A DNA stretch of 64,000 nucleotides from a bacterium (lineage in GTDB: Bacteria > Electryoneota > Electryoneia > Electryoneales > Electryoneaceae): assembly GCA_963675295.2 (NCBI GenBank), contig CAXXKJ010000002.1, forward strand, positions 3,232,001-3,296,000, in the 5' to 3' direction. Both the position numbers and the translations under genes were made by a program. Position 1 is the stretch's first letter; each line of letters opens with the position of its first letter. Under the pieces are notes generated by a model that saw only the letters and a list, made by a program, of their open reading frames with translations, was not told where the DNA came from and did not search any database. Below, piece after piece: positions 1 to 64,000 of this stretch.

Positions 1-296
1 GCCAGCTCGAGGGCGGCTTCGGACGCCAGCGGCGCATCGCCAGCCATGTTCGCCACCACCAGGATGCCGGGCGCATCATCGCCCCGCTTGCCGATCTCCA
101 GCAACGCCAGCGGGACACCGCCGGGCGTGTTGCCGAGGTCGTGCAGGGTGACGTCTCCGGATTTCCGGGCGAGATCGTGGAAAGCGTCCAGCAGCAACAT
201 CGGCGGGTGGTAGTCGGCCCGTGCCACCGCAGCCATGCCCGGCACCAGGCTGACGACGACAACAACAACCAGCAAGCGTATCGCGTTTCGTTTCAT
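1..296 (-). CDS. Secreted M14 zinc-carboxypeptidase-like protein, N-terminal part (runs off the window)
   Basis: Manual translation from ATG at 296: MKRNAIRLLVVVVVVSLVPGMAAVARADYHPP...LGNTPGGVPLALLEIG...PGILVVANMAGDAPLASEAALEL. It has a signal peptide and an M14-like N-terminal pattern, and is open to the window edge. Confidence 0.55.
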   Translation of the reverse strand, partial: MKRNAIRLLVVVVVVSLVPGMAAVARADYHPPMLLLDAFHDLARKSGDVTLHDLGNTPGGVPLALLEIGKRGDDAPGILVVANMAGDAPLASEAALEL

Positions 297-339
297 GCAC
301 CCTCCGTATTCCGCACCCGCAGCCATGTACCCCGTACCC

Positions 340-374
340 ACGTGCCCCTGATGGCTCCGCCAGCAGGGCTTATC
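340..374. repeat. REP-like palindromic element, copy 1 (second copy at 60033-60067)
   Basis: ACGTGCCCCTGATGGCTCCGCCAGCAGGGCTTATC; 33/35 identical to 60033-60067; imperfect hairpin. Confidence 0.75.
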
Positions 375-595
375 CGCAGCCACAACCAGACCAACACGAA
401 AGGTAGCTGCCAATCCATCCCATGTCACGGCTGTCGGGCGCGCTCCCTCCAAAGAAAACGGTCACCATCATTCGTCCACCAGTCCGGCGAACTTTCACAA
501 AGCCGACTTTCACCGAAAGGTTGCGAGGCCCGGATCAGACCGTTATCGTAGACAGGATACGACTCGCAGGTCCAGGCATGGGGGCAGCGTACAGT

Positions 596-2044
596 ATGGA
601 CACGAACGGCGTCATCCAGGTCGCAAACTCGCAGATCGCCCTGTGGGCATTCATCGGATACCTGATCATCATCACCCTGATCGGTGTGTTGACCAGTCGT
701 TTCTCCTCGGCAGGTGTCAGCGAATACTTCCTCGCTGGACGCAGGATGAACAAGTGGGTGGTGGCGTTGTCGGCGGTGGTCAGTGGCCGCAGCGCGTGGC
801 TGCTGATAGGCTTCACCGGGATGGCGTTCGCGCAGGGCCTGTCCGCGATGTGGGCGGCGGTAGGCTACATCACCGTCGAGTTCTTCCTCTTCTGGTTCTA
901 TGCTCGCCGTCTGCGCCGTTTCAGCGAGGAACACGATTGCATCACTGTCCCGGACTTCTTCGCCGCCCGGTTCAACGACCACAAGGGTACGCTGCGGCTG
1001 CTGCTGTCGGTTATCATCATCGTGTTCCTGACGGCGTATGTCTCCGCCCAGTTCGTCGGCGGCGGCAAGACCTTCGCCTCGTCCTTCGGCGTCACCCCGA
1101 CCATGGGCATGCTGATCACCGCGGCGATTGTGCTGCTGTACACACTTCTCGGCGGTTTCCTCGCGGTCTCGTTGACTGACTTCCTGCAGGCGATGTTCAT
1201 GCTCTTCGCGCTGCTGGTGCTGCCGATTGTCGCGATCGCGCATGAGGGCGGCTGGGGACCGGTCGCGGCCCAGCTGCGCGCGGACGATCCCTCCCTGCTG
1301 ACAGCCTTCGGCAGCCTCGGCTTCGGTGGTGTGATCGGGTTCCTTGCCATTGGGTTGGGGTCGCCGGGCAATCCGCATATCATCGTGCGCTACATGTCTA
1401 TCAACCGTGTCAACGATCTCAAGTTTTCCGCGCTGATCGGCACGTTCTGGAATGTGATGATGGCCTTGGGCGCGTTGCTGATCGGGCTGGTCGGACGGGC
1501 GTACACACCCGCCGCCGCAACCGTTGACCAGGAGTTCCTCTTCCCCGCGCTCGCCGCCGAACACCTGCACCCAGTGCTGTTCGGAATGGTAATCGCCTCG
1601 ATCTTCGCCGCGATCATGTCCACCGCCGACTCGCAGCTACTGGTCGCGGCCAGCAGCGTCGTCGTCGACATCTACCAGAAGGTGATGAAACGGGACGCCG
1701 TCATCCCGCAGAAACGCCTGGTCCTGATCAGCCGGATCACGGTGTTCGTGCTGGTGGTGCTGGCGATTGCATTCGGACTGGCGGCGGAGAAACTGGTGTT
1801 CTGGCTGGTGCTGTTCGCCTGGGCGGGATTGGGCGCAGCGATCGGCCCGACCTCGATTCTCGCATTGTTCTGGAAACGCACCACGCGGCAGGGTGTGATC
1901 GCCGGCGTGATCGCCGGGACCGTGACCACCATCATCTGGTACTACACCCCGGCGTTGAAGGGGGCGTTGTACGAGCTGGTGCCGGCATTTCTCATCGGTG
2001 CGCTGGTGACCTGGACGGTGAGCCTCGCGACGTCGCAACGCTAG
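596..2044 (+). CDS. putP: Sodium/proline symporter (SSS family)
   Basis: About 13 TM segments; YFLAGR, ALSAVVSGRSAW, GGFLAVSLTDFLQ, GNPHIIVRYM and AAIMSTADSQLL motifs. The start is uncertain (578 or 596). Confidence 0.85.
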   Translation: MDTNGVIQVANSQIALWAFIGYLIIITLIGVLTSRFSSAGVSEYFLAGRRMNKWVVALSAVVSGRSAWLLIGFTGMAFAQGLSAMWAAVGYITVEFFLFWFYARRLRRFSEEHDCITVPDFFAARFNDHKGTLRLLLSVIIIVFLTAYVSAQFVGGGKTFASSFGVTPTMGMLITAAIVLLYTLLGGFLAVSLTDFLQAMFMLFALLVLPIVAIAHEGGWGPVAAQLRADDPSLLTAFGSLGFGGVIGFLAIGLGSPGNPHIIVRYMSINRVNDLKFSALIGTFWNVMMALGALLIGLVGRAYTPAAATVDQEFLFPALAAEHLHPVLFGMVIASIFAAIMSTADSQLLVAASSVVVDIYQKVMKRDAVIPQKRLVLISRITVFVLVVLAIAFGLAAEKLVFWLVLFAWAGLGAAIGPTSILALFWKRTTRQGVIAGVIAGTVTTIIWYYTPALKGALYELVPAFLIGALVTWTVSLATSQR

Positions 2045-2160
2045 CCGGGTCAAGTACAAGATGTGAAATCAGCTGATTGCCCGCGTTGCATTTGCGCGGG
2101 CGTTTCGCTCTGCTATATTTAGAGCTGAATCAACGGACGTCTGCAATTTCCGGAGTGTTT

Positions 2161-4980
2161 ATGCGAATGCTGCTTGCCACCCTGCTTCTGCTGTTCCTGC
2201 TTGTCCCCGTTGCTGATGCCGATCTGACGACGTTTAACCAGTTTACGATTTACGATTCGAACGACTTGGACGATATTGAAATCGCCGACATGGACCTTGA
2301 CGGCGATCCGGATGTCCTTTGCGTGCTACGGTTATCGGGCTTGGTAGGCTGGATTGAGTATCAGGGCGAATTTCCCGGCGAACTACACTACATCGACTAC
2401 ATCATCACTGATCCTTGCGCAATTGCTGTTGCGGATTTGGACAACGACGGCGATACCGATGTTGTCAGTGCGGACTCGCTGGGGAATCGTGTCACCTGGT
2501 ATGAAAACCGGCACCCGGATCTTCCCGGGGAATTTCCCCTGTCCGAAGATCAGTATGGAGTGCGCGATGTGATATGCGCCGATCTGGATGATGACGGATT
2601 CCAGGACATCCTAGCGGCGACACCGATCCTCGGTCTGGTCACGGTATTTCTGAACCAGGGTGATGGAACATATTCTGCGCAGATCCTGCTTAACAATCTT
2701 GATAGTCCCGACCGGCTGCATGCCGCCGACCTCGATCTGGACGGCGATTCCGACCTGATTGTCGCATCTGCTTCATCCGGCGAACTCGGGTGGTTCGAAA
2801 ACACGGGCGAGTTGGTGTTCACTGAACACTCACTGGGCCCTGGGTATGATCAGCTTGAGACGATCGAACACGGCGACATGAACGGTGATGGTGCGATAGA
2901 TATTCTTATCGGCTCACGTGACGAAGACAACGGCCTGCGTATTCTCTACAACAACTGGGATGGAACGTTTATTCCATACCAAGTAGCTGTTCAACGCAAT
3001 GATGTGAGGTCGATTGCGGTGTTGGATATCGAAAATGATGGCGACCTCGATCTGTTCTGTACAGGAAGAAACTCAACCTATTCACGATCCCTCCTGGTAA
3101 ATATTGGCGACTTCCAGTTCTACCTCGATGCCACGAGTTCATACTGGGGTTTGGACTGTGCGACCGGCGATTTCAATCTGGATGGCCTTCCAGACATTGT
3201 TGCAGAGAGAGGGACGGGTAATGTCGAGGTCTGGCTCAACCAACAGATCGAGGGATTCAGCCGTCACCCGATAACACTGGACCATAACGACAGTTACGTT
3301 CAGGCAGTCAACTGCAACAATGACCGATTCCCTGACTTGCTTGCGCTGCGAAGTGACGGACTCCCGTTTGACACGAATGAATTGGTCCTGCTGGAGAATG
3401 AAGGGTCTGGTGAATTTGATGACGATGTGATCTTCGAAAGCTCATATCTGGGGAAATATGTCTGCGTTGACCGTGACATGGATGATGACCTGGACGTCTT
3501 CAATTTCCACGATGATCAGTTGTACTGGTTTACAAACGAGGGCGGGCAATTCACCCGGGAATTCGTAGCCAGTCTGGACGTCTACGCCCCTCCGCTTTCC
3601 GCCTGGGACTTCGATGGAAACGGCTTCGCAGACGCAATCTCCGGCGAGGAGGACGTCCACGTGTACTGGGATGAGGGCGATGGCACGTTCAGCGACTCCC
3701 TTCTCATTTCGGATCTGTATTATGATATTTTGCAGATTAAGGTTCACGACATGAACCTGGACGGAGATCCGGACATTATCGTATGTGGAAACAGTCTGAT
3801 CATTTTCGAATACCTGGGAAATCGTGAGTGGGAGACACACACCATCCGGGAGGATGGCGACGGTTCTGCATTTACCACCCTCAGTGTCTTTGACTGGAAC
3901 CAGGACGGTGCTGCGGATCTTCTGAGTGGGAGTACCGAGCGACTCCCCTCGTTGTACCTGAACCAGTTGAACTGGTCTTTCGAAGAAATCACCCTCGACA
4001 ATGAACGAGTTCATCCGTATCAATTGAAAGCCGGCGATATGGATCTGGATGGGGATTTGGATGTCTTCGCAACCTTTTCCATTTCAATTGGCTGGTACGA
4101 GAACATCGGTGGTCTTGTGATGGCGTATCATGAACTGGATTTACGATACAGCACTAGCGATCAGAACGCTGAGTTCCGTGATTTCGACCTCGATGGTGAT
4201 CTGGACATGATTACGCGTGACGGGATAGAAATCACATTCTGGGAAAATCTCGCCATTAGCGGTGATCCACCCCCACCGCCACCGCCGACCTTGCCGTTGA
4301 CGATTGAGCTGACACCGGATAACGAACCGGTGACGATTCCGGCGGAAGGCGGCGACTTCACGTTCGATCTCGCGCTCTCGAACGAGCTGACCCAGGCGCG
4401 GCGGGTCAATGTCTGGACCGAAGCACGGACGCCGTCCCTGGAGGTCGTTCCGCTGCAATCCGCCCGTCCCCTGCTGTTGCCGAATACCACGTTGAGCGTG
4501 CTGAATGTGACGCAGCATGTCCCCGGAGCAGCGCAGGAGGGGTTGTTCTGGTTCTTCGCCAAGGCTGGCGAATACCCGGTGGTCAGCTCGGTGGACTCCT
4601 TCGCCGTGGTCAAGGACGGCGTGACGCGTGGCCATGATACCTGGACCGCCAGTCCGTGGGTCTGGACGTCGCCGGACGAAGCTACGGTTTCCGCTGCGCA
4701 GTCATCCCAACCACTCGACTATTCGCTGTCGCAACCCTACCCGAATCCGTTCAACGCCTTTACGCGGCTGGAGTTGACGCTTCCCTCCACCGCGCCGGTT
4801 CGAGTAACGGTTTTCGACGTGCTCGGACAAACAGTCAGCACGCCGTACAACCAGGCGCTGCCGGCAGGACGGCACACGTTGTCGTTCGACGCACACGATT
4901 GGGCGAGCGGGGTGTATTTCGTTGAGGTGAGCGTGCCTGGTGAATTCCGTCAACTGCGCAAGCTGGTCCTGCTGCAATAA
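2161..4980 (+). CDS. Secreted FG-GAP/VCBS-repeat protein with Ig-like domain and T9SS-type CTD
   Basis: Signal peptide; many D-x-D-x-DGD-x-D repeats; poly-Pro linker; YPNPFN...SGVYF...KLVLLQ C-terminus. Confidence 0.85.
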   Translation: MRMLLATLLLLFLLVPVADADLTTFNQFTIYDSNDLDDIEIADMDLDGDPDVLCVLRLSGLVGWIEYQGEFPGELHYIDYIITDPCAIAVADLDNDGDTDVVSADSLGNRVTWYENRHPDLPGEFPLSEDQYGVRDVICADLDDDGFQDILAATPILGLVTVFLNQGDGTYSAQILLNNLDSPDRLHAADLDLDGDSDLIVASASSGELGWFENTGELVFTEHSLGPGYDQLETIEHGDMNGDGAIDILIGSRDEDNGLRILYNNWDGTFIPYQVAVQRNDVRSIAVLDIENDGDLDLFCTGRNSTYSRSLLVNIGDFQFYLDATSSYWGLDCATGDFNLDGLPDIVAERGTGNVEVWLNQQIEGFSRHPITLDHNDSYVQAVNCNNDRFPDLLALRSDGLPFDTNELVLLENEGSGEFDDDVIFESSYLGKYVCVDRDMDDDLDVFNFHDDQLYWFTNEGGQFTREFVASLDVYAPPLSAWDFDGNGFADAISGEEDVHVYWDEGDGTFSDSLLISDLYYDILQIKVHDMNLDGDPDIIVCGNSLIIFEYLGNREWETHTIREDGDGSAFTTLSVFDWNQDGAADLLSGSTERLPSLYLNQLNWSFEEITLDNERVHPYQLKAGDMDLDGDLDVFATFSISIGWYENIGGLVMAYHELDLRYSTSDQNAEFRDFDLDGDLDMITRDGIEITFWENLAISGDPPPPPPPTLPLTIELTPDNEPVTIPAEGGDFTFDLALSNELTQARRVNVWTEARTPSLEVVPLQSARPLLLPNTTLSVLNVTQHVPGAAQEGLFWFFAKAGEYPVVSSVDSFAVVKDGVTRGHDTWTASPWVWTSPDEATVSAAQSSQPLDYSLSQPYPNPFNAFTRLELTLPSTAPVRVTVFDVLGQTVSTPYNQALPAGRHTLSFDAHDWASGVYFVEVSVPGEFRQLRKLVLLQ

Positions 4981-4994
4981 ATCCGGAGTATCCG

Positions 4995-6791
4995 ATGAAA
5001 TACACGGCACTTACAGCGACTCTTCTTCTGCTGGCAATTTCAACGGCGAGTGCTGACCCGATCCTGCACTACATCCAGTACAACGTTGATGATCCGGAAT
5101 ATGTTCGTCCGGTTGACATGGACGGAGACGGCGACGTGGACGTGGTCTGCTATTCTGATGGAGTGGACTCACTGATGTGGCTGGAGAATGTCGGAACGGA
5201 GCTGTTTGCCCGTCACGACATCGATACGCTGTCGTACATCAGCGAAGTACGTGTCATGGATGTCGATGAGAACGGATTGATGGACATCATTGTTAATGAC
5301 GTTTATTTCGACAAGATCTACCTGTTTCAGAACACTGAATCCGGCTTTAACCGGATCACGATTTATTCGGAAAATGGGTACTTGTCCGGCATTGACACGG
5401 TCGATGTCAACGACGATGGGCGGATGGATCTGGTTGTGGTTGAGGAATACGCTGAAACCGCGTACTGGCTGGACTTTCTGCCGGGTGGAACGATAGAATG
5501 GCATACAATCGGCGAATCCACTCGTTTCGACGATTGGGTCTCTGCAGTCGTACGTGGTGATTTCGATGATGACGGCACGGACGATTTATTCTTTTCCGGC
5601 TACTATGGTGGTATCGTCGCCTGGAACAATGGATCATCGTGGGAATTGGAGTACACTGGATTTTCGGGCAGCCAAGGGATTGATGTCTGTGACATGGACA
5701 ATGACGGCGACGACGACATTGTTACCGTCGATACCTATTATCATGATCAACTGTACTGGGCTGAACTGGGACGGAATGAGTACACGCTGCACGAGATCTA
5801 TCCCTGGTCTTCATCTCCGTACAGTGTTGTGGTTTATGATATCAACCGCGATGGGTTGAACGACATCCTGGCAACGTATTCCAATTTCGTCTACGGATTC
5901 CTTAATACTGGAGACGATGACTATCAGGTCCAGACTCTCTGGTATGTCTATCAGAATGGCCCGTTCAGATCCATCTACCCTGCCCACATGAATGATGACG
6001 ACAAGCTGGATTTTGTCGGAGCGCTACAGGGTAGCGGCAACGCCATCATCTGGATCGAGAATGACCTGACTCCGGACCTGATCGAAGTCTCGATCCAGCC
6101 ACCGTACGATCCGCCGATCATAATCCCGGCGGACGGCTTGACCATTCCATACGACCTGCGGATATCGACCCATGGCCTGCCACAACAGGCCGCCTTGAAC
6201 CTTGCAGCGACCTGCCGTCTCCCAAACGGCTACCGGATGCCGGTGTGGTATCGTCAGGTACCGTTTGAACCGTACGATCAACGGTTTGTGCAGGATCTGA
6301 ACCTTGATGTCCCCGCGATGGCGCCGTCCGGCGAGTATGAATTCAAGGTCGCGGTGTCGCACTGGTCGCAGGGCGTGATCGCGTACGACACAATGCCGAT
6401 GTTCAAACTGAACGGTCCACCCGATCCCGACTACCGCGGCGCGGGAATAACCCATGCGGGTGAGTTGACCGCTCTGGGGATTCCGTTGTCTCAATCAGAG
6501 CCTGTGATCGCGGCTGCGGCTTCCGTTTCCAGCGAGCTGACCTTGTCTTTGCAACCGAACCCGGCGAATGCCAGCACGACACTGCACCTATCGCTTCCCG
6601 AACGTGGCGCTCTCAGCCTGCGGGTGTACAACGTGATGGGCCGTGAGGTGTGGAGGCTGCCCGAGCGTGACTATGCGCCCGGGGTGCACGCGATCTCGTT
6701 GGACGCGAGCGAGCTGGCCAGTGGGCTGTATTTCGTGCGGGCGCAGGTTGGTGTCGAAACGGCGACGGCGAAGCTGATGATCGTGAAGTAG
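4995..6791 (+). CDS. Secreted FG-GAP-repeat protein with Ig-like domain and T9SS-type CTD
   Basis: Signal peptide; DMDGDGDVD repeats; QPNPAN...ASGLYFV...KLMIVK. Confidence 0.85.
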   Translation: MKYTALTATLLLLAISTASADPILHYIQYNVDDPEYVRPVDMDGDGDVDVVCYSDGVDSLMWLENVGTELFARHDIDTLSYISEVRVMDVDENGLMDIIVNDVYFDKIYLFQNTESGFNRITIYSENGYLSGIDTVDVNDDGRMDLVVVEEYAETAYWLDFLPGGTIEWHTIGESTRFDDWVSAVVRGDFDDDGTDDLFFSGYYGGIVAWNNGSSWELEYTGFSGSQGIDVCDMDNDGDDDIVTVDTYYHDQLYWAELGRNEYTLHEIYPWSSSPYSVVVYDINRDGLNDILATYSNFVYGFLNTGDDDYQVQTLWYVYQNGPFRSIYPAHMNDDDKLDFVGALQGSGNAIIWIENDLTPDLIEVSIQPPYDPPIIIPADGLTIPYDLRISTHGLPQQAALNLAATCRLPNGYRMPVWYRQVPFEPYDQRFVQDLNLDVPAMAPSGEYEFKVAVSHWSQGVIAYDTMPMFKLNGPPDPDYRGAGITHAGELTALGIPLSQSEPVIAAAASVSSELTLSLQPNPANASTTLHLSLPERGALSLRVYNVMGREVWRLPERDYAPGVHAISLDASELASGLYFVRAQVGVETATAKLMIVK

Positions 6792-7263
6792 GCCAGATCG
6801 GTGGATGGATCACCAGTATCCTCACGTCCACTTTCTTCCACAGGGGGCTGCTACCGGCCCCTTGTTGCTCTTATTGCTCTTGCGCCACCCTGGCTCTGTC
6901 CCCGTAGTCAACTTCATGTTTTCCACATTTTTCGCTGACCTTCGTGGAGACGTCCGGATCTCGAGATTCTGTGTATCATGCTGGCGGAAAGCGTGGGCAT
7001 GGTTCTATGTTATGGTCAATCTGCTGTCGTTGTCCCGGTGGGGTTTCCCCGGGCGGCGAGGTCTCTGTCATCGCTGAATGAACCGGTTTTTCTAACATTT
7101 GCCTGAGAACAGACCTTTCCTTCCGTGCGGGAGCCAGACGAGCAGAGGTGTCCGCGGTCACAGAGTTTGGCGCACCAAATTCCCTTAGTTTAGGAGATTC
7201 GACGATTCGGGGGCCTCGCTCCCCTGATCTATACGAGTTCACCGTTTTAACCTGGAGTATGCA

Positions 7264-9051
7264 ATGCGTAACACGTCGTGGATCAGCATCATGCTGGTCG
7301 TAATCAGCCTTGTCGCGCTGGGTTCGACAGCGCAGGCTACCTGGACCAAGCACAGTGTGGTCACCGGGTGGAATGGACTACGTGGCACCTATGCGGACGA
7401 TATCGACGGCGACGGCGACATCGACCTGATGGCGGCCGCACGGTATGTCAACACGATCGCCTGGTTCGAAAATACACCGGACGGCTTCGTCACCCACATC
7501 CTGTCGGAAGACTTTGAGGGGTCGTGGGACGTTAACACCTGCGACATCGACGGCGACGGCATGGTCGACATCCTCGGCGCGGCGTTAAGCAACTTCGACA
7601 TCGCGGTCTGGCGGAACAACGGCACCACCGAAAACTGGCAGGAATACATCGTCGACTACAACTGCCAGTACGCCAAGTCGGTCTTCGGTGACGACCTTGA
7701 CGGCGACGGTGACGGCGACGTCATCAGCGCGTCCTTCGGCAACGACTACATGAACTGGTACCGCAACATCGGTTCAGACTGGCAGGAACACCTGCTGCAG
7801 GCGAACTTCAACGGTGCGCGTGACATTGTCACCACCGACTTTGACCATGACGGCGACATCGACATCCTCGGTGCCGGCGACAATACCGGTGCGGCGATCT
7901 GGTGGAACAACGACAACGACGGTACTTGGGAATACGAGCTGATTCGCCCGGTGTATGGCATCCGTTCGATCAACTTCGGCGACATCACCGGTGACGGTAA
8001 TGCTGAAGTGATCGCCTCGACCTCCTACTTTGACGCGATTGTCTACTGGGAAAAGGTTGACACGGGCTGGGTAGAAACGGTTGTCACCGACACGCTGAAC
8101 TTCGCCAACTACGCGTACATCGCCGACATCGACAACGATGGCCAGAACGACATCGTCGGCTGTTCGTACGATGACGACCTCGTGCTGTGGTGGGAACAGG
8201 ATAACGGTTCCTGGACCGAGCATGTCGTCGGGATTGCGTTTGACGGTGTCCGTACCGCAATCGCGGCGGATGTGGACGGCGACGGCGACGATGACATCAT
8301 CGGCGCGGCGTCGCATACCGGCGAGCTGGCGTGGTGGGAGAACGAGATCGCGTTCCGTGCGGCGGACATCGATATCGTCCCGCACGACCCGTTGTTCCAG
8401 ATCCCGGCGTCCGGCGGCACGATCTCGTACGACGCCTACATCACCAACAACCAGCAGACGCACCTCGGGATCGGCGTGTGGACGGAAGTCCGTCTCCCGA
8501 ACGGCAACTACTACGGCCCGCTGGTGCAGACATTTGTTGTCTTCCCGCCGAACACGACGGTGACGGTAAACGGTCTATCGCAGTATATCCCGGACTACGC
8601 GCCGGCCGGCTATTACCAGTACCTCGTCAAGCTAGGCGGCAGCGGCACCGGCTACACCTTGTGCGCCGACAGCTTCACCTTCCGCAAGCTGAACTTCGCG
8701 CCGGGTGAAGTCCCGACGCCGGGCGAAGGCTGGGGCGCGGCGGACGCGTACCGTTCCGAGATCATCGGGTCGGTGGACCTGCCGGAAGCCTTCGAGATGG
8801 AAGCGGCCTACCCGAACCCGTTCAATCCGAGCACGACGGTTGCGGTTTCGTTGCCGGAAACGTCCGAGCTGATGGTCAGCGTCTTCAACGTTGCCGGGCA
8901 GCAGGTCGCCGAGCTGGCGAACGGCCAGTTCACCGCCGGGCAGCACAACCTGACGTTCGACGCGAACGGTCTGGCCAGCGGCTTGTACTTCATCCATGCG
9001 ACCGTTCCCGGTCAGCTGAACCAGGTGCAGAAGGTGATGCTCGTGAGGTAA
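7264..9051 (+). CDS. Secreted FG-GAP-repeat beta-propeller with Ig-like domain and T9SS-type CTD
   Basis: Signal peptide; about 7 DIDGDGDxD/W-W-E-N repeats; YPNPFNP...GLASGLYFIH...QKVMLVR. Confidence 0.88.
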   Translation: MRNTSWISIMLVVISLVALGSTAQATWTKHSVVTGWNGLRGTYADDIDGDGDIDLMAAARYVNTIAWFENTPDGFVTHILSEDFEGSWDVNTCDIDGDGMVDILGAALSNFDIAVWRNNGTTENWQEYIVDYNCQYAKSVFGDDLDGDGDGDVISASFGNDYMNWYRNIGSDWQEHLLQANFNGARDIVTTDFDHDGDIDILGAGDNTGAAIWWNNDNDGTWEYELIRPVYGIRSINFGDITGDGNAEVIASTSYFDAIVYWEKVDTGWVETVVTDTLNFANYAYIADIDNDGQNDIVGCSYDDDLVLWWEQDNGSWTEHVVGIAFDGVRTAIAADVDGDGDDDIIGAASHTGELAWWENEIAFRAADIDIVPHDPLFQIPASGGTISYDAYITNNQQTHLGIGVWTEVRLPNGNYYGPLVQTFVVFPPNTTVTVNGLSQYIPDYAPAGYYQYLVKLGGSGTGYTLCADSFTFRKLNFAPGEVPTPGEGWGAADAYRSEIIGSVDLPEAFEMEAAYPNPFNPSTTVAVSLPETSELMVSVFNVAGQQVAELANGQFTAGQHNLTFDANGLASGLYFIHATVPGQLNQVQKVMLVR

Positions 9052-9103
9052 CCCGAACATTTACAGTAAACTACCCTCGCAGCCACGGCATCCCGTCGTG
9101 GCT
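9028..9103 (+). repeat. 76-bp direct repeat, copy 1 (last 7 codons, stop, 3' UTR and terminator)
   Basis: 74/76 identical to 11422-11497. Confidence 0.92.
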
Positions 9104-9110
9104 TTTTTTG
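9081..9110 (+). terminator. Rho-independent terminator
   Basis: AGCCACGG-catc-CCGTCGTGGCT-type hairpin followed by a T-run. Confidence 0.75.
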
Positions 9111-9210
9111 TGTTGCCAGAATCGTTTCACCAGCGATTCGCTTGGAAAGGAAATCCTTTCTGTGTACTTTGCGTGCACAGGATAACTACTTCAAATGACC
9201 TGGTGGCATC

Positions 9211-11445
9211 ATGAAATGGTACTTCCTACCCTTCTTTCTGCTCTGCTGCACCTTGGCCGGGTATGCCCAAGACAGCCTCAACGTCAGCCAAATCACTTCC
9301 CTGTACTCAATTTGGGATAGTGCCAGGGATGTTGCTGTCGCGGGCGACTACGCCTGTGTCGCGACAGATGAGTCAGGCCTGCGTGTACTCGATATCAGCG
9401 ATCCCGCCATGCCTGTAGAGGTTGGGTACTGCCGGTCGGCAGTACCTGCCCTTGGTGTTGCGATCCAAGGCGATTACGCGTATGTCGCCGCTGGCTATAG
9501 CGGCTTGCGTGTCATCGATATCAGTGATCCCACATCGCCGGTTGAGGTTGGAGTCTGTAGCTCGGTAATCAGCGCGAGAAATGTGACAGTTGAAGGCAAC
9601 TACGCATGTGTCTCATGTGAGACTTCCGGATTGCAGGTTGTAGATATCAGCGATCCCACAAATCCCACGTTGACCGGTGTCTACAGCGGCGCGTATATCA
9701 TTGACGCCGCCATGGCTGGTTCCTATGCCTACGCGATCCACGAGCTACAGGAACTGTCCAGCGAGCTGCTCGTTATCGATCTCAGCGACCCGTCCAATCC
9801 GACTGAAGTGTACTGGACCTACGGTATTGGCTATGCCAGGTCGATCACGATTTCCGAGGGCTATATCTATGTGGCTGAGTACGACTCAGGCCTGGCGATC
9901 TATTCAGTCCAGATACCGTCAATGATTTCAGTAGCGGGTGTTTGTGACACCCCCGGCCTGGCAATCGGTGTCGCAGTAGAGGGGGATTACGCCTGCGTCA
10001 CGGACAGCGAGTCCAGCCTCCGTCTGATCAATGTCAGCAATCCCTACGATCCCGTTGAGACTGGATTCCTGGACACTCCCGGCGAGGGATTTGGCGTGGG
10101 CATACACGGAGATGTTGCCTGCGTGGCGGACGGTGGCAGCGGGTTGCGTCTTGTCGATATCAGCGATCCATTCTCATTGGTTGAGCTTAGCGCCTACGAC
10201 ACCCCCGGCCAATTGAGCGGACTGACCTTTGCGGATGGATACCTGTATATGATCGACAACCCAGGTGGAGTCCGGGTGATCGATATCAGCAACCCTGCAG
10301 AACCGACTGAGACCGGCGCTGTCGCGACACCGGGCCTGGCGCGGGAAGTTGCGGTGCAGAACCAGTTTGCTTACATCGCCGATTCCTATTCCGGGTTGCG
10401 GATCATCGATGTCGGCGATCCTGCTGCTCCGTATGAGGTCGGTTTCTGCCAGCTCCCGGATATAAGTTACGACGTCGCTGTATTAGGTGACCACGCCTAT
10501 GTTGCCGAGGGTAGTGAAGGATTACGCGTAGTCGATGTGTCCGACCCAGCCGCACCAGTCGAAGTCGCTGTCTGCGATCCAAATGACGTTTCCGCCAGCT
10601 TTCGTGGCGTTTACGTTGAGGGCGATTATGTGTATGCCGCGTGCGGGTCTTTTGGACATTTCTACATCATTGACACCAGCAATCCGCTGAACCCGCAGGC
10701 GGTTGGGTACCTCGATCTCTCTGGAAATGCGAAGAAGGTTGTCGTGCAGAACGGAATCGCCTATCTCGCGATGGGAATCGGGATGAGAATTGTTGATGTC
10801 AACAACCCGGCCTTACCAGTTGAGATTGGATATTTCGATACTCCGGGAACCTGTGATTACCTTACGGTGGCCAATGAATTCGTCTATGCGTCCTGCCTGG
10901 GTTCCGGAATCCGTGTCATTGATGTCAGCGATCCCTCCGCGCCAGTCGAGACTGGATACTATGATACGGACTGGTATGCGCAGGGTGTCGCGGTCGAAGA
11001 CCAAACCGTGTACCTGGCCGACCTGCACGAACTGCTGGTACTTGACTGTTCGGATGCCATCACCCGCTGGCCGCTCGAAATCACCTTGTCCGCTGATGAA
11101 CCTCTGTTCGTGCAACTGGGCGGCAGTTTCAGCTTCGGCGCACACTTGGTCAGCCACCTGCAGACAACACGGTACGTCGACTTCTGGGCAGAAGCAGAGT
11201 TGCCTGACGGCAGCATGGTTGGCCCGATCCGCCGTGTCAACAATGTGCGGATCACACCTGCGACAACCATCGATATCGATGCTATCCAGCAGGATATTCC
11301 GGTAAATGCACCGACTGGAATCTATAACTATATACTCAAAGCCGGGAACTACCCGGACGTGGTCGCTGGCCGGGACGAATTCCAGTTCGAGGTCATCCCC
11401 ATGTCCGATGCTGTCCAGACTCAGAAGGTTATGCTCGTGAGGTAA
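9211..11445 (+). CDS. Secreted LVIVD-repeat beta-propeller protein with Ig-like domain; T9SS CTD missing except for the last 7 residues
   Basis: Signal peptide; about 13 YAYVA..SGLRVIDISDP..PVEVG repeats; ends FEVIPMSDAVQTQKVMLVR with no YPNPFN motif. Confidence 0.85.
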   Translation: MKWYFLPFFLLCCTLAGYAQDSLNVSQITSLYSIWDSARDVAVAGDYACVATDESGLRVLDISDPAMPVEVGYCRSAVPALGVAIQGDYAYVAAGYSGLRVIDISDPTSPVEVGVCSSVISARNVTVEGNYACVSCETSGLQVVDISDPTNPTLTGVYSGAYIIDAAMAGSYAYAIHELQELSSELLVIDLSDPSNPTEVYWTYGIGYARSITISEGYIYVAEYDSGLAIYSVQIPSMISVAGVCDTPGLAIGVAVEGDYACVTDSESSLRLINVSNPYDPVETGFLDTPGEGFGVGIHGDVACVADGGSGLRLVDISDPFSLVELSAYDTPGQLSGLTFADGYLYMIDNPGGVRVIDISNPAEPTETGAVATPGLAREVAVQNQFAYIADSYSGLRIIDVGDPAAPYEVGFCQLPDISYDVAVLGDHAYVAEGSEGLRVVDVSDPAAPVEVAVCDPNDVSASFRGVYVEGDYVYAACGSFGHFYIIDTSNPLNPQAVGYLDLSGNAKKVVVQNGIAYLAMGIGMRIVDVNNPALPVEIGYFDTPGTCDYLTVANEFVYASCLGSGIRVIDVSDPSAPVETGYYDTDWYAQGVAVEDQTVYLADLHELLVLDCSDAITRWPLEITLSADEPLFVQLGGSFSFGAHLVSHLQTTRYVDFWAEAELPDGSMVGPIRRVNNVRITPATTIDIDAIQQDIPVNAPTGIYNYILKAGNYPDVVAGRDEFQFEVIPMSDAVQTQKVMLVR

Positions 11446-11497
11446 CCCGAACATTTACAGTAAACTACCCTCGCAGCCACGGCATCCCGCCGTGGCT
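11422..11497 (+). repeat. 76-bp direct repeat, copy 2
   Basis: CAGAAGGTTATGCTCGTGAGGTAACCCGAACATTTACAGTAAACTACCCTCGCAGCCACGGCATCCCGCCGTGGCT. Confidence 0.92.
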
Positions 11498-11620
11498 GTT
11501 TTGCTCCCAGTGGCTTACCTTTTTTTGGATTCGGACTTGTTTTTAACATTTTCGACTAAATATTGCGCATATCCATAAAACAGAACGTTGTTCAACCCGT
11601 TGGGATAGGGGAGTATTACG

Positions 11621-13417
11621 ATGCGGAACTTGAGTGTGTTGTTGTTCCTGGTCATCATCCCGTCATTGGCCTTTGCGCAGCTCACGTGGACGGAAACCAT
11701 TGTCGATGCAGGATTTGATGGTGCATACAGCGTCACCGCCGCCGACTTTGATGGTGACGGCGACATGGACCTCGCCGGTGCGGCGTTCGAGGGTGACGAC
11801 CTCGCGTGGTATGAAAACATGGATGGCAGCGGCGAGACGATGACGAAGCATGTCATCACCGGCAGTTTCCTCGGCGCGATCAGCGTGTTCGCGGGTGATG
11901 TCAACAACGACGGCGTGGCTGACCTGATCGTCGCCGGCAACGATGCCGACAAGGTCCTGTGGTGGGAGAATGACGGCAGCGGCACGACGTGGACGTCGCG
12001 GGCCATCAGCCCCAGCTACGACGGCGCGTACTGCGTCTACGGCGAAGACATGGACGGGGACGGCGACCTCGACATCCTCGGCGCGGCCCGCTATGACGAC
12101 GAAATCACGATGTGGGAAAACGTCAACAACGGCCAGGTGTGGATCGAACACACCGTCGCCAGCGGCTTTGACGGCGCGTACAGCGTGCACGCCGCCGATG
12201 TGAACGGGGATGGCTTCATGGACATCCTCGGCGTCGCCCGCTTCGACAATACCGTCGCGTGGTTCGAGAATGACGGCGACGAGGTGTTCACGCCGCACCT
12301 GATCGAGGATCAGTACCCGGCCCCGTGGGACGTACACGCCGGCGACATCGACGGGGACGGCGACATGGATGTCCTCTCGGTCGCGCGCTACGCCGGTGAG
12401 GTCACGTGGTGGGAAAACGACGGCAGCGGCATGGACTGGTCGATGCACACGTTGACCGATCACCTGACCGGCGCGTCCTCGGTGATGGCTGTTGACCTCG
12501 ACTTGGACGGCGACTGCGATGTGCTCGCCGCCGGTCATGGCGCGGATCACGTCGCGTGGTGGGAGAACTTGAATCAGGGCGAGCTCTGGGCCGGGCACCT
12601 GATTGATGACGCGATCAACGGACCGCGGACGGCCGATGTCGCCGACATCGACATGGACGGTCTGCCGGACGTGATCGCAGCTGCCTCCGACGACGACTGC
12701 ATCAAGTGGTACAAGCAGGGCTACCTGCATCCGCCGAACGGGCTTTCGTTGAAGCTGCTCCCGTTCGTGACGACCATCCCCGGCACCGGCGGGCAGTTGT
12801 TCTACAAGGTGTATGTCAACAACACCACCGGACACCTGCAGTGGGGCAATATCTGGACGGAAATCGAAACGCCGGACGGCAACGTCTACTCCCCACTCGA
12901 CCTGCGCGGGGTAACCTGGCGGCGTGGTGAATCAACCACCGACCTGTTCTCGCAGATCGTCCCCTACTGGGGCGAGGAAGGCGTGTACACCTTCACCATG
13001 AAGCTCGGTGCGTACAACCAGGGCGTGGTCTACACGTCCCACGACTTCACCTTCTACAAGGGCGCGCCGACGGTGTCGGAATTCGCCAGCTGGGGGTTGA
13101 ACGAAACGGTGTACAGCGCAACAACAGCAACAACTGATCCCTCAGTCCCGTCCGAATTTGCGATGCACACAGCCTACCCGAACCCGTTCAACCCGAGCAC
13201 GACGGTCGCGGTATCGTTGCCGTCAACCAGCGAGCTGACGGTACGGGTGACGAACGTGAACGGCCGTGAGGTGGCAACACTGGCGAACGGAACGTACAAT
13301 GCTGGCGATCACTCCCTGAACTTCAACGCACAAGGTCTCGCCAGCGGCCTGTACTTCATCCACGCCCATGTGCCGGGTGAATTGAACCAGGTGCAGAAAG
13401 TGATGCTGGTCCGTTAA
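11621..13417 (+). CDS. Secreted FG-GAP-repeat beta-propeller with Ig-like domain and T9SS-type CTD (paralog of 7264-9051)
   Basis: Signal peptide; DxDGDGDMD/WWENDG repeats; YPNPFNP...QKVMLVR. Confidence 0.88.
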   Translation: MRNLSVLLFLVIIPSLAFAQLTWTETIVDAGFDGAYSVTAADFDGDGDMDLAGAAFEGDDLAWYENMDGSGETMTKHVITGSFLGAISVFAGDVNNDGVADLIVAGNDADKVLWWENDGSGTTWTSRAISPSYDGAYCVYGEDMDGDGDLDILGAARYDDEITMWENVNNGQVWIEHTVASGFDGAYSVHAADVNGDGFMDILGVARFDNTVAWFENDGDEVFTPHLIEDQYPAPWDVHAGDIDGDGDMDVLSVARYAGEVTWWENDGSGMDWSMHTLTDHLTGASSVMAVDLDLDGDCDVLAAGHGADHVAWWENLNQGELWAGHLIDDAINGPRTADVADIDMDGLPDVIAAASDDDCIKWYKQGYLHPPNGLSLKLLPFVTTIPGTGGQLFYKVYVNNTTGHLQWGNIWTEIETPDGNVYSPLDLRGVTWRRGESTTDLFSQIVPYWGEEGVYTFTMKLGAYNQGVVYTSHDFTFYKGAPTVSEFASWGLNETVYSATTATTDPSVPSEFAMHTAYPNPFNPSTTVAVSLPSTSELTVRVTNVNGREVATLANGTYNAGDHSLNFNAQGLASGLYFIHAHVPGELNQVQKVMLVR

Positions 13418-13442
13418 GACTCCCGAATATTTCTGTAAATCC

Positions 13443-13470
13443 AAAAGCCGCAGCAGTTTGCTGCGGCTTT
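13443..13470 (+). terminator. Rho-independent terminator (possibly bidirectional)
   Basis: AAAAGCCGCAGCA-gtt-TGCTGCGGCTTT. Confidence 0.8.
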
Positions 13471-13507
13471 CTCTGTTATCAGTTTATCGACGATTTCGCG
13501 ATTTAGC

Positions 13508-13536
13508 TTGCATATCAAGAATACTAATAGTAGGTT
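13508..13536 (+). promoter_or_regulatory. Possible sigma70-type promoter
   Basis: TTGCAT-N17-TAGGTT in AT-rich DNA upstream of 13688. Confidence 0.35.
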
Positions 13537-13687
13537 CATGCATATGCGAAAATGGGGTTGGCACAGGGGATTCACTTCCGCATTGTTAGTCACGTTAGAT
13601 TTTGCAGATTAACTGAATGTGGTTTGGCTAACATGATAACCGAGCTATCCGCCTTGACAGTGTTGGGCTTTGGGAAAGGGGAAAACC

Positions 13688-16372
13688 ATGCGACGTGTAA
13701 CGTTCATCTTTTTAAGTGCCCTGTTCATGGCATTAAGTGGTCAGTTGCTGGCAAACACCGCACTTCATTTTGACAGTAACGATGAATATGGTGATGTTCA
13801 GCACGCAGCACACTACGATATCGGAACAAGCGATTTCACAGTCAATTGCATTGTTAAGTTTGATGATTATTCAGAAATACACCAAAACTCTATTTTATTT
13901 AAAGGAATACCAAATAGTAATTATATACAGCTAGAATATACCTATCCAGAAATGCAAAGATTGAAATTTGCGGGACGTGGCCTACCTGATAACGAATGGA
14001 TAGCACAAATAACGGACTGGATACCGACATTAGATGTCTGGTACAGCATTGCAGGGGTACGTACAGGTGATACCTTCACGATCTATTTGATTGAATGTGC
14101 TGACGTTTCGCAAGTATTATCGGCAGTTGATATTGTTTCTGGCGTGGGAAACCCAACGACAACAACTCCGTGGGTAATCGGAGATGGAGTGGGTTACCAT
14201 CGTGAGTTTCTGGGAGACATTGACGACGTTCGTTTTTGGGATAGAGCTCTATCACTACAGGAACTACAAGCGTACGCTACCACAGAAGTCAACCCTTCTG
14301 ATTCCGGGTTGTTGGGATACTGGCAGTGCAACGAAGGAAGCGGTAATGTCTTACTGGATAGCTCTCCTTATCAAAGACATGGTGAACTGATCGGTCCAGT
14401 CACGTATGTCAACGCGGACTGGTACACGGGCGGTCCAGTCGGTGATCTCGTCTTTGATGATTTTGAATCGGGATTTCAATCCCCGCCATGGACTGAACTG
14501 GATCCTCACGTTGTCATTGAACCAGATGGTCACAATGGTTCAACCCAGTGCCTTGCGTTGTACAATAATGAACCCTGGTCGTCAGGGTTTATCACAGCAC
14601 CTATTGTCCCGCAAGATGGACTTGTGATGGAATGTTGGGTTCAACGGCGTCCGAACCAGAACAACAGGAACTACTTCTGGTTCAGTTTGACCGACGGACC
14701 TCCCCCCGACCAGGGACAGCAGGGCATGAGATTCCGCTATGGAGCGTACCAGCATGAAACAATTTGCGTTTTCTGGAACAACACGCTGCTAACTGAGGTT
14801 CCAATCGATTTTGATTATGATTGGACACTGCTGAAATTGGTTCGTTACGATAATGGATCGTGGGATGTCTATTGGGATAATGAGCTCATTATTTCAAGCG
14901 TCTCAGATAATTTCGGAACGTTGGCTGATCCTCACATCAACATTTTGGGCGATGGCTTCTACAACGAAGGCGGCGTCCGGATTGACGATATTCAGGTCAT
15001 GGAAGGCAGTGGATATCCTTTCTACGAAGTTGACGACGACACCGAAGCCCTGTGGCGGTTCAACGAAGATCCCGGCACCTACACCGCGTATGACGCCACC
15101 ACAAACAATCACACGATGGCGTTGACTGCCGGCGCGGAGTTCACTGGGACAAACGTATTCAACGGCTCGGTCGATTGCACCGGTCCGACGGCTGTCGCCA
15201 CGAACTTTGACCAGATCGGCAACAGCTGGGACGCACTCTCGATTGACGTGCATTTCATGGCAACCGTCATTGGTGATGACAATACGCACCCGTTGGTCAC
15301 TCGCTATCGGTGGCACAACACTGCAGATCCGTCCTACCTGTTCTGGGTCATGCCGGATGGGTCATTGTTCGGCAAGGTGTACATGAACGAACCGGGTGGA
15401 GTGTCGGTTTGGGGAGAAACGGGACCCGGTGTGATCGAGACGGGTCAGTGGTACGATGTGCAGATGACGTGGTCGTCGGACAACACGCTGAAGATCTACG
15501 TTGATGGCGAATTACTCGGTGAAAGCACCATGACGGAAACCGGTGTGGTTCGTCCCGGCGACGATCCGCTGGAAGTCGGTGCCGTGTATTACACCGGCTA
15601 TCCGCCCGAGTTCTTCACCGGTTACATCGACGAAGTACGGATCTCCGACATCGACCGATCCACGCAGGAACCGCCGGATGGTCCGGTGACCCTGACGTTG
15701 ACGCCGTCCAACACGACAATCCCGCCGGGCGGCGGCACGTTGACCTATGACGTCCATATCGTCAGCACATTGCCAGACCAGTTCAACAATGTGTACTACT
15801 GGACCAACCTGATTTTACCGGACGGCAGCGAATACCCCCAAGGCGGATGGCTGATGTCGCAGCATGTGATCCTGCGGCCGTTCATGGATGTCACTCGGAC
15901 AGAGTTTACCCAGAACATTCCAGTGTTTGCGGACCCGGGTGATTATGAGTTCCAGGCGCACTTCGGCTATATGGGCGGTATGTATGCCAGCGACTCCTTT
16001 GCGTTCACGAAGTTGAGCGGTACGTCCAACGGGAATGAGGTCATCGACTGGAATGCAACTGGGAATCTTGGGTTGGATAATCCCGATCTGAATGACCCAT
16101 TGCCGGACGAATGGGCGGTCGCTGCTGCAACCCCGAACCCGTTCAACCCGACAACGACGATACGTATCGCATTGCCGGAGGCGGCTGAGCTGACCGTCAC
16201 CGTGACCAACATCCTCGGGCAACGGGTAGCGGTTTTGACCAATGGACTGCAGGAAGCCGGCGAACATTCACTGGTCTTCGACGCACGGGGATTGGCCAGC
16301 GGCCTGTACTTCATTCACGCTCATGTGCCGGGTCAGCTGAACCAAGTGCAGAAGGTGATGCTGGTCAGATAA
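13688..16372 (+). CDS. Secreted multi-LamG/concanavalin-A-like protein with Ig-like domain and T9SS-type CTD
   Basis: Signal peptide; FLGDIDDVRFWDRALS, GLLGYWQCNEGSG and FTGYIDEVRISD LamG signatures; TPNPFNP...QKVMLVR. Confidence 0.85.
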   Translation: MRRVTFIFLSALFMALSGQLLANTALHFDSNDEYGDVQHAAHYDIGTSDFTVNCIVKFDDYSEIHQNSILFKGIPNSNYIQLEYTYPEMQRLKFAGRGLPDNEWIAQITDWIPTLDVWYSIAGVRTGDTFTIYLIECADVSQVLSAVDIVSGVGNPTTTTPWVIGDGVGYHREFLGDIDDVRFWDRALSLQELQAYATTEVNPSDSGLLGYWQCNEGSGNVLLDSSPYQRHGELIGPVTYVNADWYTGGPVGDLVFDDFESGFQSPPWTELDPHVVIEPDGHNGSTQCLALYNNEPWSSGFITAPIVPQDGLVMECWVQRRPNQNNRNYFWFSLTDGPPPDQGQQGMRFRYGAYQHETICVFWNNTLLTEVPIDFDYDWTLLKLVRYDNGSWDVYWDNELIISSVSDNFGTLADPHINILGDGFYNEGGVRIDDIQVMEGSGYPFYEVDDDTEALWRFNEDPGTYTAYDATTNNHTMALTAGAEFTGTNVFNGSVDCTGPTAVATNFDQIGNSWDALSIDVHFMATVIGDDNTHPLVTRYRWHNTADPSYLFWVMPDGSLFGKVYMNEPGGVSVWGETGPGVIETGQWYDVQMTWSSDNTLKIYVDGELLGESTMTETGVVRPGDDPLEVGAVYYTGYPPEFFTGYIDEVRISDIDRSTQEPPDGPVTLTLTPSNTTIPPGGGTLTYDVHIVSTLPDQFNNVYYWTNLILPDGSEYPQGGWLMSQHVILRPFMDVTRTEFTQNIPVFADPGDYEFQAHFGYMGGMYASDSFAFTKLSGTSNGNEVIDWNATGNLGLDNPDLNDPLPDEWAVAAATPNPFNPTTTIRIALPEAAELTVTVTNILGQRVAVLTNGLQEAGEHSLVFDARGLASGLYFIHAHVPGQLNQVQKVMLVR

Positions 16373-16626
16373 AGACAGTGCTCAGTGCTCAGTACTCAGC
16401 GGTCAGTGGTCTGTGTGTGTTGCCATAGCCTATAGCCCACAGCCCAGAGCCTGGCTTTAATGGTCTGTGGTCTGTGATAAGGAAACTCGAGCCCGACGAT
16501 GTTGTCGCCGGGCTTCCTCGTCCCTGCAGCCGGGGACAATTTTGTCCCCAAAGTGTCCCCGGTTTTACTAGCCACTCATCACTCTCAGCTCACACTCACC
16601 ACTCACAACTCATAACTCACCACTGA
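16372..16626. repeat. Composite intergenic repeat: degenerate heptamer arrays plus a CCGGGGACA...TGTCCCCGG palindrome
   Basis: (CTCAGTG)n, (CCATAGC/CCACAGC)n and (CTCACAA/CTCACCA)n arrays; palindrome at 16530-16564. Confidence 0.7.
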
Positions 16627-16804
16627 TTCATCCCACCTCTCCCGCTCTCAACTTTTTCGTGATTCAGGCGGCGAATTCCTTGTCCTGCCGTGATCAAGAC
16701 CGCATTTTTCTCATTCCGGAGGGGAGGGCATGGACACTCCGGCCTCATCCGTGATTCCTGAACGTGTGCATACAGCTTTGAACCTGGAGTGAAAGGAGAC
16801 CGTC

Positions 16805-19780
16805 ATGCAGCGAATTCCAGTAATATTCACCTTATGCCTGTTGATTGCCTTGCCGGTGATTGCGGCGGAGGTCAGCCAGACCGGCGAAGCACCACAACCG
16901 GAATGGCAGTCGATGCCGGTCGGGACGACGTATGACGGGCTCATCCAGCAGTACCCGTTTCTGGATGTCGAGCAAAGCGATCTCGATCCGGGTGTGAGTC
17001 CGGAGGGCGACTACCTCGGCGCGGTGGCATTCAGCCGTGACGGTACTCGCATGTTCCTTTCCAGCCGGATGACGGACAACATCGACGTCTTCGATGCCGC
17101 GACGTACGATCACCTCGCGACGATCGACGTCGGCACGCAGCCGTGCTACATGGACTGCAGCGATGATTATCTCGTCGTGTCGTGCTCGTTCTCGGATGAA
17201 GTCTACGTGATCGACCTGGACGACTATTCCACCGCCGGTGTCTTCGCGACACAGGAACAGCCGTGGGTGGTGCATGTCAACGATGCCGGTACATACGCGT
17301 ATGTTGGCTGCGACATCGACGACTACCTCGAAGTCATCAACCTGAGCACGCTGACCCACGAACACACATGGCCGAACTTTCCGATCTGGCTGTCGTCGTT
17401 CGCGTTCAATTCAGAATCCGGCCGGTCGATGGTCAAGTTCACCGACTTCCTCGTGGTGCCGTTCACCGACCTGCTGATGGTTGCCGACGGCGACGACAAC
17501 ATCTTCTTCTTCAACGGTCAGACCGGGAACGTGGACTATACGATCAGTGGCGTCGGGGATGTTCGTGCGCTTGACATCGCGGGCGACCTGAATGGTGCGG
17601 TGGCGTTGACCAACTCCAACCCGGCGGTGGTGCATCAGATCACGCTGAACACGTACCACATCGTGCAGTCGTATACGATTACCGGCGAGTCGCCGAGTTT
17701 CTACGGTCTTGGCTGCAACCAGGACGCGACGAAAGCGTACCTCGGCCTCAACGGCAACGTCAGCTGCCTCGTCGACTTCGAGGACAACGAGCACGTCATC
17801 TTCAGCGACACCTACACCGCCTTCTGGGTGGGGACATCGTACGATCATCAGTACGCGATCAGCGGGCAGTATCGTTTCAGCCTGATCGACTTTGATACGG
17901 AGAGCATCGTTGGATCGTACTGGGGTTACAGCCAGTGGCTGGGCGCGGTTGCGCCGAACTCGTACCTCGCCATCGGCATGGACCCGATGTCACATGAAGG
18001 GATGTACGCCTACGACTTCAGCACACCGAACTCGATCCAGTTCGACAACAGCATGATCGCCGGCAGCGCGCCGGAAGGGGACGCGCCCCGCCGTGCCGCG
18101 ATCAGTCCGGACGGCAACAAAGCGGTTGTCTGTAACGTCATCTCCGACAACATCTCGATCATGAACCTGAACACCGGCGCGGTGGAGGCGATTCTGCCGA
18201 TCGGCGACCGTGTCCAGGATGTCGCGATCACCCATGACAGCGAAACCGCGGTCGTCTGCGGCATGAACACGAACTCGGTGTTCATCGTCGACCTGACCAC
18301 GAACGCGATTGTCGCGGAAATTCCAACGGGAACCCGTCCCGGGACAGTCGCGATCCATCCGGATGACACGTACGCCTATGTCGGCAACATTTCGACCAAC
18401 ACGGTCTCGCAAATCTACCTCGATGGCGCGAGCAGCTTCGAGATCGCGGAGGCGGGCTGCGGTGTGATCGGCGTGGTCTGGGCGGCTTACGGGGTTTCCA
18501 GCGACATCAAGGTCAGCCCGGACGGAAACGAGGTGCTGGTCGCTGCGTCGTTCGACGACCTGGTGTACGTCTTTGATGCGGGTAACCTGAACCTGCTGAC
18601 TACCATCCCGACCGGCGATTTCCCGTTGCAGATCGCGTTCGACGGCACCGGCAACCGGGCGATCGTCACCAACTACTTCAGCGACAACTACACCGTGATG
18701 GACATCGACGGCGCCAACTCCTCCCTGTTCGCGACAGTCGCGGGCGGTGACGCGCCGATGCGTATTGGCTACAACCCTGCGACCGACCAGTTCGGAATCG
18801 GCAATTACACCGGCAAGACGGTGTCGATGGTGGACGCGGTGACGGGCGGCGTGGTCAACACGATCAGCTATTCGACGTATGGAGCGCTCGTCGGCGTCGA
18901 TTTCACCGACAACGGCGACATGGTGGTTCTGACCGGCAGCACGACCGACGAATCCGGTCACCTGCATCACGTTGATGGCACCAGCACCCTGCCCGCTCCT
19001 CCCTCCTACTTCGCGATCAACAAGGCGGAAGAGCAGGTACTGGTTTGCATGCCCGGCCCGGACTATGTCAGCCTGTTCGAGTTTGCGCAGCCGCTGGTGT
19101 CGCTTGACCTGATGCCGCAGAACTCGCCGATTGTGATTCCGGCCGGTGGCGGCACGTTCCACTACGACGCCCAGATCACCAGCAACCTGCCCCAGATGGT
19201 TCAGGCGCAGGGCTGGACCCGTGTCACGCTGCCAAACGGCCAGACGGTCGGCCCGGTGATGCTGACCAACTTCAACCTGCCGCCGGGAACGTTTACCATC
19301 TCCGACCTGTTCCAGGATGTCCCGGCCGGCGCACCGGCGGGTGAGTATACGTTCCACGCGTTCATCGGCCGATACAACCAGGGCCTGATCGGCGCGATGG
19401 ACTCGTTCACCTTTACCAAGTCGGGTGCGGTTGCAGGCGGCAATGTCGACGACTGGACCGGATCGGGCCTTAGCCTGACCGCGGTGAGTACGCAGGAAAG
19501 CAAAGCGTTGCCAACGGACTACACTTTGGAAGCGGTGTATCCGAACCCGTTCAACCCGACGGCGACGGTGCGTGTGAGCCTGCCAGAACGTGCGGATCTG
19601 ACGGTGCGGGTGTACAACCTCACCGGCCAGCTGGTCACCGAGCTGGCGCACGGGCAGGTGGCAGCCGGTGTGCACGACTACGTGTTTGACGGATCAGCGC
19701 TGGCCAGTGGTGTGTACTTTGTCAAGGCAATCGTGCCGGGACAGTTGGACGCGACGCAGAAAGTGATGCTACTGAAGTAG
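16805..19780 (+). CDS. Secreted YVTN/YncE-type double beta-propeller with Ig-like domain and T9SS-type CTD
   Basis: Signal peptide; IDVGTQP, ISPDGNKAVV and IPTGTRPGTVAIHPD repeats; YPNPFNP...ASGVYFV...QKVMLLK. Confidence 0.85.
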   Translation: MQRIPVIFTLCLLIALPVIAAEVSQTGEAPQPEWQSMPVGTTYDGLIQQYPFLDVEQSDLDPGVSPEGDYLGAVAFSRDGTRMFLSSRMTDNIDVFDAATYDHLATIDVGTQPCYMDCSDDYLVVSCSFSDEVYVIDLDDYSTAGVFATQEQPWVVHVNDAGTYAYVGCDIDDYLEVINLSTLTHEHTWPNFPIWLSSFAFNSESGRSMVKFTDFLVVPFTDLLMVADGDDNIFFFNGQTGNVDYTISGVGDVRALDIAGDLNGAVALTNSNPAVVHQITLNTYHIVQSYTITGESPSFYGLGCNQDATKAYLGLNGNVSCLVDFEDNEHVIFSDTYTAFWVGTSYDHQYAISGQYRFSLIDFDTESIVGSYWGYSQWLGAVAPNSYLAIGMDPMSHEGMYAYDFSTPNSIQFDNSMIAGSAPEGDAPRRAAISPDGNKAVVCNVISDNISIMNLNTGAVEAILPIGDRVQDVAITHDSETAVVCGMNTNSVFIVDLTTNAIVAEIPTGTRPGTVAIHPDDTYAYVGNISTNTVSQIYLDGASSFEIAEAGCGVIGVVWAAYGVSSDIKVSPDGNEVLVAASFDDLVYVFDAGNLNLLTTIPTGDFPLQIAFDGTGNRAIVTNYFSDNYTVMDIDGANSSLFATVAGGDAPMRIGYNPATDQFGIGNYTGKTVSMVDAVTGGVVNTISYSTYGALVGVDFTDNGDMVVLTGSTTDESGHLHHVDGTSTLPAPPSYFAINKAEEQVLVCMPGPDYVSLFEFAQPLVSLDLMPQNSPIVIPAGGGTFHYDAQITSNLPQMVQAQGWTRVTLPNGQTVGPVMLTNFNLPPGTFTISDLFQDVPAGAPAGEYTFHAFIGRYNQGLIGAMDSFTFTKSGAVAGGNVDDWTGSGLSLTAVSTQESKALPTDYTLEAVYPNPFNPTATVRVSLPERADLTVRVYNLTGQLVTELAHGQVAAGVHDYVFDGSALASGVYFVKAIVPGQLDATQKVMLLK

Positions 19781-19802
19781 CCGGAAACCCCCGTTTAGCA
19801 AC

Positions 19803-19834
19803 AAACGCGGCTTGCATTCGCAGGCCGCGTTTTT
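19803..19834. terminator. Bidirectional terminator between convergent genes
   Basis: AAACGCGGCTTGC-attc-GCAGGCCGCGTTTTT. Confidence 0.8.
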
Positions 19835-19856
19835 CTGTGCTGTCTGTTCGGGATGC

Positions 19857-20999
19857 TCAGCCGGGAATGTGAACCGTCAGCGGTTGACGAATTCCGTGTG
19901 TTTTGTCGAATGCCTTGATTCGCTGAATCATCGCCTCAGTGATTTCCTGCCCGTTGCTGGCAACCAGCAGGCTGTTCTCCGTGCGAACGTCAGCGGCCAA
20001 CACCATCCCGGATGCAAGAGCTTTGAGGCTGACCCTCTGGGGACCACCCGTTTCCCGGCTGGCGGCGGACTTGTTCAACGCGTTAAGGAACAGGCCGAAA
20101 AACTGTTTCGGCTTGCCGCGCATTTCAGCGATGATCTCTTCGTGCTGACGGCCATGCATCCGATCAATGTCATAGTAGAATGCAATCCGCAGCAGTTGTG
20201 ATCCAATCGTTTGTTCGCTGACCGATCCCTGCTTGTACTCCTCGAAGGTGAATGTCACCGGATCGAACTGATGCCGGATGATCTCGGCGACGGTCTCCAT
20301 CCGTGGAATGTTTCCCAGCAGGTTCGCGCCGAGCGAAGCATGGGCAATGAACTGACGGATCTCCGTATCACTGAGGTGATTCAGTCCGGTTATGGTCTTC
20401 TTCACCAGTTCGTCGGGCAGTGAAACACAGCCAATCTGGGACAGCAACGCCGCAATATTGATCTGCCATTGATCGCTGACATCGAGATGGCTGCACATCC
20501 CACGGACATAGCGATAGATCCGGGCGGAGCGGCTGAACGATGCTGGATCAACCATGCCCATCAACTCTGTCAGTACCTGAACGCTTGCCTGAAGCGTCTT
20601 TTCCAACAGCTCTCTTTCGACGCGCTTCAGGTTGAATCGTTCAATTCCCTCGGTAACCGCACCGACAATCTCATCGCGTTTAGGCGGTTTCTGGATGAAC
20701 TTGAAAATGTGGCCTTCGTTCACCGCGTCAATCGCGATCTGCCCATCCATTAGCCCGGTACACAGGATACGGATGGTATCCGGATACAAATCAGCAATTT
20801 TCTTCAGCAGCTCGACGCCATTCATGCCCTCCATGCGATAATCCGCGATGACGACTGCGGCATCATCTAGATCTTCAAGCATGCGCAATGCCCGGTCGCC
20901 GCTGTTTGCCTTGGCGACCTTGCACACCGGACTGATCAGACGAAAGATGATTTCCTGAAACCGATCATCATCATCAACTACCATTACCAGTTTATTCAT
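19857..20999 (-). CDS. Response regulator with REC and HD/HDOD-like output domain
   Basis: VVDDD, IADYRMEGMNG and FIQKP receiver motifs; AALLSQIG...H...IPRMETVAEIIRHQ. Confidence 0.8.
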   Translation of the reverse strand: MNKLVMVVDDDDRFQEIIFRLISPVCKVAKANSGDRALRMLEDLDDAAVVIADYRMEGMNGVELLKKIADLYPDTIRILCTGLMDGQIAIDAVNEGHIFKFIQKPPKRDEIVGAVTEGIERFNLKRVERELLEKTLQASVQVLTELMGMVDPASFSRSARIYRYVRGMCSHLDVSDQWQINIAALLSQIGCVSLPDELVKKTITGLNHLSDTEIRQFIAHASLGANLLGNIPRMETVAEIIRHQFDPVTFTFEEYKQGSVSEQTIGSQLLRIAFYYDIDRMHGRQHEEIIAEMRGKPKQFFGLFLNALNKSAASRETGGPQRVSLKALASGMVLAADVRTENSLLVASNGQEITEAMIQRIKAFDKTHGIRQPLTVHIPG

Positions 21000-21147
21000 G
21001 GTATAACAACTCCATGGTCGGGGGTGAAAAGCATGAATGCAACATAGTGAGACGCAGGATTGAAACTAATAACAAATACGAAGACATACTTACCCTGAGA
21101 GATAAATAAGGATTGAAACATAAATCACGAAGTGCCAATCTTGGTTA

Positions 21148-22932
21148 CTATTTCGTGTAAGTTGCTTTACTAACGACAGAATCACGGCCGTTTAGTTCGG
21201 CACGAACGAGGTAGGTACCGGACGCCAACCCGGTTGCATCGAAGGGGATGTCGTACGTCGCTGGCGGGTAATAGACGCTGTCGACGAGAGTATCGACCGT
21301 GCGTCCCACCGAGTTGAACACGTGCACACTAAGGTAGCCCCCGTCCACCAGGATCACGCGGATCTTGGTCCAGGGGTTGAACGGGTTCGGGTAGATCACA
21401 TCGAGCGCGATGCCGTTCGGAATGCCTGGATCGTTTGGGAAGTCACCGGGTCCGGCCTCTGGTTTCGGAACAGCATCTACCGCCGCCTTCGCCTGCACCA
21501 GTCCCGCACCGAAATCGTTGTCTTTGCCAGGCACGCCGAGATCGAACGCGGTCGTCTGCAGGATCGAATCCACCTGTACCGGCAGCAGCTCGAAGTTTTT
21601 TGACAGCATCAGCGCGACGGTTCCGGCGACATGCGGCTGCGCCATCGACGTGTTGTTGAATCCGGCGTACGTGCTGTCCGAGTTGTACGGCAGGCTGAAC
21701 CCTTCGATCCCGGGCGCGCAGATGTCCGGTTTGATCAGACCAACGTGCCCTTCGCTGAGCGGGTAATCGTTCCACGGCGCGACGTCTTCCCAGGTCACCG
21801 GTCCCGGGCTGGACACCTCGGTCGGGTTGTTCGACTGGTCGATGCCGCCGACGGTGATCTGGCCGCCGCGAGCGCCGGATTCGACTTCGTCCGGGTTGCG
21901 CCACGGCGAAGGCACATCGCCGGGCACCGAGATCGCGTCCGGCGGGGTACGTTGCGCACGACGGTTGCCGGCGCTCTTGACGCAGATGATCCCGGCGATT
22001 GCGAGGATCTCGTAACGTTCTCGCCAGATCGGCCGGTCTTCCGGGCCGGGCGATCCCCAGCCGAGGGACATGCTGATGACATCGGCGCCGTGCTCGAGTG
22101 CAAAATCCTGCGCGAGCCAGGTGTCGGTGACCACGCCGGTGTACAGGTCCTGCCGGACACGCAGCCCCATGATGGTTGCGTCTGGAGCAACACCGGTCGC
22201 AATGCCCGAACTGCCGTCTCCGGCGACCAGGCCGGCGACCCCTGCCCCATGCCCCGATTCGTCAATTGGATCGAGGTCCTTGTCCGCAAAGTCGTAGCCG
22301 TGCTTCGGGTACTCGGGACTGCCATCCCAGAGGTGATCCCGCAGGTCAGTGTGTTTGTAGTTGATGCCGGTATCGATAATCGCGACCAGCACGCCCTTGC
22401 CCGTGTAGGCGTCCCAGACCTGCGGCGCCTGGATGTGGTCGATATGCCAAGGGATCTGCACATCCCCGGCGGTACGTAACTCAGTGGAAACGCCGTCCGT
22501 ATCCGACGATCGCGGCATGACGTGCACCACCTTCAAGATGTCGGGATGGTCCAGCACGTCGGTGAACGCTGCCGGTTTGGCCTCGACGACGATCCCGTTC
22601 GAGATCCGCAATGGCCGCATGGTTTCGACGATCCCGGCATCGATCTTCTGTTGCAGTAGTTGCCGGATACGATACTGGCTGCGTTCCGCAAGCACGTCCA
22701 ACTCGTTCCACACCACCTCGCTGCGCTGGTCACGGGTGAGGTGACTCACCTTGCGGCGGAGGTCGCTCAGATCAGGCCGTTCCCGCATCAGGATCAAAGC
22801 GGAGATGGAGGTGTCCGGCGGAAGGGATTGCAGGCGTGCGGGCGTGAGCCGTTCGGCATTCGCGAACGGAACCAGGCCGGCGAACAGCAGGAAGATCAGG
22901 GCAACCGTCAGCAGTCGATGCAGCGAAATCAT
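21148..22932 (-). CDS. Secreted S8 (subtilisin-like) serine peptidase with T9SS-type CTD
   Basis: IIDTG (Asp), GHGAGVAG (His), SAGN (oxyanion), TSMAQPHVAG (Ser); YPNPFN...ASGTYL. Confidence 0.88.
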   Translation of the reverse strand: MISLHRLLTVALIFLLFAGLVPFANAERLTPARLQSLPPDTSISALILMRERPDLSDLRRKVSHLTRDQRSEVVWNELDVLAERSQYRIRQLLQQKIDAGIVETMRPLRISNGIVVEAKPAAFTDVLDHPDILKVVHVMPRSSDTDGVSTELRTAGDVQIPWHIDHIQAPQVWDAYTGKGVLVAIIDTGINYKHTDLRDHLWDGSPEYPKHGYDFADKDLDPIDESGHGAGVAGLVAGDGSSGIATGVAPDATIMGLRVRQDLYTGVVTDTWLAQDFALEHGADVISMSLGWGSPGPEDRPIWRERYEILAIAGIICVKSAGNRRAQRTPPDAISVPGDVPSPWRNPDEVESGARGGQITVGGIDQSNNPTEVSSPGPVTWEDVAPWNDYPLSEGHVGLIKPDICAPGIEGFSLPYNSDSTYAGFNNTSMAQPHVAGTVALMLSKNFELLPVQVDSILQTTAFDLGVPGKDNDFGAGLVQAKAAVDAVPKPEAGPGDFPNDPGIPNGIALDVIYPNPFNPWTKIRVILVDGGYLSVHVFNSVGRTVDTLVDSVYYPPATYDIPFDATGLASGTYLVRAELNGRDSVVSKATYTK

Positions 22933-23885
22933 GGGTTTGCGTGACCGTCGTGTGACTCAGGATTAAACGGGTAGAACGATACAGCAGCCGCGAGGTCCCG
23001 GGTTTCCTCGCTGATGGTATAATAACCAGTTCCCGACAAGTTGAATGCAAGCGCTTCGCCCTGCGGTTCGGTTACGTACGGCAACGTGTCCGGCGGCTGG
23101 GTGAACAGCTCCGCGATCGACACACCGTCCTCATGGTACCAGTGCAGGATTGCATCGTACGTCTTGACGATCACATGCCGTCCGTCGCGGCTGATATCTC
23201 CGGCAGCGATCGGCGGACCGGTGATGTCGGCGACATGTTGCAGGATCTGCGGACGGTCGGTATGGATCGGCACCGCCCGGTAGACCTGCACCGGCCACAG
23301 GCGTTTCGTCATGATGTACATGTCGCTGGTAAATGGATCCACCAGCAGCGTTTCGGCGTCTCGTGGGCTTTCCGGGTACATGAAGTCGAACCGTTCGACA
23401 TCCTCGATCAGCAACGGGATGCCCGGTTCGAACTCCTTCGCCTCCGGTTCACGAAAGCGGTAGATGACGACGTTCTTGTATGCGTTGTCGTTGTCGCCGA
23501 TGTCACCAATGTAGAGGTAATCGTCCGTGCCACCCGGCCCGGGACCAATGGCGATATCCTCCCAGTCACGGGCGTCGATGCCGTCCAGCTGCAATTCCGC
23601 CAGTGAATCACCATAGGCACTGATCGCATACAGCCGGGCGATATCGCCGCTGTCGTTGTGCACCCACAGCCAGCCGGGGTTCCGTCGTGACGCGATCAAC
23701 CCGGACGCTTCGGTGATGCGGTCATCCTGCACGACACCGAGCACCACCGGATCCAGCCCGGCGGGCGGCTGGTTGGACGTGTTGTCGTGGGACGTGCAGG
23801 CGGCAAGGAAGGCAGCCAGTGTCACCAGCAGTGTCAGTGTGATCAGGAATCGGGACACGAAGACGGGTCCGGGGTTAGTAGTCAC
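22929..23885 (-). CDS. Putative lipoprotein, beta-propeller-like conserved hypothetical protein
   Basis: LAAC lipobox; EASGL, HNDSG, DWEDI, DIGDN, DAETL and QGEA motifs; overlaps both neighbours. Confidence 0.65.
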   Translation of the reverse strand: MTTNPGPVFVSRFLITLTLLVTLAAFLAACTSHDNTSNQPPAGLDPVVLGVVQDDRITEASGLIASRRNPGWLWVHNDSGDIARLYAISAYGDSLAELQLDGIDARDWEDIAIGPGPGGTDDYLYIGDIGDNDNAYKNVVIYRFREPEAKEFEPGIPLLIEDVERFDFMYPESPRDAETLLVDPFTSDMYIMTKRLWPVQVYRAVPIHTDRPQILQHVADITGPPIAAGDISRDGRHVIVKTYDAILHWYHEDGVSIAELFTQPPDTLPYVTEPQGEALAFNLSGTGYYTISEETRDLAAAVSFYPFNPESHDGHANP

Positions 23886-24777
23886 GGATTTCGGGACGGT
23901 TGCGCGCGCGTTCCATTCGCAGCTTCAGTGCGATTTCAGCGACACGGGGATCGTCGGGCAGATGGGTCTGGATCGGCTTCAGGTCGGCCTTGATCCGTGT
24001 GCCCTTGAACTGCACCACACCGAGGTAACGGCTTTTAGCACCGCACTGAACGTACGGCGTTTGACCCAGCAGCTCGGCGCTCTGGATCAGGTCGGAGTTC
24101 AGCCCACCGATCACCAGCTGGTACCCCTGCCACCAGTCCTCATGGTCACGGATCTGTTCCATCGAGGCCTGGGCGAGGACAATCTTCCGTGCATCGTCGG
24201 GCACGTCCGCGAAGGCTGCATCAATCGATTCCTCAACGTCCGCAAGGGAAAAGTCCTCGTAGACCCCTGGACCCAGCAGGCGCAGGCTTTCGCGTGTCGT
24301 GATGCCGGTGATCGCCCACGTGTAGCCGCCGCGTTGGATGACACGGACTCGTTCCCCGACCGGGGAACCGTCCCGGTAGCTGAGGTTGGCGCTGACAATC
24401 GGCAGCGCGACCTCGATCTGCTTCATCCACTCCGCACCGTAGCCCAGTTCCTGGTAGCCGACGGTGACAGCGTCGTAGTTGTGCAGCTTGTACGCCTGCA
24501 GCATGAACGTCGCCCCGAGGCTGTCCCGTGTTTCCGGGAAGAAGTTCCCGGCATCGACGAGGGCCAGCGGTCCGAGCTCACGCATGCGTTCGATCTCGGG
24601 CAGGCGTTTTTCGAGGGCACCGTATGGATCGGATGGGCAGCGACAGTTTTCGATCCGGCCGTCCGCACGTGCGGTATACAACAGAACTGCCGGCTCGGCA
24701 GCCAGCGACACAGTCGCCGTGATGCCGAGCAGGCAGAAGATGATGAGTGTTCGCAAGGAACGCATGGCAGTCACCAA
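23875..24777 (-). CDS. UshA-like (5'-nucleotidase/metallophosphoesterase fold) secreted protein with a CxC motif
   Basis: GRIENCRC...GAL.KR, LVDAGN, YDAVTVGYQEL and PIVSANL motifs. Confidence 0.7.
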   Translation of the reverse strand: MVTAMRSLRTLIIFCLLGITATVSLAAEPAVLLYTARADGRIENCRCPSDPYGALEKRLPEIERMRELGPLALVDAGNFFPETRDSLGATFMLQAYKLHNYDAVTVGYQELGYGAEWMKQIEVALPIVSANLSYRDGSPVGERVRVIQRGGYTWAITGITTRESLRLLGPGVYEDFSLADVEESIDAAFADVPDDARKIVLAQASMEQIRDHEDWWQGYQLVIGGLNSDLIQSAELLGQTPYVQCGAKSRYLGVVQFKGTRIKADLKPIQTHLPDDPRVAEIALKLRMERARNRPEIRDY

Positions 24778-24824
24778 TCAGTCCGAACTGTTCCTTGTAC
24801 CCGTGTATCGGGCATCCGTTCCCA

Positions 24825-26696
24825 CTAGCCCTGCAGCTCCATGGGTTGACGTTCTCCGCCGGTGTCCGGTTCGCCGTCGATCTCTTCTGTGTTCGACTGC
24901 TTCCAGAAGCCTCGACCAGCCCTCATCGCGTCGTCCTGGAGCTGACGGTACTCGTCGGCCCGTTCGTGATCGACCGTCGGATCGGCCAACGCATACCCGT
25001 TTTCGATCATCCACGCACCAACGTCGACACCACCCGCTTCCAGGTACGCCGTCAGGTCGTTGGACTGGTCGGTCAGCTGCGGTGGCGGATAGTGCAGCGC
25101 GACGCCGTCCCCCTGGAATTCGTCGCTCGCAGCTTCGATGGCGACCAGGATCCGGGCTTCGTCAGACGCAAAGTCCCCAGCGGTCACACCCAGCAGGTGA
25201 GCGTTGCGTCCACCATCGAGAACGACCATGTCCGTCGAGGCGAACTGGTCGATACTGTCCCTGCTGCTGATCCAGGTGACCAGCACCGCGACCATGGCGG
25301 CGATACCGATGATCGCGCCGATCATGAAGATCGGATGACCCGGCTTCCCACCCCCGCCTGCTTCTCCACCCGCGGAGGTTGCTGCTTCGTGTTCGGCCTG
25401 GTGGATGATCGGGTCGAGCCAGCGCAGCAGCATCATCGCGACGACAAACACCGCCGCAGCGGCAGCGATGAAGATCATGAAGAAGGTGGAGTGCGGGATC
25501 GCCCCCCACAGGCCACCCCCGACCGCACCGGCTAGGTAGTTGCCGATGGCGGTTGAGACGAACCACCCGCCCATCATCATCCCCATTAGTTGCGGAGGCG
25601 CCAGTTTACTGACCAGCGACAGTCCCATCGGGCTGAGGCATAGCTCGCCGGTGGTGATGACGGCATAGGTACTGACCAGCCAGACGACACCGACCTTGCC
25701 TTCGTTCCCACCGAACAGGCTCGCACCGGTCATAATGGTGTACGCCACGGCCGTCAGCAGCATGCCGATGGCCAGCTTGGCAGCGGTGGACGGCTCCTTC
25801 TTCCGGAAGCGCAGGCGTTGCCAGAACGCGATCAACGGGAAAGTCAGCAGCAGGATGAACGCCGGGTTGATCGAGCTGAAGATCTCCGGTTGCAGGATGG
25901 TATTGCTGGCGTTCCGTGCCCAGAAGGTCAGGGTCAGGCCCTGCTGGCTGAACGCCATCCAGAAGACGATTACCACGAGGAAGACGACGATCAACGCACC
26001 GACGCGTTTCTTCGCCACGGCCGGGTCGATCTTGTCCATCCCTTCCTTGTGGTCCAACCGTGAAGCTGCCGGGCCGATGTCGCCGGCCTTGACATACTTC
26101 TGGAAGATGAGGAACACCAGCATCGATACGACCATGCCGATGGCTGCGGTGGCGAAGGCAGCGTGCCAGCCCCACATGTTCCGTGCCCACGCGGCGACCA
26201 GCGGGGACGCGAACGCGCCGAGGTTGATGCCGAGGTAGAAGATGTTGTAGCCATCATCCTTCTTGTCCGGCATGTCACGGTAGAGGTTGCCGAGCATGGT
26301 CGAGATGTTCGGCTTGAACAGCCCGTTCCCGATAATCAGCGCGATTAGTCCACCGAAGAAGAATGGCAGCGGCCGGAAGGCCAGCAGCAGGTGTCCGAGG
26401 ATGAAGAACGCACCGCCGAGCATGACGGTTCGCCGGATCCCCAGCACGCGGTCGGCGATAATGCCGCCGAACAGCGGGGTGAAGTAGACGATGCCGATGT
26501 ACAGGCCGTAGATCTGCCCGGTCTTGGTCACGGAAAATCCGAGACCGCCGTCCTCCACCGGAGCATTCATGTACAGCGACAGGATCGCCAGCATGCAGTA
26601 GAAGCTGAACCGTTCCCACATCTCCGTCAGGAACAGGACGGGCAATCCCTTGGGGTGTTTGACTTTGGCAGGTGCCAGTGATGCCGCGTTGGCCAT
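24825..26696 (-). CDS. POT/PTR-family proton-dependent oligopeptide transporter with a C-terminal SNase-like extension
   Basis: HPKGL, EMWERFSFY (ExxERFxxY), GNGLFKPNI and GELCLSP motifs; extra TM segment plus an approximately 130-aa domain ending in AMRAGRGFW. Confidence 0.85.
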   Translation of the reverse strand: MANAASLAPAKVKHPKGLPVLFLTEMWERFSFYCMLAILSLYMNAPVEDGGLGFSVTKTGQIYGLYIGIVYFTPLFGGIIADRVLGIRRTVMLGGAFFILGHLLLAFRPLPFFFGGLIALIIGNGLFKPNISTMLGNLYRDMPDKKDDGYNIFYLGINLGAFASPLVAAWARNMWGWHAAFATAAIGMVVSMLVFLIFQKYVKAGDIGPAASRLDHKEGMDKIDPAVAKKRVGALIVVFLVVIVFWMAFSQQGLTLTFWARNASNTILQPEIFSSINPAFILLLTFPLIAFWQRLRFRKKEPSTAAKLAIGMLLTAVAYTIMTGASLFGGNEGKVGVVWLVSTYAVITTGELCLSPMGLSLVSKLAPPQLMGMMMGGWFVSTAIGNYLAGAVGGGLWGAIPHSTFFMIFIAAAAAVFVVAMMLLRWLDPIIHQAEHEAATSAGGEAGGGGKPGHPIFMIGAIIGIAAMVAVLVTWISSRDSIDQFASTDMVVLDGGRNAHLLGVTAGDFASDEARILVAIEAASDEFQGDGVALHYPPPQLTDQSNDLTAYLEAGGVDVGAWMIENGYALADPTVDHERADEYRQLQDDAMRAGRGFWKQSNTEEIDGEPDTGGERQPMELQG

Positions 26697-26810
26697 CTCC
26701 CTCTCCTCTCGCCTCTCGACAGAAACCGCGCAGGTGCTGCATTGCCTTCAGATGTTCGGCAATATAGCCACCAGCCTTGCCAGATCAACCCGAAAGCCAC
26801 GGAAACACGG

Positions 26811-28037
26811 ATGACAGCGCCACCGTCCCGGAGACAGCGAAGCCCTCACCCTGACTCGATATCGTCCCGGTTGCTCGCGTGGTACGACGCTGATCACCGC
26901 GATCTGCCGTGGCGTCTGGACGATCCCGACCCGTACCGCGTCTGGGTCAGCGAGATCATGCTGCAACAGACCCGTGTCGACACTGTCCTGCGCTACTACG
27001 ACCGTTTCCTCACGGCGTTCCCGGACGTTCACACCCTCGCCGCGGCTGATGACGATATGTTGCTGTTGTCCTGGGAGGGATTGGGCTACTACCGTCGCGC
27101 GCGGAACCTGCGGAACGGCGCACAGGCCGTCGTCTCCGAGTGGCTGGGTGAACGGGACCGTTGGCCACGCACAGCCGCCGAGTGGCAGACGCTACCCGGT
27201 GTCGGCGCGTACACCGCCGCGGCGCTGGCGTCCATCTGCGGCAACGAACCGGCGGCGGTGGTGGACGGCAACGTCAAGCGTGTGCTGGCACGCGTCTTCG
27301 GCATCACCCTTCCAATCAACAGCAGCGCCGGCACCAGCGCCGTGCAGCAACGTGCGGACGAGCTGGTCCCGGCGGATCGTCCCGGCGACCACAACCAGGC
27401 GTTGATGGAACTCGGCGCGGTCGTGTGTACGCCGAAGTCCCCCGGTTGCGGGACGTGCCCGTTGCACGCGGACTGTGTCGCGTACCAGGATGGCCGGACT
27501 GCCGAACTACCGGTGAAAACGCCGAAGAAACCGGTGCCGCACCATCACGTCGCGGCAGCGGTGATCCGTGACGCGGACGGTGCAATCCTGATCCAACGCC
27601 GTCCTGATGATGGTATGCTCGGCGGCCTCTGGGAACTGCCGTCTGTGCTGCTTCCGGCGGGTGATTCGGGTACGGACCGCACGCGGGCGGGGGCGTCGGC
27701 TACGGACCGTCCAGGTGACGCCGCTACCTCCACGGACCCTGCGCGGGTGGATGAAACCGGTCCGCTGCTTCTGTGCGACCAGGTCGCCGATCTGCTTGGC
27801 ACGGATGCGTTCACCATCGGCGAAGCGGTCGCGCACGCCCGTCACGTGTACAGCCACTTCAGCATCGAAGTGAGAGCATACCCGGTGGATGCGAACATCA
27901 CCTCACCCTCTGCGTTAACCGGCGGCGGGTCCCACGGCCTCGCCTGGCTGACGCCGTCTACCCGTGACCAGTTCGCGCTGCACAAGGTGCAGGACAAGCT
28001 GGTTCGCGCGCTCTGGGATGATCAGCTCCGCCTCTGA
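26811..28037 (+). CDS. mutY: A/G-specific adenine glycosylase
   Basis: DLPWR, VSEIMLQQT, WEGLGYY, LPGVGAYTA (HhH), DGNVKRV; 4Fe-4S motif C-x6-C-x2-C-x5-C; GGLWELP NUDIX-like domain. Confidence 0.93.
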   Translation: MTAPPSRRQRSPHPDSISSRLLAWYDADHRDLPWRLDDPDPYRVWVSEIMLQQTRVDTVLRYYDRFLTAFPDVHTLAAADDDMLLLSWEGLGYYRRARNLRNGAQAVVSEWLGERDRWPRTAAEWQTLPGVGAYTAAALASICGNEPAAVVDGNVKRVLARVFGITLPINSSAGTSAVQQRADELVPADRPGDHNQALMELGAVVCTPKSPGCGTCPLHADCVAYQDGRTAELPVKTPKKPVPHHHVAAAVIRDADGAILIQRRPDDGMLGGLWELPSVLLPAGDSGTDRTRAGASATDRPGDAATSTDPARVDETGPLLLCDQVADLLGTDAFTIGEAVAHARHVYSHFSIEVRAYPVDANITSPSALTGGGSHGLAWLTPSTRDQFALHKVQDKLVRALWDDQLRL

Positions 28038-28176
28038 TGTGTCCTCTGTGCGTGTTGTGTCCTGTGTCGTGGGCTGCGGGCTGCGGGCTGCGGTCGGCGG
28101 ACTGCGGATGGCACGGAGCTTCGGCTCTTGCCCGTGTTGGCTCTGACAACGCGGGTCCCCGTGGGGCGCTGCTCGT

Positions 28177-28305
28177 GTGTCATGCTGAATGGAACGAAGA
28201 GGAATGAAGCATCTGGGTCATACAGCGGTGGCAGGTTCCTCGTTGCACCTTAACCGGTTCATCCAGCAGATCCTTCATCCAATACGACCGGATTCAGGAT
28301 GACAC
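28177..28305. repeat. MITE/palindromic element with nested inverted repeats
   Basis: GTGTCATGCTGAAT...ATTCAGGATGACAC (13/14 inverted match) and an inner pair ATGAAGCATCTG...CAGATCCTTCAT (11/12). Confidence 0.65.
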
Positions 28306-28602
28306 CCCGTGAGGTGGTGCAGGGGAGGACAAAGCATGCACACTGGGCACACTGCCGTGCCCCGCTCCCCCACCCATGTAATTCCGTTACACGTATTGGC
28401 ACAAGGCAACTCCTCGTGAAATCACAGCTTCCGTGTCTCTCTTCGCCTCCTCATGATTCCCTAACTTCTCTGTTCTGATTTGGCAAACTGCGAAAAACTG
28501 CTATCTTCATTGCGGACTTTGGGGGATGCACAGGATGGATGATGGTTTACCTTCCGTCTGACCGCAAGGCATGTCCGTATCATCAACTGAGGGAGAGGAC
28601 GC

Positions 28603-29988
28603 ATGACTCGATGCAACCGGGGAGTGCTGATCATTGGCCTTCTGCTTGTGCTGGCGCCAACGCTGGTATTCGCGGGAGGCTTTAATCTTGCCGGTGCTGG
28701 CATGAAGGGTCTGGCGATGTCTGGTGCATTCCGGGCGATCGCGGACGACTGGAGTGCGATGTACTGGAACCCCGCAGGCTTGGCGGGGCAAGGGACGGGG
28801 ATCTATCTCGAGGCGAAGGTCCTCTTTCCGAACACCAGGATTATTCCGAACACGCCGAGCACCGTGCCCGGCTACGACGGCTACTACCTCTATCGGAATG
28901 GGGTGGAACAGTCGTCGGTTAACGGCGGCCGTCCCACCGGCTCTTTCGCCTTCCAGTGGCAGTTCAGCGAAAAGCTGACCGCCGGGCTGTCGGCGTTTAC
29001 GCCGAACGCGCTCGGTGCCGACTGGGAAAACCTTTACCTCGGGCCGTACCCCGGCTACGGGGACAACCCGGAGTATCCGGACCAGGCGTGGATGTCCAGC
29101 ATGTACGTCATCGACATTCACCCGACGGTCGGGTACATGGTGACGGAGAAGCTGTCTGTCGGTGCGGGCCTGTCGGTTAAGGTCGCGAGCATCGAGCTGC
29201 AGTCGCCGGCGTTGGTCCCGGGTGTGAATCCGGCAACCGGCGACCGTCTGCCGCTGCCGGGTTCGCATTACTTCATTGACGCCACGCTCAAGGGCAGCGA
29301 AATCGGTGTCGGGTTCAACCTCGGCGTGCTGTACCATGTCAACGACAAGCTGTCGACGGCGCTGACGTACGTCGGACCGTCCCTGATCCCGATCGACGGT
29401 ACGCTCAGCCAGACCCTCTACCTCCCCGCCATGGCGGGCGGCGGAGCACTGGATGCCGAACCGGATGCCAAGGCGGACTTCCCGATCCCGATGGAAGTGG
29501 GTGCGGGGATCGCGTACAAGTTCACCCCGGAGTTTACCGCGGCGTTCGACGTCAAGTGGACCCAATGGTCGTCGCTGGACGTGATCGACATCGAGCTGGA
29601 TGGCACGGATCCGACCGGCCAGCCGGCGGACGACACGGAGCTGATCCTCAACTGGGAGGATACGGTCCGGTTCAACATCGGCTTCATGTGGGATGTCAAT
29701 GAAGCGGTGCAGCTGCGTGGCGGCTACTACTTCGACCCGTCCCCGATCCCCGGCGAGACCATGCGTCCGACCATTACCGACGTCGCCGACAAGCACAGCT
29801 GGAGCTTCGGCGTCGGCTACGACTTCGGCAATGGCTTCACCGTGGACGGCACGTACCAGCACCTCTGGGGTAACGACAACGAAGCTGAAGCTGCGGACCA
29901 CGACGGCGACGGCCTGTACGACAACGTGCCCGGCACGTGGAACATGCAGGTCATCACCATCGGCATGCAGCTTGGCTACCGCTTCTAA
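28603..29988 (+). CDS. FadL/OmpP1/TodX-family outer-membrane transporter
   Basis: Signal peptide followed by GGFNL..G.K..AM.GA..AIADD.SAMYWNPAGL; WSSLD and WEDT motifs; C-terminal YRF. Confidence 0.85.
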   Translation: MTRCNRGVLIIGLLLVLAPTLVFAGGFNLAGAGMKGLAMSGAFRAIADDWSAMYWNPAGLAGQGTGIYLEAKVLFPNTRIIPNTPSTVPGYDGYYLYRNGVEQSSVNGGRPTGSFAFQWQFSEKLTAGLSAFTPNALGADWENLYLGPYPGYGDNPEYPDQAWMSSMYVIDIHPTVGYMVTEKLSVGAGLSVKVASIELQSPALVPGVNPATGDRLPLPGSHYFIDATLKGSEIGVGFNLGVLYHVNDKLSTALTYVGPSLIPIDGTLSQTLYLPAMAGGGALDAEPDAKADFPIPMEVGAGIAYKFTPEFTAAFDVKWTQWSSLDVIDIELDGTDPTGQPADDTELILNWEDTVRFNIGFMWDVNEAVQLRGGYYFDPSPIPGETMRPTITDVADKHSWSFGVGYDFGNGFTVDGTYQHLWGNDNEAEAADHDGDGLYDNVPGTWNMQVITIGMQLGYRF

Positions 29989-30004
29989 ACGGGAGGAGAC
30001 GACA

Positions 30005-31288
30005 ATGCGTGAACGATTGACACTGTTCGGCCTTGCCGCGCTGCTTCTCCTGCTGGCAGGCTGCGCCGAAGAGATTGAAGCGCCGACTGATGTCTGGGTC
30101 GGACGTGAAGGCACCATCGAAACCATGGCGGACCCGATCGCGGAAGCGTTGAATCCGTCGGACGCCGACGGTGCACAAACCCTGATCTACCTGCCGGACG
30201 GCTACTCTGCGTCCGGTGATGCCTACCCCGTGGTGTACATGCTGCACGGGTACGGTGGTGACGAAAACATGTTCCCGACCATCTTCGGGATCACTGCCCT
30301 GTTCGACGAGATGATCGCGTCGGAAGTCGTCGAGCCGTTCGTCGCGGTCTTCCCGAACGGTGACAACGAACTGGCCGGCACCTTCTACCAGAACAGCCCG
30401 TATCCGCTGGTCGGTGCGTCCGCTGACCGCATGATGGCACTGGTCGGTTCGGTTGAAGCGGCGTACAACGTCAGCACCGATCCGGCCGGCAAAGCGATCT
30501 GCGGATTGTCGATGGGCGGCTACGGTGCCCTCAGCCTCGCGTTGGAGAATGCTGGTGAGTTCGGCTTCGTCGGCGTGCTCTCCGGCCCGGTCAGCTTCTG
30601 GGGCGAACGGACCGCTGATCCGGTGAACATCCCGAACACGGACGATGTCTACGCCGGTATCGAGGAACTCCTGCCAGCCGTGCTCGCCCAGGGTGGCTTC
30701 ACACCGGACCCGAACTGGGATCCCCTGATCCCGGACCCGGACCTGACATCTGCCTACCAGGCGGCGATGTTGAACGGCTTGCAGCAAGGCCCGCCGACGT
30801 CAATGATGTTCGCGATGGCTGCGGCGTTCAGCCCCGGTGATCCGGCGAACCCAGGCCCGACGTACGTCCAGTTCGATCCGAACCTGCCGGGCGTGGAACT
30901 GCCGATCGGTCTTGACGGCGAGATCTTCCTGCCGGTGTGGAACCTGTGGATGGCCCGCGACATCATCGCTCGCCTCTCCACCGATCCCGCTCAGCAGGCT
31001 GCGATGGCCGGAATGGACATCTACATGGCCTGCGGCCTGTCCGACGACCTCGGCCTGTTTGGCGCGCATGCGGTGCTGGCAACAGTGCTGGTAAACAACT
31101 TCGGCGTCGACTTCACCGCCGGTGACAATGTCAACCGCTTCTTCGGCACGCCGAATAATCCGGACGCCGGTTTCCCGTTTGACGGCGGCACGATTGACGA
31201 CGTCTTCGGCGGATTCCCGGCGGGCCACACCGAAGCCGCGCGTGAAGAGCTGCGTTTGATCGTCGAATGGTTGGACGGCAAGTTCTAA
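30005..31288 (+). CDS. Lipoprotein esterase (alpha/beta hydrolase)
   Basis: LAGC lipobox; IYLPDGY...YPVVYMLHGYGG; GLSMGG nucleophile elbow; C-terminal GH. Confidence 0.82.
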   Translation: MRERLTLFGLAALLLLLAGCAEEIEAPTDVWVGREGTIETMADPIAEALNPSDADGAQTLIYLPDGYSASGDAYPVVYMLHGYGGDENMFPTIFGITALFDEMIASEVVEPFVAVFPNGDNELAGTFYQNSPYPLVGASADRMMALVGSVEAAYNVSTDPAGKAICGLSMGGYGALSLALENAGEFGFVGVLSGPVSFWGERTADPVNIPNTDDVYAGIEELLPAVLAQGGFTPDPNWDPLIPDPDLTSAYQAAMLNGLQQGPPTSMMFAMAAAFSPGDPANPGPTYVQFDPNLPGVELPIGLDGEIFLPVWNLWMARDIIARLSTDPAQQAAMAGMDIYMACGLSDDLGLFGAHAVLATVLVNNFGVDFTAGDNVNRFFGTPNNPDAGFPFDGGTIDDVFGGFPAGHTEAAREELRLIVEWLDGKF

Positions 31289-31310
31289 GGGTTGGCTGAC
31301 CAGACAATCC

Positions 31311-31345
31311 ACACCCCGAGGCGAATCGTTTCGGGGTGTTTTTTT
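31311..31345 (+). terminator. Rho-independent terminator
   Basis: ACACCCCGAGGCG-aat-CGTTTCGGGGTGT followed by a T-run. Confidence 0.8.
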
Positions 31346-31574
31346 GCTCTTGCGATAAGGCTGGAATCAGCTTCGTTGACATGCGTGGACGCTCTCACTT
31401 GAATGAGCATCGTGTTAGTTGAGTGCGAAGAATCTGGCGGGATTTTAAGCTGTGGCTGGGTTTGAGACGTGTTTCGTAAGGGGAGTCTAACCCGCCGATG
31501 CGAGGAGAATGGGATTGCAATCGCATGGGTTGCGGAGTCATTTTTACGACCGAGTACAGGGTGTGACGCCAAAG

Positions 31575-31657
31575 TTTGTGATGAATTTCGCAAATAGAGA
31601 CGCCCACCCATTTTTTCAGGGTGCGATTTCTCCAAAGTTTGTGATATTTTACGCAAA
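31575..31657. promoter_or_regulatory. Two Rex/CRP-FNR-like operator palindromes 63 bp apart
   Basis: TTTGTGATGAATTTCGCAAA (31575-31594) and TTTGTGATATTTTACGCAAA (31638-31657), both preceded by CCAAAG. Confidence 0.55.
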
Positions 31658-31736
31658 ACAAGCGGAAGCAAACCGGAACTGGTGATTCGTTCGGCAGATG
31701 ACTGGTTTGTAAGGAACGACACTTTTGGGAGAGCAC

Positions 31737-33095
31737 ATGCACGCGAAGCGCTGGTTGGCATACCTGGCCGTGTTCTCGCTGCTGTTCAGCCTTGGCTACC
31801 TGGTCACCGGGTGTTCGGAAGAAGACGATGACAATCCGGTGGATCCGACAGCTGGGCCGTACTCGATGAGCAGCGAAGAGACCTGCGAAGGGTGCCACAC
31901 CAACGAGGACATGCTGAAAGCAACGGTGGCTGAGGACACGAGCGGTACGTCCGAATCCACGGGCGAGGGTTGAGGCGGCAGCGTCCCCGAGCTGGAAGCT
32001 TGGGAAAAAGTCTACGTTGGTGGTACAGGTGGTGAAATGTTCCTCGCGGACCCGCACGGCACTTTGTCTTGCACCGACTGCCATGCAGGCGTTGAAGGCA
32101 TCAACAAAAAGGCAGACGCGCACGAAGGCGTGATCGCCGCACCCTCGATGAATTACGAGGAAACCTGCGGCCGTTGCCACAGCGACATCACGGCGACGTA
32201 CTCAACCAGCCTGCATCAGAACTTCCACGGGTACGAGACTCTGTTCGAAACGCGTGCCGGGCTAACGTTTGAGGATCACCCGGAGATCGAGGAAGAGTTC
32301 AACAACGAGTGCGGCAAGTGCCACACGACCTGTGGTGAGTGCCACGTCAGCCGTCCCCGTAGTGTGCAGGGCGGACTGGTCCAGGGCCACCGTTTCATGC
32401 CGACGCCGAACCAGAGTGACCAGTGCACCGCGTGCCACGGGTCCCGTGTTGGCGAAGAGTATCTCGGGTCACGTGAAGGGTATTCATCCGACACGCACTA
32501 CCTCCCGCACGGCATGAACTGCGTGTCCTGCCATACGGGTGAGGAGATGCACGGCGACGGTACGGTGTACGAGACGCGGTATCAGGAAAACGACATGCCG
32601 CGTTGCGAGTTCTGCCATTCGACGGCTGAGGACGCGAACATCTACCACAGCATGCACTGGGACGAATTCCAGTGCCAGGTGTGCCACAGCCAGGACTACA
32701 AGAACTGCAACCGTTGTCACGTTGGTGGTACCGGCATCCGTGAGGAAAGCTACATCACGTTCAAGGTTGGCAAGAATCCGATTCCGAACGAACGTGACTA
32801 TGAATATGTCGTGCTGCGTCACATCCCGATCGCGGAGGATACGTACAGCCCGTGGGGCGTTGAGACGTTGCCGAACTATTCAGATTTGCCGACGTGGAAG
32901 TATGCCAGCCCGCACAACATCCGCCGCTGGACAGCGCGGACGGACACGACCGGCGGTCTGACCTGTTCGCAGGCATGCCACCAGTCGGAAGATTACTTCC
33001 TGCGTGCGGCTGACCTTGAAGACATGACCCCGGCGGAACAGGCGGCGAATGTGGACTGCATCGTCCCGGATGGTCCGCCACCGTGGGATGACTAA
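31737..33095 (+). CDS. Predicted selenocysteine-containing multiheme c-type cytochrome lipoprotein (452 aa with UGA79 read as Sec)
   Basis: ORFs 31725-31973 and 32037-33095 are in the same frame and separated only by TGA 31971-31973, giving STGEG-U-GGSVPELEAWEKV. LVTG-C lipobox; 10 CxxCH plus 1 CxxxCH; hairpin directly downstream of the UGA. Confidence 0.8.
31986..32004 (+). promoter_or_regulatory. Candidate bacterial SECIS hairpin
   Basis: CCCGAGCT-GGA-AGCTTGGG: 8-bp stem with one G-U pair and a G-initiated loop; 12-nt spacer after the UGA. Confidence 0.65.
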
Positions 33096-33181
33096 ACAGC
33101 ATACGAAGTAAACCATAGCTAGCCTGTGGCGGGGTATGAAGCGTGCCCCGTCCGGACAAGAAAGAAGAAAGGGAAACCCCC

Positions 33182-34150
33182 ATGAAGTTGCTGAAGTCTT
33201 TGACCTGGATGTTCATTCTTTTGTTGGCGATCGGTTTCGTCGGCTGCTCCGATGACGACGACGATAACGACAACCCGACCGGCCCGACCACGACCGATCA
33301 TTTTGAAGACCTGTTCGCGTTAGACGGCGGTTTTGGCGACAACATCGCGTCTGATGCGCTGTACGCTGAGATGACCGGCACCACCCCGGCCGCCGGCGAG
33401 CTGTTCATGATCGACTTCCGTAGCGCGGAGCATTACAACTACGCGCATATCGACGGCGCTGTCAACTGGGCGATTACCGATCTGATGGACAACCTGGACC
33501 AGATCCCGGCCGATGCGAAGGTCGTCTGCATTTGCTACACCGGCCAGACCGCGTCCCAGGCCAGCTCGGCGTTGAACCTGCTCGGTTACGATGCCTGGAA
33601 CCTGAAGTTCGGTATGTGCGGCTGGACGACGAACGAAGACATCAACCTCGGCAAGTGGCCAAACCTCGCGGAAAATGATGTTCCGATGGTCACCGACCCG
33701 TACACGCTGGACGAAACGTTTGACTATCCGGCCCGTGAGCTGGAAACCGAAGACGTGATGGAAGCGGCGGAGTACTATCTCGACATGTACCTGTCCAACG
33801 GCACGAAAAACATGTCCTGCACCGCGGTCCACGAGCTCAGCATGAACGAAGTGACGATCCTGAACTACTGGAACGTCGACATGTACAACGACGGTCACCT
33901 CGCTGGCGCGGTTCAGGCGAATCCGATCGACATGGACGTTCTTGAAGGCGTCGATCCGGAACTGCCGGTGGTCGTGTATTGCCACACCGGTCAGACCTCG
34001 AGCAAGGTGGTTGCGTGGCTGAACATGCTCGGCTACGATGCCTACAGCATGCTGTACGGCGTGAACTCGATCGATCAGGAGTTCCCGGGCCTGGTGACGT
34101 ACCACGCGCCGGATCAGGACTACCCGTGCGTCGGAACGTTCGACGACTGA
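33182..34150 (+). CDS. Tandem rhodanese-domain lipoprotein (sulfurtransferase)
   Basis: FVG-C lipobox; IDFRSAEHY..AHIDGAVN; two active-site loops, CYTGQTA and CHTGQTS. Confidence 0.85.
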   Translation: MKLLKSLTWMFILLLAIGFVGCSDDDDDNDNPTGPTTTDHFEDLFALDGGFGDNIASDALYAEMTGTTPAAGELFMIDFRSAEHYNYAHIDGAVNWAITDLMDNLDQIPADAKVVCICYTGQTASQASSALNLLGYDAWNLKFGMCGWTTNEDINLGKWPNLAENDVPMVTDPYTLDETFDYPARELETEDVMEAAEYYLDMYLSNGTKNMSCTAVHELSMNEVTILNYWNVDMYNDGHLAGAVQANPIDMDVLEGVDPELPVVVYCHTGQTSSKVVAWLNMLGYDAYSMLYGVNSIDQEFPGLVTYHAPDQDYPCVGTFDD

Positions 34151-34189
34151 GTTTTCTTCTCTCCTCCTCCCCGTTCTTCGGAACGGAGG

Positions 34190-34222
34190 CAGCCGCACCT
34201 GTGATGGGTGCGGCTGTTTTTG
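34190..34222 (+). terminator. Rho-independent terminator closing the cytochrome-rhodanese operon
   Basis: CAGCCGCACCT-gtgat-GGGTGCGGCTG followed by TTTTT. Confidence 0.8.
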
Positions 34223-34250
34223 TTTGTGCGGAAAGTGGTCGACAGCAGGC

Positions 34251-36194
34251 TCAGTTGTCCTGTCGAATCTGAGCGATCCCGCGTTGAAGGCGTCCGGACC
34301 AGTACTCGTCCATCTCGAACGCGGCGGCCTTGTTGTAGTACTGGGCAGCCGTATCCGGATCGCCCTGCAATGTGGCGACCTGTCCGGCCATGACGTAGTA
34401 GGGGCCGGTGTGGTTGACAGCCTGCTTCCACCCGGCTTCGATCAGTTGCGCGGCGCTGTCGAGGTCGTGCTGGCCGAGGTAGTAGTCGGTGAGGAAGACG
34501 AAGTCCATATCCTCGCGGGACCCGTTGCTGATCGCGGTCTGCAGCCAGTGCAGGGCGTCTTCGTACTGGCGTTCGGACAGCAGCAGGCGTCCGTAGAACC
34601 CCTGCGCTGCGGGCAGTGGCGGGTCGGCGTTCGCGGCCTTGGCGGCCATCGTGAGGGCGGACGCGGTGTCGTTGCGTTCCCACGCGTCAATCTGGGCCAT
34701 GCGGTAGGCATAGCGTGGGTTGCCGGACAGGTCCCAGGCTTGCGTCAGGGCGTGGTACTCCTCGTTCGTGCGGCCAGCCTCACGATAGTTGATCGCGAGG
34801 ACTTCCCAGCCGTACGGTGCCCGTCCTGGGTTCCGCTGCAACGCACGTTCGTGGCGCTGTTCGGCGGCATGCTGATGATGCTGCAGCAGGGTTTGCGCGC
34901 CGGCGGTCATCAGGGCGACGACCACGGCCAGCGCGACGAAGGTCGAGCGTGGCACCAGCGACCGTTCACGGGCATACCCGAACAGCAGGAACGTCAACGG
35001 CACCGCCCACAGGCTGACAAGGTCGGCGTCCCGTGCCATCCCGAGGTCCGGGGAAAACACCGCCGCGAAACCGAACGCGGCGACAGTCGCGGTTGCACAA
35101 AACGCAAGACGCGGTGACAACGCGCCGCTGCCAGTCGTGGACGACGGCCGTGCCTGCAGGACCCACGGCAACAGCACAAACACCGGCACCGCCCCGGCCC
35201 ACAGGATCAGGTTCAGCAGGTCGAGCAAGTGCGTGGGTGCGAACAGGGTGTAGCCGTCCGGCGGTGGACTGCCGAGCGGTGCGAGCACGTGGTCCGGGAT
35301 CAACACCGCCGCAGCGATCAGCCCGGCAACCATGGACGCAAGCCACAGCCCCCAGCGCAGCCTGATGGACCGTACCGTCAGCAACAGCAGGAACGCCGGC
35401 AGCAGCACCAGTCCCTGGGCGTGCAGGGCGCTTGTCAACACGACCAGTCCCAGCGCAATCCACGCGTACCCCGGCCGGTCCTGAGCACGCCAGACCAGCA
35501 GACAAGCCCACGCGGTCAGCATGTGCAGCAGCGCGTAGTGTTCGACCAGCCCTGCCAGCAACGGCACCGAACCGATCCCGAAGGCGGTGACGATGGTCAG
35601 CAGGCGGCGTTTCGGGCCGTCGTCATCGCGTACCCACAGCCACCACGCCAGCGCGTAGCCGAGCAACGCAACGAGATCGATCCAACGGAACACGGTCCAG
35701 ACCGTCTCCGCGGACGGCTGCGGTCCACTTAACACCTTCGCGAGCTGATAGTACAGCGGGGCGAACTTGCTGCCTTCGCCGGAGGAGAGCACGATCAGTT
35801 GGCCGTCCCCACGCAGCAGCGTCGCCGCCGGGAACAGAATCAGCAGGACAATCGCCGCGAGGGTGTAAAGGAATACGATCCACAGGTTGGTACGTCGCTG
35901 GATGAACCGGCTGCTGGCAAAGCCCATCAGACCACCCGCCGCAGCGCAGATCCCCAGCCACAGGATGATCTGGATCGGAGTCTGGCCGTACAGGCCGTCC
36001 ACACCCCACAGCCGCCACATCGGCGGAGCGAAGATGGTCCCGCCCACAGCCGTAACCACCAGGATCGCACCGGCCAACGATCCCGTCAGCGACGCCTTCG
36101 GCAGCACAGTCTTCCCTGACCTGCCGCTGGGTGGCTCGGGATGTCCCGCGTCCTGTGGACTACCTGTCTGCTTCCCCCCTGCCATGCTCATCAT
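34251..36194 (-). CDS. Polytopic membrane protein with C-terminal TPR-like repeats
   Basis: About 12 hydrophobic segments followed by helical TPR-like repeats; 4-bp overlap with the upstream deaminase. Confidence 0.65.
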   Translation of the reverse strand: MMSMAGGKQTGSPQDAGHPEPPSGRSGKTVLPKASLTGSLAGAILVVTAVGGTIFAPPMWRLWGVDGLYGQTPIQIILWLGICAAAGGLMGFASSRFIQRRTNLWIVFLYTLAAIVLLILFPAATLLRGDGQLIVLSSGEGSKFAPLYYQLAKVLSGPQPSAETVWTVFRWIDLVALLGYALAWWLWVRDDDGPKRRLLTIVTAFGIGSVPLLAGLVEHYALLHMLTAWACLLVWRAQDRPGYAWIALGLVVLTSALHAQGLVLLPAFLLLLTVRSIRLRWGLWLASMVAGLIAAAVLIPDHVLAPLGSPPPDGYTLFAPTHLLDLLNLILWAGAVPVFVLLPWVLQARPSSTTGSGALSPRLAFCATATVAAFGFAAVFSPDLGMARDADLVSLWAVPLTFLLFGYARERSLVPRSTFVALAVVVALMTAGAQTLLQHHQHAAEQRHERALQRNPGRAPYGWEVLAINYREAGRTNEEYHALTQAWDLSGNPRYAYRMAQIDAWERNDTASALTMAAKAANADPPLPAAQGFYGRLLLSERQYEDALHWLQTAISNGSREDMDFVFLTDYYLGQHDLDSAAQLIEAGWKQAVNHTGPYYVMAGQVATLQGDPDTAAQYYNKAAAFEMDEYWSGRLQRGIAQIRQDN

Positions 36195-36622
36195 TCACCG
36201 ATGTCTTCGTTCCACAGGTCGGGCTTCGCAGCGATGAAGTCACGCATCATCTGCTTGCATTCGTCCAGCTCGAGGTCGACCACTTCCACGCCGTGCTGTT
36301 CCATGAACGGTCGTGCGCCATCAAAGGTCTCGCTCTCCCCGACAATCACCTTCGGAATGCGGAACTGCACCACGGTCCCCGCGCACATGTAACACGGCAT
36401 CAGCGTCGAATACAACACCGTGTCCCGGTACGAACCGATCCGTCCGGCGCTACGCAGGGCGTCGGTCTCGGCATGTGTCATCGGGTCATCGTCCTGCACC
36501 CGTTTGTTGTGCCCACGTCCCACGATCTCCCCGTTCCGCACCAGCACGCTGCCAATCGGAATCCCACCTTCCGCCAATCCCTTCCGGGCTTCGTCAATCG
36601 CCGCCTGCATGAACTTATCCAT
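36191..36622 (-). CDS. Cytosine/nucleoside deaminase (CDA superfamily, FCY1-like)
   Basis: EGGIPIGSVL, HAE and PCYMC zinc motifs; WNEDIGE C-terminus. Confidence 0.88.
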   Translation of the reverse strand: MDKFMQAAIDEARKGLAEGGIPIGSVLVRNGEIVGRGHNKRVQDDDPMTHAETDALRSAGRIGSYRDTVLYSTLMPCYMCAGTVVQFRIPKVIVGESETFDGARPFMEQHGVEVVDLELDECKQMMRDFIAAKPDLWNEDIGE

Positions 36623-36726
36623 CAGAACCTCGTGTGGTATCCTCGAATAAATCTCAGAAAGTACTGTCCAAATGTACACACCCGCCCGAAATCGTACTAT
36701 GTTAATGATAGGTGGGTGAGGCAATG

Positions 36727-36803
36727 GACAGTGTTCAGTGGCCAGTACTCATTAATCAGTGGTCTGTGAACCAGACACTCACAACTCACCACTCACAACT
36801 GTC
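36727..36803. repeat. Heptamer-array element bounded by GACAGT/ACTGTC inverted ends
   Basis: (TCAGTGG)-type units followed by (CTCACAA/CTCACCA) units; related to the arrays at 16372 and 46904. Confidence 0.6.
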
Positions 36804-36926
36804 TGCACCCGCAGCCAATGTACAACACGCGGACGCCGGTTTCTCCGCGCGGGCAGCATAATCCCGCCCGCCGGTAATGATCGCACAGCGCAGTACGGGT
36901 CCAATCAATCGCGGAAGGAGGGCACC

Positions 36927-38951
36927 ATGCACAGGGCACTGAGGTTGTTTCTACTGGCCGCACTTCTCCTCGCCTGCGGCACGGTTTACGCCGACGACAC
37001 CGGGAAGATCTGGGGCATGGTGGTTGACAAAGCCACCGGCGAGCCGATCATCGGCGCGAATGTCATCATCGAAGGAACCAGCCGTGGCGCGGCGTCGGAT
37101 CTGGACGGCTTCTTTGTCATCCTCGCCGTTGTGCCGGGCACGTACAACGTGAGCGCGTCGGCTGTCGGCTATGCGAAGGTCACGATCAAGGACGTGATCG
37201 TCGAAGCCGAAAAGACCACCGATCTCGAGTTCGAGCTGGAAGGATCTTCGGTTCAGCTGGAAGACGTCATCCTGGTCTACGAAAAACCATCCGTGGAAAA
37301 AGGTGTCACGTCCAATGTGACGCGGTACAGTGCGGAAGACGTACAGTATCAGGCCGATCCGGATGCTGTGGCCGTTCTAAGAGCCACACCCGGCTTCAAG
37401 GTTGATCAGGAAGGGAAGATCATCATTCGCCAGAACGGCGAGTACATTGGTCTCCCTCGCAACGCACCTCCACCCAGGTCCCCCGTACAGCCTCCGATCC
37501 AGCCTCTGCCGATGGAAGATCGGGAAACCTTCGGCGAGTGGATTCCCAATACGTGGGAGCGTGCTGATGTCAACCCCCTGTCGACATTCTCCATTGACGT
37601 GGACAAGGCATCCTACACACGTACTCGCCGGTATTTACTTGACGACACCCTGCCGCCGTCGGAATCGGTTCGTATCGAAGAACTGGTCAACTTTTTCGAA
37701 TACGAGTATGAGTCTCCGGATCACGATAAACCGTTTTCGATCACGACCGAGCTGGCTGCCTGCCCGTGGAATGAGGATCACCAACTGCTTCACATCGGCC
37801 TGCAGGGACGACAGTATGATTACGATGACATTCCGCCAGCAAATTTCGTCTTCCTCATTGATGTGTCCGGCTCAATGGAACCTGGTGATAAGCTTCCATT
37901 GTTGAAAAAGGGATTGCGGATGCTGGTCGAACGATTGCGTCCGCAGGATCGCGTCGCACTTGTAACCTATGCGGATGACGCAGCCGTTTACTTACCCTCC
38001 ACAAGCGGCAGGGACAAGAATGTCATCCTCGCAAGCATTAATGGCCTTCGTGCAAGTGGTTGGACTGCGGGTGGTGCCGGAATCATGCTAGCGTATGATA
38101 CTGCTGCGGAGAACTTTGATTCCGAACGCAACAACCGTGTCATTCTGTGCACCGACGGCGACTTCAACGTTGGACTGCAATCGACGGAGGCGCTGGATTC
38201 CCTGATAAGCGTCAAGCGGGAAGGCGGCTTTTTCCTCACCGTAATGGGATTTGGTGCCAAGATCACTCAGCACCAGAAAATGGAAATCCTCGCCGACCGG
38301 GGAAATGGTGTCTATTACTACGTGGACGACATCCTCGAGGCGAAGCGCGTTTTCAGCGAGGATCTCGGATCGCTACTGACCATCGCCAAGGATGTCAAGC
38401 TGCAGGTGGAATTCAACCCGGTTGAGGTTGCGGAATATCGGCTGATTGGCTACGAAAACCGGCTGCTGGATGACGAGGACTTCGACGACGACACCAAAGA
38501 CGCTGGCGAATTCGGTGCGGGCCAGTCAGTTACTGTACTGTACGAAATCGTTCCACAGGCAAACCTGCAACGCGCGGGCAAGCGCTTCATGCGCTACCAG
38601 CGCAGCATTTTGACAGAGGAAGCGTTCTGGAGCAACGAGATTGTCACTGTCAACATTCGCTACAAACGCCCGAGCAGTGACGAAAGCACGCTGCTGGTTC
38701 TGCACGGTCAAGCGGACGCATCCAGCCTCGATCAAGCCAGCAGTAACTTCCGTTGGGCTGCGGCAGTGGCTGAGTTTGGTCTGCTTTTACGTGGATCGGA
38801 CCAGAAAGGCAGTGCGACATACGATCACGTGATTGATCTTGCCCGAAACGCGCGCGGAGTCGATTTGGAAGGTACCCGCGCTGAGTTCATTCATCTGGCT
38901 GAACGGGCTCAACTTCTTGCTGAACCGCAGGTCGCGGACGTAGAGGACTGA
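36927..38951 (+). CDS. YfbK-like VWA protein (vWF_A/DUF3520) with an N-terminal carboxypeptidase-regulatory-like domain
   Basis: Signal peptide; GEPIIGANV; PLSTFSIDVD.ASY, DVSGSM (MIDAS), TDGDFNVG, TIAKDVKLQVEFNP and YRLIGYENR motifs. Confidence 0.85.
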   Translation: MHRALRLFLLAALLLACGTVYADDTGKIWGMVVDKATGEPIIGANVIIEGTSRGAASDLDGFFVILAVVPGTYNVSASAVGYAKVTIKDVIVEAEKTTDLEFELEGSSVQLEDVILVYEKPSVEKGVTSNVTRYSAEDVQYQADPDAVAVLRATPGFKVDQEGKIIIRQNGEYIGLPRNAPPPRSPVQPPIQPLPMEDRETFGEWIPNTWERADVNPLSTFSIDVDKASYTRTRRYLLDDTLPPSESVRIEELVNFFEYEYESPDHDKPFSITTELAACPWNEDHQLLHIGLQGRQYDYDDIPPANFVFLIDVSGSMEPGDKLPLLKKGLRMLVERLRPQDRVALVTYADDAAVYLPSTSGRDKNVILASINGLRASGWTAGGAGIMLAYDTAAENFDSERNNRVILCTDGDFNVGLQSTEALDSLISVKREGGFFLTVMGFGAKITQHQKMEILADRGNGVYYYVDDILEAKRVFSEDLGSLLTIAKDVKLQVEFNPVEVAEYRLIGYENRLLDDEDFDDDTKDAGEFGAGQSVTVLYEIVPQANLQRAGKRFMRYQRSILTEEAFWSNEIVTVNIRYKRPSSDESTLLVLHGQADASSLDQASSNFRWAAAVAEFGLLLRGSDQKGSATYDHVIDLARNARGVDLEGTRAEFIHLAERAQLLAEPQVADVED

Positions 38952-38957
38952 TCCATC

Positions 38958-40067
38958 ATGACGACAACCCGGCAGCCAGTCGAGCTGGACAGCACCACGC
39001 TTGACTGGCTGCTCGATTCACGCGATCCGGCATTACGGGCGATGGTGTTGACCGATCTGCTGGACCGCGCAGACAACGACCCCGAGGTACTGGACGCACG
39101 GTCGCGGATACCGGAGCAACCTTACGCGAAGGCGGCATTGGATGCCATCACTTCCGGCCGGATCTGGGATCACACGTTCTATATCAAATACCGTGGCATC
39201 AGTTGGACCATGGCGCATTTGAGCGAGATCGGTGTGCCGGGCGATCACCCCGCAATCCAGACGGGGATCGAGCATATCCTCGAGACCCCGAAGGCTGCGA
39301 ATCGGATGAAGAATTGGTCCGGTCCACCGCTCAAGGGTGCGGAACCGGTGTATTGGATGGCAGCGTTTCCGTGCCTCACCGCACGCATGGCGACTGTCCT
39401 CGCCCGCTATGGACTGGCGGATCACGAGGTCACCCGTGGTGCACGGGCATTCCTGTTGGCGATGCCCCAGCCGGTGATCGGCTTCGCCTGCCGGGTGATT
39501 GACGACTATTCCCTGCTGCCCGGCTGCATCATGACGGTGCCGGAAGTGCTGAAAAGCTGGCTCACGATCCCCACGGACGAGCGCACACCTGAGGAGAACA
39601 CGGCCATCCGTGAAGTGGTCGCGTTGTTGTGGAAGCACGAGTTGTACAAGTATGTCCCGGTCGCGGCAAAGGAGTACGGGGAAGCGATCTACGGCAAGAA
39701 GGTAAAGGAAATCCGCGAGCTGAAGCAGCAGTGGACCGACGCCGGCCGGCTCGAACCACGCAAGGAAAAGACCGGTTGGCTGAAGTTCAGCTTCCCGTTG
39801 ACCTACAACCCCGACCTGCTCGAGCTGCTGCTGGTCCTGGGCGAGGCCCGGCGTCAGTTCGGTGAGAAACTGGTCCCGCGTGATGCGATTTTGGATGACG
39901 CGTTGCAGCGTCTGCTAGACCGTCGCAACCCGGACGGCCGCTGGAAACTGACCGGCGGCATCAACGGCAAGATGTGGGCGAATCTCGACCAGAAAGGCAA
40001 GCCGAGCCCGTGGATCACCTATCGCGCGCATCGAGCGCTCGCTTTGCTCGATCCTGCCGCTGCCTGA
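38958..40067 (+). CDS. Conserved hypothetical protein (terpene cyclase/prenyltransferase-like alpha-barrel)
   Basis: LDWLL..DP, KY.G..W, PCLT, FSFPLTY..DLLELL, DGRW and KPSPWIT pattern. Confidence 0.6.
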   Translation: MTTTRQPVELDSTTLDWLLDSRDPALRAMVLTDLLDRADNDPEVLDARSRIPEQPYAKAALDAITSGRIWDHTFYIKYRGISWTMAHLSEIGVPGDHPAIQTGIEHILETPKAANRMKNWSGPPLKGAEPVYWMAAFPCLTARMATVLARYGLADHEVTRGARAFLLAMPQPVIGFACRVIDDYSLLPGCIMTVPEVLKSWLTIPTDERTPEENTAIREVVALLWKHELYKYVPVAAKEYGEAIYGKKVKEIRELKQQWTDAGRLEPRKEKTGWLKFSFPLTYNPDLLELLLVLGEARRQFGEKLVPRDAILDDALQRLLDRRNPDGRWKLTGGINGKMWANLDQKGKPSPWITYRAHRALALLDPAAA

Positions 40068-40169
40068 CCGATCTCGCAGGCCGAGCCCGTTCCCGTTGAA
40101 ACCCTGCCACCACAACCCCGGTATCACAGACAACAGAACAGGGTTTGGTAGCCACGGAAGGATGCGGGA

Positions 40170-40598
40170 GTGCGATTGCAACGACGGGATGGCTGGCGTG
40201 AGCCGGCACGTGATCTGGGACTGTTGGCGCTACGGTTGTCGGTTGGGTTGATGATGCTGCTGGCGCATGGCTGGCCGAAGCTGAGCAATTACGGCGAGCT
40301 GCTGGAGAAATTCCCCGATCCACTGGGCATGGGCAGCGGGTTGAGCCTGTTCCTCGCGGTCTCGTCCGAGGTCGGGGCCAGCGTGCTGATCATCGCTGGT
40401 CTGCTGACACGGCTGGCGTCGGTGCCGCTACTGATCACGATGCTCGTCGCCGGGTTCGTCGTGCACGGTTCCGACCCCTTCGCGACACAGGAAAAGGCAT
40501 TCGTGTACGCCGTAGCTTACCTCGCGTTGATCCTCACCGGCCCGGGACGGCTGTCGCTGGACAACCTGCTCCACTCCCGCCTGTGGTTGAAACGGTAA
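40170..40598 (+). CDS. DoxX-family membrane protein
   Basis: LR..G..ML..HG.PK, E..G...L..GLLTRLA and GPGRLSLD motifs. Confidence 0.85.
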   Translation: MRLQRRDGWREPARDLGLLALRLSVGLMMLLAHGWPKLSNYGELLEKFPDPLGMGSGLSLFLAVSSEVGASVLIIAGLLTRLASVPLLITMLVAGFVVHGSDPFATQEKAFVYAVAYLALILTGPGRLSLDNLLHSRLWLKR

Positions 40599-40645
40599 CG
40601 GGTGTCTTCGTCTGCGGGAGCGTTCGAGCAGCACTCCACGACGAT

Positions 40646-42307
40646 CTAGTGCAGCAACACGATTTTGTGAGTCGAGCGTTCTTTTCCGGCCAACGTAACC
40701 AGGTATAGTCCCGTGCCCGCGGATACCACTGAATCACGGGGGTTCCAGTTGTGTTTCAGCAATTCGCCGGGCTGTCCATGTAGATTTGCCTGGTAGACCA
40801 GTTGACCGAGAACGTTGTGGATACGGATGTGAGCCTCACCCAATCCGTCTGCTTGCAGGGTGATCCGGAACGAACCGTTGCTCGGATTCGGATAGACAGT
40901 GGCAAGTGTCTGAGTTGCCGGCATTGGATCCGGTTCATCAACGTCGCTGAAGATCTGAGGCTGATACAAGCGGTTCCCGCCGACATTGCAACCGGGCATC
41001 GGCCATTCCAAGCTGTAATCACCACCCTCCATGGGAACATCGTACGCGGCAATCTGCCCATTGGGATTAAACGTCACCATGATCATCGACCCCGCCTCAG
41101 GTGGAAAACAGGCGGTTTGCCCATAAATGTACACCGGGTATGTTATCGGAACGTTGATCGGAAAACCGGAGATAGGTTGATTCAATTCGTAGCCGTAAAG
41201 CTTGCAGTTTGAAGGTGAATTTGGGGATAGCAAGAAGATGCGCGCACTGGATGAACCGATCCTGCGAAGTACAACAGGTGGCTCTCCCGCACCCACGACA
41301 TTTGGCATTTCAATCGGAAATCCGGGGAAGCTGCTCCCATCGGTTCGAAATGCGTATAGATGTTCGTCAAATGGATGAAAGAGAAGCTCAGGAACCGCGT
41401 CCCCATCGAGATCAGCAGCAACAACGTCATAACTAACTTCACTTACGCCGTTGATATAAGGATTGCGAACTGGAAATCCCGACAGAGATTGCCCCTGCTC
41501 ATCAAATGCGTACAATGAGTCCTTATCCACGAAAGTGAGGAACCATCCCTCGGCATCAGAAATCAGTGTCAGCGGTGAGTAAGTGGCGTCCACATCAATC
41601 GCGACAGGATATCCCGCGATATCCTCTCCAGATTGCAGGTATTTCGCCTGGATTGTCGTACCCGTTGTCCAGAATATCGCAGGGTCAGCGTGCCAGTTAT
41701 CGCCGATTCCAAGACAGGGAGCGCCGAAGTAGGCAGCCTCCACGACCCCGGCATATTTGGGAAATCCAGGGAGTGAACTTCCGTCGCCGTTGAGTCCATA
41801 GACCAAAGAATCAGCAACAAAAAACAACTCGTCATAGTCATCATCGTCAACATTGATCAGAACGTGAGCCCCGAATGGCCTGTTCATTGCCGCTGGTGGT
41901 GGCAGGTTCAGATCAAACAGCAAGCGTTCACCTTCCAGCGAGTACACGTAGATTTTGTTTCCCTCGTCCTGTTGCCATAACCGAATAACGAACTCCAGCT
42001 GCTCATCCCCAAGGAGGTTGCCCCAGCGAATCCCCTGGACAAGCAATCCATCCTGACCATAATCAAGCTCAATTGGCCAACCAGGCAGGAACTGGCCGTC
42101 TGTCGTTAACAACGCAATGCACTGGTTCGTACTGACTGAGATCACATCACCATACTCGGGAATCGTGCCCACGGCCAGATTGTTCGCCGTCCCACTTGCA
42201 CCAGCCGGCGAAATCTGCTGCGGCCAACCCGGCCGAAGCTGGGGTTGCCCCATCACGGATAAAGCATAAATCGGCAGCATACTAAGACATATAAAAACTT
42301 TCAACAT
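40646..42307 (-). CDS. Secreted repeat protein (xPGFP/GWP, FG-GAP-like) with T9SS-type CTD
   Basis: Signal peptide; repeated DG..LPG(W/F)P; YPNPSN...GLYLV...HKIVLLH. Confidence 0.78.
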   Translation of the reverse strand: MLKVFICLSMLPIYALSVMGQPQLRPGWPQQISPAGASGTANNLAVGTIPEYGDVISVSTNQCIALLTTDGQFLPGWPIELDYGQDGLLVQGIRWGNLLGDEQLEFVIRLWQQDEGNKIYVYSLEGERLLFDLNLPPPAAMNRPFGAHVLINVDDDDYDELFFVADSLVYGLNGDGSSLPGFPKYAGVVEAAYFGAPCLGIGDNWHADPAIFWTTGTTIQAKYLQSGEDIAGYPVAIDVDATYSPLTLISDAEGWFLTFVDKDSLYAFDEQGQSLSGFPVRNPYINGVSEVSYDVVAADLDGDAVPELLFHPFDEHLYAFRTDGSSFPGFPIEMPNVVGAGEPPVVLRRIGSSSARIFLLSPNSPSNCKLYGYELNQPISGFPINVPITYPVYIYGQTACFPPEAGSMIMVTFNPNGQIAAYDVPMEGGDYSLEWPMPGCNVGGNRLYQPQIFSDVDEPDPMPATQTLATVYPNPSNGSFRITLQADGLGEAHIRIHNVLGQLVYQANLHGQPGELLKHNWNPRDSVVSAGTGLYLVTLAGKERSTHKIVLLH

Positions 42308-42392
42308 TTTGCCAAACTCCCGAGCTTAGTTGACATCGACGTATTAATGTATTCACTATATACTAGCGGAGCAAACATCTGAGGAGAATACG

Positions 42393-42806
42393 ATGAAGAC
42401 GAGTTCGAAAAACACTTCTTTGCTGTTTCTGTTGGCATTCGCTTCAATGATACTGGCCTTTGGGCCTGTTCTCGCCGCTGACCCACCACTGGGGATTTGG
42501 GACGTGAGCATTACAAGTGTCTGGCACTTTGAGGAGGAGTACGAATTCTATCAACCCACCGCGTTTGGGTACGCGCAGATTGACCCGAATCCTGGTAGCT
42601 CCTACTGGGAGTATCTGCCACTTGGTACCTCCTGGCAGTTTGATAACATCCAATCCTACGCCAGTGGAACCGTTTATTCTATACTTTGGCCCAATGTGAC
42701 GGGGGTGACCGTTGTCACCTACCCAGACTGCGATGACAGTAGTGAGATTACCGGTAGTATCTCACAGGCACAGACTCACGAATGGCAAACAGTCTTGGGA
42801 GAATAG
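42393..42806 (+). CDS. Small secreted hypothetical protein
   Basis: GAGGAG RBS; signal peptide; divergent from the 40646-42307 gene. Confidence 0.6.
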   Translation: MKTSSKNTSLLFLLAFASMILAFGPVLAADPPLGIWDVSITSVWHFEEEYEFYQPTAFGYAQIDPNPGSSYWEYLPLGTSWQFDNIQSYASGTVYSILWPNVTGVTVVTYPDCDDSSEITGSISQAQTHEWQTVLGE

Positions 42807-43046
42807 TCCGGTCAGAAGTTTCTGATTACTTCAACCTATCTGCTCCGCACTCTGCCCCCACACGTTGTGGGGGTTTGTTGTGGATCCCATTAAAGAATCT
42901 GGTTGCCAACAGCACCGCAGATTGTCAGAATCGAATACTGTCGCTCCTGAAGAACGTAGGTTTCAAATTGGCCTGATAGCACCATGTTTCATAGAGAAAA
43001 GACCTCATCCCCTGTACTATTTTACAAGTAACCTGGAGAATAGAAA

Positions 43047-43120
43047 AACCGGGGACACATTCACACGAACGTGTCCCCGGTTGATGTTTTGCTCACAGCT
43101 CACAGCTCAGAGCTCGCAAC
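43047..43120. repeat. Palindrome AACCGGGGACAC...GTGTCCCCGGTT plus (GCTCACA)n heptamers; may act as the gdhA terminator
   Basis: 12-bp perfect inverted repeat; same architecture as 16530-16626. Confidence 0.65.
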
Positions 43121-43129
43121 TACCGTCCA

Positions 43130-44416
43130 TCAGCACCAGCCGCGATCCTTGCAGCTCTGCGCGACACGGCTGATCGCGATGACATATGCGGCGTCACGCA
43201 TGTACAGCTTGCGTTTGCGTGCCAGTTCGCTCACCGCGATGAAGGCGTCGGTCATCTTCAGGTCGAGCTTGCCGAGCACTTCGTCCCGGGTCCAGTAGTA
43301 GTTCATGTTCGACTGCACCTGTTCGAAGTAGGAGCAGGTGACGCCGCCGGCGTTCGCGAGGAAGTCCGGGATGACGAAGATGCCGCGTTCTTCGAGCACG
43401 GCGTCCGCTTCCGGAGTCGTTGGCCCGTTCGCGCCTTCCGCGATCACTTTGACACGCTGGCTGATCTTGTCAACGTTGTCGCCGGTGATCTGGTTTTCCA
43501 GCGCGCACGGCAGCAGCACGTCCACATCCTGCTCGATCCACGCGTCCCCGCTGAGGATTTCGTAGCCCTTGTCCTTCGCCTTGGCTTTGTCGACTTCGCC
43601 GAAGCGGTCGGTCATGGACAGCAGGTCGTCCAGGTCGATCCCGTCCACCTTGCGGAAGGTGTACGAGGTCTGGTCGTGGTTGTCCCACGTTGAGACGGCG
43701 ACCACGGTCCCGCCGAGTTGGGTGTAGAGCCGCATCGCGTACTGGGCGACGTTACCGAAGCCCTGGAACGCTGCGGTGGTGTCTTCCGGACGGATTTCCA
43801 GTTCCTTCAACGCTTCCCGCAGGGTGAAGACGACGCCGAACCCGGTCGCTTCGGTACGTCCCAGCGAACCGCCCATGCCCACCGGCTTGCCGGTGATCAG
43901 GCCCGGGTAGTGGCCACCGGTCAGGGTTTCGTACTCGTCGAGCATCCACAGCATGTGCTGCGCGGAGGTCATCACGTCCGGCGCCGGAACGTCGTTCACC
44001 GGGCCGATATTTTTCCACAGCTGACGGATGAAGCCACGGCAGATCTGTTCCTGTTCCTTCATCGACAGGTTGTGCGGATCGCAGATCACGCCGCCCTTGC
44101 CGCCGCCGAGCGGGATGTCGACACACGCGCACTTCCAGGTCATCCACATCGACAATGCGCGCACGGTGTCCACGGTTTCCTGCGGGTGGAACCGGATGCC
44201 GCCCTTGTTCGGGCCGCGGGCGTCATTGTGCTGGCAACGGAAGCCACGGAAAACGCGGGTAGTGCCGTCGTCCATCTTCACCGGGATGCTGAAATGGAAC
44301 TCGCGCAACGGGGTGCGCAGCAATTCACGTGTGCCTTCATCGAGGTTAAGCAGTTCGGCGACTTTATCGAACTGAGTCTGCGCCATCGCGAACGGATTGA
44401 AACCTTTTTCCGCCAT
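43130..44416 (-). CDS. gdhA: Glu/Leu/Phe/Val dehydrogenase (glutamate dehydrogenase)
   Basis: GPNKGGIRFHP, GGGKGG, DVPAPDV, GGSLGRTEATG, QGFGNV, EGANGP and PDFLANAGGVTCSYFEQVQ motifs. Confidence 0.92.
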   Translation of the reverse strand: MAEKGFNPFAMAQTQFDKVAELLNLDEGTRELLRTPLREFHFSIPVKMDDGTTRVFRGFRCQHNDARGPNKGGIRFHPQETVDTVRALSMWMTWKCACVDIPLGGGKGGVICDPHNLSMKEQEQICRGFIRQLWKNIGPVNDVPAPDVMTSAQHMLWMLDEYETLTGGHYPGLITGKPVGMGGSLGRTEATGFGVVFTLREALKELEIRPEDTTAAFQGFGNVAQYAMRLYTQLGGTVVAVSTWDNHDQTSYTFRKVDGIDLDDLLSMTDRFGEVDKAKAKDKGYEILSGDAWIEQDVDVLLPCALENQITGDNVDKISQRVKVIAEGANGPTTPEADAVLEERGIFVIPDFLANAGGVTCSYFEQVQSNMNYYWTRDEVLGKLDLKMTDAFIAVSELARKRKLYMRDAAYVIAISRVAQSCKDRGWC

Positions 44417-44507
44417 CATGTCCTCACATCGTAAACCGATGAACCACCGCCATTGCCGGGGGCGATGGTCGCCCGTTGCGGTCCGCACGTTCGCGTCCCG
44501 AAGACAG

Positions 44508-44542
44508 AAAAGGGTGAAGCCGAGTTTTGCCTCGGCCTCACC
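44508..44542 (-). terminator. Intrinsic terminator between the metallophosphoesterase gene and gdhA
   Basis: Minus strand GGTGAGGCCGAG-gcaaaa-CTCGGCTTCACC-CTTTT. Confidence 0.6.
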
Positions 44543-44609
44543 GCTTGTGTTAAAGGTAACAAGCGCAACTCAGGGGAGCAACCCGGGCTCGGGGGCTCGA
44601 CATTGCGTG

Positions 44610-45455
44610 TCACAGGGTCAACCGCGCCGCATCAGCGGGATTATCGCTGTCGATTTCGACGACCACCAGCTCCGGTCCACCGGTCGCACCGTTCATCATC
44701 CATGTCCGTCCCAGCTGTTCCCTGAAGTCGCCGGTACGGGAGGTGGATTCGTGGATGTGGCCGTGCAACGTCAGCAGCGGCTGCCGATGCTCGATCCAGC
44801 GACGGATGGCGATCGAACCGACGTGCGAATCGAGCGGCACATGGTCGACCATCTTGCCCTCGAGGCCGGCGTGATCGAGCGCGGTCTTGTACGGCGGCGA
44901 GTGTGCTAGCAGGACGGCGTTTTCCATCTCGACGCCTTCCGTCAGCCCGGCCAGATCCTCGGCGATGGTTTGATAGCGCAGATCACGTTGCCGGACCGGA
45001 ATGCTGTGCTGTCCTTCCTCCGGCGAGACGCAGCCGGGGTCAACGTACCGGCTGACATCGTACTTCTCCCAGTCCTTCAGCATGAACGGCGTCGGCGGAA
45101 CGTAATTGTAGCCGATCAACGTCAGCCCCATCACCTCGACGACCTGCATGTGCAGGTACGTCCACAAGCCCCCCGCCCCATTCTCGACGAACCACGGCTC
45201 AATCGATGCGCCGTCATCATTGCCGAGGATCAGGTACACTTTCGGGTAGCGGTCGCCGAGTGTGGCTCGGACTCGTTCGAACCCGCCAAGGAAGATATCA
45301 GCGAAGAAATCGCCGTTGATGCTGTGAAACCCATGCGGACACAGATCACCGCCGAGCAGCAGCATGTCCGGCGGAGATTGGATCAGGTACTCGAACAGCT
45401 TTTCGTAGCGGTTCGGGTGTCCGTGCAGATCGGTGGCAAAGGCAAGGCGTGGCAT
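44610..45455 (-). CDS. Metallophosphoesterase (Icc-related)
   Basis: DLHG, GGD, GNDD, HSPP and HGHIHE motifs. Confidence 0.85.
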   Translation of the reverse strand: MPRLAFATDLHGHPNRYEKLFEYLIQSPPDMLLLGGDLCPHGFHSINGDFFADIFLGGFERVRATLGDRYPKVYLILGNDDGASIEPWFVENGAGGLWTYLHMQVVEVMGLTLIGYNYVPPTPFMLKDWEKYDVSRYVDPGCVSPEEGQHSIPVRQRDLRYQTIAEDLAGLTEGVEMENAVLLAHSPPYKTALDHAGLEGKMVDHVPLDSHVGSIAIRRWIEHRQPLLTLHGHIHESTSRTGDFREQLGRTWMMNGATGGPELVVVEIDSDNPADAARLTL

Positions 45456-45624
45456 CAGTTCTCAACCGGGTTACGGTACGATTTGCGAATGTAGGTACGT
45501 TTGCCATCCCTTCGCTCTCGGCAGCTCGTGATCAGCGTGGGGCGGTGGAAAGCTGATCGGGCATGTGTGTACTCTTTAGTGTCGAAACATATGTTCCATC
45601 GGATCACCCACGAAAGCTCCAGCC

Positions 45625-46905
45625 ATGACTCGTGCCGATCTAATGCAGGCGTTTGACCGTGTTCGGCAAATGACCGAAACTCTCTGCCAGCCCTTGGAAA
45701 TTGAGGATTATGTTCTGCAGGCGATGGAGGATTCCAGCCCACCGTTATGGAACCTCGCCCACACCAGCTGGTTCTTTGAACAGTTTCTGCTGCGTGATTT
45801 CGAACCGGGCTTCCAGCCGTTCAGCGAGGCGTACCTCTACCTGTTCAACTCGTACTACGTCCAGGCCGGCCCGCGAAATTTGCGGGGACAGCGAGGCATG
45901 ATGTCGCGCCCCACGGTCAAGCAGGTCTATGAATACCGCCGCATCATCGACGAACGCGTGCATGTGTTGCTGGAATCGATCAGCGATGACCAGCTGCCCG
46001 CGGCACGGTTCATTATCATCCTCGGTCTCAACCACGAACAGCAGCACCAGGAATTGTTCCTCACCGACCACAAGTTCAATCTGTCGCTGAATCCGTTGCG
46101 GCCCGTGTACCGTCATGACCTGCACCACGACGCCCCCACCGCTGCCGCCCCGAACAAGCCGAAATATCTTAAGTTCAAGCAGGGTGTCCGTGAGATCGGC
46201 TACAACGGGAACAGCTTCCACTTCGACAACGAACTCCCCGTACACATGACGTTCCTGCATGAGTATGCGTTGCGGTCAACTCTGGTCACCAACCAGGAAT
46301 ACCTCGAGTTCATCGAGGATGGCGGCTACCAACGGCCGGAGTTGTGGTTGTCGGACGGCTGGGCGGTGCGTGAGGAACGAGGTTGGACCGCGCCGTTGTA
46401 CTGGGAGCAACGTGACGGCGAATGGTGGACGTTCACCCTGGGCGGGATGCGCAAAGTGAATCCGGCGGAACCGGTCGTGCATGTCAGCTTCTACGAAGCG
46501 GACGCGTTCGCCAGCTGGGCGGGAAAACGCCTGCCGACCGAGTTCGAATGGGAGAACGCCGCACGTGAGCTGAATCGTGTGCCGGATACCGGGTGGGATA
46601 ATCTGATGGACACCGGTCGTCTCCACCCCGTCGCCGACAGCGGCAGAACGGACGGGCCCCCGCTGTCTCACTTGTTCGGCAACGTCTGGGAATGGACCGG
46701 CAGCGCCTACCGTCCCTACCCCGGATACTATCCGCCGGACGGCGCGATTGGCGAATACAACGGCAAGTTCATGAGCGGTCAGATGGTGCTGCGTGGCGGA
46801 TCGTGCGCGACCCCGTCCGATCACATCCGCGCGTCGTACCGGAATTTCTTCCACCCGGACAAGCGGTGGCAGTTCAGCGGAATTCGGTTGGCGACTGAAG
46901 TGTAA
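45625..46905 (+). CDS. egtB: Ergothioneine biosynthesis sulfoxide synthase
   Basis: LAHTSWFFE, GLNHEQQHQEL (Fe-binding His), FGE-like C-terminal domain (RLPTEFEWE, GNVWEWT), GEYNGKFM. Confidence 0.9.
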   Translation: MTRADLMQAFDRVRQMTETLCQPLEIEDYVLQAMEDSSPPLWNLAHTSWFFEQFLLRDFEPGFQPFSEAYLYLFNSYYVQAGPRNLRGQRGMMSRPTVKQVYEYRRIIDERVHVLLESISDDQLPAARFIIILGLNHEQQHQELFLTDHKFNLSLNPLRPVYRHDLHHDAPTAAAPNKPKYLKFKQGVREIGYNGNSFHFDNELPVHMTFLHEYALRSTLVTNQEYLEFIEDGGYQRPELWLSDGWAVREERGWTAPLYWEQRDGEWWTFTLGGMRKVNPAEPVVHVSFYEADAFASWAGKRLPTEFEWENAARELNRVPDTGWDNLMDTGRLHPVADSGRTDGPPLSHLFGNVWEWTGSAYRPYPGYYPPDGAIGEYNGKFMSGQMVLRGGSCATPSDHIRASYRNFFHPDKRWQFSGIRLATEV

Positions 46906-46971
46906 GACAGTTCTCAGTGCTCAGTTATCAGTGGTCAGTAGGTTGTGCCCATAGCCCAGAGCCCATAGCCC
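46904..46971. repeat. Heptamer-array element between egtB and egtD
   Basis: AAGACAGTTCTCAGTGCTCAGTTATCAGTGGTCAGT...CCCATAGCCCAGAGCCCATAGCCC, closely similar to 16372-16452. Confidence 0.7.
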
Positions 46972-46980
46972 GGAACCATC

Positions 46981-47985
46981 ATGCCCCCGACCTACAGAGT
47001 CTTGACGCCGAACGATCTCGACAGCATCCTCAACCCGCGGCACGAGTTTGCGACAGAGGTGCTGCTCGGCTTGTCGAAGGAACAGAAGAGCCTGCCGTCA
47101 CGGTATTTCTACGATGACACCGGCAGCCACTTGTTCCAGCGGATCATGGAGTTGGAGGAGTATTACCCGACCGGGTGCGAACGGAACATCCTCACGCGAC
47201 ACGCATCCGATTTCACCGATCATGTTGCGACGAAACCGTTCAACCTGATCGACCTCGGGTCCGGTGACGGCAGCAAAACCAACCTCTTCCTCGCGGATAT
47301 GCTCCAACGCAAATGCGACTTCACCTACATCCCGATCGACATCTCGGAAGCCGCGATTCGTGAACAGGGTGTGGAGCTGGAAATGCGTTTCCCGGAATTG
47401 GACGTCGCCGGGATTGTCGCGGAATACTTCAATGGACTGTTATGGCATTCGCAGCATTCGGATCGTCGCAACCTGATCCTGTTTCTCGGCTCGAACATCG
47501 GCAACTTCCACCGCAGCCAGGCGCGCACCTTCATGCGCACCATGTGGAATTTGCTTCAGCCGGGCGATTTGGTGCTGATCGGGTTCGACCTGAAGAAGAA
47601 TATTGACGTGATGGTGCGGGCGTACAACGACAGCCAGGGAGTGACTCGCGAGTTCAACCTCAACTTGCTGCAACGGATCAACACCGAACTCGGCGGCGAT
47701 TTCCAGATCGATAAGTGGAGGCATTACGCCAGCTACCATGTCTTCAGCGGCGCGATGGAAAGCTACCTCGTCAGCCGGGTAGAACAGGAGGTAACCGTCG
47801 AAGCAGTGAATCAGCGATTCCATTTCGACGCCTTCGAGCCGATTCACACCGAATATTCGTACAAGTTCCTCGAATCGGATATTCAGCAGCTCGCGGCGGA
47901 CACCGGCTTCACCATCGTCGAGCAGTATTACGATGACAGGCGCTATTTTGTGGACTCACTGTGGCGGGTGGAAAAAGTGGTGTAA
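46981..47985 (+). CDS. egtD: L-histidine N-alpha-methyltransferase
   Basis: K.LPSRYFYDD.GS.LF..I..L.EYYPT..E, DLGSGDGSKT, FLGSNIGNF, AYNDSQGVT..FNLNLL and IHTEYSYKF motifs. Confidence 0.92.
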   Translation: MPPTYRVLTPNDLDSILNPRHEFATEVLLGLSKEQKSLPSRYFYDDTGSHLFQRIMELEEYYPTGCERNILTRHASDFTDHVATKPFNLIDLGSGDGSKTNLFLADMLQRKCDFTYIPIDISEAAIREQGVELEMRFPELDVAGIVAEYFNGLLWHSQHSDRRNLILFLGSNIGNFHRSQARTFMRTMWNLLQPGDLVLIGFDLKKNIDVMVRAYNDSQGVTREFNLNLLQRINTELGGDFQIDKWRHYASYHVFSGAMESYLVSRVEQEVTVEAVNQRFHFDAFEPIHTEYSYKFLESDIQQLAADTGFTIVEQYYDDRRYFVDSLWRVEKVV

Positions 47986-48095
47986 AACTGGGACGTTTCG
48001 GTCTTTTTGGTAACCACAAAGGTGTTCCACGGGTACTGCGCGAGAGAGTTTCACGTTGTATATTCACCTCCGACCCTAACGGAGCTGAGCCAGGC

Positions 48096-48866
48096 ATGGC
48101 GAAAACGATATCCATCGCAAATCAGAAGGGCGGCGTCGGCAAGACCACCACGGCGGTCAATCTCGCCAGCAGCATCGCGGTTGCGGAGATGAAAACCCTG
48201 CTGGTCGACCTTGATCCTCAGGGCAACGCGACCAGCGGCATGGGGCTGCAGGTGGCAGAGGGGCAGCCTTCGGTGTACGAGGTGATGATCGGCAGCGCTT
48301 CGGCCGAAGAGGCGATTGTCGCGTCCGAGTTGCCGAACCTGTACGTCCTCCCCGCGAGCATCAAGCTGGTCGGTGCGGAAATCGAGCTGGTCGGCATGGT
48401 CGCACGGGAATCGATGCTGCGCAAGGCGTTGGCGGAAGTCAAGGATCGCTACGATTACATCTTCATAGACTCGCCACCGTCCCTCGGCCTGTTGACCTTG
48501 AACGGTCTCACCGCCGCCGATACGATCCTGATCCCGATCCAGTGCGAATACTACGCGCTTGAAGGACTGAGCCAGTTATTGAACACGGTTCGCCTCGTGC
48601 AGAAGCACCTGAACAGCGGTCTCGGCATCGAGGGCGGTCTGTTGACGATGTACGATCACCGTCTCAACTTGTCCCGCCAGGTGGCGGACGACATCCGCAA
48701 GTACTTCGACGGTCGCGTGTTCGAAACGATGATCTACCGCAACGTGCGGCTCAGTGAAGCCCCGAGTTACGGCAAACCCATCCTGTTGTACGACATTACC
48801 AGCCGAGGCGCGGAAAACTATCTCGCCCTCGCGGAGGAACTGCTTTCTCATGACACCCCGGCCTAA
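48096..48866 (+). CDS. parA: Chromosome partitioning ATPase
   Basis: NQKGGVGKTT, DLDPQGNAT, QCEYYALEG and NVRLSEAPSYG motifs. Confidence 0.95.
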   Translation: MAKTISIANQKGGVGKTTTAVNLASSIAVAEMKTLLVDLDPQGNATSGMGLQVAEGQPSVYEVMIGSASAEEAIVASELPNLYVLPASIKLVGAEIELVGMVARESMLRKALAEVKDRYDYIFIDSPPSLGLLTLNGLTAADTILIPIQCEYYALEGLSQLLNTVRLVQKHLNSGLGIEGGLLTMYDHRLNLSRQVADDIRKYFDGRVFETMIYRNVRLSEAPSYGKPILLYDITSRGAENYLALAEELLSHDTPA

Positions 48867-49728
48867 GGGCGGTCTCGGCCGTGGGCTGAGTGCGCTGATC
48901 CCCAACGCGGACGAAACGGAACTGCGCAAGCAGGCGAATGACATCGAGGTGGCGCGAATCCACGCCCGCCCCGATCAGCCGCGTTCTCATTTCGATCCGA
49001 AAGCACTGGAAGAGCTGGTCGAATCGGTCAAGGCGCAGGGTGTGCTGGTGCCGTTGATCGTGACGCCTCGTGACGGTAACTACCTGCTGGTCGCTGGGGA
49101 ACGACGGCTGCGTGCGGCTCGTGCGGCGGGACTGGTTACGGTCCCTTGCCGGGTGATCGAGGATCTCAGCGACCGCGACATCCTTGAGATTTCGCTCGTT
49201 GAAAATTTGCAACGCGAAGACCTCAACCCGGTCGAACTGGCCAAAGGATACCGCCGTCTCATCGAGGAGATGAAGTACACGCAGCAGCAGGTTGCGGAAC
49301 GTGTCGGCAAGGACCGCGCGACGGTCGCGAACACGTTGCGGCTGCTTGCGTTACCGGAACCGGTGCTGCGGATGCTTGTCGACGAAGAGTTGACCCAGGG
49401 CCACGCCCGTGCACTACTCTCGCTGAACGGTGAGGGGTCGCAGGTGTCGATGGCGCGCGCGATCACCGACCACGGACTCAGTGTACGTGAGGTGGAACGG
49501 CGCATCCGCGGCCGCAAATCGGGCAAGAAGGCACCTGCGAAGGACGACAAGAAGCGGCGTGACGACCTCGCGGCGAAGCAGGTTTCGAGCGAGTTGCAGG
49601 AGATTCTCGGCATGCCGGTGAGTGTCAACCATCGTGGCCGAGGCGGGCAGGTGACGATCAAGTACACGTCGCTCGACGATCTCGACCGTGTCATCGCGAT
49701 GTTGCGACGGGGACGCGGCCGGACGTGA
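48850..49728 (+). CDS. parB: Chromosome partitioning protein
   Basis: GLGRGLSALI, QPR..F, GERRLRA and ENLQREDL motifs; HTH (KDRATVANTLRLL). Confidence 0.95.
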   Translation: MTPRPKGGLGRGLSALIPNADETELRKQANDIEVARIHARPDQPRSHFDPKALEELVESVKAQGVLVPLIVTPRDGNYLLVAGERRLRAARAAGLVTVPCRVIEDLSDRDILEISLVENLQREDLNPVELAKGYRRLIEEMKYTQQQVAERVGKDRATVANTLRLLALPEPVLRMLVDEELTQGHARALLSLNGEGSQVSMARAITDHGLSVREVERRIRGRKSGKKAPAKDDKKRRDDLAAKQVSSELQEILGMPVSVNHRGRGGQVTIKYTSLDDLDRVIAMLRRGRGRT

Positions 49729-52469
49729 GAGGCCACATTGCGCAAGCCGCGCTCGAACGGGCGCTGGAACGAACGGCGGAAGCGGACCACACGGTCCGCT
49801 CTCTACTCCGTCCCTTTCAGGATCAAGCAGCTGGAATGCTGGTGCTCGCCACCGGCGGGTATGCCCGTGCCGACCTCGCTCCGTACTCCGACCTCGACAT
49901 TGTCATCGTCCTGAAAGATCCTACCACGCACGAAGAAATCGTCCAGCAATTTGTTCAGGGCTTATGGGACAGCCCGTACAGGCCGGCACAGACCGTGCTC
50001 GCGATGGACGACCTCGATGGCAAACTGTTCACCATTCCCGACCGCGCGTCCTCGCTGCTGGAAACCCGTGTACTGTGGGGTGATGCGGGACTGGCGGATG
50101 AGTACGAACGTATGGTTAACGCGCTCATCAACGAACCTGTCTTTTCGAAGTACGTGCAGCGCAAGACGGAAGAGTTTTTCGCCCGGCGGGAGAAGTATGG
50201 CTGGGTCGCGCGTGTGATCGAACCGCATTTGAAGAACGAAGCGGGCGGATTCCGCGATTTGCACCACGTGCTGTGGCTCGAACGGGCACGCGCGGCCCTG
50301 CACAACCAGTGGAAAGTGCGGCGGCAGCGCGGGAACATGATCCGCTCGTTCGTGTCGCGCCTGAGTCACGGGCACGGCCTCGCCGAATGGGAAGCGGAGG
50401 AGTTGGTCGAAGCGTTCGGCTTCCTGCTCGCAGTCCGGGAGCAGCTGCACGAGCGCCAGAAGCAAAGCGAGGATCGCCTGATTGTCGCCGAACAGGCGTC
50501 AATCGCCTCCACCCTCGGCTATCACGGATCCGAGCGGCAGGTGATGATCGACCTGATGCGTGGCGTCTACCAGTCCACCGAAAAGCACAGCCGTTTCTGT
50601 GAGAAATTCGGCCCACGGTTCGCCGAGGCGGAGATCCTCACCTCTCCCCTGCCACTGTCACGGTCCGCCCACAATGAAACACCAGCCGGAGCAAACCCGC
50701 CGTTCTCAAGCACCGCCGAAGATCTCGCCTCGGATGAGTCTGCCCCGTCCGCAAAAGAGCTGAGCGGGATCAACCACACCGAGATTGACCAGGACTCACT
50801 GAACTCCGGCCTCAACCTGAGCCAACCGCCGTCGGACGGTCCCGACCCACCGGACCTGAACGCCGAGGTGAGCTTCGGACATGTCGACCTGTCGTTGCCA
50901 GCGATCCGTCAGCACGCCAGCGATCCTGGCGCCCTGCTCGACTTGCTTGATTATCTCGCAGACGAGGAATTACTGCTGTCCGGACGGACCCGTCACCGGT
51001 TGCGTCGTGAGCTGCATTTGAATGACGGCCCGCAGCATGATCCGGGCAACTGGGCGATCCCGTTGCAGCGCTGGTTCAACGTGCCCTCCGGATTCTCACG
51101 GCGGCTGCGTCTACTGGACGAACTTGACGCGATCAAGCTGTGGCTGCCGGAGTGGCGTGAGATCGCCGGGCTGACAACCGGGTCGTACTATCACCGTTAC
51201 ACCGTGGATGAACACACTCTCCGCGCGCTCGAGAACCTTGACCACCTGCCAGACACCGGGATCAAGGGCGACCCGGACTCTTTGTGGCAGGACTGTAGCT
51301 TCCGTCCGATGGTCTACCTCGCTCTAATGCTCCACGACATCGCCAAGGGGCGCGGCGACAAGCACTCGGAGAACGGTGCCGACATTGCACGGGAAGCGTT
51401 GACCCGGTTCGGCATGGAACGCTGGAGCGATGGTGTCGCGCGTCTTGTCGAGATCCATCTGCGGATGGAACAGACCGCGTTCCGGCGCGACTTCTCAGAC
51501 CCGGCCGTGATCAAGACGTTCCTCGAGCTTGTCGGGGACGAACGCACGTTGCGTGCGCTGTACATCCTCACGGTCTGTGACTTGAGCGCGGTCCGGTCGG
51601 GTGTCTGGACGTCATGGAAGGGACGGTTGCTGTCAGAACTTTATGTGACCACAATGGATGTTCTCGAGCATGGCCTCGAGGTCCGGAAAGCAACGGTCGA
51701 GCAGGAGGCCGAACGTGTCGCGCCGTTGCTTGAATCCACCGACCACGGACGCGACCGTGCGGAGGAGTTCATCAGCGCGCTGGAGGTGGATTACCGCCGT
51801 TCGGTTCCGGCACAGGAGATCGCCAGCCACCTGGAAACGGTCGAACAACTGCAACGTGGCGAGTTCGAGCACCGCTGGCTGATCGAAACCCATCCGGGGT
51901 ACGTCGTACTCACGCTGATCGATCATGATCGTCCCGGCCTGCTGGCGGAAATCACCGGCCTGCTGACGGTTCAGGGGATCGGCATCCGTGAGGCGCGCAT
52001 CTTCACCCGTCCGGATGGTGTCGTGATTGACCGCTTCCGCTGCGAGGATATCGAACCGACCGAACTGCCGCTGGCGGACCGGTTGAACCAGATCCCGGAA
52101 CGCTGGTCGAAGCTCAAGCAGCGTGAGCTCAAACTGACCGATCTGTTCTTCCGCTTTCAACGCCGCAGCCGGTTCGAACGGTCGAAGGTGGCGCGTGTCG
52201 ATCCGGGAGTGCGTGTACAGCCGACCGTGGAAGGCGCGGTGGTCGATATCAGCGGCGCGGACAGCATCGGGCTGCTGTATCGCTTATGTTCTGTATTGGC
52301 GGAGGAAGGGTACGAGATCCGCAGCGCACGGGTGACCGGCCGGCTGGACGGCATCCACGATTCGTTCCTGATCCGCGACCCGGAGGGCCGTCTGGCGAAC
52401 GATGAGGCGCAGCAGGCGTTGAAGCAGAAATTACAGGAGGCCGCGGATGCGACACTCCTCGCGACATAA
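49725..52469 (+). CDS. glnD: GlnD-like PII uridylyltransferase/uridylyl-removing enzyme
   Basis: GGYAR..LAPYSDLD (NT domain), EPHLKNEAGGFRDLH, HRYTVDEH...LHDIAKG (HD domain), and two ACT domains (DRPGLL, DSIGLL). Confidence 0.85.
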   Translation: MRGHIAQAALERALERTAEADHTVRSLLRPFQDQAAGMLVLATGGYARADLAPYSDLDIVIVLKDPTTHEEIVQQFVQGLWDSPYRPAQTVLAMDDLDGKLFTIPDRASSLLETRVLWGDAGLADEYERMVNALINEPVFSKYVQRKTEEFFARREKYGWVARVIEPHLKNEAGGFRDLHHVLWLERARAALHNQWKVRRQRGNMIRSFVSRLSHGHGLAEWEAEELVEAFGFLLAVREQLHERQKQSEDRLIVAEQASIASTLGYHGSERQVMIDLMRGVYQSTEKHSRFCEKFGPRFAEAEILTSPLPLSRSAHNETPAGANPPFSSTAEDLASDESAPSAKELSGINHTEIDQDSLNSGLNLSQPPSDGPDPPDLNAEVSFGHVDLSLPAIRQHASDPGALLDLLDYLADEELLLSGRTRHRLRRELHLNDGPQHDPGNWAIPLQRWFNVPSGFSRRLRLLDELDAIKLWLPEWREIAGLTTGSYYHRYTVDEHTLRALENLDHLPDTGIKGDPDSLWQDCSFRPMVYLALMLHDIAKGRGDKHSENGADIAREALTRFGMERWSDGVARLVEIHLRMEQTAFRRDFSDPAVIKTFLELVGDERTLRALYILTVCDLSAVRSGVWTSWKGRLLSELYVTTMDVLEHGLEVRKATVEQEAERVAPLLESTDHGRDRAEEFISALEVDYRRSVPAQEIASHLETVEQLQRGEFEHRWLIETHPGYVVLTLIDHDRPGLLAEITGLLTVQGIGIREARIFTRPDGVVIDRFRCEDIEPTELPLADRLNQIPERWSKLKQRELKLTDLFFRFQRRSRFERSKVARVDPGVRVQPTVEGAVVDISGADSIGLLYRLCSVLAEEGYEIRSARVTGRLDGIHDSFLIRDPEGRLANDEAQQALKQKLQEAADATLLAT

Positions 52470-52478
52470 CTCCGTACA

Positions 52479-52580
52479 TGCCCGTGTCTGCTTGCAGACG
52501 CGGACCAACCGTGCCTCCATCACGAGTCGTGCCCGTGTCTGCTTGCAGACGCGGACCAACCGCGACTCCAACAAGAGTCG
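52479..52580. repeat. Two tandem 51-bp REP-like units
   Basis: TGCCCGTGTCTGCTTGCAGACGCGGACCAACCG present twice with a 51-bp period; internal hairpin CGTGTCTGC-tt-GCAGACGCG. Confidence 0.8.
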
Positions 52581-52605
52581 TGTCCATACCGGCTTGCCCC
52601 CGCGG

Positions 52606-53172
52606 ATGATCCCCGCCAGCCGAGCGTTCGCGGGCGTCGTGTCCCTGGCTGTTCTTCTCATCCTGACCGGTTGCGCGGGTGTCAAACCGAAGCCGGAATA
52701 CAACCGGAATCGTGCGAACCCACCGGCCACCTCAACCGACACCGGCCGCAAATCCGCCCCACCCTCGGGCCGAATCGACGAACCGGTCTACACCAACCCC
52801 GGCGGCCCGGACAACCTGGACGCAACCATCGAATCGTGGTGGGGCACACCGTACCGGTACGGCGGCAGCCGCAAGGGATCCGGAGTCGACTGCAGCGCCT
52901 ATGTGCAGCAGGTGTACCGCACGGTCTACAACCTCCCGCTCCCCCGCACCGCCGGCGGCCAGTTCAAGCAGGGTTGGGCGGTCAGCAGGGACGAACTCCG
53001 GCGTGGCGATCTCGTCTTCTTCAACACGTCCGGGAAAGGTGTCTCGCACGTCGGCATCTATCTCGGTGGCGGGATGTTCACGCATGCCAGCAGTTCGGAC
53101 GGCGTTACCATCAACCGGCTCAGCGAATCCTACTATACCAAGCGCTACATGGGCGCGCGACGGGTGCAATAG
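52606..53172 (+). CDS. NlpC/P60 (C40) peptidase lipoprotein
   Basis: LTG-C lipobox; GTPYRYGG, DCS, LPRT..Q, GDLVFF and HVGIY..HAS motifs. Confidence 0.9.
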   Translation: MIPASRAFAGVVSLAVLLILTGCAGVKPKPEYNRNRANPPATSTDTGRKSAPPSGRIDEPVYTNPGGPDNLDATIESWWGTPYRYGGSRKGSGVDCSAYVQQVYRTVYNLPLPRTAGGQFKQGWAVSRDELRRGDLVFFNTSGKGVSHVGIYLGGGMFTHASSSDGVTINRLSESYYTKRYMGARRVQ

Positions 53173-53175
53173 CCC

Positions 53176-54246
53176 ATGGATCATCGCCAGATACAACGCC
53201 CGACGCTCGTCATTGACGAATCCCAGGTCCGTGCGAACATCCGCTGGATGGCGGCCAGGGCGTGTCAAGCCGGGGTGAGTTTCCGTCCGCACTTCAAGAC
53301 GCACCAATCCGCCGAAGTTGGCGAATGGTTCCGGGATGAGGGCGTGGACCGGATCACAGTGTCGTCCTACTCGATGGCACGCTATTTCGTCAGCCACGGC
53401 TGGTCCGACCTCACCCTCGCCTTCCCGTTGAACCTGCGCGAGCTGGACGAGATTGCTCGGCTGGCGTCCACGATCCAGCTCGGTGTGCTGGTCGATTCAG
53501 TAGACGCGGTGCAGGCGTTGACCGAACGAACGCATGCGCCGCTGCAGGTCTGGATCAAGCTGGACACAGGGTACAGCCGCGCCGGAGTGCGCTGGGATCG
53601 AACGGAACTGCTGATCGACCTCGCGTCACGGATCGCGCAGACCGGCCACCTCCGTTTCGCCGGTCTGTTGACGCACAACGGGCACGCGTATCACGTGCAA
53701 GGTGAAGCGGCCATCCGTGCGATCTACCACGAATCGACTACGCGGATGCTCAGCGCCCGTGCGGCGTTGAACGACGCCGGTTTCGCAGACGTGTGTCTGT
53801 CCACCGGCGACACGCCGTGCTGTAGCGTGGTGGACGATTTCCTCGGCGTGGACGAGATCCGGCCCGGCAACTTCGTCTACTACGACCTGATGCAGACTGC
53901 GATGGGATCATGCCCGGACGAACGTGTGGCGGCGGTGGTGGCGTGCCCCGTGGTGGGTGTGTATCCGGAACGGTCGGAGCTGATCCTCTACGGCGGCGCG
54001 GTGCATCTGTCGAAGGAGTCGATCGATCTGGACGGTCGGCCTGTCAACGGCTGCCTTGCTGAAATGGACGGCGACCGGATCACGACGATCCGCCGTGACG
54101 CGCCCGTAATCAGCCTCTCGCAGGAACACGGCAAGGTGCATCTCCCGCCCGACCTGCTCAGCTCCGTGCGCGTCGGCGATCTGGCCTATGTCGTGCCGGT
54201 TCACTCGTGTTTGGCGGTGAGTTGTTTTTCACCGATCAGTATATGA
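53176..54246 (+). CDS. PLP fold-type III enzyme (D-threonine aldolase/D-serine dehydratase-like)
   Basis: RPHFKTH (PLP lysine), DTGY.RAG, HNGH, GDTP, EIRPGNF.YYD, SQEHG and PVHSC motifs. Confidence 0.82.
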   Translation: MDHRQIQRPTLVIDESQVRANIRWMAARACQAGVSFRPHFKTHQSAEVGEWFRDEGVDRITVSSYSMARYFVSHGWSDLTLAFPLNLRELDEIARLASTIQLGVLVDSVDAVQALTERTHAPLQVWIKLDTGYSRAGVRWDRTELLIDLASRIAQTGHLRFAGLLTHNGHAYHVQGEAAIRAIYHESTTRMLSARAALNDAGFADVCLSTGDTPCCSVVDDFLGVDEIRPGNFVYYDLMQTAMGSCPDERVAAVVACPVVGVYPERSELILYGGAVHLSKESIDLDGRPVNGCLAEMDGDRITTIRRDAPVISLSQEHGKVHLPPDLLSSVRVGDLAYVVPVHSCLAVSCFSPISI

Positions 54247-55165
54247 ATCGTGGAAAATATTTATGTGGTTGTGCGTAGCCATCGACACATATGTCATCAA
54301 TCATCTCAAGAATGGTTTCAACGTAAACAGAGTCAATTCCAAGTTCAGAATGTAGAAATGGCGCATCGATTACAAATTCATCAAGATTGTTAACGATTGA
54401 CGCATAATATCTATTACCATAATGCGATACTGAATCACACTCTTCTTCACTATAGTAGAAGGTAAACAGATTTTTCAATATCATTTGATTATACGGATAA
54501 GTCCTCAATACTTTCTTCTGCAAAACAAAATTACTATTATTTATCAGCCATGTATGCCTGATGAAGAGAAGTGAATCCACCGGAGTGGCGGGATTTATCC
54601 GCAACGCAGTGTGTGCCGGCAATTTTCGCGGATTTATCGTAACCGAATCAGTAATATCTACAGTTGGTTCCAGTTCCAATTTCCATACAGATCCATCATT
54701 TGGAATTGGCAGCAAATCACATGCAAATCTAATTTTATAATTATAGTCACCATTATTATTACTTGATATTATTTTATTGAGGTCACCTTCAGGTAAATTC
54801 CTTATTAGAGTATCACCTGTCTCAACTGATGTAAATAATGCGCTAACATATGGTCTTAATTGACTCCATTTTAATGAATCGCCCCACCAAGGACTATTAA
54901 CTTCTGCAGACGGAGCATAGTAGTCAATTCTCATATACGATCGGGTTGTATCCTGTATGTTATCCCATATGATATAATCTGGAAAATCACCATACTCCTC
55001 AGTATAAAATTCTCTTATAGATTGAGGACATAGTTCTGTGTTCGACGGTCCTGCAAAAAATTTTAAAACTAAAACACCTCCATCCTGAAATGGTAATTCC
55101 TGTGCTATCAGAACGCTAGGCAGTATGAATAGAATTACTAGCAATAACCAAACTATCGTTTTCAC
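54236..55165 (-). CDS. AT-rich secreted hypothetical protein
   Basis: 309-aa ORF with GTG start, AAAGGAG RBS and signal peptide; visibly lower GC than its neighbours. Confidence 0.65.
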   Translation of the reverse strand: MKTIVWLLLVILFILPSVLIAQELPFQDGGVLVLKFFAGPSNTELCPQSIREFYTEEYGDFPDYIIWDNIQDTTRSYMRIDYYAPSAEVNSPWWGDSLKWSQLRPYVSALFTSVETGDTLIRNLPEGDLNKIISSNNNGDYNYKIRFACDLLPIPNDGSVWKLELEPTVDITDSVTINPRKLPAHTALRINPATPVDSLLFIRHTWLINNSNFVLQKKVLRTYPYNQMILKNLFTFYYSEEECDSVSHYGNRYYASIVNNLDEFVIDAPFLHSELGIDSVYVETILEMIDDICVDGYAQPHKYFPRFIY

Positions 55166-55490
55166 CTTTGATCTCCTTTTATCGCAGCTTTACCACCTAC
55201 TTGTGTTTATTGGGGACAGACGGTAGTTTTTCAGGATTGAAGGAACATCTTTTATACGTATTCCATATTATACTTCAACCCCTACCGAGCTGAGTTAACA
55301 ACTCGATTCGGACTGTTCGCCCGTTGAGCCAATATACTCATTGTACTTCCATCTCCAGCCTCGGTATGCTGGCTTCCGTGCAATTTGTCCCTTCCTCCCA
55401 CTAGCTCTATTTTCGGCTGAATCCCGTCCGCGTTGGGCAAGCCAACGCGGGCAAGACGACATGCTGCAACACGGACACGACCCGCATCAC

Positions 55491-55625
55491 CCCGGAGCGT
55501 TTTCATGGCGGACGACACCCGCAAACGATACCTCGAGTTGAGTGAAGAAATCCGGCGTCACCATCAACCAGCTCAACGAATCCTATTAAAAAACGAGGTA
55601 TGTCGGAGCGAAACGGTTTAGGTGA
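55491..55625 (+). pseudogene. Chimeric scar: copy of the ligA 5' end fused to a divergent nlpC 3' end
   Basis: 55491-55561 matches 57926-57997. 55554-55625 translates to GVTINQLNESY*KTRYVGAKRFR*, colinear with nlpC 53101-53172 (GVTINRLSESYYTKRYMGARRVQ*). Confidence 0.85.
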
Positions 55626-55693
55626 ACGACTGCCAATGCATTCACGCTCCGATGAGCTAACATTCGGGTTTTGTCTCGACTCTGAAGACAGGA

Positions 55694-59989
<4,296 letters not shown>

Positions 59990-60032
59990 CCATGCCCCAA
60001 ACATTCATGTCTGGGGTCATCCGCACATGCAA

Positions 60033-60067
60033 ACGTGCCCCTGATGGCTTCGCCAGCAGGGATTATC
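60033..60067. repeat. REP-like palindromic element, copy 2
   Basis: 33/35 identical to 340-374. Confidence 0.75.
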
Positions 60068-60225
60068 AACCGCCGGTTAAGCCGCGGCAGCGAATAGAAG
60101 CTTCCGCGGGCATCAGCGTTGATCCGCCTCCGGGGAGGGCGTGGCCCGACTTGAGGTGATTTCTCAAGCCGGGTCTCATGTGTGCCGACTACGGACTGGG
60201 GACTGGGGACTGGGACTGCGAGAAC

Positions 60226-61746
60226 TTACCGCACGTCAGCGGTCACATTCCACGTATCTGGTTCGATCCGCAGGGTGAAGTTGGACGGACGCGGTTCGGC
60301 TCTCATGTCCGCAGGCTGTTCCTCCTCTGGCGTATCCACCACGGTCAACGCGAAATGGTGCTGGAACTGGGGGTTGGGGTAATCGCCGACTCGCACGATG
60401 TAGTTGTACCCGCCCAACGGCGCGTCCAGCGGCACGCCCTGGCGAACCGTCGCGGTGATCTGCCCGTTCGCCGGGATCTCGAGATCTGACCACAACGCCA
60501 GCGCGCCACTCAACGACCCGTCCGGCTTGCGCGCCTGCACCCAGACGTCGCGTGTCACCGGCGACGCGGTATTGTTGCGCACCTCGCCATACCAGTAAAA
60601 CACCCCCTGCCGCCGGATGAACAACGGCTGGCGGTAGGCTTCAATGTTGATTTCGACATCAGTCGGCGGGAGCGTAAAATGCGTGACGAAGGCGGACAAC
60701 TGATTGAATAGTTCGTTTCCACATCTTCCACAAACAGCAAATGAGGAGTCGCCAGTGATTTCTACGTCTACCATTCGTTGTTGAAACACAGGTGGATTAC
60801 TGAACTCGTAGCCAAACACATCGATAAGCTGTCCGGATGCATCATACCAATAGATACTGCTGACTTCGGGGTCTGTTTTTTCCACATTTATAATGGAACC
60901 ATCACCCATTTCCAGTGATTGACCATACACCCCTTCACTCATGAACATGAATTGACCTTCATTGTCGAATCTGACAACTCCAATTTGCTCATCATTATTT
61001 CTAATATATCCGTAAACAATATATCCCCCATCCATCAAATAGTCTATATTCTCAGGCGTTACTATTCCTCCCAGATAAACATCTTCACTCCATAAAAATT
61101 GACCATGCCTGTCTATTTTAAATATATATAGATAACTTCCACCTTCAGAGGGAAACACAAAATTATTATCAGTTGTAACTATCACATCATTGACAAGGCT
61201 AAGTTCTGGAAGTGGAACTGTGTATATCCAGATTGTATGACCAAATTTGTCAAGCAAATATAAATCTGTACTATCGTCCAAATACATAATCGGAACAATT
61301 AATTTATTACGATTCGCACCATGAACTTCGCCAATATAACCATCAAAATAGCGCAACCATATAAATTGATAATCTGAACCTAGATATCTAACAGCACCAG
61401 AATCAGTATTAGGGTTTGTTAGTAAAATGAAGTTACCGAGAGAATCTTCTTCAAGGTGAGAACCATATGATATGGAAGAATGGTTGACATGAGACACGTA
61501 ATTGCCATCCAGATCAATCTTGAAAGCCAGGAATCGATAGTCAAAGTATCCAGAATACTCATACCCTACGACTGTCAATCGTTGATCAGATGTAAGATCG
61601 AGAGAGTTTGCAGAACTCTCGGGGATGAAATCTTCATTGAAGGCGTATTCCCAATCGGTCGTCAGTTGAGCAAGTCCTGAACTCGTTACCATAAAGCAGA
61701 GTAGAATCCCGACAAGGAGTGTTGCGGACAAACGTGAGGATTTCAT
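60226..61746 (-). CDS. Secreted beta-propeller-like protein with the shared Ig-like domain and no complete T9SS CTD
   Basis: Signal peptide MKSSRLSATLLVG...; AT-rich core; GC-rich Ig-like domain (DVWVQARKPDG...QGVPLDAPLGGYNY..GDYP); ends shortly after PSNFTL. Confidence 0.72.
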   Translation of the reverse strand: MKSSRLSATLLVGILLCFMVTSSGLAQLTTDWEYAFNEDFIPESSANSLDLTSDQRLTVVGYEYSGYFDYRFLAFKIDLDGNYVSHVNHSSISYGSHLEEDSLGNFILLTNPNTDSGAVRYLGSDYQFIWLRYFDGYIGEVHGANRNKLIVPIMYLDDSTDLYLLDKFGHTIWIYTVPLPELSLVNDVIVTTDNNFVFPSEGGSYLYIFKIDRHGQFLWSEDVYLGGIVTPENIDYLMDGGYIVYGYIRNNDEQIGVVRFDNEGQFMFMSEGVYGQSLEMGDGSIINVEKTDPEVSSIYWYDASGQLIDVFGYEFSNPPVFQQRMVDVEITGDSSFAVCGRCGNELFNQLSAFVTHFTLPPTDVEINIEAYRQPLFIRRQGVFYWYGEVRNNTASPVTRDVWVQARKPDGSLSGALALWSDLEIPANGQITATVRQGVPLDAPLGGYNYIVRVGDYPNPQFQHHFALTVVDTPEEEQPADMRAEPRPSNFTLRIEPDTWNVTADVR

Positions 61747-62042
61747 CGGATACTCCGCGTTGAAGCTTGACAGTTCATTGAGCACATCAGATACACTACT
61801 CGACGGTTTAATATACGCCCGGTCTGGCACGACTGTGCGTGTCTTCCTGCATCTGATGGATGAAAATCTCGGTGCTCGTGCAATGCGGGCCAGCAAATCC
61901 ATCCCGGAGCTGGTTTTGCCTTCCGTTCACGCGCCGCACAGCTCAGGAGGGCGCGGTGTGAAAGCGGATTGCGTGCGTTTGAGGCGCTGGTTATCTTCGG
62001 GGATGCAAAAAATCTACGTAAACCAGAAAGTTTGAGGGATCC

Positions 62043-62606
62043 ATGGCGTCCACCGCTGATTTCCGCAACGGCATGGTGTTCAAGTTCAAGGACGATCTGT
62101 ACCAGATCGTGGAATTCCAGCATGTCAAGCCGGGCAAGGGCGGCGCGTTTGTCCGCACCAAGTTGAAGAACGTTGTCAGCGGCAAGGTGATTGACAATAC
62201 GTTCCGTTCGGGAGAGAAGGTTGACGAAGTCCGTCTCGAGGCCCGCACGATGCAGTACCTGTACCTGGAAGGTGAGGATCACGTCTTCATGGACAACGAG
62301 ACCTACGACCAGGTACACATGACGGGTGAAAGCCTTGGCGACAGCGTGACCAAGTACCTCAAGGAAGGGATCGACTACAAGGTCCTGTTCAATGAGGGCG
62401 CGCCGTTGCTGGTGGAAACGCCGAACTTCATGGAGCTCGAGATCACGCATGCCGAGCCGGGCGAAAAGGGCGACCGTGTCAGCGCGGCTACCAAGCCGGC
62501 GACACTGGAGACCGGTGCGGTGGTACAGGTGCCGTTGTTTGTCAACCAGGGTGAGATTATCAAGGTTGACACGCGTACGGACGAATACCTTGAACGTGTC
62601 CGATAG
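62043..62606 (+). CDS. efp: Elongation factor P
   Basis: HVKPGKGGAFVRTK and KPATLETG..VQVPLF...IKVDTR motifs. Confidence 0.97.
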   Translation: MASTADFRNGMVFKFKDDLYQIVEFQHVKPGKGGAFVRTKLKNVVSGKVIDNTFRSGEKVDEVRLEARTMQYLYLEGEDHVFMDNETYDQVHMTGESLGDSVTKYLKEGIDYKVLFNEGAPLLVETPNFMELEITHAEPGEKGDRVSAATKPATLETGAVVQVPLFVNQGEIIKVDTRTDEYLERVR

Positions 62607-62659
62607 CTCATTGTATTGATTGTTACTAGCAGAGGCCGCAACGCGGCATAACGGAGGGC

Positions 62660-63148
62660 GTGATGAACTACGCCGAAGTCCGGAAGCTTGTCAAGCTGGT
62701 CGAATCCAGCAAGATTCATGAATTGGAATTGGAAGAAAAGGGAACCCGGATCCGTGTGAGCAAGGGATCGGGGGACGAGGTTGTGGTGCAGGCCGCGCCG
62801 CAGGCGGTTGCGGTTCCCGCCACGCCGGCTCCGGCCCCTGTCGCGGCTCCGGCTGCTGCCCCGGCCGCTCCGGCTGCGGAAGCACCGGCCGCTCCCGAGA
62901 AGAAATACCACGAGATCACCAGCCCGATGGTTGGCACCTTCTACCGTGCCCCGGCCCCGGACGCTGACCCGTTTGTCAAGGAAGGTCAGTCGGTCAGCGC
63001 CGGCCAGACGCTGTGCATTGTCGAAGCGATGAAGCTGATGAACGAGATCGAGAGCGACGTCGCCGGCAAGGTTGTCTCCATTGATGTGGAGAACGCAACG
63101 CCGGTGGAGTTTGGGCAAGTCTTGATCAAGATCGACACAGCGGGCTGA
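62660..63148 (+). CDS. accB: Acetyl-CoA carboxylase biotin carboxyl carrier protein
   Basis: Ala/Pro linker; SPMVGTFY; EAMKLMNEI. Confidence 0.96.
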
Positions 63149-63152
63149 TATC

Positions 63153-64000
63153 GTGTTCAACAAAATTTTGATCGCCAACCGGGGCGAAATCGCACTCCGG
63201 GTGATCCGTGCCTGCCGTGAGCTGGACATTCCGACGGTGGCAGTCTACAGCACCGCCGACCAGGACTCGCTGCATGTACGCTTCGCCGACGAGGCTGTCT
63301 GCATCGGACCGCCGCTGAGCACCCAGAGCTACCTCAAGTACCAGAGCATCCTGGCTGCCGCGGAGATCACCGACGCGGACGCGATCCATCCCGGCTACGG
63401 CTTCCTCGCCGAAAACGCCGAGTTCGCCGAGATGTGTCTCGATTCAGGTGTTGCCTGGATCGGTCCGGCACCTGGCGCGATTCGTGCAATGGGCGACAAG
63501 TCCAACGCCAAGGACCTGATGCGGAACGCCGGTGTGCCGGTGACACCGGGCAGCGACGGTCCCATTGGCAGCGTGGACGAAGCCAAAAAGATCGCGGAGA
63601 AGGTTGGCTATCCGGTGATTCTCAAGGCCAGCGCCGGTGGTGGTGGCCGTGGGATGCGGATGGTGACCGAACCAGGCGGTCTCGCCAAGGCGTATGACGC
63701 TGCCCGAGCGGAAGCCGGGTCGGCGTTCGGCAATCCGGAACTGTACCTCGAGAAGTTCATCGTCAACCCGCGGCACGTCGAAATCCAGATCATGGGCGAC
63801 AGCCACGGGAATGTCGTGCACCTCGGCGAACGTGACTGTTCGATCCAGCGCCGTCACCAGAAGCTGATCGAGGAAAGCCCGAGCCCGGCGGTGACGCCGG
63901 AGCTGCGCAAGGCGTTCGGCGATGCGGCAACCAAGGGCGCGGCGGCGGTGGACTATGTTGGCGCCGGCACGATGGAGTTTCTGCTCGATGCCAGCGGGTC
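63153..64000 (+). CDS. accC: Acetyl-CoA carboxylase biotin carboxylase (runs off the window)
   Basis: Manual translation from GTG 63153: [14 protein letters not shown]...[11 protein letters not shown]...GGGGRGMR...[12 protein letters not shown]. Confidence 0.96.

Follow-up and report, generated by a model that had tools for sequence, protein, structure and literature searches.

We consider it probable that positions 31737-33095 of the window (the whole stretch of 64,000 nucleotides that was analyzed) hold a single gene whose in-frame UGA is decoded as selenocysteine (Sec), and that its product, an 11-heme lipoprotein, is co-transcribed with a rhodanese and takes part in the reduction of sulfane sulfur. 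The evidence comprises the conservation of the UGA in homologs, some of which carry Cys in its place, a covarying hairpin directly downstream, the Sec machinery of the genome, the linkage to the rhodanese gene, and homology to octaheme tetrathionate reductase (OTR).

A single reading frame interrupted by UGA

The region translates on the plus strand as a single frame whose sole interruption is the TGA at 31971-31973, and the read-through product is a lipoprotein of 452 aa with 10 CxxCH motifs and one CxxxCH motif, residue 79 falling at the TGA. The upstream open reading frame (ORF) is 82 aa long from a TTG start at 31725, or 78 aa before the TGA from the ATG at 31737, and contains the signal peptide, the LVTG-C26 lipobox, and the first CxxCH (C50-H54). 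The downstream ORF starts with the ATG at 32037 and encodes 352 aa with the N-terminus MFLADPHG and without a signal peptide; it includes 9 CxxCH motifs (starting at residues 112, 144, 192, 199, 230, 262, 290, 313, and 324) and the sequence CSQACH at 410-415. Translation agrees with an earlier sequence-only reading of this DNA, which had placed the 82-aa and 352-aa ORFs in one frame split only by this TGA, had assigned the export signal and one CxxCH to the upstream piece and 9 CxxCH plus a CxxxCH to a downstream piece without a signal peptide, and had predicted a 452-aa cytochrome with about 11 hemes. Its expectation that standard gene callers miss the gene was also borne out: 115 of the 120 best database matches cover only the part behind the TGA. 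If the in-frame TGA encodes Sec, the 2 pieces are therefore one exported 11-heme lipoprotein. The features of the locus are listed in Table 1.

Table 1. Coordinates of the predicted features in the window
Feature	Position	Strand	Remarks or evidence
Intrinsic-terminator-like hairpin, 13 pairs followed by a T run	31311..31339	+	Ends the upstream esterase gene
Putative Sec-containing 11-heme c-type cytochrome lipoprotein gene	31737..33095	+	Single gene, stop codon TAA 33093-33095
Signal peptide with lipobox L-V-T-G-C26 at its end (Cys codon 31812-31814)	31737..31814	+	From translation
Acidic stretch S-E-E-D-D-D right behind the lipid-modified Cys	31815..31832	+	Resembles the SDDDD surface-export signal
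Heme-binding motif 1, C50-E-G-C-H54, 5' of the UGA	31884..31898	+	Invariant in 49/49 full-length sequences
UGA as predicted selenocysteine U79 in G-E-G-U-G-G	31971..31973	+	Column conservation, Cys homologs
SECIS-like hairpin, 8-bp stem (31986-31993 with 31997-32004), loop GGA 31994-31996	31986..32004	+	Fold, covariation
Heme motifs 2-11 (C112 to H415) and OTR-like core	32070..32981	+	Motif conservation, structure and profile matches
Tandem-rhodanese lipoprotein gene, lipobox G-C followed by SDDDDD	33182..34150	+	86 nt downstream, ends in TGA

Scans against Pfam and NCBIfam identified only generic cytochrome domains in the protein, among them PF14522 (Cytochrome_C7, multiheme c-type; 46.9 bits against a gathering threshold of 24.8), and no family model passed. 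Across the 49 full-length sequences, 10 heme motifs are invariant, and motif 11 has C414 and H415 in every sequence and C410 in nearly all; the family alignment has 10 conserved His residues outside the motifs, against 11 heme motifs. Position 79, located between heme motifs 1 and 2, is the sole conserved free Cys/Sec position in this alignment. Most homologs from the window's own phylum, inspected by eye at their N-termini, likewise carry lipoboxes. The AlphaFold2 model of the cytochrome (pLDDT 87.6, pTM 0.81) fits the earlier proposal that Sec79 sits on a flexible Gly-rich arm, with residues 70-78 below pLDDT 50 and the chain ordered from about residue 81.

Conservation of the UGA and covariation of the downstream hairpin

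Homologous loci from other phyla, 29 in number and assigned by their record labels to Thermodesulfobacteriota, Chloroflexota, Krumholzibacteriota, Myxococcota, and Spirochaetota, include 26 that span the column, and all 26 have TGA there in the context G-E/P/D-G-TGA-G-G, with flanks conserved on both sides. Within the window's own phylum, a homolog was found in 24 of 79 genomes, with TGA in 24/24, and 4 full-length database homologs (P0029, P0053, P0083, and P0115) carry Cys at the Sec column. Close homologs thus show what had been anticipated from the sequence, namely TGA or Cys at this column between conserved flanks. The accompanying expectation that Trp, Arg, or Gly would not occur there holds for the close homologs, whereas more distant relatives carry other residues or a gap: among the 150 best representatives at 50% identity, 14 have Cys, 23 another residue, and 25 a gap. 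P0034 has the 3 residues EIR where U stands. W is printed at the column in 2 distant representatives, P0129 and P0151, and P, H, or Y in P0167, P0149, and P0164. Some of the rows without Cys may be gene-calling artifacts, such as a TGA printed as W. Nevertheless, because other residues or gaps occur in the wider family, in some cases in representatives that a quick tree places beside Sec forms, Sec or Cys appears to be dispensable in part of it, and the residue therefore marks a subfamily rather than the whole superfamily.

An assembly error can be dismissed as the source of the TGA. A second sample of the same study yielded contigs with exactly the same sequence over the codon, and a relative of approximately 93% identity from another study spans the site (0 of the 40 differences examined, out of 95, fall in 31917-32037); the contig of this relative is from a metatranscriptome (X7), which says nothing of expression or translation. 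The call for confirmation of the codon is in this way answered at the contig level by independent assemblies.

Bacterial selenocysteine insertion sequence (SECIS) elements are hairpins that follow the UGA closely on its 3' side and have a G in a small apical loop. A hairpin of this type (CCCGAGCT at 31986-31993, GGA at 31994-31996, and AGCTTGGG at 31997-32004) starts 12 nt after the UGA, at the coordinates and spacing given in the sequence-only reading, and forms part of the predicted minimum-energy fold. Taken alone, the window's hairpin is no better than chance (66 nt, z -1.15; 23 of 200 shuffled sequences fold as well or better), so that the case for it comes from comparison with relatives, and this is where the suggested test for covariation proved informative. 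In relatives, the stem lies 9-12 nt past the UGA in 2 registers. In an alignment of 37 hairpins, 91.9% of the cells are paired, against 41.6-47.3% when the partner strand is slid, changes on both sides occur in 6 of the 8 pairs, and the covariation score is 0.588 against 0.206 for shuffled alignments, a value reached by 0/500 shuffles. The subset of 11 window-type hairpins is paired at 98.9% (10-57% when slid), one pair being AU in 8, UA in 2, and CG in 1. RNAalifold recovers the identical helix unaided. Compensatory changes in the stem swap amino acids (A-P-L-E versus E-P-L-A), and the apical loops are small and contain a G, most being GGA, GUU, GUC, or GGU. No SECIS family was recovered from Rfam for 31900-32100 at E up to 10, where the only match was a chance one to a snoRNA.

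The genome encodes the components needed to read UGA as Sec: the recommended search for selA, selB, selC, and selD recovered tRNA-Sec (68.6 bits; gathering score 47), SelA (439 bits), the SelB wing domain (54.8 bits), and SelD (370 bits), the last with its own in-frame TGA in the context ...CAG-U-ASK. From the comparative evidence, the apparent stop codon in the cytochrome gene almost certainly encodes selenocysteine, and selenium would accordingly be expected at residue 79 of the protein.

Were the TGA a true stop, the locus would encode a small monoheme lipoprotein and a leaderless 10-heme protein, or would represent a pseudogene or a sequencing error. Two ORFs are indeed called under table 11, 115 of the 120 top matches are annotated as the downstream piece only, and the single-sequence hairpin is not significant; we nonetheless find this explanation scarcely credible in view of a one-column TGA with conserved flanks in 26/26 and 24/24 loci, Cys at the column in some homologs, the identity of independent assemblies across the site, and compensatory hairpin changes that are made even where amino acids are exchanged (A-P-L-E versus E-P-L-A). 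It would also leave the downstream piece without a signal peptide, although heme attachment is periplasmic. Readthrough without Sec, through misreading of the UGA by a near-cognate tRNA (insertion of Trp, Cys, or Arg) or through an alternative code, would account for the W at the column in the distant P0129 and P0151, but in these rows a gene caller using table 4 may have rendered a TGA as W. TGA terminates 15 of the 39 window ORFs of at least 300 aa, including the rhodanese gene, so the code is unchanged, and readthrough of this kind is very improbable given also the full Sec machinery with a SelD that is itself a selenoprotein, the covarying hairpin at SECIS distance, and the alternation with Cys, a classic mark of Sec.

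The rhodanese partner and homology to octaheme tetrathionate reductase

A rhodanese gene lies directly downstream of the cytochrome gene in all 37 loci checked (12/12 outside loci scanned, locus L015, and 24/24 loci of the window's phylum, including the window's own). In the window it is the tandem-rhodanese lipoprotein gene, and no terminator was found between it and the cytochrome gene. The cytochrome and the rhodanese form a conserved two-gene module present in at least five phyla. The active-site residues of the rhodanese, C118 and C267, lie in C-Y/H-T-G-Q-T loops, and both are invariant in 23/23 sequences. Upstream, the terminator-like hairpin at 31311..31339 ends the esterase gene, and the cytochrome gene therefore opens a new transcription unit; no sigma-70 promoter was recognized in a scan of 31200-34400. 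In the window, neither a quinol dehydrogenase gene nor an outer-membrane conduit gene was found beside the pair.

By profile and predicted fold, the cytochrome is a remote relative of OTR. In a wide VIA search, the structure closest to the AlphaFold2 model was OTR of Shewanella (1sp3), at Z 8.9 and rmsd 4.0 over 250 aligned residues, with model residues 104-452 superimposed on residues 1-437 of 1sp3 chain A and the next match at Z 4.6. MtrA-type, OcwA, and S-layer undecaheme cytochromes resembled the model weakly (Z 3.1-4.2). Comparison of the family profile with the genome's own OTR using hhalign yielded a probability of 97.4% (E 9e-12) over 231 columns, with seven heme motifs in register. 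Other routes returned little: Foldseek against the PDB had no match at E up to 0.001, the OTR match being weak at E 0.063; a PDB sequence search found only weak matches to NrfA heme motifs (best E 0.0026); and the OTR model TIGR04315 (cut-off 375 bits) had no match at the cytochrome gene at E up to 10. The same model identifies a true OTR elsewhere in the genome (C2:2830572-2831837, 579.8 bits). In 1sp3, Lys56 and Cys64 are what we take to be the distal ligand of heme 2 and the active-site Cys, respectively. In a low-confidence stretch of the hhalign alignment, chain residues K56 and C64 fall at a Gly/Glu position and in a gap, and Sec79 is paired, also with low confidence, with a Trp and not with the equivalent of OTR Cys64.

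Proposed function and relation to known systems

We infer that the cytochrome likely reduces sulfane sulfur that the rhodanese hands over, and does so without molybdenum. SelB and tRNA-Sec would read the UGA at 31971-31973 as Sec under the direction of the hairpin at 31986-32004, placing Sec79 where a disordered acidic linker passes into the ordered core of a protein that would be co-transcribed with the tandem-rhodanese lipoprotein. The rhodanese would hold, in the form of a cysteine persulfide, sulfane sulfur that originates from polysulfide, thiosulfate, or elemental sulfur, Sec79 would attack this persulfide to form a Se-S intermediate beside the OTR-like catalytic heme, and electrons arriving through the heme chain would reduce the intermediate with release of sulfide. 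Because a C-S-(D/E)n motif occurs in both proteins, the reaction may take place at the cell surface. This motif resembles the SDDDD lipoprotein export signal of the Bacteroides fragilis type, and in the available text of PMC5080379 surface export is demonstrated experimentally only in Bacteroidota; by analogy, the acidic stretch behind the lipobox could act as such a signal in the window's phylum. A bolder version, which we regard as doubtful, would make Sec79 the distal axial ligand or the immediate gatekeeper of the OTR-like catalytic heme (a new His/Sec-type heme c site), with the protein displayed on the surface together with the rhodanese in a molybdenum-free two-protein respiration of extracellular elemental sulfur or polysulfide; the family would then represent, after MccSep, another Sec multiheme sulfur reductase that arose independently and is found more widely.

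The protein might instead be a selenoenzyme with another substrate, acting like OTR on tetrathionate, thiosulfate, nitrite, or hydroxylamine, reducing selenite or tellurite, or working in the oxidizing direction in the manner of TsdA. OTR is the closest match in both fold and profile and is described in the available text of PMC13510729 as using nitrite and thiosulfate, and the same text reports that MccSep supports selenite-dependent methyl viologen oxidation. This is a serious option, yet a clearly less probable one than sulfane-sulfur reduction: the rhodanese with its invariant catalytic Cys accompanies the gene in 37/37 loci, pointing to a persulfide or sulfane substrate, a genuine OTR is already encoded at another place in the genome (579.8 bits), and the equivalents of OTR Lys56 and Cys64 are not kept in the hhalign alignment (low confidence). 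A role as an electron conduit for extracellular reduction of metals or electrodes, with Sec tuning redox properties or serving a structural rather than catalytic purpose, would suit an 11-heme lipoprotein with a signal resembling one for surface export, and the weak matches to MtrA-type, OcwA, and S-layer undecaheme structures are in line with it. However, OTR scores far higher (Z 8.9) than those structures (Z 3.1-4.2), the window has no gene for a porin or MtrB-like protein adjoining the cytochrome gene, and the obligate association with a rhodanese and the alternation of Sec with Cys speak for chalcogen chemistry, making the conduit an improbable alternative to the reductase.

The proposed reductase is linked to OTR of Shewanella oneidensis (1sp3; TIGR04315), an enzyme that acts on sulfur oxyanions, by fold and profile homology, and differs from it in having 11 rather than 8 hemes; to our knowledge, OTR is not paired with a rhodanese. 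In Wolinella succinogenes, the periplasmic rhodanese-type carrier Sud passes polysulfide sulfur to the terminal reductase Psr, a molybdopterin enzyme, whereas the module described here would use a heme and Sec reductase and no molybdenum subunit. The 2026 selenoprotein catalog contains two other families with CXXCH motifs, the UshA-like PCGU protein (NF041198) and the GSU2204 family CXXCH protein (NF041027). The former was rejected because its match of 19.1 bits, against a cut-off of 275, covers heme motifs only, and the latter gave no match to the cytochrome at E up to 1. A Sec form of the OTR family, annotated in GenBank, is listed in a table in the available text of a 2026 review (PMC13188914).

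The precedent named in the sequence-only reading, ExtKL of Geobacter sulfurreducens (GSU2937-2936; NF040886), now MccSep, is indeed a Sec multiheme cytochrome, but it belongs to a different family, the nearest relative of the present protein being OTR. Both are multiheme c-type cytochromes with one UGA-encoded Sec (predicted in the present protein) and a SECIS-like hairpin 3' of it. As far as the available text on MccSep goes, they also have in common the alternation of Sec and Cys in homologs, splitting of the gene by gene callers, a tie to a rhodanese-like lipoprotein (ExtH), and occurrence mostly in uncultured anaerobes of sediments and waters. ExtH is named as a rhodanese-like lipoprotein in the reference list of PMC13510729, and the extHIJKL cluster appears in the available text of PMC5877670. 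The accessible part of PMC13510729 describes MccSep (2026) as a Sec multiheme polysulfide reductase and the key enzyme of sulfur respiration in Geobacter, with 5 hemes, Sec325 in a C-terminal Ig-like domain, a conserved heme-ligating Cys239, and 637 homologs, each with five heme motifs. Set against that description, the cytochrome studied here has 11 hemes, Sec79 between heme motifs 1 and 2, and no conserved free Cys outside the motifs. Membership in the MccSep/ExtKL family was rejected on the heme motif number, the Sec position, and the profile search, in which NF040886 (cut-off 250 bits) had no match to the cytochrome at E up to 1; against the genome at E up to 10, it gave 14 weak matches, none at the cytochrome gene.

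MccSep is the only Sec multiheme cytochrome characterized so far, and the 11-heme, OTR-like family with its N-proximal Sec would be a second one, of unrelated architecture. No NCBIfam model covers the 11-heme Sec cytochrome, nor was it found in the available text of the 2026 selenoprotein catalog. Because gene callers almost always split the gene, the family is absent from metabolic reconstructions of sediment and subsurface microbes; recognizing it would put thousands of annotations right, supply the anaerobic sulfur (and perhaps selenium) cycle with a further candidate for a terminal reductase, and open to enzymology a case of a selenol that may act directly at a heme. The family comprises 215 clusters at 50% identity that reach E up to 1e-30 and occurs in at least five further phyla in addition to that of the window.

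Reading frame, UGA column and hairpin

Translation of the cytochrome gene gives one frame whose sole interruption is a TGA, and read-through yields a product of 452 residues. This bears out the sequence-only reading, which had joined two ORFs across that codon and held that the downstream piece lacks a signal peptide; on its own, this piece begins MFLADPHG, without an export signal. Elsewhere in the window TGA is an ordinary stop: of the 39 ORFs that reach 300 aa, 15 close with it, the adjoining rhodanese gene included.

Features of the cytochrome gene and its surroundings in the window
Feature	Window position	Strand	Details
Terminator-like hairpin, strong	31311-31339		Closes upstream esterase gene
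Cytochrome gene	31737-33095	+	Interrupted at TGA 31971-31973
Upstream ORF	31725-31973	+	Table 11; 82 aa from TTG, 78 aa from ATG 31737
Downstream ORF	32037-33095	+	Table 11; 352 aa
Cytochrome signal peptide			Closes with lipobox LVTG-C26 (read from translation)
Cytochrome acidic stretch			SEEDDD
In-frame UGA	31971-31973	+	Residue 79; context G-E-G-U-G-G
Hairpin	Stem 31986-31993 with 31997-32004	+	Loop GGA; in minimum-energy fold
CxxCH motifs			Residues 50, 112, 144, 192, 199, 230, 262, 290, 313, 324
CSQACH motif			Residues 410-415
Tandem-rhodanese lipoprotein gene	33182-34150		Two rhodanese domains, Pfam 3.8e-20

A homologue scan with one genome per species returned 29 related loci, the outside loci carrying the record labels Thermodesulfobacteriota, Chloroflexota, Krumholzibacteriota, Myxococcota, and Spirochaetota. 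All 26 loci whose match spans column 79 have TGA within G-E/P/D-G-TGA-G-G (22 directly in the alignment and 4 after a small alignment shift resolved by the pattern), and the other 3 matches begin past this column. Within the window's phylum, 24 of 79 genomes (own genome counted) contain a homologue reaching E 1e-20, and each of the 24 shows a single in-frame TGA at column 79; the outside and phylum sets overlap in at least one genome, loci L015 and L053 sharing identical N-terminal sequence. In every locus with a recovered N-terminus, the signal peptide and first haem motif are supplied by the piece before the TGA. For 115 of the best 120 database hits, coverage of the query is just 64-82%, corresponding to the part after the TGA, in line with the earlier claim that gene callers miss the gene; the other 5 cover 94-99%, and 4 of them have Cys at column 79. 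Close homologues thus retain TGA or Cys between conserved flanks, as the Sec reading had anticipated. The fifth near-full-length hit, P0034, reads G-E-G-E-I-R-G-G, with the three residues EIR in place of U or C.

The possibility that the TGA is a sequence error is countered by independent assemblies carrying the same site: contigs of a second sample from the same study are identical across it, and a relative about 93% identical, from another study (DNA and metatranscriptome contigs), also covers it, with none of the 40 listed of its 95 differences falling between 31917 and 32037. The selenocysteine genes that the sequence-only reading proposed to look for are all found in the genome, namely tRNA-Sec (68.6 bits; gathering score 47), SelA (439 bits), the SelB wing domain (54.8 bits), and SelD (370 bits).

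The proposed hairpin was recovered exactly in place, stem, and loop by the minimum-energy fold, but judged on this single sequence its fold does not beat shuffled controls (z -1.15), of which 23 in 200 were equally or more stable; no Rfam family matches the region. Covariation, which the sequence-only reading had proposed to check, is present in relatives, in which the hairpin always lies just past the UGA in one of two registers one codon apart, both of them paired. In the register with the loop at +18 to +20 (n = 37), 91.9% of cells are standard pairs, compared with 41.6-47.3% when the 3' partner is moved by 1-3 columns, and both sides change in 6 of 8 pairs. The covariation score of this register, 0.588 versus 0.206 for shuffled alignments, was reached by 0 of 500 shuffles, although related sequences can inflate such statistics, so that independent events are fewer than the cell counts. 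The 24 outside-phylum loci alone give 90.6% paired in this register (0 of 500 shuffles), and RNAalifold predicts the same helix unaided. The register of the window, with the loop at +21 to +23 (n = 11), is 98.9% paired versus 10-57% when slid, one pair occurring as AU in 8, UA in 2, and CG in 1. Kinship notwithstanding, several distinct stem sequences occupy the same hairpin place. The arms GGCUCC/GGAGCC and GGAGCC/GGCUCC trade places between clades and the encoded residues swap A-P-L-E versus E-P-L-A, an exchange for which protein constraint alone is hardly a sufficient explanation.

With the TGA kept in homologues, Cys as its alternate, a covarying hairpin, and the Sec machinery in the genome, the Sec reading of the UGA holds, and window 31737-33095 is almost certainly one gene for a Sec-containing 11-haem lipoprotein with a SECIS element.

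The SelD of the same genome is itself a selenoprotein (L011 about 1531; G000:C2:1038834-1039763): its gene has a TGA in frame within ...TRCAG-U-ASKL and, just after it, a 9-bp hairpin whose loop is GUG; ...CAG-U-ASK is the classic SelD Sec context.

Relationship to known multihaem cytochromes

Pfam assigns only generic multihaem domains to the cytochrome (Cytochrome_C7, 46.9 bits), and no NCBIfam model passes on it, the best being ExtM at 19.9 bits versus a cut-off of 800. According to passages of PMC13510729, the one characterised Sec multihaem cytochrome is MccSep/ExtKL, a polysulfide reductase essential for sulfur respiration, which is a tetramer with five haems, one of them a Cys239-ligated catalytic haem, and with Sec325 located in a C-terminal Ig-like domain. 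This identity is ruled out for the window cytochrome: NF040886, the MccSep/ExtKL model, has no match at the gene, which encodes 11 motifs rather than five haems and places Sec79 between haem motifs 1 and 2; in its family, no free Cys apart from position 79 is conserved among 49 full-length sequences.

Both model fold and profile place octaheme tetrathionate reductase (OTR) nearest to the cytochrome. A confident AlphaFold2 model of the cytochrome (pLDDT 87.6, pTM 0.81; residues 25-39 and 70-78 below 50) matches OTR (PDB 1sp3) with Z 8.9 and rmsd 4.0 over 250 residues, the next match having Z 4.6; Foldseek alone gives E 0.063. Alignment of the family profile with the OTR of the same genome using hhalign returned 97.4% probability (E 9e-12, 231 columns), with haem motifs 1, 2, 3, 5, 7, 8, and 9 in register with OTR motifs. 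Based on this fold match and profile homology, we regard the family as an OTR-superfamily offshoot with extra haems. The bona fide OTR lies elsewhere in the genome (L076 1414-2820; G000:C2:2830572-2831837; TIGR04315, 579.8 bits) and has no internal stop; OTR matches at E up to 1e-50 occur in 28 of 79 phylum genomes.

The OTR segment between haem motifs 1 and 2 holds the mapped chain residues K56 and C64, which we take to be the haem-2 ligand and an active-site Cys, assignments reportedly made by Mowat et al. in 2004. Sec79 lies within the equivalent segment; hhalign does not pair it with C64, its confidence there being low. Across the 49 full-length sequences, ten of the haem motifs never vary, and the eleventh hardly does: C414 and H415 are always present, and C410 is kept in at least 90%. 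Conserved non-motif His (8 invariant and 2 nearly so) number 10 for 11 haems, so that one haem may be without a distal His. Sec79 could be the ligand of this haem or lie beside it, and we consider a Sec at or on a haem rather unlikely.

Breadth of the family and its non-Sec forms

A profile search of 1.84 billion representatives identified 1731 proteins at E up to 1e-3, of which 676 reached 1e-10 and 215 reached 1e-30. Among the best 150, 88 start past the Sec column, at least 36 of these within 4-7 alignment columns of it, and are truncated gene calls; Cys occupies the column in 14, a gap in 25, and another residue in 23 (G3, Y3, A3, L2, W2, I2, T2, H1, P1, V1, E1, S1, K1). On a quick tree rooted at the midpoint, Sec forms are mixed with Cys and other forms, and the Sec label needs at least 5 changes; given this mixing and the gaps and other residues, Sec/Cys is the mark of a large subfamily but does not extend throughout the wider family. 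P0129 and P0151 show Trp at precisely the Sec column (context G-E-G-W in the latter), which may reflect a metagenome gene caller translating TGA under table 4. In the Chloroflexota homologues L021, L025, and L027, the C-terminal 100-130 residues are low-complexity with repeated D/S-F-W-G motifs; this long tail, absent from other clades, may be a cell-envelope anchor.

Passages of the table in a 2026 prokaryotic selenoproteome review (PMC13188914) give four haem-motif or cytochrome-named entries, ExtKL, the GSU2204 family, UshA-like proteins, and a GenBank-annotated Sec form of OTR; the window cytochrome does not match any of them. The word "cytochrome" is absent from the BSepDB main text (PMC13326102). 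Full-text literature searches on selenocysteine multihaem cytochromes, covering main texts, did not find an 11-haem Sec form, and the status of the family in print is accordingly "not found," not "absent."

Rhodanese partner, gene neighbourhood and export signals

In all 37 loci checked, the immediate downstream neighbour of the cytochrome gene is a rhodanese gene (12/12 outside loci scanned, L015, and 24/24 phylum loci, own genome included), with one to four rhodanese domains in the 12 outside loci. No terminator was found in the 86 nt that separate the cytochrome gene from the rhodanese gene in the window, and a convergent TPR gene lies beyond the latter. In the 23 rhodaneses of the phylum, the lipobox Cys, C118, and C267 are all invariant, the latter two held by C-Y/H-T-G-Q-T loops. 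That the window cytochrome is a rhodanese-coupled reductase of sulfane sulfur is a proposition we hold in even balance.

Additional multihaem cytochromes stand beside the cytochrome-rhodanese module in some outside loci, and in L016 so does a cytochrome b, with the same ORF layout in L020 (compared by layout alone); these cytochromes (L016 5247-5927 and 5950-7908, L017 2457-3386, L021 4740-5753, and L025 9190-10113) are possible electron donors, and no equivalent was seen beside the pair in the window. A PAS-domain sigma-54 activator adjoins the module in four Desulfobacteraceae-type loci (L022 4127-5524, L028 4273-5613, L040 3920-5275, and L023 3316-4674), which suggests sigma-54 control there; nothing like it was seen in the window. 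Past the pair, the Desulfobacteraceae locus L034 (6217-6792 plus 6841-9258) has a molybdopterin oxidoreductase in two parts, one of 191 aa with the Fe4S4 domain and one of 805 aa, after which comes a 4Fe-4S subunit, and L040 (8452-9027 plus 9076-11496) repeats this layout; the break between the two parts resembles one more Sec codon missed in gene calling.

After the lipid-modified Cys, both window proteins start with S-(D/E)n, SEEDDD in the cytochrome and SDDDDD in the rhodanese. Passages of PMC5080379 propose SDDDD as the consensus surface-export signal of Bacteroides fragilis lipoproteins and describe it as driving surface display experimentally. Two further products of the window are consistent with a Bacteroidota-like (FCB-group) envelope: one (40646-42307, -) carries a type IX secretion C-terminal sorting domain, and the other (36759-38951, +) is a large vWA/YfbK protein containing CarboxypepD_reg domains. 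Given the shared motif and such an envelope, it is reasonable to infer surface exposure, and a surface location of both proteins is tentatively predicted. Upstream, a FadL/TodX-type outer-membrane channel (28603-29988) is followed by the esterase ORF (29693-31288), the two overlapping by about 300 nt in the ORF listing; since L015 matches the first 99 residues of the esterase in a different frame, its true start probably lies near 29990.
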